Shown here one piece after another: positions 1 to 64,000 of a stretch of 64,000 nucleotides of DNA (position 1 is the stretch's first letter; each line of letters begins with the position of its first letter). The notes beneath the pieces are model-generated. The model ran no database searches. It saw only the letters and a list, made by a program, of their open reading frames with translations, and was not told the origin of the DNA. This DNA comes from a virus. The stretch is taken from positions 73,493 to 137,492 of the IMG/VR virus record IMGVR_UViG_3300020190_000010; one strand, written 5' to 3'. The position numbers and the translations under genes were made by a program.

Positions 1-1
1 A

Positions 2-1774
2 AGTAATACAACAAATAGAAGTAGCCCAGTTCAAATTGGAACTCTAACTAATTGGAAAGATGTTTCTGCAGGTCGTTCACATACAATGGCTATAAAAACA
101 GATGGAACGCTTTGGGGTTGGGGTTTTAATGTTTTTGGTCAATTGGGCGATGGAATCCAGACGAGTAAATCATCGCCCGTTCAAATTGGAACACGAACAT
201 GGACAACCGTTTCCGCCGGTGCAATTCATTCAGCCGCTATTCGTTCCGATGCCACTCTTTGGACATGGGGTAATAATGGAACTGGACAATTGGGCGATGT
301 AACCGTAGTAAGTAAATCATCGCCCGTTCAAGTTGGAACTAGAACATGGACAGATGTTGCGGCGGGTCTTTCTATGACTATGGCAGTTAGGGGCGATGGA
401 ACTCTTTGGACATGGGGTAATAATGATAATGGTCAATTGGGATTGCTTAGAGACCGCAGTAGACCTAATTATGTAGATACTTATACTACTTTTACAAGTA
501 TTACTACCGGAGATGAAGCTTCACTTGCGATAGCATATGACGGAACTCTTTGGTCCTGGGGATCAAACTCAGGTGGTGTACTTGGTCATAATGATGGCAT
601 TTCACGTAGTAGTCCAACACAAATTGGAACTAGAATTTGGAATAATGTATCAAGGGGAGATCATCTACATACATTAGCAGTCCGTAATGATAATACGTTA
701 TGGTCATGGGGCGCGAATATTTTTGGTTCTTTAGGACAAAACGATGATATATGGAGATCTAGTCCAGTTCAAGTTGGAACTTTGAGTAATTGGTCACAAG
801 TTTCTTCTGGATATTTACATTCTCATGCTGTTAAAACAAACGGTACACTTTGGGGTTGGGGGTACTTTGCTACCGGTGATGGTACAAGCAACAATAGATC
901 CAGTCCAGTTCAAGTTGGAACTTTGAGTAATTGGTCTCAAGTTTCATCACTATTCGCAGAGGCATTTGCATTAAAGACGGATGGAACTCTATGGGCATGG
1001 GGAATAAACTCATACGGAGCCCATGGCGATGGAACTACTACTTTTACGCTTTCTCCAGTGCAAATAGGAACTAGAACATGGTCATTTATTAGTGAAGGTG
1101 GTGGTGGTCTCCCATTAATGCAAACCTTTCATATGATTGCAGTTAGATCAGATGGAACTCTTTGGGCATGGGGACTCAATAATACAGGACAACTTGGACT
1201 GAATGATTTAGCAAACCGTAGTAGTCCAGTTCAAATAGGAACTGAAACAAATTGGGCATCCGGTGCAGTTGGTGGTAGTTCTACAATGGCAATAAAAACA
1301 AATGGAACTCTATGGGCATGGGGAAGGAACGCAAACGCTATGCTTGGATTAGGTGACACTATAAATCGTAGTAGTCCTGTTCAAGTTGGCACTTTATCAT
1401 CATGGGTTTCTGCCAGTATAGGTGAACAACATACAGTATTACTTCAAAATAATGGATACATATTAACTACTGGAGCTGCCAATCAATCCGGTGAACCTGG
1501 ATTTGAAACTAATAGGGCAATAAATCGTAGTTCTCCAGTTCAACTTGGTATCGATACAAATTGGCAAAGGGTAGAGGCAGCAATAAGTACAGGTGGACAA
1601 TTCATTGCACAAAAAACAGATGGAACACTTTGGTTATGGGGATCAAACACATCCGGTAATTTAGGTGACGGAACAGTTATTGCGAGGTCATCGCCAGTTC
1701 AAATTGGTAATGAAACAACTTGGGTTGATTTTAGTGCTAAGGGATTTCATTTTGTTGGTATAAAAAGATACTAA
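2..1774 (+). CDS. RCC1-repeat beta-propeller protein, 5'-truncated (likely tail fibre/receptor-binding)
   Basis: About 10 repeats of AIKxDGTLWxWGxNxxGQLG...RSSPVQIG. The frame is open from position 2 (SNTTNRSSPVQIG...), so the start lies upstream of the window. Confidence 0.85.
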   Translation, partial: SNTTNRSSPVQIGTLTNWKDVSAGRSHTMAIKTDGTLWGWGFNVFGQLGDGIQTSKSSPVQIGTRTWTTVSAGAIHSAAIRSDATLWTWGNNGTGQLGDVTVVSKSSPVQVGTRTWTDVAAGLSMTMAVRGDGTLWTWGNNDNGQLGLLRDRSRPNYVDTYTTFTSITTGDEASLAIAYDGTLWSWGSNSGGVLGHNDGISRSSPTQIGTRIWNNVSRGDHLHTLAVRNDNTLWSWGANIFGSLGQNDDIWRSSPVQVGTLSNWSQVSSGYLHSHAVKTNGTLWGWGYFATGDGTSNNRSSPVQVGTLSNWSQVSSLFAEAFALKTDGTLWAWGINSYGAHGDGTTTFTLSPVQIGTRTWSFISEGGGGLPLMQTFHMIAVRSDGTLWAWGLNNTGQLGLNDLANRSSPVQIGTETNWASGAVGGSSTMAIKTNGTLWAWGRNANAMLGLGDTINRSSPVQVGTLSSWVSASIGEQHTVLLQNNGYILTTGAANQSGEPGFETNRAINRSSPVQLGIDTNWQRVEAAISTGGQFIAQKTDGTLWLWGSNTSGNLGDGTVIARSSPVQIGNETTWVDFSAKGFHFVGIKRY

Positions 1775-1786
1775 TTAAAAATAAAG

Positions 1787-1818
1787 TTTGTTTATATTGT
1801 AAATTATTCGTATATTTG
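1787..1818 (+). promoter_or_regulatory. Bacteroidota-type sigma-A promoter (-33 TTTG / -7 TAnnTTTG)
   Basis: TTTG at 1787-1790, 20-nt spacer, TATATTTG at 1811-1818, upstream of the ATG at 1852. Confidence 0.7.
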
Positions 1819-1851
1819 TTATACTTTTGAAGAATAAAAAGGTTATATGTT

Positions 1852-2856
1852 ATGGAACAAAAAATTCATCCACTTGATGAAGCACTTTCCTATGCCATTA
1901 ACGGTGCACCCGAAAGAAGTGAGGAGATATTGAGAGACCAACCTCAAAATGACTATCGTGTTCTTTTTAATTTAGGATGGCACGAAATGCGTAAGGGTAA
2001 TATGCAAAAAGCATTTGAACATTTCAATTATGGTCGTTTCATTGATGTCTTTGGTCTTCCTGCATTGCCAGGAAACATATGGAAAGATGAACCGCTTGAG
2101 GGCAAAACACTTCTTTTCCGTTGTGAAGGTGGTTATGGAGACCAAATTCTTAATTTTCGTTTTGCTAAGAGATTTGAGGAGATGGGTGCAAGAGTTTTGG
2201 TGTCTTGTGCACCAGAATTAAAGGCATTATTCTCTCGTCACGGTTTTATTTGTGTAGACAATGAAGTAATTATGTGTGCACACTATGATTATTGGGTTCC
2301 GGCTATGTCTGCCGCTTATGTTTTGGGTATGGAATACGAAGATTTAGACGGTTCACCGTTTATTTTTCCAACTGAACCAAGAAAATTGTTTTCAAAACCA
2401 AATCATCTTAAAGTTGGTATTCGTTGGAGTGGTTCTCCTGAATTTGAAGATGAACAACACCGAAGATTTCCACCAGAATTGATGATAAACCTACATGATA
2501 TTCCAAATACAACACTCTATTCACTTCAGCGTGACGAAAATCTAGTTGATGGTCTTCCATTTGGTGATATGCGTGAACAAATGAAGTCTTGGGATGAAAC
2601 TGCTAACATTATTGCAGGTTGCGATGTTATCATTACATCATGCACGTCAATTGCACATCTTGCAGGTGCTATGGGTAAACCCACATGGATTGTTACGCCA
2701 ATCATGCCTTACTATTCGTGGGTTGTTCCAGGTAATACTTCTCGTTGGTATGATACTGTTAGACTGTTCAGACAAGAAAAATATGGTGAATGGGAAGCTC
2801 CTTTCCAAAAAATACGTGAAGAACTTACAAAATTAGCAGAAGGATATGCAAAATAA
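1852..2856 (+). CDS. TPR-like plus GT-B (GT9-like) glycosyltransferase
   Basis: W-x4-LEGKTLL..EGGYGDQI.xxRF, KVGIRWSG, and CDVIITSCTSIAHLAGAMGKPTW...WYDTVRLFRQ, typical of TPR-GT9-like proteins. Confidence 0.8.
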   Translation: MEQKIHPLDEALSYAINGAPERSEEILRDQPQNDYRVLFNLGWHEMRKGNMQKAFEHFNYGRFIDVFGLPALPGNIWKDEPLEGKTLLFRCEGGYGDQILNFRFAKRFEEMGARVLVSCAPELKALFSRHGFICVDNEVIMCAHYDYWVPAMSAAYVLGMEYEDLDGSPFIFPTEPRKLFSKPNHLKVGIRWSGSPEFEDEQHRRFPPELMINLHDIPNTTLYSLQRDENLVDGLPFGDMREQMKSWDETANIIAGCDVIITSCTSIAHLAGAMGKPTWIVTPIMPYYSWVVPGNTSRWYDTVRLFRQEKYGEWEAPFQKIREELTKLAEGYAK

Positions 2857-3641
2857 TGGATTCCAATAGATTGAGCATAGATATTGTTCTACGGACACAT
2901 AGTTTCATAGATATTCATGCTAATCCAACACCAAGATATTGTGGTGTTGATAAAACTACATTGGTTATTAAGTGTATTAAGTCATTGATTCAGTCTGCAG
3001 AACAATATGATGGAAAGATTCACTTTGTTTGGTTTGATGACCATTCATCACAAAAATTGATCGATGGGTTACATGACATTTTCAAAACATCTAAACACAC
3101 ATATGAGTTTAACCCATTAGAATTGCGTGGATGGAATGCATCTGGACATGCACAATTTGATAGAGGTCGTTCATCTACTGCCGATTTAGTTTATTTTGTG
3201 GAAGATGATTACCTACATTATCCGAATGCAATACTTGATATGGTGGACGCTTACATTCGTTTCAAAACGAATTTAGGAACAGAAGTTGCCATTCACCCAT
3301 ACGATGATCCAGATAATTACTTACCAAAGTTTATTGATGAAACTCGCGTTGTTCTCGGTAGAGATAGACATTGGAGAACAAACAAGTATTCAACATTTAC
3401 TTTTATGTGTAATCCTGAAATAGTCCGTAAGTTCTGGAGTAGATTTTATACTTGTGCAACTGAATACATGACAGAGTGGGGTGAGGCAAATGAAATACAA
3501 GAAGGAACTACTATCAATCATATTTGGCGTTGGGAAGTGAAGTTATTTACACCAATACCGTCACTTGCTCTTCATATGGGTTATGAAAGACAATTAGATC
3601 CTTATATTGATTGGAAGAAATTGTGGAATTTAATTCAGTAA
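2856..3641 (+). CDS. GT-A fold (GT2-like) glycosyltransferase
   Basis: N-terminal beta strand, FDDHS and DLVYFVEDDYLH acidic motif; translationally coupled to the upstream GT. Confidence 0.7.
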   Translation: MDSNRLSIDIVLRTHSFIDIHANPTPRYCGVDKTTLVIKCIKSLIQSAEQYDGKIHFVWFDDHSSQKLIDGLHDIFKTSKHTYEFNPLELRGWNASGHAQFDRGRSSTADLVYFVEDDYLHYPNAILDMVDAYIRFKTNLGTEVAIHPYDDPDNYLPKFIDETRVVLGRDRHWRTNKYSTFTFMCNPEIVRKFWSRFYTCATEYMTEWGEANEIQEGTTINHIWRWEVKLFTPIPSLALHMGYERQLDPYIDWKKLWNLIQ

Positions 3642-3684
3642 TCATATTTATTGATATGATATTTAATGAACAAAGGAATTTCCA

Positions 3685-4146
3685 ATGAGATATGCATTTG
3701 TAGAAAATGGTATAGTTAAAGAAAGTAATAGACCATTACCTATTATTTGGGCAAATGTTTCAAACTTTCATTTGTTTGATGTTGAAACTCTGAAAACTTA
3801 TGGTTGGTATCCGTATCGTTTTGTTGAAGCTCAAAAAGATGTGGATGATATTATTGATGGTTCTTATTTTTCTGTTGAAGAAAACGAAGTTGTTGAATAT
3901 CAAACTGTAAGAAAAAAATCAGAACAAGATATACAAAACGAAATAGATAACCAATGGGGTAATGTTCGTGCTCGTAGGAATATACAATTGATGGAAAGTG
4001 ATTGGACACAAGTTCTTGACAGTCCTTTTACAGACGAACAAAAAGAAGAATGGAAATTATATCGTCAGTTACTACGAGATATAACTTTACAAGTTGATGT
4101 TTTCAATATATCTTGGCCTGTAAAACCTGGAACAGAAAATGAATAA
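3685..4146 (+). CDS. Tail fibre assembly chaperone
   Basis: C-terminal WxxVRxxRNxxLxESDWTQxxDxP...WxxYRQxLRDIT...WP motif. Confidence 0.8.
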   Translation: MRYAFVENGIVKESNRPLPIIWANVSNFHLFDVETLKTYGWYPYRFVEAQKDVDDIIDGSYFSVEENEVVEYQTVRKKSEQDIQNEIDNQWGNVRARRNIQLMESDWTQVLDSPFTDEQKEEWKLYRQLLRDITLQVDVFNISWPVKPGTENE

Positions 4147-4882
4147 CAAAATTACAAAATTGATTAAGGAAATGAACCTTGCCATATTCAATGAAAATGA
4201 TTTGGTAGATAAGGATGTTCTTGTAATTTATCCTGGTAAATTTCAACCGATGGCAATATATCATAGAGAAGAATATGATAGAATTTGCCGTAAGTTTGAT
4301 AAAGAAAATGTTTATATTGTTACAGACGATACCACTGATCCAATAGAAAAACCACTAACATTTGATGAAAAGTCTGCAATTATGCGTCGTCATAATGTTA
4401 AGCGGATTATGAAATCAAATACACCATTTCATGCAACAGATGTTATCGAACAATTTGATAACGATAGCACCATTGTAATTTATGCGGTTGATAAAGACGA
4501 TGTATCAAAGTTGAAGGATTACAAAAGATTGATGTGTTGGAATGGTAGTAGTCAATTGGCATACAAAGATATTCAAAATCCGTATGTATATTATATGATT
4601 GTTAATCATGTTCGTTACAATATTCCAAGTTTTGGCGAGATGACACAAAAAAGTATTTTTTCTGCTTTGGCTGATAGAAGTGCTAAATTAGCTGAATTAA
4701 AGTCTCGTTTTATTTCTATATTTGGTTGGTTTGATGTTGAGATATTCAATATGGTTGTTTCCAAGTTCAATACAAAACGTGGAAAAATGAAAGAAGTAAA
4801 ATCCGATAAAAATGGTTTAAGACCAATCCACATGATAACAAGAAAATTTTGGAACAAAGTTTACAACGAAATAATAAAGTAA
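4139..4882 (+). CDS. Cytidylyltransferase-like (HUP fold) protein with degenerate HxGH motif
   Basis: VIYPGKFQPMAIYH and KPLTFDEK resemble phage NMNAT/CTP-transferase-like proteins. Confidence 0.55.
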   Translation: MNNKITKLIKEMNLAIFNENDLVDKDVLVIYPGKFQPMAIYHREEYDRICRKFDKENVYIVTDDTTDPIEKPLTFDEKSAIMRRHNVKRIMKSNTPFHATDVIEQFDNDSTIVIYAVDKDDVSKLKDYKRLMCWNGSSQLAYKDIQNPYVYYMIVNHVRYNIPSFGEMTQKSIFSALADRSAKLAELKSRFISIFGWFDVEIFNMVVSKFNTKRGKMKEVKSDKNGLRPIHMITRKFWNKVYNEIIK

Positions 4883-4893
4883 AAGGTTATGTT

Positions 4894-5511
4894 ATGGACA
4901 TTAAAATTGATAATTTGAATGATGTAAAAAAACTTCTTGCGGGAGAACACGAAAGTCAAAACAAAATTGCGGTAGGTTATATTGGAGATAATTCAGAAGA
5001 TAAAATATCCCGCAAAATTGGTGACAAGTGGTTCGATGAAGATGGAAATGAGTGGGAACAAAAGAATGGGTATAAAGTAAAACTTGGGAAAGAATGGCAA
5101 CAAGAGTTACATAATTACTTAAATACTTTTCCAAATTGTAGAAAAGAAAATTGTGTATGTATGTTTCCAAAAAAGATAGATGAAAAAATGCGTCGCATTC
5201 ATGGAATGTGTTTTGATTGTGTAGTTGAAATGGAACACAAAATTCGATTGGAAGGTAAGTGGGATGAATATGAAAAAAGAAAATTGAAAGAAAACGCAAT
5301 GGCTTGGTTAGCAGAAGCTGAAAAAGACAAGGATGCAGTTGCAAACGAATTATCAAACATGGAATTTTCAAATGATTTTGGTGATACTGAAAAATGGAAA
5401 ACTCCATTCAACAAAGAAGAAATGTTAGAAAAAATAGAAAATGAATTTGCAGAGTTTAGAAAGAACTTTATTGAAAAGTTAGAAAAGGATTTAGGAGAAA
5501 GAGTTGAATAA
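4894..5511 (+). CDS. Hypothetical protein with possible Zn-binding Cys motifs
   Basis: Long ORF with CxxxxCxC and CFDC; start placed at ATG 4894. Confidence 0.7.
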   Translation: MDIKIDNLNDVKKLLAGEHESQNKIAVGYIGDNSEDKISRKIGDKWFDEDGNEWEQKNGYKVKLGKEWQQELHNYLNTFPNCRKENCVCMFPKKIDEKMRRIHGMCFDCVVEMEHKIRLEGKWDEYEKRKLKENAMAWLAEAEKDKDAVANELSNMEFSNDFGDTEKWKTPFNKEEMLEKIENEFAEFRKNFIEKLEKDLGERVE

Positions 5512-5824
5512 ACTTAATCCAGTTGCTCAAACTTTTAGTGGTTTTAGTGGTAGAATATCATCCAAGCGTGTGATGATGTTTTTTTCTTTTGGTGTTATGA
5601 TATTTATGGCAATAGTATCAACCTTTTATGATAAGAAAGTTGAACAATTTATATTCGATGGTTTTCTTTACATAGTAGTTGGTAGTCTTTTTTCAGTAGC
5701 ATCAGAACAATTTGCAAACAAATTTACAAAGATAGAAAATGGAGAAGGTGATGAATACTATTCAGATTACGATGAGCAAGATATTATTGATGAACCACCA
5801 AAAAGAAAACGGAGAAATTTATGA
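5504..5824 (+). CDS. Two-TM membrane protein, holin-like
   Basis: SSKR followed by two hydrophobic helices and a charged tail; TTG start with AGGAG SD. Confidence 0.45.
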   Translation: MNKLNPVAQTFSGFSGRISSKRVMMFFSFGVMIFMAIVSTFYDKKVEQFIFDGFLYIVVGSLFSVASEQFANKFTKIENGEGDEYYSDYDEQDIIDEPPKRKRRNL

Positions 5825-6396
5825 AAGCGGTAATAATTGAAAGAGCAGTTCCAACTAATAAGAAACTTTATTCGAGAATAAAATCGAGAATTAAAAGTAA
5901 ATATAAAGTATGGCCAAGTGCATATGCTTCAGGTGCTCTTGTTAAAGCATACAAAGCTGCAGGTGGTGGATTTCGTAATGTAAAAGAAACTATTGTAAAT
6001 CCTGGCTATCAACTTGAAGGATATGCTACAAATGCTTGTGGTAAAATCACCGAATTACATTTTCGTTTACAAGAAAGTGAACCTAATATGATGAATGAAG
6101 CAGAATATCGTGGTAGAAAAGTATCATTAGGTAAACCATTCAGAACACCGGGTGGTCCAAAAAAATTTTCCGTGTATGTAAAAAAACCAAATGGTAATAT
6201 CGTAAAAGTAAACTTTGGTCACAAGGGCGAAGGTGGTAAGAAAACCATGCGTATTAAAAAAAGTAATGCAGCTCGTAGAAAATCATTTCGTGCTCGTCAC
6301 AATTGTCAATCTCCCGGACCAAGACATAAGGCAAGATATTGGTCATGCCGTTTTGGATGGCCGTCAAGTGGCAAAGGTGCAATAGATAAGACTTAA
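5821..6396 (+). CDS. Highly basic two-module protein (probable DNA-binding internal head protein)
   Basis: Modules WPSAYASGALVKAYK and GPKKFSVYVK...KVNFG...RKSFRARHNC...ARYWSC, each preceded by an IIE or MNE site. Confidence 0.65.
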   Translation: MKAVIIERAVPTNKKLYSRIKSRIKSKYKVWPSAYASGALVKAYKAAGGGFRNVKETIVNPGYQLEGYATNACGKITELHFRLQESEPNMMNEAEYRGRKVSLGKPFRTPGGPKKFSVYVKKPNGNIVKVNFGHKGEGGKKTMRIKKSNAARRKSFRARHNCQSPGPRHKARYWSCRFGWPSSGKGAIDKT

Positions 6397-6399
6397 TAT

Positions 6400-7524
6400 A
6401 TGAACCCAGCAACTTTCAAGTCGATGCTTACTCCCGAAATGGGAACAAATAATGTTACAGATACAGACCACGCTGCACAAATACTTGCTGATGCATATGA
6501 TTTGGCAAACATAGGTTCTAGTTGCACATTTTTTGGTTCATCAGTTATTAGTGGTGATAAAGATACATTGCAAAAATTTATCAAGTTAGCTTTTGATACC
6601 AATAAAACTACAAATACAAAAGAAGGTTTTATTTTAATGGCAACTGGATTTTGTGCATATTGGTTGAAAGCTATATTTACACCATTACCAACTTTGCCTC
6701 CTACGATAAGTCCGTTAAAAGGCACAACTGTTCTTTTTCCAGGAGAACCTACGGAATTGGAAAAAGATTTAATAAAGGCATTTGACCAACCAGAATTTGA
6801 AATGTTTGCTGATACATTGTATAATGCATTAGTTGCACATCATACTAAAATAGCAGGAACATATAATGGACTAATACCCGCTTTTCCATCACCAATTCCT
6901 GGTATATTGCCTTGGGTTGCAATTTTAAGTGCACCTTTACCTGATACAGGAACTTCCGGCACAAGTGGAAAGGATGGATCATCTGGAACAAAAGGTAATG
7001 GTGGAACTGGTGGAACATCTGGAACTGGTGGAACATCTGGAACTGGTGGAACATCTGGAACTGGTGGAACATCTGGAACTTCTGGTTCTGGTGGAACTGG
7101 TGGAACATCTGGAACTGGTGGAACATCTGGAACTGGTGGAACATCTGGAACTTCTGGTTCTGGTGGAACTGGTGGAACATCTGGAACTTCTGGTTCTGAT
7201 AAAGGTATGGGTGGGTTCGATACAAAAGGAGTTTCTGATTATAGAGTAAAGTTAAGATTATCTAATATAGTTCGTAGTGTTGATGGAAAATATAATGCAG
7301 ATTCTATAATAAGATTTGCTTTAAGTGACTTCCAAAGACCTGTACCTAACCAAATAAAATATGATAGTACGTTTAATAAAAAATTGATACCAGAGATTGG
7401 AAACTTAAAAGGACAAGATAGAAATAGATTATTTTACATATTCGATTATATGATTGAACAAAAAAATCTTGAATTAGACAATATAACTGGATATGTAAAA
7501 TATGGATCAGTTAAAATAACATAA
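6400..7524 (+). CDS. Hypothetical virion protein with Gly/Thr/Ser repeat linker
   Basis: Long ORF with a central (GTGGTS)n tract. Confidence 0.7.
   Translation: MNPATFKSMLTPEMGTNNVTDTDHAAQILADAYDLANIGSSCTFFGSSVISGDKDTLQKFIKLAFDTNKTTNTKEGFILMATGFCAYWLKAIFTPLPTLPPTISPLKGTTVLFPGEPTELEKDLIKAFDQPEFEMFADTLYNALVAHHTKIAGTYNGLIPAFPSPIPGILPWVAILSAPLPDTGTSGTSGKDGSSGTKGNGGTGGTSGTGGTSGTGGTSGTGGTSGTSGSGGTGGTSGTGGTSGTGGTSGTSGSGGTGGTSGTSGSDKGMGGFDTKGVSDYRVKLRLSNIVRSVDGKYNADSIIRFALSDFQRPVPNQIKYDSTFNKKLIPEIGNLKGQDRNRLFYIFDYMIEQKNLELDNITGYVKYGSVKIT
6949..7197 (+). repeat. 18-bp tandem repeat GGAACTGGTGGAACATCT encoding GTGGTS
   Basis: About 10 near-identical in-frame copies with GTSGSG variants. Confidence 0.9.
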
Positions 7525-7542
7525 TACTACATATTTATCTAT

Positions 7543-7887
7543 ATGAATAAATGCACAGAAAATATAGTAAGAGAAATAATAAACAAATATCTACGATCAG
7601 TAATCATCGAAGGAAAAAAACCCAGTGGTGGTCTTACTGGTTGGTTTAGAGAAAAATGGGTTGATATTTCTCGTAATAAAAAAAGTGGTGGCCATCCACC
7701 ATGCGGCGCCTCTGCTGGTAGTAAGGCAAGAAAAGGTGGTAAAAGAGCATATCCCAAATGTGTTCCTGCATCAAAAGCCGCTTCAATGTCAAAAAAACAA
7801 AAAAGAAGTGCAGTATCACGAAAAAGAAAACACGGTACAACCGGTCGTGGTAAGGCAAAAATGGTTTCAACTTATACAAAAGGTTAA
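7543..7887 (+). CDS. Small basic protein (probable internal head protein)
   Basis: GGLTGWFREKWVDI...CG...YPKCVP, K/R-rich, following an IIE site. Confidence 0.65.
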   Translation: MNKCTENIVREIINKYLRSVIIEGKKPSGGLTGWFREKWVDISRNKKSGGHPPCGASAGSKARKGGKRAYPKCVPASKAASMSKKQKRSAVSRKRKHGTTGRGKAKMVSTYTKG

Positions 7888-7889
7888 TT

Positions 7890-8228
7890 ATGAATGGTGT
7901 TTTGGAAGAAAAAATTGGCAAATATGTGAAAATGTTTGTCATTGGAGTTTTTGCAATACTTTTTGTTTATTTAGTTTATGACAATAATCGTTCAAAAGAA
8001 CAGATAAAGACATCAACAAAAACAAAAGATAGTTTAGACGCTTTAATAAACAAATATGAGTTTGATTATACTAATTTGAAAAAAAGAGCTGATGAATTAG
8101 ACTCACTAATTAAAGTTCGTAAGGACAGTATTCTTATCATACGAAAAAAATTCTATGTTTATCGTGATAAAGAAATAAAAAATCCTGATGAAGCCACAAA
8201 GTATATTATCAACTTTTTGAAAGACTAA
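7890..8228 (+). CDS. N-terminal TM plus coiled coil (i-spanin-like)
   Basis: One hydrophobic helix followed by a heptad-rich region. Confidence 0.45.
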   Translation: MNGVLEEKIGKYVKMFVIGVFAILFVYLVYDNNRSKEQIKTSTKTKDSLDALINKYEFDYTNLKKRADELDSLIKVRKDSILIIRKKFYVYRDKEIKNPDEATKYIINFLKD

Positions 8229-8231
8229 TCT

Positions 8232-8603
8232 ATGAAGTATTTAATTGCCCTATTATTTTCAGTAACAACTGTGTTTGCAGTTGAAAATGACTCTGTTATA
8301 TGTTTTAAGAAAACCGATGTGGTGAAGATGGCAAATCGTATTCAACTAATTCGTGATTCAGTTGAATATCTAACCGCAGTTGTAAATGCTCAAGATACTT
8401 TAATAGAATTTCACCAAACTCGTTTTGACTTATATCACCAACAATTAAAAAATCGTGACCAAGCTATTGATGCTTGTAAAAAAAGAAGTGTAGAATTGGA
8501 AAAAATTATTGATGAACTCCAACCAAAATGGTATGATAATAAATTACTTTGGTTCTTTACTGGTGTTGGAACTACTCTTGGGATAGTATTTGCAGTTCAA
8601 TGA
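8232..8603 (+). CDS. Signal peptide, coiled coil and C-terminal TM (spanin-like partner)
   Basis: MKYLIALLFSVTTVFA signal, coiled coil, C-terminal KWY...hydrophobic segment. Confidence 0.4.
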   Translation: MKYLIALLFSVTTVFAVENDSVICFKKTDVVKMANRIQLIRDSVEYLTAVVNAQDTLIEFHQTRFDLYHQQLKNRDQAIDACKKRSVELEKIIDELQPKWYDNKLLWFFTGVGTTLGIVFAVQ

Positions 8604-10183
8604 GTAAGAATCTAAAAGATATTATCAAAGAAGAATACGCAAAGTGTGCCGCTAATCCGGTATACTTTATGAAGCGTTATGCTAAAATTCAACATCCAAC
8701 CCGTGGCAAGATATTATTCGACCTATATCCATTTCAGGAAGATGTCCTCAAAGAATTTAACACTAACCGGTGGAACATTGTATTAAAGTCTCGTCAGTTA
8801 GGTATATCCACAGTTATTGCTGGATATTCACTTTGGTTGATGTTATTCAATCAAGATAAAAACATTCTTGTTATTGCTACAAAACAAGAAACTGCTAAAA
8901 ACTTGGTTACAAAAGTTCGTGTTATGTATGATAATATGCCAAGTTGGTTAAAGACTGGTGTTCAAGAAGATAATAAACTTTCACTCCGATTTAAGAACGG
9001 TTCACAAATTAAAGCCGTTTCTGCTGCAGCTGACTCTGCTCGTTCTGAAGCACTTTCACTTCTTATCATAGACGAGGCCGCCTTTATTGATGATATAGAT
9101 AGAATATGGGCATCTGCACAACAAACACTTGCAACCGGTGGTACTGCAATAATCAACTCTACTCCAAATGGTGTTGGTAATTTTTATCATAAACAATGGG
9201 TAAATGCAATAAACAAAGAAAGTGCATTTAATCCAATAGAATTATTATGGCAAGTTCATCCAGACCGTGACCAAAAATGGCGCGATGAACAAGACAAACT
9301 ATTGGGTCCTAATATGGCAAAACAAGAGTGTGATGGAAATTTTCTTACATCTGGTCGTTCCGTAATTGATGGTGAACTTGTCCAATGGTATGAACAAACT
9401 TATGTGTGTGAACCAAAAGAACGGCGTGGTGCAGAGGATGCTTATTGGATTTGGGATTATCCAGAACCAAATAAAACATATATGGTTATTGCTGACGTTG
9501 CTCGTGGTGACGGAAATGATAATTCAGCATTCCATGTGATTGATGTAGAAAATATGGAACAAGTTGCAGAATACAAAGGTAAACTCGATACAAAAACTTA
9601 TGGTAATATGTTAGTATCAGTTGCAACAGAATATAACGATGCTCTTCTTGTAGTTGAAAATGCTAACATTGGGTGGGCAGCAATTCAACAGATTATTGAT
9701 AGAGGTTATCCAAATCTTTATTATACATACCGTGAAGATGGGTATACTGATCCATCCGTTCATATTCCAAAGGGTTATGACTTAAAAGACAAGGCACAAA
9801 TGATTCCTGGATTTACTACAAGTGCTAAAACAAGACCACTTTTGATTTCAAAATTGGAAACATATTTTCGTGAAAGATTACCAATAATAAAGTCTTCAAG
9901 ATTAACACAAGAACTATATGTGTTTGTTTGGAATGGTGCAAAGGCAGAGGCACAAACAGGATATAATGATGACTTGGTTATGTCATTTGCAATAGGACTT
10001 TGGGTTAGAGATACTGCTCTAAAACTTCGTCAAGAAGGACTGATGAAGACACGAATGAGTTTGGATTATATGGGGAAATCAACAACACCACTAAAACCTT
10101 CATATCAATATGGAGATGACCTACATGGTTGGAATATGACAGTCAATGGTCAAAATGAAGACCTTACTTGGTTAATAAAATAG
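8600..10183 (+). CDS. terL: Terminase large subunit (T4 gp17-like)
   Basis: LYPFQ, KSRQLGIS (Walker A variant), LLIIDEAAF (Walker B), STPNG, and nuclease ADVARG...DDLVMS. Start at ATG 8600 overlaps the upstream TGA. Confidence 0.95.
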   Translation: MSKNLKDIIKEEYAKCAANPVYFMKRYAKIQHPTRGKILFDLYPFQEDVLKEFNTNRWNIVLKSRQLGISTVIAGYSLWLMLFNQDKNILVIATKQETAKNLVTKVRVMYDNMPSWLKTGVQEDNKLSLRFKNGSQIKAVSAAADSARSEALSLLIIDEAAFIDDIDRIWASAQQTLATGGTAIINSTPNGVGNFYHKQWVNAINKESAFNPIELLWQVHPDRDQKWRDEQDKLLGPNMAKQECDGNFLTSGRSVIDGELVQWYEQTYVCEPKERRGAEDAYWIWDYPEPNKTYMVIADVARGDGNDNSAFHVIDVENMEQVAEYKGKLDTKTYGNMLVSVATEYNDALLVVENANIGWAAIQQIIDRGYPNLYYTYREDGYTDPSVHIPKGYDLKDKAQMIPGFTTSAKTRPLLISKLETYFRERLPIIKSSRLTQELYVFVWNGAKAEAQTGYNDDLVMSFAIGLWVRDTALKLRQEGLMKTRMSLDYMGKSTTPLKPSYQYGDDLHGWNMTVNGQNEDLTWLIK

Positions 10184-10202
10184 AGTTTGTATTTTTTCCT
10201 AC

Positions 10203-10210
10203 ATATTTAT
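10203..10210 (+). promoter_or_regulatory. Putative phage late-promoter motif ATATTTAT (representative copy, before portal)
   Basis: The same 8-mer occurs in about 20 intergenic regions; see the corresponding finding. Confidence 0.65.
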
Positions 10211-10242
10211 ATTAAGTTTATATTACATAAAATAGGTGACAA

Positions 10243-12108
10243 ATGGCACAAAATAAATCATTGTTTGATAGACTAAAAACACTTTTTTCTACTAATGTTG
10301 TTGTTCGTAATGTTGGTGGTAAAAAATTAAAAGTTGTTGATACTGCTCGCTATCAAGGTGATGGAAACCCACACACATCAAAAGTTATTGATAGATATGG
10401 CAGATTACATGGAACAAAGGGAACACCAATATCAGTATACAATCAATACAATTCATTCGCAGCAACAAAAATAGATCTTTATACTGATTATGAATCAATG
10501 GACACAGATGCCATAATATCATCTGCACTTGACATATATGCAGATGAAAGCACACTCAAAAATAATCAAGGTGATGTTTTAACTATCAAAACTGACAATG
10601 ACAATATACGTAAAATTCTTCGTAATCTTTTTTATGATGTTCTTAATATAGAATATAATCTTTGGCCATGGATTCGTAATCTTTGTAAATACGGTGATTT
10701 TTATTTGTATATGGATGTAAAGGAAGAATTGGGTGTTACAAATGTTGTTCCGTTTTCACCATATGAAGTTCAAAGAGAAGAAGGAACTGATCCGGAACAT
10801 ATCTATATGACAAAATTTGTATACGAAGGTCCTCTTGGTAGAGGTGAATTTCAAAATTATGAAATGGCACATTTTAGATTATTAGGTGATACTAATTATC
10901 TTCCTTATGGTAAATCAATTTTAGAAGGTGCTCGTAAACTTTACAAACAACTAGTTTTAATGGAAGATGCGATGTTGATACATCGTATTATGCGTGCTCC
11001 TGAAAAACGTATTTTCAAAGTTGATATTGGTAATATACCACCGGCTGAAGTAGACCAATACATGAATAACCTTATGAATAGAATGAAGAAGACTCCCGTT
11101 ATCAATGAACAGACTGGTGACTACAATCTCCGTTTTAATATGCAAAATCTTTTGGAAGACTTTTATCTTCCTGTTCGTGGTGGACAATCTGGTACACAAA
11201 TTGAAACACTTGCAGGTTTACAATATCAAGCAATTGAAGATATTGAATATCTTAAAAGTAAAATATTTGCTGCCCTAAAAGTTCCAAAACCGTATTTGGG
11301 CTATGATGAAAGTATAGAAGGAAAGGCAACACTTGCCGCTCTTGATATTCGTTTTGCTAGAACAATAGAAAGAGTACAGAGAATTGTGATTTCTGAATTG
11401 ACAAAGATTGCTATTGTTCATCTATATTCACAGGGATATGAAAATGCAGATTTGGTAAACTTTGAATTGGGATTAACAGGACCTTCTATCATATATGAAC
11501 AAGAAAAAGTTGCTCTTATGAAAGAAAAAGTGGACTTGGCGGGAACACTGATAGAAAAGAAACTATTTTCATTGAAATATATTTATTCAAACATATTTAA
11601 CCTTTCAGAAGACGAAGCAGAATTTGAAAAGAATGAAGTTCTTGAAGATATTAAACATATGTTCCGTCAAAAACAAATTGAAAATGAAGGAAATGATCCA
11701 GCAGTAACAAAGGAGTCATTTGGAACACCACATGATATTGCAAGTATGCAAATTCGTGGTGGTAGTAAAATGATAACCGATAATGAAGTTCCAGAAGGTG
11801 GTTGGCCTGGAGCTGGTAGACCTGCTAAGAATTTAAGTTATGGAACAGATAACAGTCCATTTGGCAGGGATCCAATCGGAAAGAAAGATATTGGTAATAC
11901 ATTGAAGGTTAATAATTCACCAAAAGTAAATTACAAAGGAAATTCACCGTTATCACTTGAAAACCGTGATATAGGTAAATTGATAGATAGTATGTCCGGT
12001 ATAAAGATTAAAACAAAAAAAATAATATCGGAAAGTCTTAAACCGACTATTAAACACGAAAATGAATCAAATTTGTTGAATGAGAACAATTTATTAGATG
12101 AATTGTAA
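10243..12108 (+). CDS. gp20: Portal protein (T4 gp20-like)
   Basis: LMEDAMLIHRIMRAPEKRIFKVDIGN, EDFYLPVRGG, ALKVPK. Confidence 0.95.
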   Translation: MAQNKSLFDRLKTLFSTNVVVRNVGGKKLKVVDTARYQGDGNPHTSKVIDRYGRLHGTKGTPISVYNQYNSFAATKIDLYTDYESMDTDAIISSALDIYADESTLKNNQGDVLTIKTDNDNIRKILRNLFYDVLNIEYNLWPWIRNLCKYGDFYLYMDVKEELGVTNVVPFSPYEVQREEGTDPEHIYMTKFVYEGPLGRGEFQNYEMAHFRLLGDTNYLPYGKSILEGARKLYKQLVLMEDAMLIHRIMRAPEKRIFKVDIGNIPPAEVDQYMNNLMNRMKKTPVINEQTGDYNLRFNMQNLLEDFYLPVRGGQSGTQIETLAGLQYQAIEDIEYLKSKIFAALKVPKPYLGYDESIEGKATLAALDIRFARTIERVQRIVISELTKIAIVHLYSQGYENADLVNFELGLTGPSIIYEQEKVALMKEKVDLAGTLIEKKLFSLKYIYSNIFNLSEDEAEFEKNEVLEDIKHMFRQKQIENEGNDPAVTKESFGTPHDIASMQIRGGSKMITDNEVPEGGWPGAGRPAKNLSYGTDNSPFGRDPIGKKDIGNTLKVNNSPKVNYKGNSPLSLENRDIGKLIDSMSGIKIKTKKIISESLKPTIKHENESNLLNENNLLDEL

Positions 12109-12159
12109 AATTGCCTATATTTATTCTATGAAAGTGCACATAAACAGGTATAAGGAACA

Positions 12160-13002
12160 ATGAAGAAAATTAAACATTCTAAATTCAAAAATACTGCAAT
12201 GCTGTTTGAGTTATTGACTCGTCAAATAACATCAGACATCATTTCCTCCAACGAATCTGTTGCCATTCAGATTCTCAAAAAATTCTTTAATAAGAACACA
12301 GAACTTATTAAAGAATATAAATTGTATAAAACCCTTTGTGATGAAAAATTAAAGTCAGACACAAAGGCAAATATGTTAATAGAGGCAGTATTGAAAGCAA
12401 GACGTGGATTAAACAAACATAAATTACAGAACGAAAAGTATGAATTGATAAAATCAATCAAAGAAAACTTTGATATTGATACATTTTTTCAAACAAAAGT
12501 TCAAAATTACAAACTTCTTGCTTCCGTATACAAAGTTTTTGAATATAATGAATTGGATAATCCAGTTGAAATTACAAAGTCTCGTATAACCATACTTGAA
12601 AGTATAACATCAAAACAAAATACATCCGTAATAACCGAAGATGTTGCTATTGCACAGGAACCAAAAGAAGTTCGTTTGATGGCTTACAAGTATCTTGTTG
12701 AAAAATTTAATGCAAAATATAGTAATTTAACGGAATCACAAAAGGTATTATTACGAGAATACATAGAAAATGTTAGTAATACAAATAACTTAAAGTCTCT
12801 TGTTCAAACAGAAGCGGTAACTATAAAAAGATTGTTTACAAAAAATATGCATAGGGTAAAAGACAAATCTCTAAAAATAAAATTACAAGAAGTTGCAGGA
12901 CTTTTGGATGAATATGAAACGATAAAGAAAGTAGAAGAAAATCATATCTCTGCTCTACTTCGTTATTACAGTTTAATAGACGATTTATCATGGAGTAAAT
13001 AA
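12160..13002 (+). CDS. Hypothetical head-module protein
   Basis: Long ORF with TAAGGA SD, between portal and protease. Confidence 0.7.
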   Translation: MKKIKHSKFKNTAMLFELLTRQITSDIISSNESVAIQILKKFFNKNTELIKEYKLYKTLCDEKLKSDTKANMLIEAVLKARRGLNKHKLQNEKYELIKSIKENFDIDTFFQTKVQNYKLLASVYKVFEYNELDNPVEITKSRITILESITSKQNTSVITEDVAIAQEPKEVRLMAYKYLVEKFNAKYSNLTESQKVLLREYIENVSNTNNLKSLVQTEAVTIKRLFTKNMHRVKDKSLKIKLQEVAGLLDEYETIKKVEENHISALLRYYSLIDDLSWSK

Positions 13003-13322
13003 TGGCAGTTAATCAAATACACCCATATAATTTTCCTGCTTCACAGGCAAGTGAATTTGAAAGAAAGGGGCATCCTGGAAAATTCTTTCAATCAATAACT
13101 TGTGAAACCGGAACTACAACTTTTACTTCCTCTAATTTTGGTGCAGGTGGTATAATTGTACCAAATGGAACTACGGGAACTGCATCATTGTCTTTAGGTG
13201 GGACCATTCCACTTTCTGCTATGGCCAGCACTGCTGCAGTTATACACGAATTATCATTACAGAGTGTAACGGTGGATAGTGGAACCGTATATGTTTTAAT
13301 TCGTAATCAAATGATTAGGTAA
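13002..13322 (+). CDS. Hypothetical beta-rich protein (possible capsid decoration)
   Basis: Coupled ORF, G/S/T-rich. Confidence 0.55.
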   Translation: MAVNQIHPYNFPASQASEFERKGHPGKFFQSITCETGTTTFTSSNFGAGGIIVPNGTTGTASLSLGGTIPLSAMASTAAVIHELSLQSVTVDSGTVYVLIRNQMIR

Positions 13323-13325
13323 TAT

Positions 13326-13829
13326 ATGAATGTAGAGTCTTTCATAAAAAAATTAAAAGAATCAGAAGAATACCGTCAGTTTGCAGAAGAATTATCATTA
13401 GATGAAATGAGCACAACTGCTGGTGTTCCCGGATACCAAACGCCAAATGCTTTTGCTAAGAGTGAAGAAGATTTTGAAGAACACAACAAAGAAACTGCAG
13501 AAGTTTATGGATATAAACTTGTTCCTAAAACAAAAAAGAAAAATTATGAATCAACCTACAAACAGGCAATGGGTTTAATTTCGGAAGGAACATATAAAGA
13601 TTTTAGAACGGATGAAACAAGAAGTTCAAACAGAAAAATAAATGATTCAATTAAGAATATAAATAGAACAATCTACGAAGTAGAAAGAGTTGTTGAACAT
13701 GCATTGAGATTAAAAACAGAAATGAATGTTGATCAAAGAACTCTTTGGGGTGAATCAATGACTAGATTGAGAAAAATATCCGAAAGAATAAATAGAATTA
13801 CAAAAAAGATTAACGAATTAGGTGCATAA
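13326..13829 (+). CDS. Hypothetical head-module protein
   Basis: LDE|MSTTAGVPGYQTPNAF motif followed by a coiled coil. Confidence 0.65.
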   Translation: MNVESFIKKLKESEEYRQFAEELSLDEMSTTAGVPGYQTPNAFAKSEEDFEEHNKETAEVYGYKLVPKTKKKNYESTYKQAMGLISEGTYKDFRTDETRSSNRKINDSIKNINRTIYEVERVVEHALRLKTEMNVDQRTLWGESMTRLRKISERINRITKKINELGA

Positions 13830-13831
13830 AA

Positions 13832-14503
13832 ATGAAAGAACTACTCGTAGACACCATACTTTTTAATGTAAATCCAAAAATGATTACCGAATCTGAAAAG
13901 AAAAATGACGGTAAAGTTATAGTTTCGGGTGTTTTACAAAGAGCTGAAGTAAAAAATCAAAATGGTAGAGTATATCCTAAAAAGATTTTAATGCGTGAAG
14001 TTAAGAAGTATACCGAAAATCAAATAAAAGAAAATCGTGCGCTCGGTGAACTTGATCATCCAGATTCATCGGTTATCAATCTTCGTAATGTTTCACATAA
14101 TGTTCTCGGTGTAGATTGGAAAGGTAATGATGTAGTTGGAACAGTTGAGATACTACCAACACCATCCGGAAATATCCTAAAACAACTTCTTGATGCGGGT
14201 ATTCGTCTTGGAATATCATCAAGAGGTTTAGGTTCTGTTGAAGAAATAAGTGAAAGCACAGTTGAAGTTCAAGATGATTTTGAATTGATTGGTTGGGATT
14301 TTGTTTCAAACCCATCAACTCATGGTGCATTTATGTATCCACAAGGAATGAAAGAAGGTTTACATGAAGAATTGATTACAGAAGGTATATCAACTTCAAC
14401 AATTGCAAAAATAGATCCTAAAATAAATCGCATCCACAATAATATAACAAACATTATTTGTGAAATTGGTAATGTTTGTGAATGTATATTTGATGGAAGA
14501 TAA
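13832..14503 (+). CDS. gp21: Prohead protease (T4 gp21-like)
   Basis: NQNGRVYP, ALGELDHP, VSH, GISSRGLGS, DFVSNPS. Confidence 0.95.
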   Translation: MKELLVDTILFNVNPKMITESEKKNDGKVIVSGVLQRAEVKNQNGRVYPKKILMREVKKYTENQIKENRALGELDHPDSSVINLRNVSHNVLGVDWKGNDVVGTVEILPTPSGNILKQLLDAGIRLGISSRGLGSVEEISESTVEVQDDFELIGWDFVSNPSTHGAFMYPQGMKEGLHEELITEGISTSTIAKIDPKINRIHNNITNIICEIGNVCECIFDGR

Positions 14504-14505
14504 CG

Positions 14506-15102
14506 ATGCCGGCATTATCACAACAGCAACAGAAGTTAATGGGACTTGCACTCTCTTACAAAAGAGGTAAAGTTGCTTCAAGTGATGTTAGTAAATCTGT
14601 AAAGGATTTGGCGTCATCAATGTCTGAAAAAGAATTAGAAAAATATGCTAGAACATCACATAAAGGTCTTCCTAAAAAAGTTGGTGAAACAAAAACATCA
14701 ATGACAAGAGAAGAAATAAATAAACTTGTTTCGGATGCTGTTCAAGAAGTAATGAACGAAAAATTTAGTACAAAAGTTCTTACATCTGAACAAAAACAAC
14801 AATATATTGAGGCAATTTCAAAATACAATCAATACAGAGAGGTAGTTCATCGTTCAAAGGCACTACCAGAAATAGTTTCTGAAATAAAAAGACTTGTTGA
14901 ATTTGCAAGTAAAAACATGGTTGAGGAGTCTGGCGATTGGTTTGAAGGTGTATCACATAGAAGAAACTCAAAAAGATTGAGAGAATCTGTAAATGAATTT
15001 CAAAAAATATCGGAAAAAATTGTTAAATTACAAAGAACCCTGGAGTCTATCTACGAGAACATAGGTAAACAACTCGGAACATTTTACGAAATAAAAAAAT
15101 AA
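14506..15102 (+). CDS. Hypothetical protein (PAxSxxQQKLMGLAL...HKGLPKK N-terminal module)
   Basis: Basic N-terminal module followed by a helical domain. Confidence 0.65.
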   Translation: MPALSQQQQKLMGLALSYKRGKVASSDVSKSVKDLASSMSEKELEKYARTSHKGLPKKVGETKTSMTREEINKLVSDAVQEVMNEKFSTKVLTSEQKQQYIEAISKYNQYREVVHRSKALPEIVSEIKRLVEFASKNMVEESGDWFEGVSHRRNSKRLRESVNEFQKISEKIVKLQRTLESIYENIGKQLGTFYEIKK

Positions 15103-15110
15103 AGGAAAAA

Positions 15111-15344
15111 ATGGTTATGTCAGACAGAGTTTATACCAGTTCAAAACCTGCTCATGTTAAAGTTAAGGCAGGTGGAATGAATGTAGATACAATGATTAAG
15201 GTATTTAAACGTAAGGTAAAGGAAGCCGGTATTCTTGAAGAATATAAAAACCGCATGGAATATATTAAACCATCAAAAAGAAAATCTGAAAAAAGAAATG
15301 CTGCTGTAAGAAGACAGAGAAAACTCGATTCAGAAAACATTTAA
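15111..15344 (+). CDS. rpsU: Ribosomal protein bS21
   Basis: VKV....NVDTMIKVFKRKVKEAGILEEYKNRMEYIKPSKRK..KR.AA.RR matches the bS21 signature (FKR...G...E.K.R..Y.KPS). Confidence 0.9.
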   Translation: MVMSDRVYTSSKPAHVKVKAGGMNVDTMIKVFKRKVKEAGILEEYKNRMEYIKPSKRKSEKRNAAVRRQRKLDSENI

Positions 15345-15354
15345 TGGAGATAAA

Positions 15355-16545
15355 ATGACCTTTGCTAGTATTGAAAAACTAATCCGTGACGAAACACGGA
15401 AAGTTATTGAAAACCTGGAAAGGTCTTTTTCGTTATCAGAAGAAGACGAAAAACCTGCAAGCGAAGATCCTAAAAAAATGCTTGTTGTTAATAAAGAAAG
15501 TGGAAAGTCGTATTACATAAGTAAAAAAAGTTTTGATCCAACAAAACATCAAAAATCTGCTCCAAAAGAAACTACAAAAGAAGAAGAAGAAGAAACTTCT
15601 TCAGAAGAAACATCAACTGATTCTGAAGAAGAAATTAAAACCGATGATTCAAAAAAAGAAGATTCTGCAACTTCTGATGAAGAAAAACCAAAAGGTGATG
15701 CGGGTGATAAAGCAGAAAAAAAACCAGAACAAAAACCAAAAGAACCAAATGAAGAAAAAACTGGATTAAAAACTGTTGGTTTTTTGAATAAAGTTGATGC
15801 AGAAAAATTAGATACCAAAACAGACAATCTATATCCAAAAACACGTGAACAACTGTTGGAATATGATTATGAAGATATAATTGATATGTATGATTTAAGA
15901 TTTGATGAAGATGGGGTAAATTTTAAAAAGTTATACAAACGAGCAGAAATGATTGCAGTATCAAAGTATTCTTTAATAACACCAAAATCAATAGATAAAG
16001 AAACTCTAATGGCATTGGGTTATTATTATTTGAATACTGAAAGAATAATTAACATATTGAGATTTGCTAAACCAAGTTTAACAAAACCTGAAATACAAAA
16101 ACAATTAAAGTTAGGTAAACCAAAAGAAGGCGATAAAAGGGAAAAACAATATAAAAGTGCAATGAATGCATTTACTATTCGTGAAATGAACTATGCATTT
16201 GACGAACAATTACAAAAATTAGAATATAATATAGTTTCATATCGTTCCGTAGAAAATGAAAAAGTATTACAAATGTTTATTGATGCAGGACAATGGGTAG
16301 ATAAATCGTTTGTAACAACATCATTAAACCCTTTAATTACAGAAGGAACTGGAAAAAAGAGATTGCCATTATTTGAATTTTTAATTCCTGCTGGAACGTC
16401 TATACTAACATTACCATGTCACTCAAATGATTATTGTCACGAAACAGAGGTAACACTTCCAAGAAATTGTAGATATACTATACAAGGATTTAACGATACC
16501 AGAAATATTTACAAGATATTAGTGGAGCAAAACTATGGCCGATGA
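15355..16545 (+). CDS. ADP-ribosyltransferase (VIP2/Alt-like R-S-E class) with acidic N-terminal linker
   Basis: YY...IN..LR, then SYRSV (R), FVTTSL (STS-like) and HETEVTLPRN (ExE). Confidence 0.8.
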   Translation: MTFASIEKLIRDETRKVIENLERSFSLSEEDEKPASEDPKKMLVVNKESGKSYYISKKSFDPTKHQKSAPKETTKEEEEETSSEETSTDSEEEIKTDDSKKEDSATSDEEKPKGDAGDKAEKKPEQKPKEPNEEKTGLKTVGFLNKVDAEKLDTKTDNLYPKTREQLLEYDYEDIIDMYDLRFDEDGVNFKKLYKRAEMIAVSKYSLITPKSIDKETLMALGYYYLNTERIINILRFAKPSLTKPEIQKQLKLGKPKEGDKREKQYKSAMNAFTIREMNYAFDEQLQKLEYNIVSYRSVENEKVLQMFIDAGQWVDKSFVTTSLNPLITEGTGKKRLPLFEFLIPAGTSILTLPCHSNDYCHETEVTLPRNCRYTIQGFNDTRNIYKILVEQNYGR

Positions 16546-16663
16546 AAAGAAAATAGATACAAAAGACCGAAATAAGAGATACATCTATACAGAAAATGAT
16601 GCAAAATCAATCTTTCAGTATGATCCTACAAAAAAACCTATCGAAAAAATAGAAAAAAAATAA
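16535..16663 (+). CDS. 42-aa small protein overlapping the ART stop (absent from the ORF track)
   Basis: GGAG at 16524-16527, ATG 16535, MADEKKIDTKDRNKRYIYTENDAKSIFQYDPTKKPIEKIEKK, TAA 16661-16663. Confidence 0.55.
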   Translation: MADEKKIDTKDRNKRYIYTENDAKSIFQYDPTKKPIEKIEKK

Positions 16664-16771
16664 CTTTCCTTATACTTATACTTACATAATACTCTATTCG
16701 TTATAGAGTCCGATATTATTTTTTATTGCAATTAGTGTTTCAAATAACACTAAAAATAGTTGGAGATTTTT

Positions 16772-17845
16772 ATGAATGATTTATTGAAAGAAGCTATTGC
16801 AGATGCAAAAGCCGTTAAGGAAGTAGCATTAGCAAACGCTAAATTGGCATTGGAAGAAGCATTCACTCCGCGTTTGCAGTCTATGCTTTCCAAAAAGTTG
16901 GCAGAGGAGGCAGAAGCCGAAGAGCCAGTTGAGGAAGGTGAGGGTGAAGAAGAAGCACCCGTAGAAGAATACGGATTTTATAGCGAAGGTGATGATGAAG
17001 AACCTGCTATGGAAGAAGGTGAAGGCGAAGAAGAAAAGGTTGAAGAAGCCGAAGAAGAAGAAGAAAAGGTTGAAGAAGCTGAAGGTGAAGAAGAAGAAAA
17101 AGTTGAAGAAGGTGAAGATGAAGAAGAACCAATGGATGAAGAATTGATGGAGATTATTCGTCAATTAGAAGAAGACATTGATTCATCCGAAATCGGTGGC
17201 GGTGACAACAAGAAACCTTCCGCAGTTGCATCTGATGACAGCACAGAAGATAAGGGTGAAAAACTTGTTCAACTTGTTGAAGAAGAAGATGAAGATTCCG
17301 AAGAAGTTGCTGAAATCAAAGAAATTCTCCGTGCTCTTCGTGAAGAAGAAGAAGGTGAAAAGGCAGAAGAAAAAGTTGAAGAAGGTGAAGATGAAGAAGA
17401 AGTAGACATCAAAGAAGTTCTCCGTGCTCTTCGTGAAGAAGAAGACGAAGAAAAAGTTGAAGAAGCTGAAGAAGAAAAGGAAAAGGAAGTGGCAGAAGCA
17501 AAACTTCGTGAAGCTTATGCTGTAATTTCTTTCTTGCGTTCTAAAATCAATGAAGTCAATCTTTTGAACTCAAAATTGCTCTTCTCTAACAAGTTATTCC
17601 GCAAGCATTCACTCAATGAAAAACAAAAAATGACTGTTATCGAAAACTTTGATCGTGCATCAAGTCTTCGTGAAGTTAAATTGGTCTATGCTACACTTTG
17701 CGAATCGTTGAGAACAACAAAGATTAAACAAATTAAAGAATCTTTCGCGTCAAAACCAACCGCAAGTACCCGCCCATCAAAACCAATCTTGAATGAAGGT
17801 GATGATATGGCAAATCGTTTACGTAAATTAGCAGGTTTGAAATAA
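16772..17845 (+). CDS. gp22: Prohead scaffolding/core protein (gp22-like)
   Basis: Very Glu-rich, directly upstream of the MCP, C-terminal RLRKLAGL; GGAG SD before ATG 16772. Confidence 0.8.
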   Translation: MNDLLKEAIADAKAVKEVALANAKLALEEAFTPRLQSMLSKKLAEEAEAEEPVEEGEGEEEAPVEEYGFYSEGDDEEPAMEEGEGEEEKVEEAEEEEEKVEEAEGEEEEKVEEGEDEEEPMDEELMEIIRQLEEDIDSSEIGGGDNKKPSAVASDDSTEDKGEKLVQLVEEEDEDSEEVAEIKEILRALREEEEGEKAEEKVEEGEDEEEVDIKEVLRALREEEDEEKVEEAEEEKEKEVAEAKLREAYAVISFLRSKINEVNLLNSKLLFSNKLFRKHSLNEKQKMTVIENFDRASSLREVKLVYATLCESLRTTKIKQIKESFASKPTASTRPSKPILNEGDDMANRLRKLAGLK

Positions 17846-17863
17846 TTTTTTAAGGAAAAAACA

Positions 17864-19501
17864 ATGAGTATACAAAATTTATTAAATACTTCTGGGAATC
17901 CCCACAAGCAACTTATCAAAGAAAACAAGCAAATTGTCAATAAATGGGCAAAAACTGGTCTTCTTGATAATTTGAAAAACGAATATGAAAAGAACTCTAT
18001 TGCAGTTCTTCTCGAAAATCAAGCAAAACAACTTATCGACGAATCAAGCAGAACAGGTACAGCAGCTGGTTCAGAAGAATGGGCAGGTGTTGCACTTCCA
18101 TTGGTTCGCCGTATTTTCTCTGAAATTGCTGCGAAAGATTTTGTTTCTGTTCAACCAATGAACTTGCCTTCTGGTCTTGTGTTCTTCTTGGACTTCAAAT
18201 ATGGAACAGCACAACCTGGTTTCACTGCTGGATCCGGTAAAGATTCACAAGCTGATTCAGTATTTGGTGTAACAGGTAAAGATGCAAAAGATGCTGATCC
18301 TTCAGGCGGTCTTTATGGTGCAGGTCGTTTCGGTTATTCAATCAATGAGGCACAAATAACATCTACAAAAGCTGCTGCATTGTCTTCAACAGAATTTACA
18401 ACCGGATCTGTATCACACTCAACACCATCATTGTTCCAACATGACACAGAATTTAAAGATGCTTACTCTGCATCACTCGCAGCTGGTCATATTATGACTA
18501 TCACAGTTCAATCTGCATCTTTCACAACACCTGATCTTGAGGCAGTTCGTGCTTTCAAAGTATCTGGCTCAACAATTCTTGGTTATTTCCCACAATACAC
18601 AACAACTGCAAACAATGGTTCAACCATTACTTTCGTTGTTTCTGCTTCTGCTGCTCCTGCAACAGTAGGTATTGCTTATGAGAAACAACCAACTTCCACA
18701 ACACGTAATGACTTTGAAGAAGGTTCAGCTGGTTCAGATTTGGGTATACCAGAAATCAATCTTGAATTGCGTTCAGAGTCCATCGTTGCTAAAACACGTA
18801 AGTTGAAGGCAGTATGGACACCTGAATTTGCACAAGATTTGAATGCTTATCACTCAATTGATGCTGAAGCTGAATTGACATCTATGTTGTCTGAATACAT
18901 TTCACAAGAAATTGATTTGGAAATTCTTGATATGTTGATTAAGAATGCACAAACAACAGAAAGATGGTCAGCTCGTATTGGTCGCACATATGATGCTTCT
19001 ACAAGTGCATTTGGTGACTATTCATCTGCTCAGGCACAGGCATCCGCTTACAATCAACAAACATGGTTCCAAACACTTGGCACAAAGATTCAAAAAGTAT
19101 CAAACGTAATTCATCAGAAAACACTTCGTGGTGGTGCAAACTTCCTCGTATGTTCTCCACAAGTTGCTACAATACTTGAATCAATGCCTGGCTATGCAGT
19201 TGATGGTGAAGGTATGAAATTCGCAATGGGTGTTCAAAAAGTTGGTCAATTGAATGGCCGTATCACAGTTTACAAGAATCCTTACATGCTTGAAAATCAA
19301 GTTCTTGTAGGTTTCCGTGGAACACAATTCCTCGAAACTGGTGCTGTGTATGCTCCATACATTCCACTTGTAATGACACCGTTGGTATATGATCCAACGA
19401 ACTTCACACCAAGAAAAGGCGTGATGACTCGTTATGCGAAGAAGATTGTTCGTCCAGAGTTCTATGGTCTTATACAAATCGATTCTCTCGGTGACATCTA
19501 A
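17864..19501 (+). CDS. gp23: Major capsid protein (T4 gp23-like)
   Basis: LPLVRR, VSVQPMNLPSGLVF, AKTRKLKAVWTPEFAQDL, YAPYIPL, PRKGVMTRYA; LIDE as the probable maturation site. Confidence 0.97.
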   Translation: MSIQNLLNTSGNPHKQLIKENKQIVNKWAKTGLLDNLKNEYEKNSIAVLLENQAKQLIDESSRTGTAAGSEEWAGVALPLVRRIFSEIAAKDFVSVQPMNLPSGLVFFLDFKYGTAQPGFTAGSGKDSQADSVFGVTGKDAKDADPSGGLYGAGRFGYSINEAQITSTKAAALSSTEFTTGSVSHSTPSLFQHDTEFKDAYSASLAAGHIMTITVQSASFTTPDLEAVRAFKVSGSTILGYFPQYTTTANNGSTITFVVSASAAPATVGIAYEKQPTSTTRNDFEEGSAGSDLGIPEINLELRSESIVAKTRKLKAVWTPEFAQDLNAYHSIDAEAELTSMLSEYISQEIDLEILDMLIKNAQTTERWSARIGRTYDASTSAFGDYSSAQAQASAYNQQTWFQTLGTKIQKVSNVIHQKTLRGGANFLVCSPQVATILESMPGYAVDGEGMKFAMGVQKVGQLNGRITVYKNPYMLENQVLVGFRGTQFLETGAVYAPYIPLVMTPLVYDPTNFTPRKGVMTRYAKKIVRPEFYGLIQIDSLGDI

Positions 19502-19523
19502 ACCGTATTGGGTTAATAAAAAT

Positions 19524-19567
19524 AAAGGAGTGAGAAAAATCTCACTCCTTTTTTGTTTTTTTTTTTA
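19524..19567 (+). terminator. Intrinsic terminator after the MCP gene
   Basis: AAAGGAGTGAGA-aaaa-TCTCACTCCTTT followed by a long T run. Confidence 0.85.
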
Positions 19568-19651
19568 TTTTAATTTATATTTATTTGTGAGTGTTCAAAC
19601 GGATCACTTTTTTTACAAATATGTAATTTTTAGTAATAATGGGAAATTGAT

Positions 19652-20662
19652 ATGAAACAGACTAACAAAAAGAGAAGACTGTTTGAAGACGATGAAATAC
19701 TTGGAACTACCGATGTTCTAGGTTTAAGTAAAGTTCCAAAAGATGCTGCAAAAGCTGCTATTGGTGCCGGAACAAAAGACGGTGATCCAAAAGACGATGT
19801 TGCTGCTGGTAAAAAAGTTTCTATTGCTGCTAGTGCATTGAAAGCAGCACAAACAGAAATTATTCCAGAGAAGGCACTTGGTATGGCAATAGGAATGATA
19901 AATAAAGTTGGAATTTTTAGTGGAGGTCCTGGAGGAGATTTGGAATCCATAATTTCAGCAGATAATTATATTATGGATGGACACCACCGTTGGGCAGCAA
20001 CATTTCTTGCGGATCCCGGTGCAAGTATTACTGCAACTCAAATAGAACTTCCAGGTAAAGCACTTGTTAGTGCACTAAATGTTGTAACAGTAGGCCAATT
20101 TGGTCGTGGTGGTAATGCTGGTAAAGGAAATATAGCTGATTTCAAAGGTCCTGTATTTGCAAAAATAATAGACACATGGAAAGAAAAGGGATATAAAGAT
20201 GATAAAGGGAATGAAACAAAACCAGAGGATGTAACTAAAGCAATGGAAACTCTTGGTGGTGGTGATTTCGAGGCCGGTAAAAAAGTTGTTATGGCTAATG
20301 CAGATAAATTACCAAAAGAAATTATGCCTGGTGCTCCTGCAAGAATTGAAATGCCGGTTATCAACGGTAAAGAAGTTGATGGTGTTGCAAAGGCAATTGC
20401 AGCTGGTGAAATAGATATTAAGCCACCATATAGTCCAGATGTAAAAGATAAAATGGAATCGTATTATCAAATGCGTCGTGGATTAAAACCATTAAGAGAA
20501 TCTGTTATTAAAAAACTTGTTGAATATAATACTAAAAATAAAAAAAGATTACAAGAATCTTATGTTAAGAAAGTTAAAAAACAAAGACTTCAAGAAAAAT
20601 TAACACGATTACTTAAACCAATTGTTGCTGAAATTCTGAATAGTAAATTAAAGAAAAAATAA
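19652..20662 (+). CDS. ParB/sulfiredoxin-like domain protein
   Basis: LKAAQTEI and IISADNYIMDGHHRWAA. Confidence 0.7.
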   Translation: MKQTNKKRRLFEDDEILGTTDVLGLSKVPKDAAKAAIGAGTKDGDPKDDVAAGKKVSIAASALKAAQTEIIPEKALGMAIGMINKVGIFSGGPGGDLESIISADNYIMDGHHRWAATFLADPGASITATQIELPGKALVSALNVVTVGQFGRGGNAGKGNIADFKGPVFAKIIDTWKEKGYKDDKGNETKPEDVTKAMETLGGGDFEAGKKVVMANADKLPKEIMPGAPARIEMPVINGKEVDGVAKAIAAGEIDIKPPYSPDVKDKMESYYQMRRGLKPLRESVIKKLVEYNTKNKKRLQESYVKKVKKQRLQEKLTRLLKPIVAEILNSKLKKK

Positions 20663-20683
20663 TTTAAGCTAATATTAAGAAAT

Positions 20684-20719
20684 AAAACCCCATACATTTT
20701 TATGGGGTTTTTTATTTTT
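20684..20719 (+). terminator. Intrinsic terminator
   Basis: AAAACCCCATA-catttt-TATGGGGTTTT plus T tail. Confidence 0.8.
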
Positions 20720-20776
20720 GTTAGATATTTATTTTATGTATGAGATTATTATTATAGAAAGTTGGAACTAATTTAC

Positions 20777-22075
20777 ATGAAATCTAAAATTAAAAAATCA
20801 GACTCATTGAAACATCTTGTAAACGAAGTAATGTCCGAGCAAAACATTACATCTAGATTTAATACTGTAAATAGTGGAGCAGTATCACTTGATGAACAAG
20901 CGATAATTTCATTGTTAAAATCCAATATTTTTACATTAAATGAACAAAAGGCATTAAAAGTATTATTTTCAAAAACAAAAACAAAATCATTAACAGAAAC
21001 TACTGTTAAATTATTAGATGAAAATGTCAATATAATATCCAATTCATCGGAAATAGAATTGAGATTGAAAGAAGGATTTTTTGGGGATATATGGGATGGT
21101 TTGAAAGGTTTGGGTGATAAGGCAAAAGAAGCAATAGTAGGTGGTTGGAATAAATTAAAAAGTATATGGGCAGAATTTAAGGAACTTGTCCAAGAAGTAA
21201 TCAATTCAGCAAAAAATGGTTTGTTAAAATTATGTAACATGGGCGCAAATGTTGGAAATGTTGGGAAAGAAATGGTAGGCAAACTTAAAGATAAAAAATT
21301 AATTGCTGATCCAGATTTTATTAAAGAACTCAAACAATTAAGTGATACATGTGGTTGGTGGAAAACAAGTTGGTTTCAAAAATGGGTTGTTGCACCATTC
21401 TGGGAAAAAGATGTATTAGCAGGAAAAGGAACTGTTGATCAAGAACCTAAAATAGATTCAAAGGCGGCAGAACAAGGTTTGACTGCTATACCGGCATTAG
21501 AAAGTTTTATCAGTAAAAGAAATGAATTACTTTCAAATAATAAAGTTGTAACCGAATTACTGAAAAGAAATCAGAGAAGAAATACTCTAAAAGAAGGATA
21601 TGCGGTAGAACATCTTGATGATGCTATAAAAAATCCAGCATTAAAAAAAGTTGTTCATTATGCCATAGAATTGATACAATGGGTTTTTATGCCATTTGCT
21701 AAATTAGGACAAGTTGTTGCAAAGTGGGTAGGTCCAAAGGCACTTGGAGCTTTTTCAAATTTAACAAAAACAGTTGGTGGTCCTGGTGTTTATGGATTTG
21801 AACTACTTGGAACTCTATTTGGTGAAATAATGGAAATTTTTGTTAAAAAGAAAACTGGAGAAATAACAGTAGAATTAGTTGCAAAGATATTATTTCCTGG
21901 AGTTGGTGTTGGGGTTGATATAATAAAGGCAATACATTATGCATTATTAGCATGGACAGTAGCAAATATATGTATAAATTTAGTAGATAGTGTAGAAAAA
22001 GTAAAAACAGAATCATATAAATCAACTGGTAAATTCAAAATAAAAGAAGGTAATTTACTTTATATTAAGAAGTAA
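20777..22075 (+). CDS. Hypothetical protein with amphipathic/hydrophobic helices
   Basis: LKE|GFFGDIWDGLK amphipathic helix and a hydrophobic C-terminal third; start placed at ATG 20777. Confidence 0.65.
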   Translation: MKSKIKKSDSLKHLVNEVMSEQNITSRFNTVNSGAVSLDEQAIISLLKSNIFTLNEQKALKVLFSKTKTKSLTETTVKLLDENVNIISNSSEIELRLKEGFFGDIWDGLKGLGDKAKEAIVGGWNKLKSIWAEFKELVQEVINSAKNGLLKLCNMGANVGNVGKEMVGKLKDKKLIADPDFIKELKQLSDTCGWWKTSWFQKWVVAPFWEKDVLAGKGTVDQEPKIDSKAAEQGLTAIPALESFISKRNELLSNNKVVTELLKRNQRRNTLKEGYAVEHLDDAIKNPALKKVVHYAIELIQWVFMPFAKLGQVVAKWVGPKALGAFSNLTKTVGGPGVYGFELLGTLFGEIMEIFVKKKTGEITVELVAKILFPGVGVGVDIIKAIHYALLAWTVANICINLVDSVEKVKTESYKSTGKFKIKEGNLLYIKK

Positions 22076-22097
22076 TTATACAAAAATAAATTTTAAT

Positions 22098-22128
22098 AAG
22101 GGTGACATTTGTCACCCTTTTTTATTTT
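22098..22128 (+). terminator. Intrinsic terminator
   Basis: AAGGGTGAC-attt-GTCACCCTT plus T tail. Confidence 0.85.
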
Positions 22129-22148
22129 CACTTTGCTATTTATTACAA

Positions 22149-22748
22149 ATGGAAACTCAAATTCAATACATAGACATCATTTCTTTGGCGGTATCAAGTA
22201 TTGCCACACTACTTGGTGTGTTTCTTTCTTGGTTTCTCAAATACAAATATGGTGAATACAAACAAAAAAGAATTGACCGAGAGATTTCTCATTCCAAACT
22301 TATCCAAACCATATTAGATCAACTGTTAGAAGAATATAAATGTCAGCGTGCATTTATACTTCAAAGACATAACGGTGGTAAATACAAGACAGGCAAATCC
22401 ATGACCAAACTCTCAACCTCATTTGAATCACTCGATGAAGGGGTTAGCACAGAGTTTAAGCAATATCAGAACTTACCGATGTCTCTTTACTCAAACTTCG
22501 TTGAAGATGTAGTAAATCATAAGGCGGTATATCCTGTTGTAGATAATATAGAGGACTTAATTACAAAAGCATTTTTTTCACAGAGAGGGTCTAAATCAGC
22601 AGTGGTTTATCCGATACGAAAAGGATCGGAATTTATCGCTATTGTAGGTTTTGAATGGACCCATAAAGTTGAGAAATTGGATAACATATTATCCGAAATT
22701 GAAGCTGACGTAAAATCAATGGGAGATACCCTTTCTAAATTATTATAG
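22149..22748 (+). CDS. TM plus GAF-like domain protein (T4 holin T-like architecture)
   Basis: One N-terminal TM, then RAFILQRHNGG...S..FE......LP...KSAVVYPI...IAIVGFE. Confidence 0.5.
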   Translation: METQIQYIDIISLAVSSIATLLGVFLSWFLKYKYGEYKQKRIDREISHSKLIQTILDQLLEEYKCQRAFILQRHNGGKYKTGKSMTKLSTSFESLDEGVSTEFKQYQNLPMSLYSNFVEDVVNHKAVYPVVDNIEDLITKAFFSQRGSKSAVVYPIRKGSEFIAIVGFEWTHKVEKLDNILSEIEADVKSMGDTLSKLL

Positions 22749-22756
22749 GAGCCATT

Positions 22757-23506
22757 ATGTGTTCTGAATATAACGAAGAAACGAATAACAATGAACATTT
22801 GTTGAGTGAAGAAGAAGTATCAAGTCTTAATACAACTGGTATAAAAAAAGGAAGAAAAACTATTAAGAATAAAATACAGTTCCAACTTACTCTTAATGAC
22901 GAACAAAAGAGGATAAAAGCTGATGCTCTTCGTGATACAATTTCAGTATTTGTTGGTAAAGCTGGCTCTGGTAAAACATTACTTGCAACACAAATTGCCC
23001 TTGAATGTTTTTTCTATCGTGAAGTTGAAAGAATAATAATTACAAGACCAACGGTATCGAATGAAGATTTAGGATTTCTTCCTGGTAATATAAAAGAAAA
23101 AATGGATCCTTGGGTATCTCCTATTCAAGCAAATATGAATATGTTATACCATAAAGAAAAAATTGAAAAGTTAATGGCTGAAGATAAGATAGAAATTGCT
23201 CCTATCTCTTTTCTTCGTGGTAGAACATTTGTAAATTCTTGTGTGATAGTTGATGAATCACAAAATGTAACCAAACCACAAATGGAAATGATATTGTCTC
23301 GTCTTGGTATAAATTCAAAAATGATTTTAACTGGAGATATATCACAAATTGACTTAAAACAGAAAAAAGATTCTGGTCTTCCATATTTATTTAATATGAA
23401 AGACAAGATAAATGGATTGGGGGTTTATGAGTTAAAAACAAACCACCGTCATCCTATTGTTGATGATATATTGAAGTATTTTGAAGAAACAAAAACCGAG
23501 AAGTAA
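22757..23506 (+). CDS. phoH: PhoH-family ATPase
   Basis: GKAGSGKT, ITRP, LGFLPG..EKMDPW, FLRGRTF, DESQN, GDISQID, RHPIV. Confidence 0.95.
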   Translation: MCSEYNEETNNNEHLLSEEEVSSLNTTGIKKGRKTIKNKIQFQLTLNDEQKRIKADALRDTISVFVGKAGSGKTLLATQIALECFFYREVERIIITRPTVSNEDLGFLPGNIKEKMDPWVSPIQANMNMLYHKEKIEKLMAEDKIEIAPISFLRGRTFVNSCVIVDESQNVTKPQMEMILSRLGINSKMILTGDISQIDLKQKKDSGLPYLFNMKDKINGLGVYELKTNHRHPIVDDILKYFEETKTEK

Positions 23507-24637
23507 ATGACAGATATTCCTATTTGGCCTGGTAGTTCAAGTTTTACAACTGGTAGCACACCGTTTGGAACATTTGATAACGATGCTGATTTTCAAGCAG
23601 AAGCAGATCCTTTTGCGGATTGGTGTGCTAAAAGATTGGGTTATCCACTTGTTGATGTTGAATTGCAAGATGTAAATTTTTATACTTGTTTTGAAGAAGC
23701 AGTTTATGAGTATTCATATCACATAAATCAATTCAACATACAACAAAATCTTTTGAGTATAATAGGTGCATCTACTGGATCAAATTTAACACAACGCAAC
23801 ATTTCAACTGGAATGGGTCCACTTGTTCAACTTGCAACCGAATATGGTAGTGAAACTTTTACTAACGGTAATGTTAAATTTTATTCTTCATCTATTGATA
23901 TTACTGTTGGAAAACAACGATATGATTTAGATACACTAATACGTGATGTAAAAGTTCCAACCGGTTCAATAGAAATAAAAAAAGTACATCACTATTCCCC
24001 ACCGGCTTCAATGAGATTTTACGATCCTTATTTGGGAAATCAAGCAATGCTTGACACATTTGGGTTCGGTGCTTATTCTACTGGTGTATCATTTATGTTG
24101 ATGCCAATGTATGCAGATTTGCTTCGTATTCAAGCAATAGAGTTCAATGATTTAATGCGTAAATCTGCCTTTACATTTGAAATAATAAAAAATGAACTTC
24201 GTATATTTCCAGTACCAACAAAAAATTTCAAATTGTGGATTGAGTATATTGTAAAAGAAGAAAGAAGTAATCCATTAAAATATCCGGGTGGACAGGTTTC
24301 TGATATGTCAAATGCACCTTATGATTATATGGTTTATTCACAAATAAATTCTCCGGGAAAAACATGGATATACAGTTTTGGTTTGGCATTAGCAAAAGAA
24401 ATGCTTGGATATATTCGCGGTAAATATGGAAGTATACCAATACCAAATGGTGAAACAACTCTTAATGCTGCCGATTTACTTTCTGCAGCAACTGCAGAAA
24501 AACAGGCATTGGTAGAACAATTAAGAACTATGTTAGATACAATGACCAGAAGTAAATTATTAGAAGCAAAAAGATTAGAAACTGAAGCACTTGCAGCTAG
24601 TTTGAATGGAACTCCTTTATCAATTTACATAGGATAA
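23507..24637 (+). CDS. Neck/head-tail adaptor (gp13-like)
   Basis: RLGYPLVDVEL and ALAKEMLGYIRGKY..IP; first gene of the neck-tail module. Confidence 0.75.
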   Translation: MTDIPIWPGSSSFTTGSTPFGTFDNDADFQAEADPFADWCAKRLGYPLVDVELQDVNFYTCFEEAVYEYSYHINQFNIQQNLLSIIGASTGSNLTQRNISTGMGPLVQLATEYGSETFTNGNVKFYSSSIDITVGKQRYDLDTLIRDVKVPTGSIEIKKVHHYSPPASMRFYDPYLGNQAMLDTFGFGAYSTGVSFMLMPMYADLLRIQAIEFNDLMRKSAFTFEIIKNELRIFPVPTKNFKLWIEYIVKEERSNPLKYPGGQVSDMSNAPYDYMVYSQINSPGKTWIYSFGLALAKEMLGYIRGKYGSIPIPNGETTLNAADLLSAATAEKQALVEQLRTMLDTMTRSKLLEAKRLETEALAASLNGTPLSIYIG

Positions 24638-24641
24638 AATA

Positions 24642-25166
24642 ATGCCATTATTTCATGGAACCAGAGATGCTGGACTTGTTCACAAGTTTAATATGGAATT
24701 GGTCAATGATATAATTGATACAGAGGTTGCAGTTTACAAACTTTCATTGGAAAATACAAAAACAAATTTGTATAATGAATCCGATAAAAAAGTATATCAC
24801 AGTCCTATCAAAGTTCCGTCATTGATAGATTATCAAGCACAGACATATGAAGGAACTGAATTTGGACAAGACTACCAACAGGCGGCAAACTTTGCATTTA
24901 TACGAGAGTATTTGAAAGAGGTTGATATTTTTATTGAAGTTGGTGATGTCATAGAATATAATGGTGATTTTTGGGAAGTTGATTCAATTCAAGAAAATCA
25001 ATTTTTCGGCGGAAAAAATCCAGATTATTCTTTTGCAACTGAAAAATGGGGTCATAATGTTTCTATTATTGCAAATACACACTTGACAAGACGTTCAAGA
25101 ATACATATTGAAGAATTTAGACCGGCAATTCCAATTGATAATAATGATATACCGAGCAACATATAA
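24642..25166 (+). CDS. Neck/head-closure protein (gp14-like)
   Basis: NLYNES...EVGDVIEY...WEV; synteny. Confidence 0.65.
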   Translation: MPLFHGTRDAGLVHKFNMELVNDIIDTEVAVYKLSLENTKTNLYNESDKKVYHSPIKVPSLIDYQAQTYEGTEFGQDYQQAANFAFIREYLKEVDIFIEVGDVIEYNGDFWEVDSIQENQFFGGKNPDYSFATEKWGHNVSIIANTHLTRRSRIHIEEFRPAIPIDNNDIPSNI

Positions 25167-26236
25167 TGAATAATTCTAGCAAATATAGGAAACCACCACT
25201 TCGTAGAACAAGTGATAGTTTTATAGATGACAAAAATTCTATACAAAACCCAAGAACTGATTTAGGTTATAGGCGAGATTTACAAGTAAGACGGGATAAA
25301 GATAAAACAAGAAGTCTTGGAATTACTTTATATGATGTTGATTTTGCAATAAAATCGTTTATCGATCAAAAAATGCAATTAAAAGTTGAAGATGGTGGTG
25401 AGAATATATCGGTTCCAATCATTTATGCAAATTCTGAAAAATGGGCATCTATTCAAAGAGATGGTTTCCTAAAAGATAAAAAGGGAAAAACACTTGCACC
25501 ATTGATTACTTTTCGCCGTTCAAGCGTAAACATTAAATCGGAAATGCGTAGAAATAAAGTTGCTAATGTAAATCAGATTGCGTATTATATGAGACAAAAA
25601 TATAATGCAACAACACCATACGATAGATTTAGCACTCAATATGAAAAGAAAAAACCCTCTGAATACTTTATGACTCCTATGCCAGATTATGTTGATATTT
25701 CATACGATTTTATTGCTTGGTGTGAATATCAAAATCAATTGAATTACATTGTAGAAAATTTTGTGTATTTTAGTGGTCAATCATTTGGTGATAAAAACTT
25801 TTTCAAATTTTCTACAAATATGGATAGTATTGGAATGGAGAATAGTAATACAACAGGTCAAGATAGAATTGTCCGTGCTTCTTTTCAGATTACTGCTCAT
25901 GCTTATTTATTACCAAAAGATGTTGCTGCTCAAACAACAACAAAGAGATTGGTTACTGCCAATAAAATTGTTTTTACATCCGAGGCATTTAGTGATATAA
26001 ATTCTATTCTTGCTAGAGAATCCGCAGAACTTTCTCAAAATAATGATGAATTTGGAATTTCAAATTCCGATAGAAGAAATGTTCTTCGCATTGGTAAAAA
26101 TGAAAAAGGATTTGGTAAACTCAATAAACAAACAGATGAAGAATTAATACATTACAGAGAAAAGGTAAAAAGACTAACCGATGTATCTATCAATAGATCT
26201 CCGGATGTTTACCCAACTGAATTTGATGAAACATAA
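25166..26236 (+). CDS. Tail terminator/sheath stabiliser (gp15-like)
   Basis: VPIIYANSEKW...PLITF...PDYVDISY; synteny before the sheath gene. Confidence 0.65.
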   Translation: MNNSSKYRKPPLRRTSDSFIDDKNSIQNPRTDLGYRRDLQVRRDKDKTRSLGITLYDVDFAIKSFIDQKMQLKVEDGGENISVPIIYANSEKWASIQRDGFLKDKKGKTLAPLITFRRSSVNIKSEMRRNKVANVNQIAYYMRQKYNATTPYDRFSTQYEKKKPSEYFMTPMPDYVDISYDFIAWCEYQNQLNYIVENFVYFSGQSFGDKNFFKFSTNMDSIGMENSNTTGQDRIVRASFQITAHAYLLPKDVAAQTTTKRLVTANKIVFTSEAFSDINSILARESAELSQNNDEFGISNSDRRNVLRIGKNEKGFGKLNKQTDEELIHYREKVKRLTDVSINRSPDVYPTEFDET

Positions 26237-26299
26237 TAGTTTTTGATATTTTTTTACATATTTATATTTGTTATTTTATATTTTATTTAAGAGGTTTTT

Positions 26300-26599
26300 A
26301 TGGCAGACGAAGTTACATCAAATACAACTGAACAAAATTTTTCCGATGATGATGTTGTTGCGGTTAAAAATTTACAATCACAATATGCTCGAACAACTGC
26401 ACAAATTGGTCAAGTTGAAATAGAGTTACATTTATTGACAAAGAGATTGGATCAAATGAAAGAATTACGTGAAAAATTATTCACGGAATATACTACATTA
26501 CAAGACGAAGAACAAACTCTTGTTAAATCTTTAAATGAAAAATATGGTGATGGTATTTTAGATATAGACTCCGGTAAATTTATTCCGTCTGGTTCGTAG
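26300..26599 (+). CDS. Small coiled-coil protein
   Basis: GAGG SD; coiled coil ending in KYGDGILDIDSGKF. Confidence 0.65.
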   Translation: MADEVTSNTTEQNFSDDDVVAVKNLQSQYARTTAQIGQVEIELHLLTKRLDQMKELREKLFTEYTTLQDEEQTLVKSLNEKYGDGILDIDSGKFIPSGS

Positions 26600-26662
26600 T
26601 TTGGATTTTTTACTTCATATTTATATGAAGACTTAATTCTATAATTTTTTTGGAGATAATAA

Positions 26663-29101
26663 GTGGCTAATGAAAGAATTGTAAGTCCTGGAGTGTTTAC
26701 TAATGAAAATGATCTATCATTCCTTCAACAGGGGATTGGTCAAATTGGTGCTGCTCTTATAGGACCAACGCTCAAGGGACCTGCATTTGTCCCTACCGTA
26801 GTTCAAGGATATGGAGAATTTTTAACAAAATTTGGTGGAACATTTGAGCAATCATATCTTCCATACACAGCAAAAAACTATTTGAATAATGCAGGTAGTG
26901 CAACCATAGTTAGAGTTATGGGCACAGGCGGTTATTCATTGAAACATCCAATTGCACTTGTTGCAACTGGATCATGGGGTAAGAAATTGATTTCTTTCTT
27001 ACATCCTACATTTGTTGTTACAAGTGGTGACTCAACATCATTGTTTGCTGATTCCACTATCACTGCAAATGCAAGTGGTAGTTTTGTAATAACTGTTGCT
27101 GGTGACTTTACAACAGATGTTTCATTCTTTACAAATGCAACAAATGAAGATGGTGTGCCTTTTAGTTCATCTATCAATCCTGAAAATACTTCATATATCG
27201 GCGATTTATATGGGTATAACCCGTATGGAACACATGCAGTTTACAATTATGTTAATTTTAGACAACAGGCATCTGCATCTATTGCTGCTGATCCCCTAAC
27301 AACTGTATTGATTGAAACTGGATCAAGTGGTGCACCTTGGGACTTTTTGCAAGATTATTTAGAAGCATCTACACCTTGGGTGACATCACAAAAAGTTGGT
27401 GCAAGTGCATCAGACTTGTTCCGATTCCACACTCTTTCTCATGGTGTTCATTCAAACTATGAAATAAAGGTTGGTATTGCAAACATTCGTCCTGCTGGTT
27501 CGATTGCTGGTTCTGAATATGGTGATTTTGATGTTGTTGTTAGATATGTTGATCAATCTAAATTACCACAAACTCCATTCAATTACGAAGACGAGGATAT
27601 TCGTCCTTCTGTTATTGAAACATTTAAGTGTAATCTTGATTCAAATTCACCAAAATATATTGCTAGAGTTATCGGTGATAGATACATAACAATCACAGAT
27701 GAAGGTAAAGTTGTTGTTAATGGTGACTATTCTAATAAATCAAAATATATTCGTGTTGAAACAACAGATGCAGTAACTAATGGTGGCGTTTCACCTAACC
27801 TAGTTCCATTTGGTTTCCGTGCTCTCATATCACCAATACCAAGTGCATTTACACAACCACCTTCTGCATCTTATGTAACAGACCAAACAATTGGCGGTGC
27901 TTACAATAGAAGAGTTTACTGGGGATTCGATTATGATTTCTCAAATACAGATAACTTTAACTATTTAAGACCATTGCCTATTTCTGATAATCAAACAACA
28001 GGATCTAATGAAGACTTCTACCTTGGCGATTATGAACAAAATGCGGGTGCAAGTTTCCCATCAAGTGCAACTGCTTATAGTTCATCAATTGATTTAACTA
28101 CAAATACTGCTCTTGATTCTCGTAAATTTATGTTGCCATTCCAAGGTGGATTTGACGGTAATAAGCCAAATATACAAAAGAAAACAGGAACATATATTGA
28201 AGCTGGAAACACACAAGGATTTGACATTTCAAATTCATCTGCTGACGGATATGTTGCTTACAAAAAGGCAATTGATGCCGTTTCTAATGCAGACGAATTT
28301 GATATTAACTTGATTGCTATGCCAGGTGTATTACACTCATTGCATTCTGCAATAACAACATATGGTATTGATATGTGTGAAAATCGTGGTGATGCTTTCT
28401 ATGTAATGGATTCAATTGGAATAAATGATAATATTGCAAGTGCAACATCCAATTCAGAAGGTCTTGACACAAATTATGCTGCTACATATTATCCTTGGGT
28501 TAAAATTATTGACTTCGATAAAAACAAACCTATTTGGGTTCCACCTTCTGTTGTTCTTCCTGGCGTTATTGCATTCAATGACCGTGTTGCCGCTGAATGG
28601 TTTGCGCCTGCTGGTCTTAATCGCGGTGGTTTGACAGAAGTTGTTGAAGTTAAAACCAGATTAACACAAGCTGAAAGAGATACATTATACGAGGCAAGAA
28701 TAAATCCTATTGCAGTATTTCCTGCAACAGGCGTTTGTGTATGGGGACAAAAAACACTTCAAGGTCGCCCATCTGCACTTGACCGTATCAATGTTCGCAG
28801 ACTCTTGATTGCTTCTAAAAAGTTTATTGCTTCTTCTACAAGATACCTTGTGTTTGAACAAAACACATCACAAACAAGAACTCGTTTCTTGAACATTGTG
28901 AACCCATATCTTGAATCAATCCAACAACGCCAAGGTCTATATGCCTTCCGTGTTATCATGGATGAAAGTAACAATACGCCGGATATTATTGACCGTAACA
29001 TTCTTTATGGACAATTATATCTACAACCTGCAAAGACTGCTGAATTTATCATTCTTGATTTCAACATTCAATCAACAGGTGCGGCATTTCCAGGTGCTTA
29101 A
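26663..29101 (+). CDS. gp18: Tail sheath protein (gp18-like)
   Basis: SPGVFTNE.D, GPAFVPT, YYPWV, WFAPAGLNRG, INPI, RINVRRL, AEFIILDF; GTG start with GGAG SD. Confidence 0.95.
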   Translation: MANERIVSPGVFTNENDLSFLQQGIGQIGAALIGPTLKGPAFVPTVVQGYGEFLTKFGGTFEQSYLPYTAKNYLNNAGSATIVRVMGTGGYSLKHPIALVATGSWGKKLISFLHPTFVVTSGDSTSLFADSTITANASGSFVITVAGDFTTDVSFFTNATNEDGVPFSSSINPENTSYIGDLYGYNPYGTHAVYNYVNFRQQASASIAADPLTTVLIETGSSGAPWDFLQDYLEASTPWVTSQKVGASASDLFRFHTLSHGVHSNYEIKVGIANIRPAGSIAGSEYGDFDVVVRYVDQSKLPQTPFNYEDEDIRPSVIETFKCNLDSNSPKYIARVIGDRYITITDEGKVVVNGDYSNKSKYIRVETTDAVTNGGVSPNLVPFGFRALISPIPSAFTQPPSASYVTDQTIGGAYNRRVYWGFDYDFSNTDNFNYLRPLPISDNQTTGSNEDFYLGDYEQNAGASFPSSATAYSSSIDLTTNTALDSRKFMLPFQGGFDGNKPNIQKKTGTYIEAGNTQGFDISNSSADGYVAYKKAIDAVSNADEFDINLIAMPGVLHSLHSAITTYGIDMCENRGDAFYVMDSIGINDNIASATSNSEGLDTNYAATYYPWVKIIDFDKNKPIWVPPSVVLPGVIAFNDRVAAEWFAPAGLNRGGLTEVVEVKTRLTQAERDTLYEARINPIAVFPATGVCVWGQKTLQGRPSALDRINVRRLLIASKKFIASSTRYLVFEQNTSQTRTRFLNIVNPYLESIQQRQGLYAFRVIMDESNNTPDIIDRNILYGQLYLQPAKTAEFIILDFNIQSTGAAFPGA

Positions 29102-29192
29102 TTGAATTAAATGGGGAGATGAAATACTCTTCCCAACATTTTTTGAAATGTGTATATTTATCTAAAAGAATAATTTTAATTTGGAGATATAA

Positions 29193-29681
29193 ATGGCTGA
29201 ATTACTTGATCCCACGGAAGTGTTTTTTACTCCGTTTGAGCCGAAATTACAAAATCGTTTTATTATGTATATTGAGGGAGTTCCGGCTTATTTGATAAAA
29301 GGTGCTGGTCGCCCAAATATCAGTTTTAATCCCATAACATTGGATCACATTAACATTAAAAGAAAAGTTAAAGGTAAGGGTGAATGGCAAGATGTTTCTA
29401 TTAAACTCTATGATCCAATTGTTCCATCAGCGGCACAGGCAGTTATGGAGTGGGTTCGTTTATCACATGAATCAGTAACAGGTCGTGATGGTTATTCTGA
29501 CTTTTACAAGAAAGACATAACATTTCATGTTCTTGGACCTGTTGGTGATAAGGTTGAAGAATGGACACTCAAAGGTGCTTTCATTACTGCAACTACATTC
29601 GGTGATATGGATTGGTCTTCTGATGCATTTGTTGAGATTTCTCTCACACTTGCATACGATTATGCTATCCTTCAATACTAA
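29193..29681 (+). CDS. gp19: Tail tube protein (gp19-like)
   Basis: FEPKLQNRF, W...I.LYDPI, YKKDI...LGPVG..VEEWTLKGAF; follows the sheath gene. Confidence 0.9.
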   Translation: MAELLDPTEVFFTPFEPKLQNRFIMYIEGVPAYLIKGAGRPNISFNPITLDHINIKRKVKGKGEWQDVSIKLYDPIVPSAAQAVMEWVRLSHESVTGRDGYSDFYKKDITFHVLGPVGDKVEEWTLKGAFITATTFGDMDWSSDAFVEISLTLAYDYAILQY

Positions 29682-29722
29682 TACAATTTGTATTATTATA
29701 TTAATGATGAAATAAAAAATAC

Positions 29723-29757
29723 GGGTATGCTGATTTTTTCGGTATACCCATATTTAT
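29723..29757 (+). terminator. Hairpin whose tail is an ATATTTAT motif
   Basis: GGGTATGCTGA...TCGGTATACCC followed by ATATTTAT at 29750-29757. Confidence 0.55.
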
Positions 29758-29805
29758 ATTAGTAAATTAGAATGTTTTATTACAAACAATGTTATAGGAT
29801 TAGTT

Positions 29806-30672
29806 ATGACAAAAATTCCAACTGGGTATGATTTACCCACAGAAGAAACAGTTTCAGATGCAGATATTAAAGCACAACTTCTTTCAGAACACAAACAAAC
29901 CGAAGTAAAGAAATCAAAATTTCCAACAGAAATTATACCTTTGCCTTCAAGAGGTTTATTGTATCACGAAGGGAATCCATTATCTAATGGTGTGATTGAA
30001 ATGAAATATATGACTGCTCGTGAAGAAGATATATTAACATCACAAAACTTGATTAAACAAGGTGTGGTGTTGGATAAGTTGTTTGAGTCTTTGATTGTTA
30101 CATCAATAGACTATAATGATTTATATGTTGGTGATAAAAATGCAATTATGGTTGCTGCGAGGATTTTAGGTTATGGTAAAGATTATGTAGTTGAAGTTGA
30201 AGATCCATTTTCTACTGGAACAAAACAAAAAGTAACAATAGATTTAACTGAAATCGAGCACAAGGAGGTCGATTATAGCTTATTTCAGTCTCGAAAAAAT
30301 GAATTTGACTATGAACTTCCAAATTCAAAAAGAGTTGTAACATTCCGTCTTATGACTCATAGGTTAGAAAAAGAAATTCAATCTGAAATTAAATCGATGA
30401 ATAAAAGTTTTGCTAGAACTGGAATTGATAAAGAATTAACAACAAGACTCAAACATCTCATTATTGCAGTTGATGGTGATTCTGGAAGAGCAAATATAAA
30501 TAATTTTGTTGATAACGAGCTTTTTGCGGCAGATTCGAGGGCATTAAGACAATATATCAAATCAATATCACCTGACCTTGATTTGACATATACATTTATT
30601 TCAGATGTAACTGGTGAGGTAAAGGAGTTAGACATCCCAATGGGAGTTTCATTTTTTTGGCCTGGGAATTGA
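29806..30672 (+). CDS. Tail assembly chaperone / baseplate hub assembly protein (G-like)
   Basis: LPSRG..Y, MTAREEDIL, GDKNAIMVAARILGYG, ending FFWP; lies between the tube and tape measure genes. Confidence 0.75.
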   Translation: MTKIPTGYDLPTEETVSDADIKAQLLSEHKQTEVKKSKFPTEIIPLPSRGLLYHEGNPLSNGVIEMKYMTAREEDILTSQNLIKQGVVLDKLFESLIVTSIDYNDLYVGDKNAIMVAARILGYGKDYVVEVEDPFSTGTKQKVTIDLTEIEHKEVDYSLFQSRKNEFDYELPNSKRVVTFRLMTHRLEKEIQSEIKSMNKSFARTGIDKELTTRLKHLIIAVDGDSGRANINNFVDNELFAADSRALRQYIKSISPDLDLTYTFISDVTGEVKELDIPMGVSFFWPGN

Positions 30673-30883
30673 GTATAAACTAGGTTTACATCAAGAAATT
30701 TTTAGTCTTTGCTATCACGGTCAAGGTGGGTTTACTTGGAATGAGGTATATGAAATGCCTATTCATCTTCGTAGATTTTATATTCAACAAATAACAAAAT
30801 TTGTTGAAGAACAAAATAATAAAATGAAAGAAACAAACCCATCTACAAATAAAGTCAATAGACCGGTATTTAGTCCGAAATAA
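30659..30883 (+). CDS. Frameshift extension (T-like segment) of the tail assembly chaperone
   Basis: +1 frame is open 30632-30883 and encodes GLGIEYKLGLHQEIFSLCYHGQGGFTWNEVYEMPIHLRRFYIQQI...; no ATG before 30755; T7 run at 30652-30658. Confidence 0.65.
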   Translation, partial: GLGIEYKLGLHQEIFSLCYHGQGGFTWNEVYEMPIHLRRFYIQQITKFVEEQNNKMKETNPSTNKVNRPVFSPK

Positions 30884-30885
30884 TC

Positions 30886-30922
30886 ATAGTTCGTATATTT
30901 ATGTATACGAACTATTTTTTTT
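30886..30922 (+). terminator. Perfect 12-bp hairpin with T tail containing an ATATTTAT motif
   Basis: ATAGTTCGTATA-tttatg-TATACGAACTAT followed by a T run. Confidence 0.7.
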
Positions 30923-30939
30923 AATTTTTCTTTGAATAA

Positions 30940-33900
30940 ATGGCAGATAAAGTAGACAAAAAAACCGCCGAAGAAATTAGCAATTTGCGAAAAATTGAGG
31001 CGGAAATTACAAAAGAACTCATCGCGTTACGAGAAAGATTAAAAATACTTTCATCGGAAGATGTTGTTAATTTGAAAGAAGCTTCACAAATTCAATTTCA
31101 GCTATTAGATTTAGAAAAACAAAAAAGGGGTATAACAAAAGAAATAGTAGATATTAACGGAAAAGTTTTAGAGTCTGATGAAAAGAGAGAAGAAATAAGT
31201 CAATCTATTCTTGATTTGCAAGAAGATTCACTTGATAGAACGCAAGAAATGCTCAAATCAAATAAACAACTTGAAAAAGAAGCCGAAAAAATAAAAATAC
31301 AACAAAGTGAAATTCTAAACATTGAAAAAGAATTAAATAGATATGAAGTAGAAATACAAAAAAATAAAGAGTCTGTTGAATCAAAGGGGAAAGAATTACT
31401 TAAAAATTCTTCTGCACAAATAAAACTAGAAGAATACATAAACAACACACTACAATCACGTCAAGATGCTTTAGCACAAGCCGCTACACAAAATGCATCA
31501 CAAAGATTAGAAAACCTCAAATTCATAAAATTGGATTATCAGACAAGTGTTTTGTTGTCCGAAGTCCAAGAAGACATGGCAGACGCTACTCAAGCAGCTG
31601 TAAAGGGTTCATATAAACAGTTAGATACAAAACGAGAAGAAATCGGTATCCGTAACATTGAAATGGACATAATGGATGCAACAGCAAAAAGGGATATGGA
31701 AGCTGTTAAATTTTATCAAAAACAAAAAGAAGGATTGGATGCAATTATTTCTGCTAAACAAGAATCCAATGCACTCAATGAGAAAGAAGCCACAAAACAA
31801 CAAGAAATAATAAAAAAAACACAAGAAATGAAAGAACTTGTTGATTCAACTGGTTTCAATAAAGTATTTGATGGGGTTGAAGGTTCTGTTAAAAAAATAC
31901 CAGGTGGCGGTGCATTAATAAAAACTCTAGGTTTTGATAAATTCAAAGAAAATATAACAAAAAATTTAGGTGGAGCTCTTACTAATGTAATGACTGGATT
32001 TCAAGCGGGCGGACTTGCTGGGTTTAAGGCATTAGGTCTTGCTGCTAAACAATTTGGCATGGCACTATTGGCGGGTCCTCAAGCTGTTATATTTGGTATT
32101 CTTGCTGCCGTTGGGTTGATAATTGCTGCATTTGCCGGTGTAGATAAAGAGGTTTCAGAAGTCCAAAAGTCCATGGGCGGAAATAAAAAAGAAGCAAGAG
32201 AAACCTATGAGCTTGCAAAAAAGATGTCTGGTGAAATGAAACTAACAGGATTAAATGCAGGCGAACTTGCTAAATCAATGGCTACTGTTAGTGAATCAAT
32301 GGGTGGATTAGATGTTGCTTCTATTGCAAAAGGAACTGGTGCAGCTAGTCAAAAAATGAAACAACTTGTTCAAGATACGGCAGTATTAACAGAAAAATTT
32401 GGTATGAGTGCAGAAGAGGTTGATAATATAAAAACATTGTCTGCAATTACTGGAAAATCTATTGGTGATTTAACAAATTCAACTGTTAAAATGGGCAAAG
32501 GTCTTATGACCGATAGAGCTGCAATGAAAGCACTTGCTTCCGTTCCAAAAGAAGTTGCTGTTGCATTTAAGGGTGGATCCGATGCATTGGTTAAAGCCGC
32601 TCAAAAGGCAAAATTACTTGGAACAGATTTGAAAAAAGTTCAAGAAATTGGTGATGGTTTATTAGATATAGAAACATCACTTGCTAAAGAAATGGAAGCC
32701 AGAGTATTAACCGGTAAAAATTTGAATTTGGATAAAGCTAGAGAATATGCATTAAGTGGTGAAATCGGTAAACTGCAAGATACGTTGTTGGAAGAAGCTG
32801 GATCATTACAAGAATTTACTGAAATGAATCGTATTCAACAAAAGTCAATGGCAGAGGCCATGGGTATGTCTGTTGAAGAAATGACTACTATGCTTACTAA
32901 GGCACAAGAGTTGAAAGATGTTGGGCTTTCTTCTGAAATGCTTGAACAAAAACATCTACAAAATGCAGAAGGATTGAGAAAAGAAGCTGAGGCACAATTA
33001 GCTCTTGGAAAAAAAGGTGCTGCTGATAAATTATTAGCACTGGCTGCTGAAAAAGATTCTGCAACTTTTGCAGAAAAACTCGGCGATGTAATGAAAAAAA
33101 TCCAGCAATCTGCTGAAAAATTGATAACACCGCTTGTTGATATGGTTCATGCAATGTTTGATGCCGAAAGTGGTGGATCTAGTTTAATTGATACATTTGA
33201 TGGTATTATGAGTGCAATTAAACCCGTATTTACTATATTGATTGGTATTGGTAAATTGATATTCAAGTCATTTATGTTTCCATTAAAACTTGTTTTTGCT
33301 TTGATACAACCTATAATAGATGCAATCCAAGAAGTATTTTCAGTAATGGACACAGGTGAAAAGTCAGGTGCAGGATTGTCTGCCATATTCGATGGTATCG
33401 GTAAAGTTATGGACTTTATTCAAGGAACAGTTATAGAAATAGGTAAGGGTTTAATAACTAGCTTAATAACTCCTGCTAAACTATTTTGGAAGGCAGTGAT
33501 AAGTCCTATTTGGGATGTTTTTAAGGGTATAAGTGAAACTATATCAAAGGCATTTACTCCATTACAGAGTGCAACTGAAACTGGTAGTAAGTTCGGTGGA
33601 ATTATGGATGGTGTTAAGGCATTGTTTGAAAGACTACAACCTGCAATCAATGCAATCGGTAAATATCTATTATCATTCATATTAAAACCAATAACACTAA
33701 TAACAGAAGGTATTGGTTTTGTAGTAAAATTATTTACAGGTGATTTCAAAGGTGCAGCTCAATCCGCAGGTAATTTATTGGTTGAATATTTTCTTGGTGT
33801 TCCGAAGAAAATTTTAGGAATGGTTACTGGTGTAATTGATGCATTATTCGGAACAAATTTGACTGCAGGACTTGATGAAGTATTTAAGTGGATAAAAGAA

Positions 33901-35196
33901 ACAGTTGGTAATATTATTTTTGGGGTGGGTGGTAAAATAATTGATTTTATTATGGCACCATTTAACATTTTGAAAGATTTATTTGGTGGAATAATAAAAA
34001 TGTTCACAGGTGATTTTGAAGGTGGCTTAAAGCAAATTGGAGATTCCATAATAGATAATGTTATTAACATATTTTTAGGAATACCTAAACTAATTTGGGG
34101 CAGTATTGCAACTGTAATTGATGCGGTTTTTGGAACAAAATTAACTGAACAAGTTGATGGATTTTTCAATAACATTACAGATGTTTTCAAAAAAATTGGT
34201 GGTTTCATAATGGACATAGGTGGTTCCATTTTGAAGTTCATAATGAGACCATTTGATTTAGCAAAAGGTTTGATAGACGGTATAATAAAAATGTTTACCG
34301 GTGATTTCAAAGGTGGAATAGAAACAATAGGTAAGGCAATTCTTGATTTCATAATGGCACCATTTAATTTAGTTCAAGACCTGTTTGACAAATTTACAGG
34401 TATGTTTTCCGGTTTGGGTGATACGATAAAAGATGCGGCAAAAGGAATGTTGGATTTTCTTCCAGATTCACTAAATCCATTTGCGGGCGGAGGAGATGAA
34501 GCCGCTAAGGGTGCAGAAGGTGAAAAGAAAATTGGTGCGGCGGCAACGGGTGGTACAATAACAAAGGGTGGTGCTACACTTGTTGGTGAAAAAGGACCAG
34601 AAGTTGTATCTCTACCACAGGGTTCAGTAGTTGCTAGTGCAAGTGCAACTAAACAGATTGGTTCAGCAATGGACTCGATGGGTGGTGCAACCACTGCCGC
34701 TGGTGGCACAGACTCACAACTTGCAGTTTTACAATCAATTGATGCGAAGATAGGTGCATTACTTGAACCTATACAAAAAGTTGGAGAAACCATAAGTTCA
34801 ATTGTTGGTAGTATATCTTCAATGGCAACATCATTGCCAGGAATAGGTGGTGTTGTTTCTGGTATATCATCTCTGTTTGGTGGCGGTGGTGGAGAAAAAT
34901 CAACACCTGCTGCTGTACAGGCAACATCGATTCCACAAAGTGCTGCATCACCTGCAACTGGAATGTCATCCTCGCCAATGGCAAATTCAGCTGCTACTGC
35001 TGGTAAAGAAGGAAAGGGTGGTCAAGATCCTGTTGTTGAAAAACTTGAAAAGTTAATCGGAATAATGTCTTCAATAACTTCGCAACCAACTATAATAAAA
35101 ATTGGTGATAAGACTGTTGAGGAAATTCAAAGTAAAATAGATGTAAGAAAAACTTACAATGTAGCAATAGATAATACTTATGGTCGTAGAGTATAA
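30940..35196 (+). CDS. Tape measure protein
   Basis: 1418 aa, helical, with repeated KxFTGDFxG units and a C-terminal GG.I..GG..LVGEKGPE motif; follows the chaperone gene. Confidence 0.85.
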   Translation: MADKVDKKTAEEISNLRKIEAEITKELIALRERLKILSSEDVVNLKEASQIQFQLLDLEKQKRGITKEIVDINGKVLESDEKREEISQSILDLQEDSLDRTQEMLKSNKQLEKEAEKIKIQQSEILNIEKELNRYEVEIQKNKESVESKGKELLKNSSAQIKLEEYINNTLQSRQDALAQAATQNASQRLENLKFIKLDYQTSVLLSEVQEDMADATQAAVKGSYKQLDTKREEIGIRNIEMDIMDATAKRDMEAVKFYQKQKEGLDAIISAKQESNALNEKEATKQQEIIKKTQEMKELVDSTGFNKVFDGVEGSVKKIPGGGALIKTLGFDKFKENITKNLGGALTNVMTGFQAGGLAGFKALGLAAKQFGMALLAGPQAVIFGILAAVGLIIAAFAGVDKEVSEVQKSMGGNKKEARETYELAKKMSGEMKLTGLNAGELAKSMATVSESMGGLDVASIAKGTGAASQKMKQLVQDTAVLTEKFGMSAEEVDNIKTLSAITGKSIGDLTNSTVKMGKGLMTDRAAMKALASVPKEVAVAFKGGSDALVKAAQKAKLLGTDLKKVQEIGDGLLDIETSLAKEMEARVLTGKNLNLDKAREYALSGEIGKLQDTLLEEAGSLQEFTEMNRIQQKSMAEAMGMSVEEMTTMLTKAQELKDVGLSSEMLEQKHLQNAEGLRKEAEAQLALGKKGAADKLLALAAEKDSATFAEKLGDVMKKIQQSAEKLITPLVDMVHAMFDAESGGSSLIDTFDGIMSAIKPVFTILIGIGKLIFKSFMFPLKLVFALIQPIIDAIQEVFSVMDTGEKSGAGLSAIFDGIGKVMDFIQGTVIEIGKGLITSLITPAKLFWKAVISPIWDVFKGISETISKAFTPLQSATETGSKFGGIMDGVKALFERLQPAINAIGKYLLSFILKPITLITEGIGFVVKLFTGDFKGAAQSAGNLLVEYFLGVPKKILGMVTGVIDALFGTNLTAGLDEVFKWIKETVGNIIFGVGGKIIDFIMAPFNILKDLFGGIIKMFTGDFEGGLKQIGDSIIDNVINIFLGIPKLIWGSIATVIDAVFGTKLTEQVDGFFNNITDVFKKIGGFIMDIGGSILKFIMRPFDLAKGLIDGIIKMFTGDFKGGIETIGKAILDFIMAPFNLVQDLFDKFTGMFSGLGDTIKDAAKGMLDFLPDSLNPFAGGGDEAAKGAEGEKKIGAAATGGTITKGGATLVGEKGPEVVSLPQGSVVASASATKQIGSAMDSMGGATTAAGGTDSQLAVLQSIDAKIGALLEPIQKVGETISSIVGSISSMATSLPGIGGVVSGISSLFGGGGGEKSTPAAVQATSIPQSAASPATGMSSSPMANSAATAGKEGKGGQDPVVEKLEKLIGIMSSITSQPTIIKIGDKTVEEIQSKIDVRKTYNVAIDNTYGRRV

Positions 35197-35241
35197 CAAT
35201 CTATCAATTTTTATATTTATAGTAAACAAATAGGAAAAGTA

Positions 35242-38200
35242 ATGCCATTGGTAGATTTAAGATCAGATTTATCCAAATTTCGTTCCGAAGTTTCACGCGA
35301 AGATAAAATAACTCCTGAGGCATCAAAAGCGAAAGACGGCAAAAATTTTGCAACATTACAACCAATAACTGATAAATTGGCTGAAATGTCACCTGATATT
35401 TCTGCACCTAAAACCCAAAGTGTATCATCATTGCTTAGTAAAACAAAATTTGATGATATAAAACCTTTCAAAACAAAATCATTAGAAAGTAGATTAAGTT
35501 CTACTAAACTTGATGATACAAAGGCATTTAATACATCTCCAATTGAAAATAGGTTAAGTTCAACAAAATTGGATGATACAAAGGCATTTAATACATCCCC
35601 AATTGAAAATAGGTTAGAAACAACAAAGTTAGATGATATTCGCACTTTCAAAACACAACCTATTGAGAATTATTTGGAAACCTCAAAGTTTGATGATATT
35701 ATTAAAAATGTTATAGAAAACGGTTTAGTAAATTCTGTATCAAAGTATTCTAGCATAAACAAGACATTCACAGACTTAAATTTTAGTAGAATATCCATTG
35801 AACAAATTGCATCAAAGTTTGGTGAAATTCGCCAGGAACAATTCGTCAGTATGTTGAATAAATCTGAAATTAAAATAGAAAAACAACAACATGGAACAAA
35901 TAATAATGATTCTAATGTCAATCCAGAAGATTCACAATTAACATCAGGATTGGAATTATCATCACCCGAATTAACAAAAAATCCTAATGATGCTTCGGAT
36001 AATATAGAAAATCCAAATATACAAATTCAAAGGAAACCTTTATCATTGGATAGGTCTGAACAAAGTCCGGAGTTATTGATAAATCCAGATGATGCATCGG
36101 ATAATATAGAAAATCCAAATGTTTTAATAATACGAAAACCTTTATTTGCAGACTTATCTGCACAATCTGTTGTAATAAATTCTGATTTGTTTTCACCGAT
36201 AAATAATGTTATCAATCCAAACATAGCATTAGAAAGAAATCCTTTATCAATAGATAGAACTGATCAAACTGTTGAAATACTCACGGAATTGCCAGTTGAT
36301 GGTTTTGTTACTATTCCAGATACAAAGATATTGAAAGTTGATTTGTCTTCAAAATTATTGGAAGATACAACATCTCTTAATTTTGATGATGAACCGTTGA
36401 GATATGTTCCAATATCAAGATTGATGGAAATGTCTCCATCACAAATTGTTGATACTATAAAATATGATTTACAATCAATACAACTTGAAGATAATACCAT
36501 TTACAATATAGATTCTATTCAAAAGACAAATCCATCTGGAAGAAATGAAGATCCATCAGTATCAAAATTTTCTGTAATTGGAACACAAGAAGTAAATTTC
36601 TTTCAGAATAATAATGTAGTTGGTTTTACAGCAAGACAACAAATAGGTGATAGTAAAATAATTGGATCTTCAATATATGGGTGGAATGGTAAAACTGCTG
36701 CTGCTCCAGCAGTTAGTTTTATGGTAGATGATAATGCAACTGGATTTACAACATTTGCTCAACCAAATGTTTCAGAGTATATTCCAAATTCTTCAAAGTT
36801 TAGTTTTGCAAATATACCACAAACAGATTTCTTTGATCAAAATTCAAAGTTTACAACTAGTGGTTTTACAACTTTTGCATTACAGTATGAGACAGAATAT
36901 AAACCAGATAGTTCTATATTTGCTTGGACTGGAAAATCTGATAGTGCTCCTGAAGTAGATTTCTTTGATATAAAAAAATTAAATACAACATCTGGATTTA
37001 ATAGATTTCCACAATTGTATGATACAAAATATATCATGGAATCTTCGGTTCACGATTGGGATGGAAATGGTGCAAGTTCTCCAGAAGTAAATTATTTTGA
37101 TATTACAAACAAATATACAACACTTGGATTCGGTAGACTTGCTCAATTGTATGATTCAAAATATATTGCAGATTCATCAGATTTTACTTGGAAAGGGGTA
37201 GTCACAAGTGCACCTGCTGTAAACTATTTTGATAGAGAGGGGCAAAATACTAATACTGGATTTCATACATTTGCTCAATTGTATGATTCAAAATATATTC
37301 CAGAAACTTCTATACATGATTGGGATGGGGATAGAGGATCAGCACCTGCAATAAATTATTTTGATTTGACATCACAAAATACAAATGCTGGTTTTCAAAC
37401 ATTTGCTCAATTGTATGATTCAAAATATATTCCAGAAACTTCTATCTATGATTGGGATGGAGACAGAACTACTGCACCTGCCGTAAACTATTTTGATTTA
37501 ACTACAAAAAATACAAATGTGGGTTTTCATATACTTGCACAATCATTGGAAACAAAATATATTCCAGATTCTTCAATATATGATTGGGATGGAACTAGAG
37601 ATAATGCACCAACTGTAAATTATTTTGATTTGACTGTAAAAAATACAACAGAGGGTTTTCACAAATTTTCTCAATTAGGTATAACCAAATATATTCCAGA
37701 GTCTTCAATATATGATTGGAATGGTGATAGAAGTCAGGCACCTGCTGTAAATTATTTAGATTTATTGAAACAACACACAACAGAAGGTTTTAATACATTT
37801 ACTCAATTTCAAATATCAAAATACATAAAGGATTCTTCTCAATTTAATTGGGATGGATTTAGATCAGATGCTCCTGCAATAAATTATTTTGATTTAACTG
37901 GAAAAAATACAACAGTTGGTTTTCATACTTTTGCACAAAAGTTTGATACAAAATACATAAAAGAATCTTCTGAATTTGATTGGGATGGATTTAGATTAGA
38001 TGCTCCTGCTGTAAACTATTTTGACCTAAATAGTAGACATTCCACCGTAGGTTTTCATACTTTTGCACAAAAGTTTGATACAAAATACATAAAAGAATCT
38101 TCTGAATTTGATTGGGATGGTGGAAGAAGTCAATCTCCAGAAGTTAATTATTTTGATTTGCCTGGTAAATTTACGACTATTGGATTCCATAGATTAGCTC

Positions 38201-41200
38201 AAAAGTTTGATACAAAATACATAAAAGAATCTTCTGAATTTGATTGGGATGGTGGTCGTAGTTCTGCACCAGAAGTAAACTATTTCGATATAGGTGGTAA
38301 ATTTACCACAAAAGGATTCCATCGTTTAGCTGAAAAACTTGATACAAAATACATAAAAGAATCTTCTGAATTTGATTGGGATGGCGGTCCTGGTTCTGCA
38401 CCGGAAGTAAATTATTTTGATAAAGCTGGAAAATTTACAACTGCTGGATTTCATAGAAAAGCTGAAAAATTACAAACAAAATATGTAAAAGATTCATCAG
38501 AGTTCGATTGGAATGGAGGCAGAGATGCCGCAAAGACTGTTGATTTTTTTGGAAATGAAAGTGCACCTGGTTTTACAAAATTCCCAAAGGCATTAGAGTC
38601 CGAATATAAAAAAGATATTTCAAAATTTACTTTTAAGGGTAGCCAACCTATTCCGGTGAACTATTTTCCCGATAGTTACAACAAAGGTTTTACATTAAAA
38701 GCCCCAAAACTTGAAAGTGAATACACCGAAGATATTAGTGAATTTACGTGGAAAGGTGGTAGAGATGCTGCTCCCGCAGTAAATTTTTTGGTTAATGATC
38801 AAGGTGGTGGTTTTACAACTTTTGCTGCACCACTTGCATCCGAATATACCCAAGACATATCACAATTTACATTTAAGGGAGCAAGAAGCAATGCTCCTGC
38901 AGTTGATTATTTTGTAAATCAAAATGCACCTGGATTTGGACTGTTTCCACCATTACTTGAAAGTAAATATAATTCCGAAAGTAGTTTGTTTACTTGGAAA
39001 GGTGGTAGATCTGAAGCACCAAATGTTGATTATATTACAGATGAAGCTGGTCAGGGTTTCAAAACATTAAGTGCTTTATATCAAACATTTTATACTCCAG
39101 ATTTTGGAAACTATAATTGGAAAGGTGCTAGGTCTGAGGCACCAAATGTTAAGTATTTTGGAATAGGACCAATTGTAAGAAATAGTATACCAAATCCAAA
39201 TGGTGTAGGTCGTAACACAACTGCGGATGCAGGGTTTGTAACATTTTTTGATAATAAGGCAAATACACAACTTTCTTCGGGTTATTCATCATTATCAACG
39301 GAAAGTGGTCCTAATAAATCACCTGTAAATGATAAACCTACAACTAATTTCTTTGGTTTTACTCCATTTGAAAAAAGTGGATTTATGGTTAAGATGAACT
39401 CTTTTGCAGAGACGCTTTATCCAATAATAAAACCAGAATTAGTTTACAATTCTGATCCAGGATCTAGAACAGGATTAGAAATTAAAAGATCAGCCGGTGG
39501 AATATCAATATCCGATAGAGAAAAATATGCACCTGTAACTTTTGCTAAAAAGTCATGGTCATCCGCTGGTGTTCTAGCATCACTAACAAATCAAGTTCCT
39601 GACTCAAAAGTTAATGCTGAACCGAGTTATTATGGCAACCCGTATGCAAAAACAATGAAAGATGTTACGGAAAGTAAAGGTTATTTGGCAAAATGGGCAA
39701 TTACAAAAAAATCACCAACACCACTTGATGTTCAATATACTAAATTTAATTTAAGGGATGATTCATACAATAAAGATTTTGGTTTTGATCAACCATATGT
39801 TTTAAGAGATATAGGACAACGATGGGGATTTGGAATAGGATTTGATGAAGGTCTCGTTAGGGGTGGTGCGGTTACTGCTGCGGAAAGAATAGTTCAGGAT
39901 GTTTTCCGTATAGGTAAGTTTTTATTATCTGCAAAAGGATTGTTATTTCTTGCAAAACAAGTCGGTTTACAATTGATGAATCCAAGCGTAGATACTAGAC
40001 CTTCTCAAGGCATTATAGACACACTTTCATCAATTACAACATTAGGTATGTCTCCAACACAAATATACAATCCACTTGCTTTGATTGCAAATGTTGGTGG
40101 ATCACCAATTGGTTTGAGAATACCAAGACATAGTATTTTGGGTGCAATTGATTCTGCTCAATTAAACAAATATGAAGATACAACAAAAATTCGTGAATAT
40201 AAGTCTTGGCCGGATCCAACATCTGATATTTGGAAATCATTAGAAACACCAGACGGTGACGGTGATCAAACAGACTACAACAGATTGATCGGTTTGATGA
40301 AAGAATTATTACCAAATTCCTTTCAACCGGTGACAAATGTATCACGGGATAATTCATTAGAACCAAACATAGGCAGAATATCTAGTAATTTTGGAGGACC
40401 CAATGCTCCATTAGGAATTGGTGGAACTACAATAAGAAAATCAAGACATCCACATTTAGTTTATTATAGCACAAGTCCACTTCTTCCTGAATCAGATATA
40501 GTTAATACTGCTGCTGCACCGTCAGAATATGGTCCAACTGCTCCAAGCACAACAACTCCACCTCCAGGTGCAGGTGCTACTGTATCAACTACTGGAACAC
40601 CACCAACAAATGGCGCTCCAGCAGCAACTTCACCAACAGGTGGACCATCAACGAGCACACCAACAAGTGCATACACTGCACCACCTTGGAGTATAACAAG
40701 CGGTAAAAATCCAAAATTTCCTTTAACCGCCAGAAGAAATCAGTATTATAGTTATACAGATTTTACTGGTGAGGATAGTAATACATACTCGCAAGAAATA
40801 GTAAATGATTTTATTGAAACGGATAAAAAGGTTTTTGGTTCAATAAGAAAATTATCAGAGATATTAAATGGACCGTTAGAAGAATCTTCTTCGCCATCAA
40901 CTATTTTACCAAGTCCTATAAAATTACAAAATCAGTCTATACAAAGAATTAAACAATTGGATCCTTACGATCCTTCAAGAAGAACAATAGTAGATAGAGT
41001 TCGTAGAACAGATTTTGTAAATGCAGGTGTTGCAACTATTCCTAATGAAAAAATAAATCAATCATCTCCGGATGAATTAAATCCATTAAAAAAGTATTTA
41101 ACTGCAACATATAGTAATTTGAAAAAAGCAGATCCAAGTGTTCCAAACAGATTTAGAAAATATAATGATTTTAGATGGGATGTATATGCCGGTGGATCAG

Positions 41201-42708
41201 CAAGCCAAGTTACAGGATCAGACGGTCAAGTAACAACTGTTCCAGATACAGCAGATAAAGAATACTTTGTATCTGATCCAAGATTTGCTAAATTTCACTC
41301 TAGAAATTTGGAAAAGTATTTCGGTTTGGGTGCACATGGTGAACCAGGTTCTCAAAGAAATATACCGGCAATTACAAATTTGCTTTATGTTAAAGATTCA
41401 AAAACACAATCTGGAATAGCAAAATTAAAACCAGGTCGTCAATTCAGAGGAGATAGGATAAACATATTGGATTACAGAAAAGTATCAAAAAATATAACAA
41501 CCGATTTGGTATATGAAAAGGGAAAATATAATAATGAATCTATTCCAGGTACAAATGATATGATTGAATTTTATTTCACCGGTTTGAAAATTGCATCCGG
41601 TGGAGTAAATCGTCCTGCAGAAATAATAGCATTTAGAGCAACTTTTAATAATATAAATGAAAGTCATAATCCAAAATGGAATCCTGTAAAATATATGGGT
41701 AGAGGAGATCCACTCTATGTTTATGATGGATATGAAAGAAATATAAATTTTGGATTTGTTGTTCATATTGGATCTCGCGATGAAATGAAAGCATCGTGGC
41801 GTAAATTGAACTTTTTATCGTCATGGACTGCACCCGAATATACAAAGGGTGGACTAATTCGTGGACCTATGATTCGTTTGAATATAGGTCATTTGTATAG
41901 AAAAATGCCAGGTTTCATAAGTTCATTATCATATAGTTTTGACAATGTTGGAACTACATGGGAAACTGCACACCTTGAAGGCGATAGAAAATCAAATGTT
42001 AAAGCCGGTAATTTGAATTTATCAAATCCTGGCGTTTTACAATTACCAAAAACAATAGAAGTTTCTGTTGGATTTACTCCGGTTGGTGTTTACAGACCAG
42101 AATATAATGGTGTTATGTATTCACTATATGATGATAGTGATGCTACACTGGAAACAGGACTTTTACCGAAGGCGGCAAACAAAGTAAATTACTTCAGAGC
42201 TTTTGATGCATCAGAAGATTTACAGAGTGTTCCTGAATTGGATGATACTCAATTGTCATCACCAATGCCAGAAACAGAAACACAAATTCCAGTTGTTGAT
42301 GAAACAGCAAGAGAAGATACTCAAAAAGATACAATAGGCGATGTTGGTTTTGTTGCGAAAGAAGAAGTAAGAACAGGCGATGCCGCAAATCAACAAAATG
42401 GTGGTTCAACAAATGTTCCACAAACAGGAACTCCTAATGCAAACCTTCCGGCTGCAACAGGAACAAATCCTGATGTTAGTGCACAGAATTTGGTTCCAAA
42501 TTTAACTGGTCAACAGCAAAATACCGGTGGATTTAGTTTGGCAAGACCAGAAGAACCTATAAATGTACCAGATCCAGGAACATATCCGTCTGGTAATACA
42601 TCAGATCAATTAGATTCTATGCTTGCTGGGACTGCTATGGATCAAACACAAGCGGATGCTTTAGAACAAGCGAATGCTGCTAATGCACAAGTTGGTAACA
42701 CGCCATGA
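35242..42708 (+). CDS. Giant repeat protein with C-terminal baseplate tube-initiator-like domain
   Basis: 2488 aa with three internal repeat arrays; near the C-terminus FRATF..I.E...PKW..VKYMGRGDPLYVYDGYER.I.FGF...P.IRL.IG.LY..PGFISSL. Confidence 0.7.
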   Translation: MPLVDLRSDLSKFRSEVSREDKITPEASKAKDGKNFATLQPITDKLAEMSPDISAPKTQSVSSLLSKTKFDDIKPFKTKSLESRLSSTKLDDTKAFNTSPIENRLSSTKLDDTKAFNTSPIENRLETTKLDDIRTFKTQPIENYLETSKFDDIIKNVIENGLVNSVSKYSSINKTFTDLNFSRISIEQIASKFGEIRQEQFVSMLNKSEIKIEKQQHGTNNNDSNVNPEDSQLTSGLELSSPELTKNPNDASDNIENPNIQIQRKPLSLDRSEQSPELLINPDDASDNIENPNVLIIRKPLFADLSAQSVVINSDLFSPINNVINPNIALERNPLSIDRTDQTVEILTELPVDGFVTIPDTKILKVDLSSKLLEDTTSLNFDDEPLRYVPISRLMEMSPSQIVDTIKYDLQSIQLEDNTIYNIDSIQKTNPSGRNEDPSVSKFSVIGTQEVNFFQNNNVVGFTARQQIGDSKIIGSSIYGWNGKTAAAPAVSFMVDDNATGFTTFAQPNVSEYIPNSSKFSFANIPQTDFFDQNSKFTTSGFTTFALQYETEYKPDSSIFAWTGKSDSAPEVDFFDIKKLNTTSGFNRFPQLYDTKYIMESSVHDWDGNGASSPEVNYFDITNKYTTLGFGRLAQLYDSKYIADSSDFTWKGVVTSAPAVNYFDREGQNTNTGFHTFAQLYDSKYIPETSIHDWDGDRGSAPAINYFDLTSQNTNAGFQTFAQLYDSKYIPETSIYDWDGDRTTAPAVNYFDLTTKNTNVGFHILAQSLETKYIPDSSIYDWDGTRDNAPTVNYFDLTVKNTTEGFHKFSQLGITKYIPESSIYDWNGDRSQAPAVNYLDLLKQHTTEGFNTFTQFQISKYIKDSSQFNWDGFRSDAPAINYFDLTGKNTTVGFHTFAQKFDTKYIKESSEFDWDGFRLDAPAVNYFDLNSRHSTVGFHTFAQKFDTKYIKESSEFDWDGGRSQSPEVNYFDLPGKFTTIGFHRLAQKFDTKYIKESSEFDWDGGRSSAPEVNYFDIGGKFTTKGFHRLAEKLDTKYIKESSEFDWDGGPGSAPEVNYFDKAGKFTTAGFHRKAEKLQTKYVKDSSEFDWNGGRDAAKTVDFFGNESAPGFTKFPKALESEYKKDISKFTFKGSQPIPVNYFPDSYNKGFTLKAPKLESEYTEDISEFTWKGGRDAAPAVNFLVNDQGGGFTTFAAPLASEYTQDISQFTFKGARSNAPAVDYFVNQNAPGFGLFPPLLESKYNSESSLFTWKGGRSEAPNVDYITDEAGQGFKTLSALYQTFYTPDFGNYNWKGARSEAPNVKYFGIGPIVRNSIPNPNGVGRNTTADAGFVTFFDNKANTQLSSGYSSLSTESGPNKSPVNDKPTTNFFGFTPFEKSGFMVKMNSFAETLYPIIKPELVYNSDPGSRTGLEIKRSAGGISISDREKYAPVTFAKKSWSSAGVLASLTNQVPDSKVNAEPSYYGNPYAKTMKDVTESKGYLAKWAITKKSPTPLDVQYTKFNLRDDSYNKDFGFDQPYVLRDIGQRWGFGIGFDEGLVRGGAVTAAERIVQDVFRIGKFLLSAKGLLFLAKQVGLQLMNPSVDTRPSQGIIDTLSSITTLGMSPTQIYNPLALIANVGGSPIGLRIPRHSILGAIDSAQLNKYEDTTKIREYKSWPDPTSDIWKSLETPDGDGDQTDYNRLIGLMKELLPNSFQPVTNVSRDNSLEPNIGRISSNFGGPNAPLGIGGTTIRKSRHPHLVYYSTSPLLPESDIVNTAAAPSEYGPTAPSTTTPPPGAGATVSTTGTPPTNGAPAATSPTGGPSTSTPTSAYTAPPWSITSGKNPKFPLTARRNQYYSYTDFTGEDSNTYSQEIVNDFIETDKKVFGSIRKLSEILNGPLEESSSPSTILPSPIKLQNQSIQRIKQLDPYDPSRRTIVDRVRRTDFVNAGVATIPNEKINQSSPDELNPLKKYLTATYSNLKKADPSVPNRFRKYNDFRWDVYAGGSASQVTGSDGQVTTVPDTADKEYFVSDPRFAKFHSRNLEKYFGLGAHGEPGSQRNIPAITNLLYVKDSKTQSGIAKLKPGRQFRGDRINILDYRKVSKNITTDLVYEKGKYNNESIPGTNDMIEFYFTGLKIASGGVNRPAEIIAFRATFNNINESHNPKWNPVKYMGRGDPLYVYDGYERNINFGFVVHIGSRDEMKASWRKLNFLSSWTAPEYTKGGLIRGPMIRLNIGHLYRKMPGFISSLSYSFDNVGTTWETAHLEGDRKSNVKAGNLNLSNPGVLQLPKTIEVSVGFTPVGVYRPEYNGVMYSLYDDSDATLETGLLPKAANKVNYFRAFDASEDLQSVPELDDTQLSSPMPETETQIPVVDETAREDTQKDTIGDVGFVAKEEVRTGDAANQQNGGSTNVPQTGTPNANLPAATGTNPDVSAQNLVPNLTGQQQNTGGFSLARPEEPINVPDPGTYPSGNTSDQLDSMLAGTAMDQTQADALEQANAANAQVGNTP
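35430..35700 (+). repeat. 60-bp (20-aa) in-frame repeat, about 5 copies
   Basis: RLSSTKLDDTKAFNTSPIEN and variants. Confidence 0.8.
36580..39160 (+). repeat. About 20 in-frame repeats of 41-44 aa (132 bp)
   Basis: Consensus APAVNYFDxxxxxTxxGFHxFAQxYDTKYIxESSxFDWDGxRxx; units at 37210 and 37342 are 132 bp apart. Confidence 0.9.
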
Positions 42709-42830
42709 ATTGAAACTCCTGCTACTAATTCCAAAAAGAAAAAGAAAGGAAAGAAGAAGAAATAAATGGTAAATAATACAGTATAGATATTTATTAAAGT
42801 GATATTGAAATCATTTACATAAGAGGAATT

Positions 42831-43166
42831 ATGTCAAAAAGATATGGTGGAACATATATTGTTCAAAATGCTAGAAAGATAGAATCTGACGGAATAAATA
42901 AATTCGTCAGAAGACTATCTACTGTTTTTTATCCAAATTTTAATAAAGCGGAAGATACACAAATTCTTTCACAAGAAGGTGACAGATTGGATATATTGGC
43001 AAAAGAATACTATAATGATGAATCATTGTGGTTTGTTATTGCTAAGGCAAATAATTTAGGTAAAGGTAGTCTTGATGTTCCTGCTGGATTAGTGATAAGA
43101 ATACCGTATTATCAAGAAGATACCGGTATAGCTTCCTTATTAGATGGTTACAATAATTGGAGATAA
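42831..43166 (+). CDS. LysM-like baseplate protein (gp53-like)
   Basis: GDRLDILAKEYYNDESLWFVIAKAN.......G..IRIP. Confidence 0.8.
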   Translation: MSKRYGGTYIVQNARKIESDGINKFVRRLSTVFYPNFNKAEDTQILSQEGDRLDILAKEYYNDESLWFVIAKANNLGKGSLDVPAGLVIRIPYYQEDTGIASLLDGYNNWR

Positions 43167-43172
43167 TATTTT

Positions 43173-45170
43173 ATGCCAAAATGGAGTAGTGGATATGATA
43201 ATCCCTTTTATCATAATGTTGGTGGAAGTGTAAAGGGTGAATTGGCTGCTAGAGCAACACAGGTAGGAACTAGAGTTCGTGGTGGAAAAAATACAAAAGC
43301 AGTAGAATGGTCATATGGAAAAACCGCATATGGTCATGTTGTTGGTGGGGGCATTCCTCTTGGATTTCCAGGTGACAGAGTTATGAGTGATAAAAGTGGT
43401 GCATTAAAATTATACAACTCAAATAATTTGCCAAGATTTCCTTTATTAACGTCTATTGATGTAACTAATGATGGAACAATTGGATCTCTTTTACGAGGAA
43501 ACTTTGCATTTTCATTTTGGCCGGAAATAAGTGCTGGTGGATTTTCTATGAAAGGGGTTGATAGTGCATATTTTGTTCCAGGAAAAGAAGTTAAAATGTC
43601 TTGGGGATGGAGCTATGGTGGTCCTGCCTGTAAACAGGCATTTACTGGAATAATAAGTAATTTCAATTGGTCATTCAATGTAGACTTATCATTATCAGCA
43701 ACAATATCTATTGTATCGGCCGCAACTATTGCAGTTGGTGCTTCTGGAGATCAATCAACAAAATCAGAGGAAGGTGCTGCTGGTGAAGTAACAGATCCAG
43801 CAAAAGTTGTTGTTGAAGGAAATAATTTGGCATCTATTATTGATGCAGATTTAGGAACTGGAAAAGAAGAGGGAGCAGCAGGAACTGATGGAGATGTGCC
43901 AACTCCACCGCCAGATTCATCAGGTGGAGCTGGTATACCAACTTGGGTTCCTGCTGCTGCAGGAGAAGTATTTGATCTTGCTGCTGGTAACACGGTTAGC
44001 AAAATGTTAGACTATGTTGGAATTGCATGGCCGTATCAAGAATCCGATGGTGAGGAGGATGAAGTTGAAAACCCAGATCCACCACCACCACCGCCTGAAT
44101 CAGCTGCTGTTAAACCATTTTGGTATGTGAATGTTTATAGTCTTGTTGATTTCGCAAATAAGATAATAGAAAAATTTGAAGGTGGCGGCGGTGGTTTGGG
44201 AAAAGTATTCAAAGTCGCGGTTGAAGGTAATATAACACAAAAATTACCAATACAGTCTGCATTTCCAATTGATGTTGTATTTCCTGATTCAGCTGTTATG
44301 GGAAAATACGGAGACTGTGTACCACAGTATAAAGATGCTGCATTTGTCAATGGAAATGACATAAACATAGGCGGCATATTGATTGGAACAGACTACATAA
44401 AAGAAACTTTCAAAAATTTTATTCAAGAAAATTCTGCAAATGTTTTCTATAAAAACTTAACAAATTGGTTTGAAACATTATTGAAAAGAATAAATGTTGC
44501 TTCTGGAGAAATGTATCAATTATCACCAGTTTTATGCGAACCACCGAGCAATTTTGATGGAAACGCTGATGGTAAATTGGCAGTGTGTATTCTTTCAATA
44601 GAAGATTCAAATTTATCATCAACTCATACGAATAAAGTTACACCATTAAAATTTACTGCAGATATTTATAGACCACTGATAAAGAATGTTAATATATCGT
44701 CAAAACCACCTGCACCAATGGCAGCGGCTGCTTATGTTAAAGCTCGTGGTGCAAATAAACCTGCAAATATAGAAGTAAAGGCAGATGCAGCGTCTGGAGG
44801 CGATGCAGCGGCAGTTCAACAAAAATTAGTAAAGGCGGTTGAAAATTTTTCAAAAACAGGATTCAATGATGCATGGTGTGAGGCGTTTAGAGGAAATTTG
44901 GCAAAATTAAAAAAAATGTCCACAAGTCCTGGAAATGCACATTGGTTAAATATGGCATTATATCCAGTTGATTTTTCTATAACGATAGATGGCGTTAGTG
45001 GATTTAGGTTTGGTGATGTAATATCAACAAATCTTGTCCCGAAAACTTATGTTGATAATAAATTAGTATTTGTTATTACAAAAATTGAACATAAAATATC
45101 TGGTGGTATGTGGGAAACCACATTACATACTGCAGCCAGATTGAAAATGGACGGAAGTGGAACACTTTAA
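43173..45170 (+). CDS. Baseplate hub-like protein
   Basis: PG.EV.MSWGWS, GIISNFNWS, C-terminal SITIDGVSGFRFGD...FVITKIEHKI...WETTL. Confidence 0.6.
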   Translation: MPKWSSGYDNPFYHNVGGSVKGELAARATQVGTRVRGGKNTKAVEWSYGKTAYGHVVGGGIPLGFPGDRVMSDKSGALKLYNSNNLPRFPLLTSIDVTNDGTIGSLLRGNFAFSFWPEISAGGFSMKGVDSAYFVPGKEVKMSWGWSYGGPACKQAFTGIISNFNWSFNVDLSLSATISIVSAATIAVGASGDQSTKSEEGAAGEVTDPAKVVVEGNNLASIIDADLGTGKEEGAAGTDGDVPTPPPDSSGGAGIPTWVPAAAGEVFDLAAGNTVSKMLDYVGIAWPYQESDGEEDEVENPDPPPPPPESAAVKPFWYVNVYSLVDFANKIIEKFEGGGGGLGKVFKVAVEGNITQKLPIQSAFPIDVVFPDSAVMGKYGDCVPQYKDAAFVNGNDINIGGILIGTDYIKETFKNFIQENSANVFYKNLTNWFETLLKRINVASGEMYQLSPVLCEPPSNFDGNADGKLAVCILSIEDSNLSSTHTNKVTPLKFTADIYRPLIKNVNISSKPPAPMAAAAYVKARGANKPANIEVKADAASGGDAAAVQQKLVKAVENFSKTGFNDAWCEAFRGNLAKLKKMSTSPGNAHWLNMALYPVDFSITIDGVSGFRFGDVISTNLVPKTYVDNKLVFVITKIEHKISGGMWETTLHTAARLKMDGSGTL

Positions 45171-45181
45171 CGGAGTATGTA

Positions 45182-45868
45182 ATGGCAACAAGAAAAAAGA
45201 TATTTTATTCTGAAAATCAAATTACTAAAAACTTATTTACCAAAGGACAGGAATTGATGTATCTTGATGATTGGAAAGAATATAGTGGTTATTATCATCA
45301 GTATTCCACAGGTGAAAAATATACAGAAAGAGATTGGGATCCTGTTAAATCAAAAAGATTGATTAGATATAAAGAAGGTAATGCTAGTTATTTCAAGTAT
45401 CTTGATCTAAAACATTTTACTGTGTTTTCAAACGGAGAAAAAAGAAAACTGTTGGGAACAAACACACAGTTTTATAGATACAGGTCTCCATCTGTTGTTA
45501 AAAGAAGGCCAACTACAAAAGAGTTGGAAGCGGGTGTTATACAAAGATTTTTTGTGTATAAAAGAAACGAGAAAGATAGAGTTTTATATGAGATTGATCA
45601 AGAACAGGCATCCACTTACAACACAAAAAATGGTGGAATAAACCAATTTCTTTATGGTTTAATAGCTATTCCATGGAAACTATCCGGTCCTGAATACGAT
45701 GTCTATAAAAATGATATATTAGTTACTCCTGGAGTAGTTGATACCAATAGAAGAATTGTTTTGCGGCATTCAAAAAAATTTCGTATATTAGCAGAACTAT
45801 TGCACAATTATAGAGAATTTAGTAAATATGATGGTCAATTCAATCCACGACCATGTATTAACTGTTAA
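45182..45868 (+). CDS. Hypothetical baseplate-module protein
   Basis: GGAG SD before ATG 45182; Y.GYYH, RFFV.KRN, WKLSGP. Confidence 0.65.
   Translation: MATRKKIFYSENQITKNLFTKGQELMYLDDWKEYSGYYHQYSTGEKYTERDWDPVKSKRLIRYKEGNASYFKYLDLKHFTVFSNGEKRKLLGTNTQFYRYRSPSVVKRRPTTKELEAGVIQRFFVYKRNEKDRVLYEIDQEQASTYNTKNGGINQFLYGLIAIPWKLSGPEYDVYKNDILVTPGVVDTNRRIVLRHSKKFRILAELLHNYREFSKYDGQFNPRPCINC
45760..45791 (+). promoter_or_regulatory. Host-type promoter inside the upstream CDS, ahead of the DNA polymerase gene
   Basis: TTTG 45760-45763, 20 nt, TATATTAG 45784-45791. Confidence 0.5.
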
Positions 45869-45883
45869 TATACAAACTTTATT

Positions 45884-47098
45884 ATGACATTTCAAGAAAA
45901 ACCTTCGGTTTGCATTCCAATTACAAGCAATCCAAACAAACACCCGTCTGCAGTTGGCATTATTGGTATGTATTTTCTATTTACCGATGGGGAAGAACAA
46001 TACATAAATTTTACACATCCAGATGAAGTAGATACAGACATTAAGTTAAATGAAATAAAATTGCATCCAAAAACACTTGTATTCAATAAGAAAGCATTGG
46101 CATATAACGGTTTCAATGATGGTATCGATCTAAATTCATATGTACATTATTATACATCAGACTATATCAATCCAAAAGAATTTTATCCGAAGGGTATGGA
46201 AACGCTCGCCAATAAATTTTACAAAATAGAAGATTTAGGTCATGTCATACCACTTTCAAAACAATTGGAATGGGCAAGAAAGATTGCAAAATATGTTATG
46301 AGAGTTTATACAGAAAACCCAATTGAACAGAGTTGTATAGATTACTGTAATGATTTCATAAATGTATTCCATGAAATAGAAAAGAATGATATTCTTGTTG
46401 GCGATGAAACGAAGAAACAAAATTATATGTGGTATACTGCAACAGGTAGACCGAGTAATGCTTGGGATGGTTTTAATTTCTCTGCAATGAATAAGAAAGA
46501 CGGCAGTAGAGATAAAATTAGTTCAAGATTTGAAGGCGGTAAGATAGTTCAATTTGATTATGATGCGTTCCATATAAAACTACTTGCTAAGATATTGGAT
46601 TATCAATTTGAATATCATCCGTATGAGCAGATACAGAGTGATTTGGATATGGACATGGACTATGACCAATTCAAATCAAAAGTATTTCAAAACATATATG
46701 GAACAATTACGCCTGAATTTATGAACCACACTTTCTTTAGATCAGTTCAGGCACTCATAGATGAAATGTATTCCTTATATGAAACCGATGGCATGGTAAA
46801 GTCTTGGTTTTACGAAAAGAATTTCAGAGATATTCAAGATGCAACACCTAATAAAGTATTCAATTATGTTCTTCAATCATTGGAAACCGAATACAATGTC
46901 CGTAAGATAAAAAGTATTTTACCACATTTACAAAATAAGAAGTCTGTGTTTATGATGTATCTTTATGATGCTTTTGTTTTTGATATTCATCCAGATGAAA
47001 TGGATTTAATTGACACTCTGCAGTCTGCATTTGAGACAGATAATATGTCAATAAAAATTTATGTTGGCGAGGATTTTGGTAACATTAAACAAATTTAG
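45884..47098 (+). CDS. polA: Compact family A DNA polymerase
   Basis: TATGRPSN, motif A QFDYDAFHIKLLA, motif B KSKVFQNIYG, NYVLQSLETE, motif C LYDAFVFD. Confidence 0.75.
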   Translation: MTFQEKPSVCIPITSNPNKHPSAVGIIGMYFLFTDGEEQYINFTHPDEVDTDIKLNEIKLHPKTLVFNKKALAYNGFNDGIDLNSYVHYYTSDYINPKEFYPKGMETLANKFYKIEDLGHVIPLSKQLEWARKIAKYVMRVYTENPIEQSCIDYCNDFINVFHEIEKNDILVGDETKKQNYMWYTATGRPSNAWDGFNFSAMNKKDGSRDKISSRFEGGKIVQFDYDAFHIKLLAKILDYQFEYHPYEQIQSDLDMDMDYDQFKSKVFQNIYGTITPEFMNHTFFRSVQALIDEMYSLYETDGMVKSWFYEKNFRDIQDATPNKVFNYVLQSLETEYNVRKIKSILPHLQNKKSVFMMYLYDAFVFDIHPDEMDLIDTLQSAFETDNMSIKIYVGEDFGNIKQI

Positions 47099-47115
47099 GA
47101 ACATATTTATATTAA

Positions 47116-47538
47116 GTGCGGAAATTTACAAAAAATGAGAGAAAATTATTGAAGACACAGCTTGTATGTACTTTTGCAAGAAAATACCAAGTTCAAGAAA
47201 CTTTGGATAATATAAAAGAAAATTTTTCTATATTAAACAACAAAGTATTTCATTTTAAGTCTTTTGATACAAAAGAAGATGTAATACTTTCGTATAATGT
47301 CATAATGGATAGTTACAAAAAATTTCTCCCAAATTCAATAATGGTTCATCAAAAACGAGAAACAAATACGATATACACAATAAATGCTCTAAATGAATTG
47401 ATAATGAATTTGAATAATGGTATACTTGATAAAAAATATCCTATTGAATGGGAAAGATACCGTAATTGTGCACTTCTTAAAAATAAAGAAGGTTTCCGTG
47501 TTGTTAAGATATTTTTAGTTAGAGTGTATAATTGGTAA
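47116..47538 (+). CDS. Hypothetical protein
   Basis: TQLVCTF...HQKRETNTIYTINALN...W..Y; the start may instead be TTG 47149. Confidence 0.65.
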   Translation: MRKFTKNERKLLKTQLVCTFARKYQVQETLDNIKENFSILNNKVFHFKSFDTKEDVILSYNVIMDSYKKFLPNSIMVHQKRETNTIYTINALNELIMNLNNGILDKKYPIEWERYRNCALLKNKEGFRVVKIFLVRVYNW

Positions 47539-47586
47539 TTTAATTTCAATTCTATATTTATTATGAGAACAATTAAAAGATAAAAC

Positions 47587-47916
47587 ATGAAAAATAAACA
47601 CAACAAAGAAAATTTGATAAATGAAATTACAAAAAAACTTGTAAATGTTTTTTGCAAGTTTAACTTTATCAATGAAGCAAGTGGATTTGATACAATTTTT
47701 GATGAACTAAAAAAGAAACTAACAGATATATCAATGCTTCCGGATAATGTTATAGATGCTAGTAAGTATAAAGAACATGAGATAATAGATGCACTAAAAT
47801 CAATTGGCTACGAATATAAAAAGCCAATGTCTGGTAAATTACACTTTTTTAATAAAAAAACAAGTATAAGTGTTTATTTGATCCAAAAAGACTCAAAAAT
47901 AACTCTAATACCATGA
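47587..47916 (+). CDS. Hypothetical protein
   Basis: ORF after an ATATTTAT motif, with LINE/FINE sites near the N-terminus. Confidence 0.55.
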   Translation: MKNKHNKENLINEITKKLVNVFCKFNFINEASGFDTIFDELKKKLTDISMLPDNVIDASKYKEHEIIDALKSIGYEYKKPMSGKLHFFNKKTSISVYLIQKDSKITLIP

Positions 47917-48536
47917 GTAAAAAAATGAAAAGAAAAATCGTAAATGAATCAATATCGCAATCTGCAATTAGTCCTTTTACTTATATTGTATTAATTGATG
48001 CATTAAATTTGGCAGAAAAGGGGAAGGGTAATATATTGTATATGTTTCCAAAGGAAAGTCCTTCATCTATAAAATTTTTATTTAAGAAATTGTTTAATTC
48101 AGATTCATACCGAAGTGGTAAGGACTCGTTACAATCAATATCGTCTAGATTCCATAACAATTCAGATTTAATTACACTCTATAAGGCAGTTAATTCATTA
48201 AAAAGTATGCCATATACTGAAAGTGAAAAAGAAAAACATGAAAATGATATTCAAAAATTAACAGAAAAAATATCCGGTTTTATTAAAAGAAGATTGACGG
48301 CCGAAGATGAAGAAGTTATAGAAATGTTTTTGTCAGAATTAAATCATGTTGCTGAGAAAATTTCTTTGAAAATACAAGAAGAAGTAGATACTGCTATTCA
48401 GACTAATGAAGTTCCTCCTGAATCGGAAGAACCACAAAAAAAATCAGATAAGGTTGAAGAAAGATTAAAAAATAAACTTCGTAAGAAGATAAAAGAAATA
48501 GTAAGAACTCATTTGTTATCAAACAATATAAGATAA
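47913..48536 (+). CDS. Hypothetical protein
   Basis: ATGA-coupled; N-terminal IVNE and C-terminal LRKKIKEIVR helix. Confidence 0.6.
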   Translation: MSKKMKRKIVNESISQSAISPFTYIVLIDALNLAEKGKGNILYMFPKESPSSIKFLFKKLFNSDSYRSGKDSLQSISSRFHNNSDLITLYKAVNSLKSMPYTESEKEKHENDIQKLTEKISGFIKRRLTAEDEEVIEMFLSELNHVAEKISLKIQEEVDTAIQTNEVPPESEEPQKKSDKVEERLKNKLRKKIKEIVRTHLLSNNIR

Positions 48537-48538
48537 AA

Positions 48539-49183
48539 ATGATTAAGTTAATTGACTTGCTAAAAGAAATTGAAATTGAAAAGGGTGCATTTCATGGATA
48601 TGGGATGAAACCAAAAGATATGCGGGTTGATGCGTGTAATGTAGAATGGACAAGTCCAGAACAAGATACAGGATGTCCTGCTTTTTCTGACTCAACAAGT
48701 GTAACAACCGAAGATATTGAAAAAGCGATATTGTATTTGAATGAAGAAAATCCTAAAACATTGATTGCTTATTCACGTGGTGGAGCAATACTTCTTCAGG
48801 CATTATCAATGGGTGCAAAAAAGCCAGATACCGTTTACCTTGTTGCTCCTGCATGGAATAGACAATGGCCAACGGTAACTTTAACTGGTTCTGAAATTAG
48901 CGGTAACGGTGCAATTATTCACGGCGGTAGTGATAATATAGTTCCATTAAAACATTCTGTGATGTTGGCAAAAGAAAGTGGTATGCCATTATATGTTTTT
49001 CCTGGTGCAAATCATGTGAACATATTAAAAAATAAAGATAATCCAACATCAGGAAAGTGGATGAAAGATGTTAGAAGTGCTAAGGCATTTCATATAATGT
49101 CTGTTCTTCCAGATTGGGGTAAAACTGGTCAGGCATCGCCAGAAGAACTTAAAATACAAGAAGAATTTGTTAATACGATTTAG
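48539..49183 (+). CDS. Alpha/beta hydrolase
   Basis: FHG oxyanion region, AYSRGG nucleophile elbow, HGGSDNIVP (Asp), GANH (His). Confidence 0.8.
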   Translation: MIKLIDLLKEIEIEKGAFHGYGMKPKDMRVDACNVEWTSPEQDTGCPAFSDSTSVTTEDIEKAILYLNEENPKTLIAYSRGGAILLQALSMGAKKPDTVYLVAPAWNRQWPTVTLTGSEISGNGAIIHGGSDNIVPLKHSVMLAKESGMPLYVFPGANHVNILKNKDNPTSGKWMKDVRSAKAFHIMSVLPDWGKTGQASPEELKIQEEFVNTI

Positions 49184-49188
49184 AGAGA

Positions 49189-50031
49189 ATGTTGATGAAA
49201 AATTCATTGAAAAGTTTAGTAAACGAAGTTAAAGTAAAACTAAATGAAGAAGATGCACAAGAAGAATTGAAAAAAATTCTTAAAAAAGATTATGTTTCAT
49301 TTGTAAAAGAGCTGGGTGATAATATAAAGGATCCTAAATTTGTTGATGCCATAAAATCTTTATCGTCAGATGCTCCAGTTAAAACATCTGCCGCTTCTCC
49401 TGTTTGCACAGATTTACAGCCAACTCAAAATGAAGTTGTTATGGATAAATCATTGAGCTATCCGTTAAAAGATGCTGCAAGTGCAGAGGCCTGTTTGAAA
49501 GGTGGTGTAGTTGCACCTGCTGGAAAATCAATTGTAACAGGTGGTGGTGGTAAATTTGTTATTGACGGACACCACCGTTGGTCACAAGTATTCTGTCTTA
49601 ATCCTGATGCAAAGATAAAGGCAGTTGATTTAACGGATATTAAAAAACCACTCGAAGCACTTAAAGCCACTCAAATTGGTATTGCTGCTCAAACTGGAAC
49701 AGTTCCAACTGCAGCCGGTGGTGGTGTAAATCTGTTTCAAGTTGGTGAGAGTGAATTGAAAAAATATGTTATTGATAATATAAAAGAGCCAGTTGTTGAA
49801 GTGTTTAAGAAATATGATAAAGGCGATACACCAGAAGCGATTGCGGACTATATTTGGGGTAATGTAGAAACATTGAAAAAACAAAGTCCTCCAGTTGCAG
49901 GTGCTCCAAAGCGTGATGTTATGCCTCAAACAGATGATGCACCAGCTTGGGTTGATAACACATTCAATGTGGAAAAAATACCAGAAACGATTGTTCGTAG
50001 ATTAAAGGAACTTATGAAATACAATAAATGA
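49189..50031 (+). CDS. ParB/sulfiredoxin-like domain protein (paralogue of 19652-20662)
   Basis: LQPTQNEV, FVIDGHHRWSQ, APKRDVMP. Confidence 0.7.
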   Translation: MLMKNSLKSLVNEVKVKLNEEDAQEELKKILKKDYVSFVKELGDNIKDPKFVDAIKSLSSDAPVKTSAASPVCTDLQPTQNEVVMDKSLSYPLKDAASAEACLKGGVVAPAGKSIVTGGGGKFVIDGHHRWSQVFCLNPDAKIKAVDLTDIKKPLEALKATQIGIAAQTGTVPTAAGGGVNLFQVGESELKKYVIDNIKEPVVEVFKKYDKGDTPEAIADYIWGNVETLKKQSPPVAGAPKRDVMPQTDDAPAWVDNTFNVEKIPETIVRRLKELMKYNK

Positions 50032-50032
50032 T

Positions 50033-50068
50033 AATATGGGAAATCTTCGGATTTCCCATATTTATTTA
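50033..50068 (+). terminator. Terminator with C(UUCG)G tetraloop
   Basis: AATATGGGAAATC-TTCG-GATTTCCCATATT; the tail overlaps ATATTTAT at 50058-50065. Confidence 0.85.
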
Positions 50069-50087
50069 TAGAATAAAATAAAAATTG

Positions 50088-50119
50088 CTTGCTTATTAAA
50101 CATTAAATTCATATATTAG
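50088..50119 (+). promoter_or_regulatory. Host-type promoter for the ssb-recA-exonuclease-helicase operon
   Basis: CTTG 50088-50091, 20 nt, TATATTAG 50112-50119. Confidence 0.55.
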
Positions 50120-50191
50120 TATTGTTCTATTAGACATAACATTCTTTTAGTAACGATTAAACATTATTTATTACACATTTGGAGAAACATC

Positions 50192-50947
50192 ATGGCTATT
50201 AACCTAGATGCAATCAAGAGTCGTTTGAACTCTCTAAAAAACACAAACAATCGCACATCTAACATTTGGAAACCCGATCCGGGTGAAACTCAAATCAGAA
50301 TTGTTCCCTACATTCATAACAGAGAAAATCCGTTTATCGAATTGTATTTCCATTACAATTTGGGTAAGAGATCTATTCTTTCTCCTGCATCATTTGGTCG
50401 TCCTGATCCAGTGGTTGAGTTTGCAGAAAAACTTAAACAAACTGGTGATAAAGAAGATTGGGTAATGGGTAGAAAATTGGAACCCAAAATGCGTATCTAT
50501 GTTCCTGTTATTGTTCGTGGTCAAGAAAATGAAGGTGTAAAGTTTTGGGGATTTGGTAAACAAATTTATGAAGAACTACTTGCTTTCTTTGTTGATCCTG
50601 ATTACGGTGATTTGTCTGATGCAAAATCTGGTCGTGACATTGTTGTTACCGTTAAGTCACCAGAAGAAGCCGGTAAGACTTATGCAGAAACAAGTATTCG
50701 TGTTAAACCAAAAGAAACACCTATTACAGAAAGTGCAGAAGTTCTTGAAAAGATTAAGTCACAACCACAAATTACAGAATTGTATCCAGAACCATCTTAT
50801 GATGATTTGAAGATTCAGTTACAAACTTGGATGGGTGCTTCTTCACAAGAAGAAGAATCAAAAGATCTCAATTACAAACAAGAAAAGAGTGACAGCTCAA
50901 ACACACCTGCAGAAGATGTCGGTGTTACATTTGATGATTTATTTTAA
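50192..50947 (+). CDS. Single-stranded DNA-binding protein (gp32-like)
   Basis: WKP..G...IRIVP....PF.ELYFHY, GVKFWGFGK.IY, GRDI, acidic C-terminus ending FDDLF. Confidence 0.8.
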   Translation: MAINLDAIKSRLNSLKNTNNRTSNIWKPDPGETQIRIVPYIHNRENPFIELYFHYNLGKRSILSPASFGRPDPVVEFAEKLKQTGDKEDWVMGRKLEPKMRIYVPVIVRGQENEGVKFWGFGKQIYEELLAFFVDPDYGDLSDAKSGRDIVVTVKSPEEAGKTYAETSIRVKPKETPITESAEVLEKIKSQPQITELYPEPSYDDLKIQLQTWMGASSQEEESKDLNYKQEKSDSSNTPAEDVGVTFDDLF

Positions 50948-50959
50948 TAAGGGTGAGTT

Positions 50960-52108
50960 ATGGCAAAATCAAAGAGTGATCTTTCCGATGAACTCGGTGG
51001 GCTCATTGCCGAAACTATAAACAAACAATTCAAAACTCAAAACATTAAGACTGCTTACTTTCTTGAAGGTGATAGTGATGCACCTACGATAGTAAAAGAA
51101 TGGGTAGGAACTGGCTCAACCATGTTGGATTTGGCCATTTCTAATCGTAAGTATGGTGGTTTTCCTGTTGGTCGTGTATCTGAAATAACAGGTCTCGAAC
51201 AATCTGGTAAATCTCTATTGGCAGCCCATGCACTTCTTAACACACAAAAGAAAGGTGGTCTTGCTGTTTATATTGATACCGAGAATGCAATATCAACTGA
51301 ATATCTAACCGCAATCGGTTTGAACTTGAAAGATATGTTATACATTCCATTGGAAACAGTAGAAGATATTTTTGAAACCGTTGATGTTATCATTGATAAG
51401 GTTCGTTCATCCGATAAAGATAGATTGGTAACGATAGTAGTTGATTCGATAGCCGGTGCATCCACTAAAACAGAAATGGCTGCAGATTTTGATAAGGATG
51501 GTTATGCTACGGCAAAGGCACTTATCATTTCAAAGGCAATGAGAAAGATTACAAATCTTATCGGTAGAGAGCGTATTTGTTTGATTATTACAAATCAACT
51601 TCGTCAGAAACTCAATGCTCCAGCATTTTCTGATCCTTGGACAACACCTGGTGGTAAAGGTATTCCTTTCCATGCTTCTGTTCGTCTTCGTCTTTCTTCA
51701 ATCGGTGCCATAAAAGCAAAGAGAGAAGGTCGTGATGAAATTGTTGGTTCAAGGATTAAGGCGAAATTGGTGAAGAACAGAGTAGGTCCTCCGCTGCGTG
51801 AATGTGAATATGAAGTTTATTTTGATAGTGGTATAGATGATTATTCATCATGGCTAACTGTGATGAAAGAACACAATCTTGTTTCTCAATCTGGTGCATG
51901 GTATTCATGGACAGACAAAAGAACTGGAGAAGTCATTAAGTTTCAATCAAAGGAATTTGTTGAAAAGATTATGAGTAATCCCCAATTGTATGATATAGTT
52001 TATGATGAAATCGCTGAGAAAGTAATTATGAAATATAAGAAACTGGATGAGGCACGCATAGATGACGTAACACTTTCCGATGAACCATTATTACAAGATG
52101 AAGTATGA
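50960..52108 (+). CDS. recA: RecA/UvsX recombinase
   Basis: TGSTMLD, GLEQSGKS, YIDTE, VVDSIA, NQLR, TPGGK...FHASVRL, KNRVGPP. Confidence 0.95.
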   Translation: MAKSKSDLSDELGGLIAETINKQFKTQNIKTAYFLEGDSDAPTIVKEWVGTGSTMLDLAISNRKYGGFPVGRVSEITGLEQSGKSLLAAHALLNTQKKGGLAVYIDTENAISTEYLTAIGLNLKDMLYIPLETVEDIFETVDVIIDKVRSSDKDRLVTIVVDSIAGASTKTEMAADFDKDGYATAKALIISKAMRKITNLIGRERICLIITNQLRQKLNAPAFSDPWTTPGGKGIPFHASVRLRLSSIGAIKAKREGRDEIVGSRIKAKLVKNRVGPPLRECEYEVYFDSGIDDYSSWLTVMKEHNLVSQSGAWYSWTDKRTGEVIKFQSKEFVEKIMSNPQLYDIVYDEIAEKVIMKYKKLDEARIDDVTLSDEPLLQDEV

Positions 52109-53151
52109 ACCGTAAATATCAAAGACTTTTACAAGAAATAGAAACAGAAAAACAAGAACAAGAGAACTATCATCGTGATAGTAAGGTTTTGATTGTAGAT
52201 GGGATGAACCTTTTTATACGCACATTTTCTGCCATCCCAACATTAAACGAAGATGGTATTCATGTTGGTGGATTATCTGGTTTCTTGAAGTCTCTTGGAG
52301 CAACAATCCGTATGGTTAATCCCACACGGGTTGTTGTTGTCTTTGATGGTAAGGGTGGTTCACAGAGAAGAAAAGAAATTTATTCAAACTATAAGGAAGG
52401 TAGGGCAATCAAGTCACGGTTAAACCGTGTAGTTGGGTTTGAAGATATTGAAGATGAACAATCCTCAATTAAGTATCAACTGTTTCGTGTTTTTTCATAC
52501 CTACAAAATTTGCCACTAACAATAATCTCCATTGATAAAATAGAAGCAGATGATGTGATTGCCTACCTTTCTTCTTATTTCAAAGAAAAATGTGTAATAC
52601 TTTCCAATGACCGAGACTTTTTACAATTGGTTTCGGATAGAGTTAGTGTTTATCTGCCAACCAAAAAGAAAATGTATACACCAGAAAACCTTTTGGAAGA
52701 AACGGGTATTTGGTGTGAGAATTATATCATATACAAATCTTTACTTGGCGATAAGAGTGATAATGTAGTTGGCATTCGTGGTCTCGGTGACAAAACGATA
52801 TTAAAATTCTTTCCAGAATTATCAGAAAAAAGAAAAATTGATTTGGAAATGTTCGTAGAAATTTGTAAATTACATGATAATAAATCCAAAGCAATTCAAG
52901 AATTAAAGAACAACCTAAATGTATTGCAAACCAATCATAGAATAATGCAATTGAGTGATGTTGAAATTTCACAAAGCACTAAATCAACATTAAGACATTT
53001 AGTTGATGGTGAAATTGACGGTATCAATAAAGTTGAACTGAATAAATTATTTGTAGAAGATAAACTACAAAATGTTTTATTGAATTGGGATGTATGGGTT
53101 CAAAATAATTTTACAACATTAAATTCCATTAGGAACAAATATGCAGGATAA
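52105..53151 (+). CDS. 5'-3' exonuclease / flap endonuclease (T4 RNase H-like)
   Basis: LIVDGMN, VFDG, YKEGR, EADDVIA, SNDRDFLQL, LGDKSDNV.GI.GLG.KT. Confidence 0.92.
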   Translation: MNRKYQRLLQEIETEKQEQENYHRDSKVLIVDGMNLFIRTFSAIPTLNEDGIHVGGLSGFLKSLGATIRMVNPTRVVVVFDGKGGSQRRKEIYSNYKEGRAIKSRLNRVVGFEDIEDEQSSIKYQLFRVFSYLQNLPLTIISIDKIEADDVIAYLSSYFKEKCVILSNDRDFLQLVSDRVSVYLPTKKKMYTPENLLEETGIWCENYIIYKSLLGDKSDNVVGIRGLGDKTILKFFPELSEKRKIDLEMFVEICKLHDNKSKAIQELKNNLNVLQTNHRIMQLSDVEISQSTKSTLRHLVDGEIDGINKVELNKLFVEDKLQNVLLNWDVWVQNNFTTLNSIRNKYAG

Positions 53152-54493
53152 TTTATCCCAATATGGTCATACCTTTCAGACAAAAGTAGTCACTTCATTA
53201 TTAAACGATAGAGCATTTTTACAACAAGTTTCAGATATTATCGAACCAAATTATTTTGAGTCTCAAGCAAATAGTTGGGTTGTTGAAAAGATAATGTCCT
53301 ATTATGAGAAGTATAAAACTGCACCAACTGCTGAAGTTTTCAAGTCTGAATTGATTACCGTTGAAGATAAAGTTTTGAAGAGCACTATTGCAGATGCTCT
53401 GAAAGAAAGTGCAAAGTATAAAGATAGTTCTGATGCAGAATATGTTAAATCAACTACTCTTGAATTTTGTAAAAATCAAAAGATGAAAGTTGCAATTATT
53501 GAGTCGGTTGATTTGCTTAAGAGTGGTAAGTATGATTTAATAAAAAAGAAAATTGATACTGCATTGAAAGCCGGAACTGACAAAGATATTGGACATGAAT
53601 ATCTTGTAGATATTATTGCTCGTTATGAAGAAGGTGCAAGAAGTTGTGTATCTACTGGATGGAATGTAGTTGATGATATTACAAACGGTGGATTGGCTGC
53701 TGGTGAGTTGGGTGTTATCATTGCTCCTGCCGGTGGCGGTAAGTCTTGGGGATTGGTAAGTATTGCCGCTCAAGCAGTTAAGGCCGGTAAGAGAGTTGTT
53801 TATTATACACTTGAACTCAATCAGTTTTATGTTGCAAGAAGATTTGATGCTTACTTTACAAAGATTGCATTTCAAAATCTTAACGAAGAATATGCACAAG
53901 AGAAAATCCGTGATACAATGGAAACTATCAAAGGTGACTTGATTGTAAAGTATTATCCAACCAAAACCGCAAGTATCACAACAATAACATCACATATAGA
54001 GAAATGCATCAGTCAAGGTAAACCACCTGATTTAGTTATAGTTGATTATGCAGACTTGATAAGACCTGCAAAAGCCGGTGATAAAAGATTGGAACTAAAT
54101 GATATTTATGAAGACTTGCGTGGTGTTGGCGGAACTTATGGAATACCTATTTGGACTGCATCACAAGCAAATCGTTCTGCTCTTGAAGATGATGTGATTG
54201 AAGGTGGTAAAGTTTCAGAATCATATAACAAAATTATGATTGCAGATTTCATTATGTCTCTATCAAGAAAATTGAATGATAAAGTTGGTGGAACAGGCAG
54301 ATGGCATATTATTAAAAATCGTTTCGGTCCTGATGGTATGACATTCCCAAGTAAAATAAATACAATGACTGGCCACATTGAAATATACGAACCAAGTTCT
54401 GACATGGGACAAAATGTTCAAACATCAATGAAAGGTGACGTGAATGTTAAGAAAGCTCTTTCACAAAAGTTCAAAGAATTGGAAGGGTTTTAG
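53141..54493 (+). CDS. dnaB: Replicative DnaB-family helicase (gp41-like)
   Basis: APAGGGKS, YTLEL, IVDYAD, WTASQANR, KNRFGPDG. Confidence 0.92.
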   Translation: MQDNLSQYGHTFQTKVVTSLLNDRAFLQQVSDIIEPNYFESQANSWVVEKIMSYYEKYKTAPTAEVFKSELITVEDKVLKSTIADALKESAKYKDSSDAEYVKSTTLEFCKNQKMKVAIIESVDLLKSGKYDLIKKKIDTALKAGTDKDIGHEYLVDIIARYEEGARSCVSTGWNVVDDITNGGLAAGELGVIIAPAGGGKSWGLVSIAAQAVKAGKRVVYYTLELNQFYVARRFDAYFTKIAFQNLNEEYAQEKIRDTMETIKGDLIVKYYPTKTASITTITSHIEKCISQGKPPDLVIVDYADLIRPAKAGDKRLELNDIYEDLRGVGGTYGIPIWTASQANRSALEDDVIEGGKVSESYNKIMIADFIMSLSRKLNDKVGGTGRWHIIKNRFGPDGMTFPSKINTMTGHIEIYEPSSDMGQNVQTSMKGDVNVKKALSQKFKELEGF

Positions 54494-54612
54494 TGGAAAA
54501 ATAATTTAGAAAAACCCACTTTTTTTATCCAAAACCATATACTTATTCGTGTATGGTTTTGATTTATACCTAAAAAATACCGTTTTCAATAAAAAAATCA
54601 ATGGAGAAATAA

Positions 54613-56466
54613 ATGGACATCAGCAATCGCATCTTGTCTGAGATCACAGTTTACATGAAGTATGCTCGTTTCATTCCCGAAAAAAATCGTAGGGAAACTT
54701 GGGAAGAATTGGTGACACGAAATAAAAAAATGCACCAAAGAAAATATCCAAAATTAAAAGATGAAATTGAAAATGTCTATAAAATGGTATATGATAAGAA
54801 AGTATTACCATCAATGCGTTCATTGCAATTCGGTGGTAAACCAATAGAAATAAGTCCTAACAGAATATACAATTGTGCTTATCTTCCAATAGATGACTGG
54901 CGTGCTTTCGGTGAAGTAATGTTTCTTCTTCTTGGTGGAACCGGTGTAGGTTATTCCGTTCAGAAACATCATGTAGAAAGTTTGCCACCAATCCACAGAC
55001 CTAAATCAAAAGAAAGAAGATTTCTTATCGGTGACTCAATTGAAGGTTGGGCAGATGCAATTAAAGCTTTGACGAAATCATATTTCACCGGTGGTTCATC
55101 TATCCGTTTTGATTATTCAGATATTCGTCACAAGGGTGCCCGTCTTATTACAAGTGGTGGGAAGGCACCGGGTCCAGAACCACTACGAATTTGTATTGAA
55201 AAGATTAGAGCAATTCTTGAACTTAAAAATGACGGTGAACAACTTTCACCGATTGAAGTTCACGATATTGTTTGTCATATTGCAGATGCAGTTCTTGCCG
55301 GTGGTATTCGCCGTGCAGCTCTTATTTCTCTTTTCTCTGCCGATGATGACGATATGATTTCATGTAAGTTTGGAAATTGGTGGGAACTCAATCCACAAAG
55401 AGGCAGAGCGAATAATTCTGCGGTTCTTCTTCGTAGTAAGGTAACAGAAGAATTTTTCAAATCACTTTGGAAGAAAATAGAATTATCAAATGCAGGTGAG
55501 CCGGGTATTTATCTTTCCAACGATAAAGATTGGGGAACAAATCCTTGTTGTGAGATTGCACTTCGCCCATTCCAATTTTGTAACTTGTGTGAGGTAAATG
55601 TTTCTGATGTTGAAAGTCAAGAAGATTTGGAGGATAGAGTTCGTGCCGCTTCTTTCATCGGAACATTGCAGGCAGGTTATACGGATTTTCATTATCTTCG
55701 CCCAATATGGCAAAGAACAACTGAAAAGGATGCACTTCTCGGTGTTGGTATGACAGGTATCGGTTCTGGTAAAGTTCAAAAGTTGGATTTGAAAGCTGCT
55801 GCTAAGGCATCAAGAGAAGAAAACGAAAGAGTTGCGGAACTTATCGGTATCAATAAATCCGCAAGAACAACAACGATTAAACCTGCTGGAACATCATCAT
55901 TGACATTGGGTTGTTCATCAGGCATTCATGCATGGCATAATGACTATTATCTACGCCGTGTTCGTGTTGGTAAGAATGAGGCAATTTATACTTATCTTTC
56001 AATCAATCATCCCGAATTGGTAGAAGATGAATACTTCCGCCCACATGATACTGCTGTAATTGGTGTTCCACAAAAGTCACCAGAGGGTTCAATACTTCGT
56101 AGTGAAAGTCCATTACAATTATTGGAAAGAGTAAAATGGTTCAATCAGAATTGGATTAAGCCAGGTCATAGAACAGGTATGAACACACATAATATATCTG
56201 CAACAGTATCTATCCGCGAACACGAATGGGATGCCGTTGGTAATTGGATGTGGGAAAATAAAGAACACTTCAATGGTCTTTCAGTATTGCCTTATGACGG
56301 TGGAACATACATACAGGCACCTTTTGAAGATATTGATGAAGAAAAGTATAATAAGTTAATGGAAACTCTGCACGATGTTGATTTAAGTAATGTTGTTGAG
56401 TTGGAAGACAATACAGATTTGACTGGCGAATTGGCTTGTGCTGGTGGTGCCTGTGAAATAAAATAA
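54613..56466 (+). CDS. nrdJ: Class II (adenosylcobalamin-dependent) ribonucleotide reductase
   Basis: RRETWEE, PSMR, NCAY, GTGVG, GGIRRAA, GTNPCCEI, CNL, TIKPAGT, C-terminal CAGGAC; no small subunit adjacent. Confidence 0.9.
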   Translation: MDISNRILSEITVYMKYARFIPEKNRRETWEELVTRNKKMHQRKYPKLKDEIENVYKMVYDKKVLPSMRSLQFGGKPIEISPNRIYNCAYLPIDDWRAFGEVMFLLLGGTGVGYSVQKHHVESLPPIHRPKSKERRFLIGDSIEGWADAIKALTKSYFTGGSSIRFDYSDIRHKGARLITSGGKAPGPEPLRICIEKIRAILELKNDGEQLSPIEVHDIVCHIADAVLAGGIRRAALISLFSADDDDMISCKFGNWWELNPQRGRANNSAVLLRSKVTEEFFKSLWKKIELSNAGEPGIYLSNDKDWGTNPCCEIALRPFQFCNLCEVNVSDVESQEDLEDRVRAASFIGTLQAGYTDFHYLRPIWQRTTEKDALLGVGMTGIGSGKVQKLDLKAAAKASREENERVAELIGINKSARTTTIKPAGTSSLTLGCSSGIHAWHNDYYLRRVRVGKNEAIYTYLSINHPELVEDEYFRPHDTAVIGVPQKSPEGSILRSESPLQLLERVKWFNQNWIKPGHRTGMNTHNISATVSIREHEWDAVGNWMWENKEHFNGLSVLPYDGGTYIQAPFEDIDEEKYNKLMETLHDVDLSNVVELEDNTDLTGELACAGGACEIK

Positions 56467-56473
56467 ATAATAA

Positions 56474-56893
56474 TGTTATAGTTCTTTGGGAATAAGGAGA
56501 AAAGTTATGGATATAACTTCATTTTGGTTGGGTGTATGTGCAGTTACAGTCTTAACGGCAGTTACGGTTGTAGTTGTGGGTATGTTCAAAATTAGTAGAT
56601 TAAACAAAGAACTAAATAATTTAGAGAGGTTAGTTGATACAGTAGTTAATCAATTGGATCAACGAATTACATCAACAGATGATTATTTTAGACGAATGAT
56701 TGATTCCAGAGTTGATAGCTTGAGTTCGGTTATTGAAAAAGAACATCGGTTCATCCACGAAAGAATTGATAAATCACAACAAGAAGTTGTTGGTGAAATA
56801 AAATTCGTGCATGAAAGAATTGATGGTTTGGGTAAAGTAAAATAAAAATAAAGTATAATTATTATTAAACACATTATCCAAAGAACTATAACA
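56474..56893. repeat. Perfect 16-bp inverted repeat enclosing one gene
   Basis: TGTTATAGTTCTTTGG (56474-56489) and CCAAAGAACTATAACA (56878-56893). Confidence 0.85.
56507..56845 (+). CDS. N-terminal TM plus coiled-coil protein
   Basis: AAGGAG SD; one TM followed by heptads with a duplicated F(I/V)HERID. Confidence 0.65.
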   Translation: MDITSFWLGVCAVTVLTAVTVVVVGMFKISRLNKELNNLERLVDTVVNQLDQRITSTDDYFRRMIDSRVDSLSSVIEKEHRFIHERIDKSQQEVVGEIKFVHERIDGLGKVK

Positions 56894-56910
56894 CATATTT
56901 TTGATATAAC

Positions 56911-57786
56911 ATGATTAAATTAAAGAAATTATTGACAGAAGGTGGGAATATGTTTCCCGATGCCGTGGCGATTAAACAAAATGAAGTGGCGGCAACTGTC
57001 TCAAAAATTGAGACAGTTGTTTTGAAACCACTCGGTCTTATCGGTTTTGGAACAGATTGTTTCATACTCGGTAGTGCAGGAAAGAAACCTGATGTTCAAT
57101 TATCAGGTGACTTGGACATTGGTATTTCAATGGATCAATTGGCATCCGCCAATGGTTTGAAATTAAGTGATGTATTGGATTGGTTGATAAAGGAATTGGA
57201 AAAGATGGGATATGATGCAAAGCCACTTCGTGGGTTCTCACAAGTTTCTATTCCGTTTCCAATAGTCGGCAGAGTTACCGAAGAACCTGTGCAAGTTGAT
57301 TTCATGTTATCAAATAATGTTAATTGGACACAATTTGTTTATTCATCACCGGATTATTCAAAGGGTGAGTCAAAATATAAACAAGCATATAGAAATTTTT
57401 TATTGGCTGCAGTTGTTTCTGCGGTTGATTACAAAGTATTAAAGAAAACCGATAAGGATGTTCCGATTGAAGTTGAGAAGTATGTTATGAGACATGACAA
57501 AGGAATTTATAGATTAGCAAAAAGTTATGCCGGTAAAGGTGGTAGTATTATCAAAGCCGGTAAAACTATTGCAGGTAGTGAAAGTTTTGTAACACAAACA
57601 CCGGAAGAAATGATACATTTCTTTTTGGGAGATCAGTATACTATCGCTGATGCTGCATCATTTGAAAAATTATATGATGTTGTATTTAACAAACAAAGTA
57701 AAGTTTCAGGAATGCGAGACACAATTCGCAAGTTTTTTATACAAAGTATAACCAATGCAAAATTACCGATACCGGAGATAATGTAG
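56911..57786 (+). CDS. Pol-beta superfamily nucleotidyltransferase
   Basis: LGSAGKK....SGDLDI (GS plus DxD) and a third Asp in VQVDFM. Confidence 0.7.
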   Translation: MIKLKKLLTEGGNMFPDAVAIKQNEVAATVSKIETVVLKPLGLIGFGTDCFILGSAGKKPDVQLSGDLDIGISMDQLASANGLKLSDVLDWLIKELEKMGYDAKPLRGFSQVSIPFPIVGRVTEEPVQVDFMLSNNVNWTQFVYSSPDYSKGESKYKQAYRNFLLAAVVSAVDYKVLKKTDKDVPIEVEKYVMRHDKGIYRLAKSYAGKGGSIIKAGKTIAGSESFVTQTPEEMIHFFLGDQYTIADAASFEKLYDVVFNKQSKVSGMRDTIRKFFIQSITNAKLPIPEIM

Positions 57787-57810
57787 GTTATATTATACAC
57801 AGGAGGTTTT

Positions 57811-57996
57811 ATGGCCAAGCAAGAAATCTATGCCCAACTAACAAACTTATTCAATGAGTTTACAGTTGCACATAATTCAACAAAAAAGAAAGATGCTGCT
57901 ATTGCTCGTAAGGCGGCAAGTGCAATTAAGAAATTGATTACACCGTATAATCAAGCATCTGTTGCCGAAGCAAAAGCTGCTAAATTATCTAATTAA
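57811..57996 (+). CDS. Histone H1-like (Hc1-type) small basic protein
   Basis: AGGAGG SD; ..K..A..ARKA...IKKL...Y..ASV pattern recalled from Bacteroidota Hc1-like proteins. Confidence 0.6.
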   Translation: MAKQEIYAQLTNLFNEFTVAHNSTKKKDAAIARKAASAIKKLITPYNQASVAEAKAAKLSN

Positions 57997-58026
57997 CTTT
58001 TTTATTTTTAATTTTTCGAGGTTATT

Positions 58027-58422
58027 ATGGTAACGCTAAATTCTATTCTTCGTAGAGACAATTTATGGGATGACGTTGTAAATCAGTTGTCAAAAACACA
58101 TCTTGATTTACCTCGTTTTAATACTCGAACATTAGTTCAAGACGCGGATGGAGTTCGTAACATTTATGCAGAAGTTCCTGGTTGTGCAAAAGAGGATATT
58201 AACATTACGGTAAAAAACAATATCCTTAATGTAACAGGTCACAGAAAGGTTACAAACATCTTTGGTGAAAAAACAATTGAATTGAGATTTGAATTACCAA
58301 ACGGTAAAATCAAATATGATTTGAAAGGAATTACTGCTAGTGTTGAGAACGGTATTATTCATATTTCAGTTCCGTATGAAAAACCAACGGAACCCGAAGA
58401 AATAACAATCAAAGTAAAATAA
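58027..58422 (+). CDS. Small heat-shock protein (Hsp20)
   Basis: AEVPG..KEDI.I.V....L.V.G, F.LP, I.A.VENGII.I.VP. Confidence 0.85.
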   Translation: MVTLNSILRRDNLWDDVVNQLSKTHLDLPRFNTRTLVQDADGVRNIYAEVPGCAKEDINITVKNNILNVTGHRKVTNIFGEKTIELRFELPNGKIKYDLKGITASVENGIIHISVPYEKPTEPEEITIKVK

Positions 58423-58439
58423 GATTAGATGTTAAGTTT

Positions 58440-58470
58440 AGGGTGGTGGAAACATCACCCTTTTTTATTT
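58440..58470 (+). terminator. Intrinsic terminator with GAAA tetraloop
   Basis: AGGGTGGTG-GAAA-CATCACCCT plus T run. Confidence 0.85.
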
Positions 58471-58531
58471 ATCCCATATTTATAGTTACAGAAGTATTTT
58501 TCACACAAAGGCAACTACATGGGATGGCGTA

Positions 58532-58735
58532 ATGTCAAAAAGAAACTCCAAACAATTAAAAGATGTGTTGGCAAAAATATGTTTAGTGCTTGGGACATTT
58601 TTCAATCCTCTTGGGTTCGATGCGGCCTTTGCTTTAGTAACAAAACTTACCGAGAGTTACATCGTTACCGATATTATATTCTATTCGGTAGCGCTGTTAT
58701 TTTTTGGACTTTATTTTTTATTATCTCGTAAATAA
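58532..58735 (+). CDS. Small two-TM membrane protein
   Basis: Two hydrophobic segments around FFNPLGFD. Confidence 0.6.
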   Translation: MSKRNSKQLKDVLAKICLVLGTFFNPLGFDAAFALVTKLTESYIVTDIIFYSVALLFFGLYFLLSRK

Positions 58736-58750
58736 ACATTGGAGTTTGCA

Positions 58751-59077
58751 ATGAAATCTTTGAAATTAAAAAGTCTTTTGATAAAAGAAGAAGATGAAGG
58801 ACTTGGACAAAAAGTAAAAACTGCTATAAATAAAATTGAAAAGGCAGTTGAAGAAAAGGATGATGATACACAGGCACTAATTGAACTTGCAAAATTAGTT
58901 GGTGAAAAGAAGTGTGTTACTAAATTGGAAGCAATAAAAGAAATTGAAAAGGCAGAAGAAGGAACACCATATTTCATTGGTCAATATAAGAAAGAAGTTG
59001 AAAAATGTATTATGGATATTGTTAGAGAAAAGTTTGAAGCAAAAGAATATGGTGCAGTAATTAGTTCTATGGGATAA
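58751..59077 (+). CDS. Hypothetical protein with KLKSLLIKE leader
   Basis: GGAG SD before ATG 58751. Confidence 0.6.
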   Translation: MKSLKLKSLLIKEEDEGLGQKVKTAINKIEKAVEEKDDDTQALIELAKLVGEKKCVTKLEAIKEIEKAEEGTPYFIGQYKKEVEKCIMDIVREKFEAKEYGAVISSMG

Positions 59078-59085
59078 GGTGATAA

Positions 59086-61851
59086 ATGTCTCGTTACAAG
59101 GTTACATACGCTAATGGTAAAGTAGTAGAAGAAGAAATTTTGCCACTAAATTCAGATGGAAGACCAATATACAATGGTGTTCCTTATGGAGAATTTGGAA
59201 CAACACCAAGTGGATTGAATGCAGATTTATCACCTGCATATCCATTGGGGTATAAAGATGCCGATGGTAAATGGAAACCTATACCTAAATGTGATATAGT
59301 TCCATTCAAACAAGTTGATAGAATATACAAACAAAGTTCACCCGGTGGACGACCAGTTCATCTTTACAAATATAGATTGCCGGTTTATTATAGGAAAAGT
59401 GATTTAAGTCTTCGGGGTATCGGTGGGTTTACTTTAGCAACTGATTATACAGTTTCTACTGCAAAAATAACATTATTCAAAATAATTGACTTAAAAAGAA
59501 ATATTACTCTAATAGAAGATTTCCATTATGTAATTCTCGGAAATGGATGGGTTTGGTTTACAGGTTCATTGCCGTATACTAATTTGAAATTAGTTATTGG
59601 TTGGTATGATGCCATCGATAACAAAAATAATACATCAGAATTAGAAGTTTCTGCAGTATTTGACGCATCAACAAACTATGGAGATGCATCCATTTTTGGT
59701 GAAAAAAGAAATGAAATTTATACGGTTCAACAATTAGAAAAATCAACAATTTTTTCTGAAAACTTAAAAATAGTTAGTGGTTTTAATTCAACACCAACAA
59801 TTCAGGCAGTTAAACAATTAAACCCATTGGGTCCTTGGAGAGAGCCGGTTATTTATTCTATAAATGATGGGGAGTGTTATGTTGAAGTAGATATTGACGG
59901 TTCAAAAGTATATTACGATTCAAATATGGTAGTTACAACCGCAGCAAAAATACTCGAAAATAGTATAATAGCACAAAAATATAATTTGGGAATATACCTT
60001 GATAATGATTATATTCAGAAAGAATTTGAAACTGGTCTAGTATTAAATGGTAAACGAGCAAAAGGATTGTTCCAATCTATTGCACCTGATGAAGCAACAT
60101 TGAACTATAATATAAAAATAGCATTTGGTTTACCAGATGGTCTTTATATGCCGTATGGTATTGATAAGATTTCAGTTAAATATAAAGGACTTAGATCAAG
60201 AGTGTATCAACTTTGGACTGCAGATGATGTTGAATTACCAGTTGGTTATAGATTTTTCCTTGATAGTAGGAAACGGGAAAAAGTTCCATACAGAGAATGT
60301 TATTCTGGATTAAGAACTGAATATGTGGTGAAAGAAGAATATGAAGTAAAGTATGAAAGAATACAACCGTGTTATGGATCTGATAGTGCAAATCCACCAG
60401 TATTGCAGTATTCATCCAGTATAGACTACCGAGAAAATGTTTTTGTTGATTGGGAAGACCAAGTATTGAATAGGGATATTGAAGGGTGTGGGTGTCTTGA
60501 AGTTGAATTTGTAGAAGAACCCGTAGAAGTAAATGAGTTGGGGTGTGGGTGTAAATCAATAACAACTGGAAAGTATTATTTAGTTTGTCCAGATCAAATT
60601 TCTGCCGATGATTTTAGAATATACGCATCAGGAGATAGAGGAGACGGAACAACATCTATAATCAGAAAAGATTTATTAGATAAATACGAATTATATCCCT
60701 ATTTTATACGTGATAAAAAAATAGAAAAGTGTAAACCTTCATTAAAAATAGATGAAAGAAAGAGTTTAATATATCACACAATTCCAACTAGCAGTATAAT
60801 AACTGGAAACATACAAACTCAAATTCATGGTTTATTTAATGCATCAGAATCAATAGATTGTTATACAACATCTTCAACTGCAACTGCTTCAAATGCATAT
60901 TTCTATGATGTATATGGTTGTAATGAATGTGATCAAAAACCATATTTTACTGTAACATACGGAAACAGTAATGGATCGGGATCAACATATACAGAAGATA
61001 CACCATTTGATACACCATCAAAGGCAATATACTCACAGTATAGATTATCCACATTGGATTTACCTGAAACAAATTTTACATTTTACAATACTGGATCATT
61101 GGAAACACCGGATGATGTTTATGTGATAAATTTTTATAGAAAATCAATTGGTGATAAATTAGACATTGGTAACTTTGAAATAAATCTTGCTGAGTTGAGT
61201 GGAAGTGGTATTGCTAATAATCTTCATACCGGAAGTAATGTTAAAGTGTCCGGTTCAAATCCAAAAGTAATAACCCTCATAGATAATTCATCGTATACAG
61301 ATTTCAATTATTGCAACGAAAATCCGTATGCATCGTATGATGTTGTTAGTGGAAGTTTAGAATTGGGAATACATGATAGTGCAACCGGAAGTATATCAAC
61401 AAATCCAAACATAACTACATACGGAAAAGTATATCCTGCTCTTGGCGTTATAGTTTTGAGTGCAAATCGATTAAATAATGAATTGTCATTTAATACTGTA
61501 ACCGGTAGTAATATAAATGGTGATAATTCATTCAAGTTGTATACATCAATAAGTGGAGCTGCTGCTACTGGAAATTCAATGAAGGCAAGACGTGAGAAGA
61601 ATTTTGGTGTAAAACATTATTTTATACATATACCGCACGATGAAGCAAATTATACAAACAATCCTTCTTATGCCTCTGGATCACAATATAAATTGAAATA
61701 TAATTGTATGTCAGAACAGCCACTTTCTTACATAACATCAATCGGTTTGTATAATGATGAATACGAATTACTTGCAATTGCAAAAATGAGTAGTCCTGTT
61801 CGGAAATCATTTGATGATGATTTATTGATTAGAATAAAGTTGGCAAGATAA
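59086..61851 (+). CDS. Large virion structural protein (tail/baseplate-associated)
   Basis: C-terminal PSKAIYSQYR, YGKVYP.LGVIVL, N.TNNPSY, YITSIGLYND..ELLAIAKMS.P..K. Confidence 0.6.
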   Translation: MSRYKVTYANGKVVEEEILPLNSDGRPIYNGVPYGEFGTTPSGLNADLSPAYPLGYKDADGKWKPIPKCDIVPFKQVDRIYKQSSPGGRPVHLYKYRLPVYYRKSDLSLRGIGGFTLATDYTVSTAKITLFKIIDLKRNITLIEDFHYVILGNGWVWFTGSLPYTNLKLVIGWYDAIDNKNNTSELEVSAVFDASTNYGDASIFGEKRNEIYTVQQLEKSTIFSENLKIVSGFNSTPTIQAVKQLNPLGPWREPVIYSINDGECYVEVDIDGSKVYYDSNMVVTTAAKILENSIIAQKYNLGIYLDNDYIQKEFETGLVLNGKRAKGLFQSIAPDEATLNYNIKIAFGLPDGLYMPYGIDKISVKYKGLRSRVYQLWTADDVELPVGYRFFLDSRKREKVPYRECYSGLRTEYVVKEEYEVKYERIQPCYGSDSANPPVLQYSSSIDYRENVFVDWEDQVLNRDIEGCGCLEVEFVEEPVEVNELGCGCKSITTGKYYLVCPDQISADDFRIYASGDRGDGTTSIIRKDLLDKYELYPYFIRDKKIEKCKPSLKIDERKSLIYHTIPTSSIITGNIQTQIHGLFNASESIDCYTTSSTATASNAYFYDVYGCNECDQKPYFTVTYGNSNGSGSTYTEDTPFDTPSKAIYSQYRLSTLDLPETNFTFYNTGSLETPDDVYVINFYRKSIGDKLDIGNFEINLAELSGSGIANNLHTGSNVKVSGSNPKVITLIDNSSYTDFNYCNENPYASYDVVSGSLELGIHDSATGSISTNPNITTYGKVYPALGVIVLSANRLNNELSFNTVTGSNINGDNSFKLYTSISGAAATGNSMKARREKNFGVKHYFIHIPHDEANYTNNPSYASGSQYKLKYNCMSEQPLSYITSIGLYNDEYELLAIAKMSSPVRKSFDDDLLIRIKLAR

Positions 61852-61857
61852 TTTTTG

Positions 61858-61889
61858 CTTGTTTTGTATTAAAAAAAATTGTATATTTG
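61858..61889 (+). promoter_or_regulatory. Bacteroidota-type promoter for trx-PLP-dut
   Basis: CTTG 61858-61861, 20 nt, TATATTTG 61882-61889. Confidence 0.6.
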
Positions 61890-61922
61890 GTTGTTCATTC
61901 ATTAACAATAAATTAACAGATT

Positions 61923-62180
61923 ATGATCACAATTAAACATTTCACTGCAACATGGTGCCAACCATGTAAACATTTAACGCCCGTAATTGATCAATTACGA
62001 AGTGAGAACCCAACGGTTGGTTATCAAAAAATTGATATTGATAACAATCCAGATGTAGCACAACAATACGGTGTTCGTGCCGTTCCAACTATCATATTTG
62101 AAAAAAATGGTAGAATAGTTCAACAAGTCATTGGTGTTCAGCCAAAATCTTATTATCAATCAATTATCACATCGGTTTAA
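61923..62180 (+). CDS. trxA: Thioredoxin
   Basis: FTATWCQPCK, IDID, YGVRAVPT. Confidence 0.92.
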   Translation: MITIKHFTATWCQPCKHLTPVIDQLRSENPTVGYQKIDIDNNPDVAQQYGVRAVPTIIFEKNGRIVQQVIGVQPKSYYQSIITSV

Positions 62181-62188
62181 GGTGAAAA

Positions 62189-62938
62189 ATGTCAGACTTC
62201 TTTCAATATCCCACGAAAGATGTCACTATAACTTTACCCGAAATTGTTATCGAAAAACACGAAAACATTTGGGTGGTTCGTGATGATTTGCTTCCAGGTG
62301 GAACAAAAAGACGTTTCCTTTATCGTTATCTTCAATCACAATCCCATGTTCGTGAATGGGTATATGCTTCTCCAAGAGTTGGCTATGCTCAAGTAGCACT
62401 TGCTTATGCTTGTAAAGATTTAGGTTTGAAGGCAACCGTTGTTATTCCGAAAGGAAAACATTTACCGCTAACAACAGAAGCACTATCTATTGGTGCAAAC
62501 ATTATAGAGGTTCCTATGGGATTTCTCACTCATATTCAGCATGTTGCTAAAAAGTATGCACTTGAAACACCTGATACACAATTATTACCATTCGGTCTTG
62601 ACCATCCGGTTGTTATTGATGAAGTTGCCAGAATTGCCAACCAGTTGCCAATCAAACCAAAAGAAGTTTGGTCTTGTATAAGTTCAGGAGTTCTTTCAAG
62701 GGGATTACAGAGAGCATGGCCAGATGCGAAAGTATATGGTGTTAGAGTTGGCCATAATACAACAGACAGAGAGAGGGGTAGGGCAGAAGTATTCATATCA
62801 AAGTATAAATTTGAACAAAAATGTAAACCCGCAGAGAAACCACCGTTTCCTTCTTCGGATTACTATGACTCAAAAGTTTGGTCATTTATTAAAGAACACG
62901 CATCGGAAGATGCATTATTTTGGAATGTAGGAGGTTAA
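62189..62938 (+). CDS. PLP-dependent enzyme, fold type II (ACC deaminase/D-Cys desulfhydrase-like)
   Basis: VVRDDLLPGGTKRR (PLP Lys), ALAYACK.LG, SSG, YD.K, LFWNVG. Confidence 0.75.
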   Translation: MSDFFQYPTKDVTITLPEIVIEKHENIWVVRDDLLPGGTKRRFLYRYLQSQSHVREWVYASPRVGYAQVALAYACKDLGLKATVVIPKGKHLPLTTEALSIGANIIEVPMGFLTHIQHVAKKYALETPDTQLLPFGLDHPVVIDEVARIANQLPIKPKEVWSCISSGVLSRGLQRAWPDAKVYGVRVGHNTTDRERGRAEVFISKYKFEQKCKPAEKPPFPSSDYYDSKVWSFIKEHASEDALFWNVGG

Positions 62939-62939
62939 A

Positions 62940-63434
62940 ATGGATTGGCATACATCAAATCCGAATGTAACGGTAAACTATAAAAATGATTTTGATCTAA
63001 CGGTAAAATTTCGTAAATTAGTTCCAGAAGCAGTAACACCACAATATGCTCAAGACGGTGACGCTGGTATGGATTTAACTTCAACATCGTTTAGAAGAAC
63101 AGACACATTTATGGAATACGGAACAGGAATTGCTGTAGAAATTCCAAGTAGTCATGTTGGATTACTTTTCCCAAGAAGTTCAATAACAAAAGCACCAAAA
63201 GGAGTTTCACTAAAAAATTCAGTTGGCGTCATTGACTCAAATTATCGTGGTGAGATTTTAGTTAGATTTGAATTTCCATATTCAAATTATCATAGAGCTG
63301 AAATGCCAGACATTGGTGATAAGATTGCTCAATTGATAATCATTCCATATCCAAAGGTTCACTTGGAAGAAGTGCAAGAATTGTCCGATAGTAACAGAGG
63401 CGATGGTGGTTTCGGTTCAACAGATAAGAAATAA
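62940..63434 (+). CDS. dut: Trimeric dUTPase
   Basis: AGMDL, PRSS, GVIDSNYRGEI, IAQL, RGDGGFGST. Confidence 0.95.
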   Translation: MDWHTSNPNVTVNYKNDFDLTVKFRKLVPEAVTPQYAQDGDAGMDLTSTSFRRTDTFMEYGTGIAVEIPSSHVGLLFPRSSITKAPKGVSLKNSVGVIDSNYRGEILVRFEFPYSNYHRAEMPDIGDKIAQLIIIPYPKVHLEEVQELSDSNRGDGGFGSTDKK

Positions 63435-63477
63435 TTTTGATATTTATTGTAAACAGTTTACATAACAGAGAGAAACA

Positions 63478-64000
63478 ATGGCAAAGTTAAAACATTTATT
63501 ACCAGATAAACAATTAAACGAGAGTGGACTTGCTCGTTTGTCAAAACATATGGAAGAACATGATTGTGGCACAATAACTGCATTTCGTTCCAAAGAAGGT
63601 TGTGCTACAGCTGAAGATAAACCATATTCAAAAGGTGACAATCAAAAAAGAAACAGACAATTATATGCCAATCTTCAAATGATGGGTTACGGTGTTACTG
63701 CAGTTCAAGGTGCTTATATTGAAAACTACGGAACACCTGATGCAAAAGAAGTTAAAGAAAATGTTTACTTTGTTGTTGATTTGAAAGACAAAGGAAAATT
63801 GCGAGAAGACTTGATAAATCTTGGCAGTAAGTATCAACAGGATTCTATTCTCTATATTCCAAAAGACGGCGATGGTTCTACACTAATTGGAACAAGTGAT
63901 TGTGAAAGTTCGTATCCTGGTTTTGGTAAAGAAGTTAAGTTCAAAGATAGAAAGATGGGGCAAGGTGGTGAGTTTATGACAAAGGTTAGTGGTAGACCAT
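63478..64000 (+). CDS. Hypothetical protein, 3'-truncated (absent from the ORF track)
   Basis: MAKLKHLLPDKQLNESGLARL...ITAFR...N..RN..L...L...GY....V.G.Y.E...E...FV...KYQQDSIL; open to the window end. Confidence 0.75.
   Translation, partial: MAKLKHLLPDKQLNESGLARLSKHMEEHDCGTITAFRSKEGCATAEDKPYSKGDNQKRNRQLYANLQMMGYGVTAVQGAYIENYGTPDAKEVKENVYFVVDLKDKGKLREDLINLGSKYQQDSILYIPKDGDGSTLIGTSDCESSYPGFGKEVKFKDRKMGQGGEFMTKVSGRP

Follow-up and report, generated by a model that had tools for sequence, protein, structure and literature searches.

Does a ribosomal protein encoded by a phage change which mRNAs the ribosomes of its host choose? No ribosomal protein turns up in phages more often than bS21, and a gene for it lies at the locus considered here, in a window of 64,000 nucleotides (bases 73493-137492 of a linear virus record of 137,492 bp, 78% complete by CheckV, with a GC content of 33%) that we assign to a T4-like freshwater myophage of ~175 kb. 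The sequence-only reading of this window proposed that the phage protein replaces the bS21 of a Bacteroidia host, frees the anti-Shine-Dalgarno (anti-SD) of the 16S rRNA and biases ribosomes toward phage mRNAs with Shine-Dalgarno (SD) leaders. If this is true, a virus would be re-tuning the mRNA choice of the ribosome, turning the SD-blind ribosomes of Bacteroidia into SD-reading ones, and the retention of the bS21 gene would be explained; if the host itself uses SDs, the finding would be that of an ordinary phage bS21.

A phage bS21 gene in the head operon

The product of the ORF at 15111-15344 matched Ribosomal_S21 (PF01165, E 5.6e-13, 48.8 bits, cut-off 27) as well as TIGR00030 (48.5 bits, cut-off 28.95), and it can be aligned to solved bS21 chains in the PDB. 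It is a small basic protein with an FKR...KPS core, with F30, K31, R32, K51, P52 and S53 unchanged across 19 members of the clade. Among 5.8 billion proteins searched, there were 119 relatives, mostly of 75 aa, which are 65-97% identical and are encoded on contigs of up to 183 kb. Because these homologues are mostly 75 aa long, the true start is probably ATG 15117, giving a protein of 75 aa. In total, we conclude that this ORF is a genuine phage-encoded ribosomal protein bS21.

The clade to which this protein belongs is isolated among cluster representatives, with 322 matches at E <= 1e-3 and only five at E <= 1e-10, and a scan of genome contigs with the phage bS21 alignment found no bacterial relatives. 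The best scores were 37.4 bits in Bacteroidota (94/101 genomes matched), 36.5 bits in Cyanobacteriota (57/61) and 40.0 bits in Pseudomonadota (55/61). As judged from similarity scores of this kind, bS21 does not discriminate among the three and points to no phylum.

The gene lies within the head module, as had been read from the sequence, in the order TerL, portal, protease, bS21, MCP (Table 1). PHROG and Pfam scans identified PhoH, tail sheath, tail tube and tape measure 3' of MCP; for the scaffold-like protein encoded at 16772..17845, the same scans gave no family match.

Table 1. Features at and around the bS21 gene, in positions of the window
Feature	Position	Strand	Basis or remark
Large terminase (TerL)	8549..10183	+	phrog_2, E 2.8e-48
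Late-promoter-like ATATTTAT before portal gene	10203..10210	+	motif copy
Portal protein, AGGTGA SD	10243..12108	+	phrog_213, E 6.8e-68
Late-promoter-like ATATTTAT, nearest copy upstream of bS21	12117..12124	+	36 nt before ORF 12160
Prohead protease	13832..14503	+	phrog_207, E 1.9e-55
DUF3008 protein, directly 5' of bS21 (8-nt gap)	14506..15102	+	PF11450, E 2.2e-14
SD-like AAAGGA 5' of bS21	15101..15106	+	4 nt before ATG 15111, 10 nt before ATG 15117
Phage bS21 gene	15111..15344	+	77 aa; PF01165 and TIGR00030 matches
Codons for Arg-Arg in the columns of Tyr54-Ile55 of Bacteroidia bS21	15303..15308	+	phmmer, hmmalign
396-aa protein, no assigned function, directly 3' of bS21 (10-nt gap), GGAG SD	15355..16545	+	
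Very acidic scaffold-like protein, GGAG SD	16772..17845	+	translation
Major capsid protein (MCP), TAAGGA SD	17864..19501	+	phrog_138, E 2e-74
Terminator-like hairpin closing head operon	19524..19551	+	12 pairs, then T run

The ATATTTAT element is present in 37 copies on the + strand versus 6 on the - strand, and 20 copies sit 22-39 nt 5' of a + strand start; moreover, the 7-mer TATTTAT was observed 34 times in intergenic DNA versus 2.55 expected. Along the + strand, a strong terminator-like hairpin first occurs at 19524-19551, right after MCP. Sigma-70 type promoters were not enriched in 9500-20500 (36 found versus 44.6 expected), and Rfam gave no match within 12000-20000. bS21 has a late-promoter-like element 5' of it and the terminator that follows MCP 3' of it, a position that suggests a late gene of the head operon, co-transcribed with the head genes. 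The scaffold and MCP genes were covered in four freshwater metatranscriptome runs by contigs from relatives (mostly 90-95% alike), and in two of the four runs, from two studies, such contigs covered bS21 (X1, 15125-15349; X3, 15029-15338); contigs from RNA libraries mark presence in these libraries, which is not proof of transcription, and the parts left uncovered are uninformative. Separately, a tRNA-Met(CAT) was considered as an initiator tRNA and ruled out by its G1-C72 pair and by the lack of a run of three G-C pairs in its anticodon stem.

Shine-Dalgarno leaders and the Tyr54 position

We called an ORF SD-led if its leader paired with ACCUCCUUA at dG <= -3.45 within positions -18 to -4, taking this threshold and this anti-SD string to be the appropriate values. 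ORFs were called by a crude procedure that greedily takes the longest ORFs and makes no use of SD information. By this measure, we observed that 85/144 ORFs in the whole record (59%) and 35/62 in the window are SD-led. In the controls, 22/144 segments inside genes and 24/144 at positions -63 to -49 scored as SDs (15-17%), as did 332/2000 random 15-mers and 456/2961 segments upstream of internal ATGs. Over 35 loci of the clade of this phage, the SD counts were 312/638 versus 89/648. Among ORFs of at least 80 aa, 77/123 are SD-led, and 82/123 are if counted from the first ATG. Moreover, the G frequency upstream of starts is maximal at -11 to -7, within the range of about -12 to -6 in which SD motifs complementary to the 16S 3' end are expected to be enriched. 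The claim that most genes of this phage carry SD sites thus stands, and all 15 of the sites that had been named as examples are found 3-7 nt 5' of the start codons assigned to them. Three of these 15 sites correct starts that the ORF caller had set too far upstream. A calibration of SD calls in high-GC genomes was discarded because starts taken from the longest ORF are unreliable in such genomes.

At its left end, the record has a block of small minus-strand ORFs preceded by repeated promoter cassettes; we infer these ORFs to be the early genes. SDs lead 14/25 ORFs in this block, typically in the form AAGGA(A)ACAACC-ATG, and 12/19, 23/37 and 36/61 ORFs in three plus-strand blocks (59-63%). Early genes are thus SD-led at about the same rate as late genes, and there is no early/late contrast. 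Because the early genes are SD-led while bS21 sits in the late operon, a simple timed bS21 switch does not fit this phage: with bS21 made late, unmodified ribosomes would have to read the early SD-led mRNAs, and a late-made bS21 cannot account for their translation. The early mRNAs could be read if the host reads SDs, if bS21-free 30S subunits do the early work, or if bS21 arrives in the virion, the last of which is raised as a possibility by Chen et al. (PMC9723584, cited here and below from excerpts).

To place the phage protein relative to Tyr54 of Bacteroidia bS21, two alignment methods were used. By phmmer, residues 21-66 of the phage protein aligned to residues 8-53 of 7jil_z, a chain that we take to be from the ribosome of Flavobacterium johnsoniae, and residues 18-67 aligned to residues 6-54 of 9i5v_9, in which residue 54 is Tyr. 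By hmmalign, Arg67 of the phage protein (77-aa numbering) fell in the Tyr54 column of P0134 and of the bS21 proteins from a Flavobacteriaceae-MAG and a Flavobacterium-MAG; the phage protein also has Arg in the Ile55 column and, thus, has Arg-Arg where these three proteins have Tyr-Ile. With Arg67 in the Tyr54 column by both methods, the alignment behind the sequence-only reading proved correct, as did its statement that no aromatic residue follows KPS. The net charge after KPS is +6 in phage bS21 versus +2 in the two MAG proteins (L252, L253).

In Bacteroidetes, bS21 is distinguished by Tyr54 stacked on A1534, by a contact of Ile55 and by a C-terminal part that is less basic (Jha et al. 2021, PMC7797042, from excerpts). 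Phage bS21 has none of these three features of the Bacteroidia-type bS21 that sequesters the anti-SD, i.e. Tyr54, Ile55 and a weakly basic C-terminal part; rather, its C-terminal part is of the basic type of SD-using bacteria.

The change from Tyr to Arg is real, yet it is not predictive of SD use. Among 58 bS21 proteins of the phage family, the Tyr54 column is occupied by Arg in 28, Lys in 9, Leu in 13, Tyr in 5 and Ala, Val and Met in one each. Nor is the loss of Tyr the switch: the five family loci that keep Tyr are still SD-rich, with SD fractions of 0.44-0.67. LR756508 has Met in this column and an SD count of 6/33, which equals background, and L191 has Arg and an SD fraction of 0.14. A search of viral contigs with P0133 for a Tyr-bearing near relative returned only the same clade and two distant loci. 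In several Arg or Leu forms of the family protein, a Trp or Tyr is found 3-4 residues further on.

bS21 and Shine-Dalgarno use across the phage family

No phage record matched this phage at the DNA level. By protein, the nearest cultured phage is Microcystis phage Mel-JY01 (PP395634.1; MCP 71%, TerL 65%, bS21 50.6%); for Flavobacterium phage immuto, the uncultured 484-kb LR756508 and Rhodothermus phage RM378, the MCP values are 54%, 53% and 39%, respectively. Mel-JY01 has full synteny of the head module, with RpsU between the prohead protease and MCP as here, its RpsU is without an aromatic residue after KPS, and its genome is SD-rich, with 109/245 ORFs SD-led by the same ORF caller, which was used for all relatives (44%, controls 15-16%); by contrast, its host, according to the host field of the record, is a cyanobacterium, Microcystis elabens. 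The head gene order of immuto is the same as here, but without bS21, which was not found in any of its 160,410 bases; its leaders are A-rich and 12/226 ORFs (5%) are SD-led, a fraction below its own background (controls 20-25%). In RM378, no bS21 was found and 33/153 ORFs (22%) are SD-led (controls 16-18%).

To extend this comparison of phages with and without bS21, which the sequence-only reading had suggested, we drew loci with the MCP alignment, 80 from IMG/VR and 46 from species-representative genomes, all of the latter being MAGs or uncultured bins; bS21 was scored with our own HMM and called absent only if at least 3.5 kb upstream of MCP were available. In IMG/VR, the median SD fraction was 0.57 (0.14-0.91) in 54 loci with bS21 and 0.29 (0.05-0.65) in 11 loci without; ten of the contigs without bS21 at this locus had none elsewhere, these contigs being fragments of 4-30%. 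MAG loci with sufficient cover split cleanly into those with bS21 (SD 53-75%) and those without (SD 4-17%).

In a FastTree phylogeny of 111 MCPs, 81 rows were scorable, with an SD fraction of at least 0.35 counted as SD-high; rows with fewer than 9 ORFs, too little upstream DNA or MCP pieces of less than 480 aa were left out, as were MAG rows below 45% identity and RM378. Among the 81 scored loci, 57 have bS21 and are SD-high, 4 have bS21 and are SD-low, 4 lack bS21 and are SD-high, and 16 lack bS21 and are SD-low. No scorable row of an immuto-like clade (18 rows) has bS21, and SD fractions are 0-17% in those of its loci that have 9 or more ORFs; the remaining 93 rows are mostly bS21-positive and SD-rich. 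Nested in the bS21-positive part are a second clade without bS21 (12 rows, SD 0.09-0.47) and a single locus without bS21, L176, with an SD fraction of 0.65. Conversely, L095 (6/33), L191 (see above) and L193 (0.26) have bS21 and are SD-poor.

In both clades without bS21, SD use is lower than in the bS21-positive neighbours. However, the MCP tree requires only three independent changes of bS21, and, with only three independent pairs, a sign or independent-pairs test is without power. The family-wide pattern of bS21 and SD-rich leaders is essentially one deep split. We conclude that the co-occurrence of bS21 and SD leaders is real but heavily pseudo-replicated, and exceptions occur in both directions.

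Host, rival explanations and known systems

We infer that the host is likely a member of the Bacteroidota and, with somewhat less confidence, that it probably belongs to the SD-blind Bacteroidia. Among the kin, immuto (Flavobacterium) and RM378 (Rhodothermus) point to Bacteroidota. The record titles of 17/46 MAG loci with this capsid (14 MAGs) carry a Bacteroidota label and one that of Ignavibacteriaceae, while Cyanobacteria proper are absent (one is a Melainabacteria) and the rest are unnamed bins or scattered groups; these labels rest on binning, which is error-prone. In the tree, Bacteroidota account for 6/13 MAG rows in the bS21-positive part and 7/16 in the immuto-like clade, i.e. there is no difference between the two types of phage.

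A T9SS type A sorting domain (TIGR04183, 35.2 bits, cut-off 23; PF18962, 23.3 bits, short of the cut-off of 27) is carried by a signal-peptide protein of 142 aa that is encoded on the contig of the closest relative (bS21 100%, MCP 95%). T9SS has been described as restricted to Bacteroidetes (PMC7906972, PMC5445135, both from excerpts). The stretch in question is not in the contig of the phage studied here, and the domain was not found in three other relatives. A Fib_succ_major protein is also present.

Promoters point in a similar direction. Among 17 distinct early cassettes in this record and four relatives, detected by a model for which four of these cassettes served as seeds, 15 keep TAnnTTTG and 15 keep TTTG 19 nt upstream, with variation at the nn (TAca, TAgc, TAtc); the published promoter consensus, with a -33/-7 grammar, is TTTG/TANNTTTG, refined to TAHHTTTG (PMC6847099, PMC9723704). 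An alternative reading of the early promoter is that of a sigma-70 type (TTGATC, 16 nt, TATATT). A first promoter regex matched no site in immuto, which had been meant as the positive control but uses the variant box TATATTTAGG; thus, the count of regex sites alone proves little. Finally, immuto, a proven Flavobacterium phage, and Mel-JY01 have the core (TT)CGTATATTT(G/A) in common.

It is possible that the phage simply matches a host that reads SDs natively, e.g. a cyanobacterium, a member of the Bacteroidota outside Bacteroidia with an Arg-Arg bS21, or another lineage, an explanation that we regard as tentative. Phage bS21 would then top up or replace a loosely bound, late-assembling protein needed for SD initiation, and no anti-SD would be unmasked. 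SD leaders on early as well as late genes are consistent with such a host, as is the Microcystis host recorded for Mel-JY01, whose SD fraction is close to the 33-43% that the same method gave for three cyanobacterial genomes; the 59-67% of the phage studied here, however, lies above these cyanobacterial samples. None of the 13 MAG rows in the bS21-positive clade is cyanobacterial, and psbA and nblA were not found in five records (this record, Mel-JY01 and three relatives), an absence that is weak evidence. In the PDB, the top-scoring chain for phage bS21 is the 71-aa 6v39_u, with 32.9 bits, well above 7jil_z with 22.1 bits, which fits an SD-reading host. Moreover, the host may lie inside the phylum Bacteroidota but outside its SD-blind class, because there are cellular genomes of this phylum with an Arg-Arg bS21 and some SD enrichment: the six Bacteroidota-phylum bS21 proteins closest to that of the phage carry Arg-Arg, and two Arg-Arg genomes have an approximately twofold enrichment (14/35 versus 7/35 and 8/27 versus 4/28, both small samples). 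On the other hand, the Bacteroidota labels in the bS21-positive clade, the T9SS domain in the closest relative and the variation of the promoter cassettes at the positions that match TAnnTTTG argue against an SD-reading host. Such a host would also require jumps between host phyla within one phage family, because MCP identity to the immuto clade, which is SD-poor and lacks bS21, is at least 50%.

It is unlikely that the host belongs to the Bacteroidia while bS21 and the SD-like leaders are causally unlinked and co-occur through shared ancestry, with the purine-rich leaders acting otherwise (e.g. through low structure or a minority of bS21-less 30S subunits) and bS21 completing or protecting ribosomes in infection or countering a translation-stalling host defence; the three independent changes, the exceptions in both directions (L095, L191 and L193 with bS21 and SD-poor; L176 without and SD-rich) and the variation of the Tyr54 column among the 58 family proteins without a link to SD use would fit this, as would the counter-defence and the generic preference for phage mRNA proposed for phage bS21 by Chen et al. 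(PMC9723584) and the translation of SD-led rpsU mRNA by F. johnsoniae ribosomes without bS21 (PMC9976891, here and below from excerpts), whereas the motifs (GGAG, AGGAGG, AGGTGA) are canonical, as is the distance at which they peak, SD use is lower in both bS21-less clades than in their bS21-positive neighbours, and immuto falls under its own background.

Taken as a whole, we consider the best explanation, with a probability of about 0.4, to be that phage bS21 acts in Bacteroidota 30S subunits, where it frees the anti-SD and favours SD-led phage mRNAs. According to this mechanism, phage bS21 would enter the 30S subunits of the host, in which bS21 binds late and at the surface, on the platform by the 3' end of the 16S rRNA; in the substituted ribosomes, the anti-SD tail would be free to pair; and SD-led phage mRNAs would be favoured over SD-less host mRNAs, with a gain in their translation. 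The mechanism is plausible but weaker in this lineage than the sequence-only reading supposed, because the host is unproven, the Tyr-to-Arg change is not predictive, early and late genes show no contrast and only three independent contrasts are available. Because early genes are SD-led too and bS21 is encoded among prohead-core genes, bS21 might travel in the virion. By extension, a family of T4-like phages of Bacteroidia might have a private start code by way of a bS21 swap, in which virion-borne bS21 might act from injection onward; we regard this wider scenario as doubtful.

In the literature covered, from which most subscription journals are missing, we found none that connects phage bS21 with SD leaders of phage genes. 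The bS21 of Pelagibacter phage HTVC008M has been reported to enter Escherichia coli ribosomes in vivo (Mizuno et al. 2019, cited in PMC9976891). HTVC008M is alike in encoding a bS21 but differs in that its host is an alphaproteobacterium; it is absent from the tblastn matches to bS21 at E <= 1e-3 and from the matches to MCP and TerL listed.

In large freshwater myophages of Bacteroidetes, bS21 is encoded beside structural genes and has been proposed to be substituted into host ribosomes (Chen et al. 2022, PMC9723584). These phages resemble the one studied here in having bS21 next to TerL, portal, prohead protease and MCP, with a Clp protease also encoded. They differ in that bS21 is on the reverse strand, whereas here it shares the strand of all head genes, and in that all 61 bS21 proteins described in the excerpts keep Tyr54 or another aromatic residue where the phage studied here has Arg. 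From the aromatic residue at position 54, phage bS21 was inferred in that study to work like the host protein. The SD leaders of phage genes, prominent here, are not discussed in the excerpted passages.

The proposed mechanism has its closest counterpart in F. johnsoniae, in which the bS21 substitution Y54A, loss of the bS21 C terminus or depletion of bS21 frees the anti-SD and raises the expression of SD-dependent reporters 3- to 5-fold (McNutt et al. 2023, PMC9976891). Test material exists in the form of the F. johnsoniae rpsU mutants and reporters (PMC9976891), cultured immuto without bS21 and cultured Mel-JY01 with bS21. The F. johnsoniae system differs from the one proposed here in that it consists of host mutants and an rpsU autoregulatory loop and not of a phage protein, an exchange driven by phages being only speculated on in the excerpts of that study. 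The two are alike in the central step, i.e. that a bS21 without Tyr54, or the absence of bS21, frees the anti-SD, as phage bS21 would do in the ribosomes of its host.

Cellular bS21 with Arg-Arg

In six genomes of the GTDB phylum Bacteroidota, the cellular bS21 carries Arg-Arg, as does the phage protein, instead of Tyr54-Ile55. Two of these genomes displayed an approximately twofold SD enrichment, as calculated from small samples. Genomes of this kind could provide a natural in-cell test of the idea that Tyr54 helps to hide the anti-SD. Separately, the bin of an uncultured Flavobacterium MAG (G017) contains its own Tyr-type bS21 on contig C79 and phage-type bS21 proteins of differing kinds on three short contigs (C196, C197 and C207).

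Individual genes of the phage and its relatives

The record (G000) encodes a ClpP protease. McNutt et al. (PMC9976891) raised the speculation that a protease directed at host bS21 might be encoded by bS21 phages; a Clp protease is also among the genes that Chen et al. (PMC9723584) list for their phages. The record additionally encodes two adjacent tRNAs in the early region, tRNA-Met(CAT) and tRNA-Glu(TTC); in the former, G1 pairs with C72, which rules out a function as initiator.

In contigs of relatives from RNA libraries, 280-430 nt of the acidic scaffold-like gene are skipped or replaced, which points to Glu-rich repeats that would vary in length between strains. The 2488-aa ORF that follows the tape measure gene had no match in PHROG or Pfam. 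On the contig of the closest relative, a 142-aa protein combines a signal peptide with a T9SS type A sorting domain; adjoining it is a 391-aa signal-peptide protein for which no family match was found.

Coordinates of the features described in this part
Feature	Location	Strand
Variable stretch inside the acidic scaffold-like gene	window 16954-17507	
2488-aa ORF	window 35242-42708	
ATATTTAT element	window 3644, 7531, 10203, 12117, 19577, 20725, 26258, 26617, 29154, 29750, 30895, 35213, 42787, 47103, 47554, 50058, 58476	+
Early promoter cassette, own record (outside window)	G000 3252-3561, 12313-12505, 11058-11105, 791-856	-
Early promoter cassette, relatives	loci L196-L205	
tRNA-Met(CAT) and tRNA-Glu(TTC)	G000 6877-7029 (L091)	-
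ClpP	G000 21241-21900 (L092 1241-1897)	
142-aa T9SS-domain protein, closest relative	L293 1495-1920 = G001:C1:24730-25155	-
Cellular Arg-Arg bS21	loci L263-L268 (genomes G030, G101, G112, G035, G040, G097)	

Probable promoters and comparison with known phages

The early promoter cassette, a repeat of ~90 nt, is present in 17 distinct copies in five related genomes. It consists of TTTG, 19 nt and TAnnTTTGTA, after which come an AACAACC-rich leader and an AAGGA site; AACAACC occurs 10 times in intergenic DNA vs 1.15 expected.

Many plus-strand genes in the window are preceded by the ATATTTAT element, which probably serves this group of phages as its late promoter. The promoters of Mel-JY01 (PP395634.1; L002, L065-L074) read cTTGCAT-N14-TTCGTATATTTGTA. 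The host on record for Mel-JY01 is Microcystis. This phage clusters with phages of Flavobacterium and Rhodothermus; neither psbA nor nblA was found in its genome. A comparable element in T4 is TATAAATA. In RM378, TATTTAA is enriched, and this motif resembles ATATTTAT.
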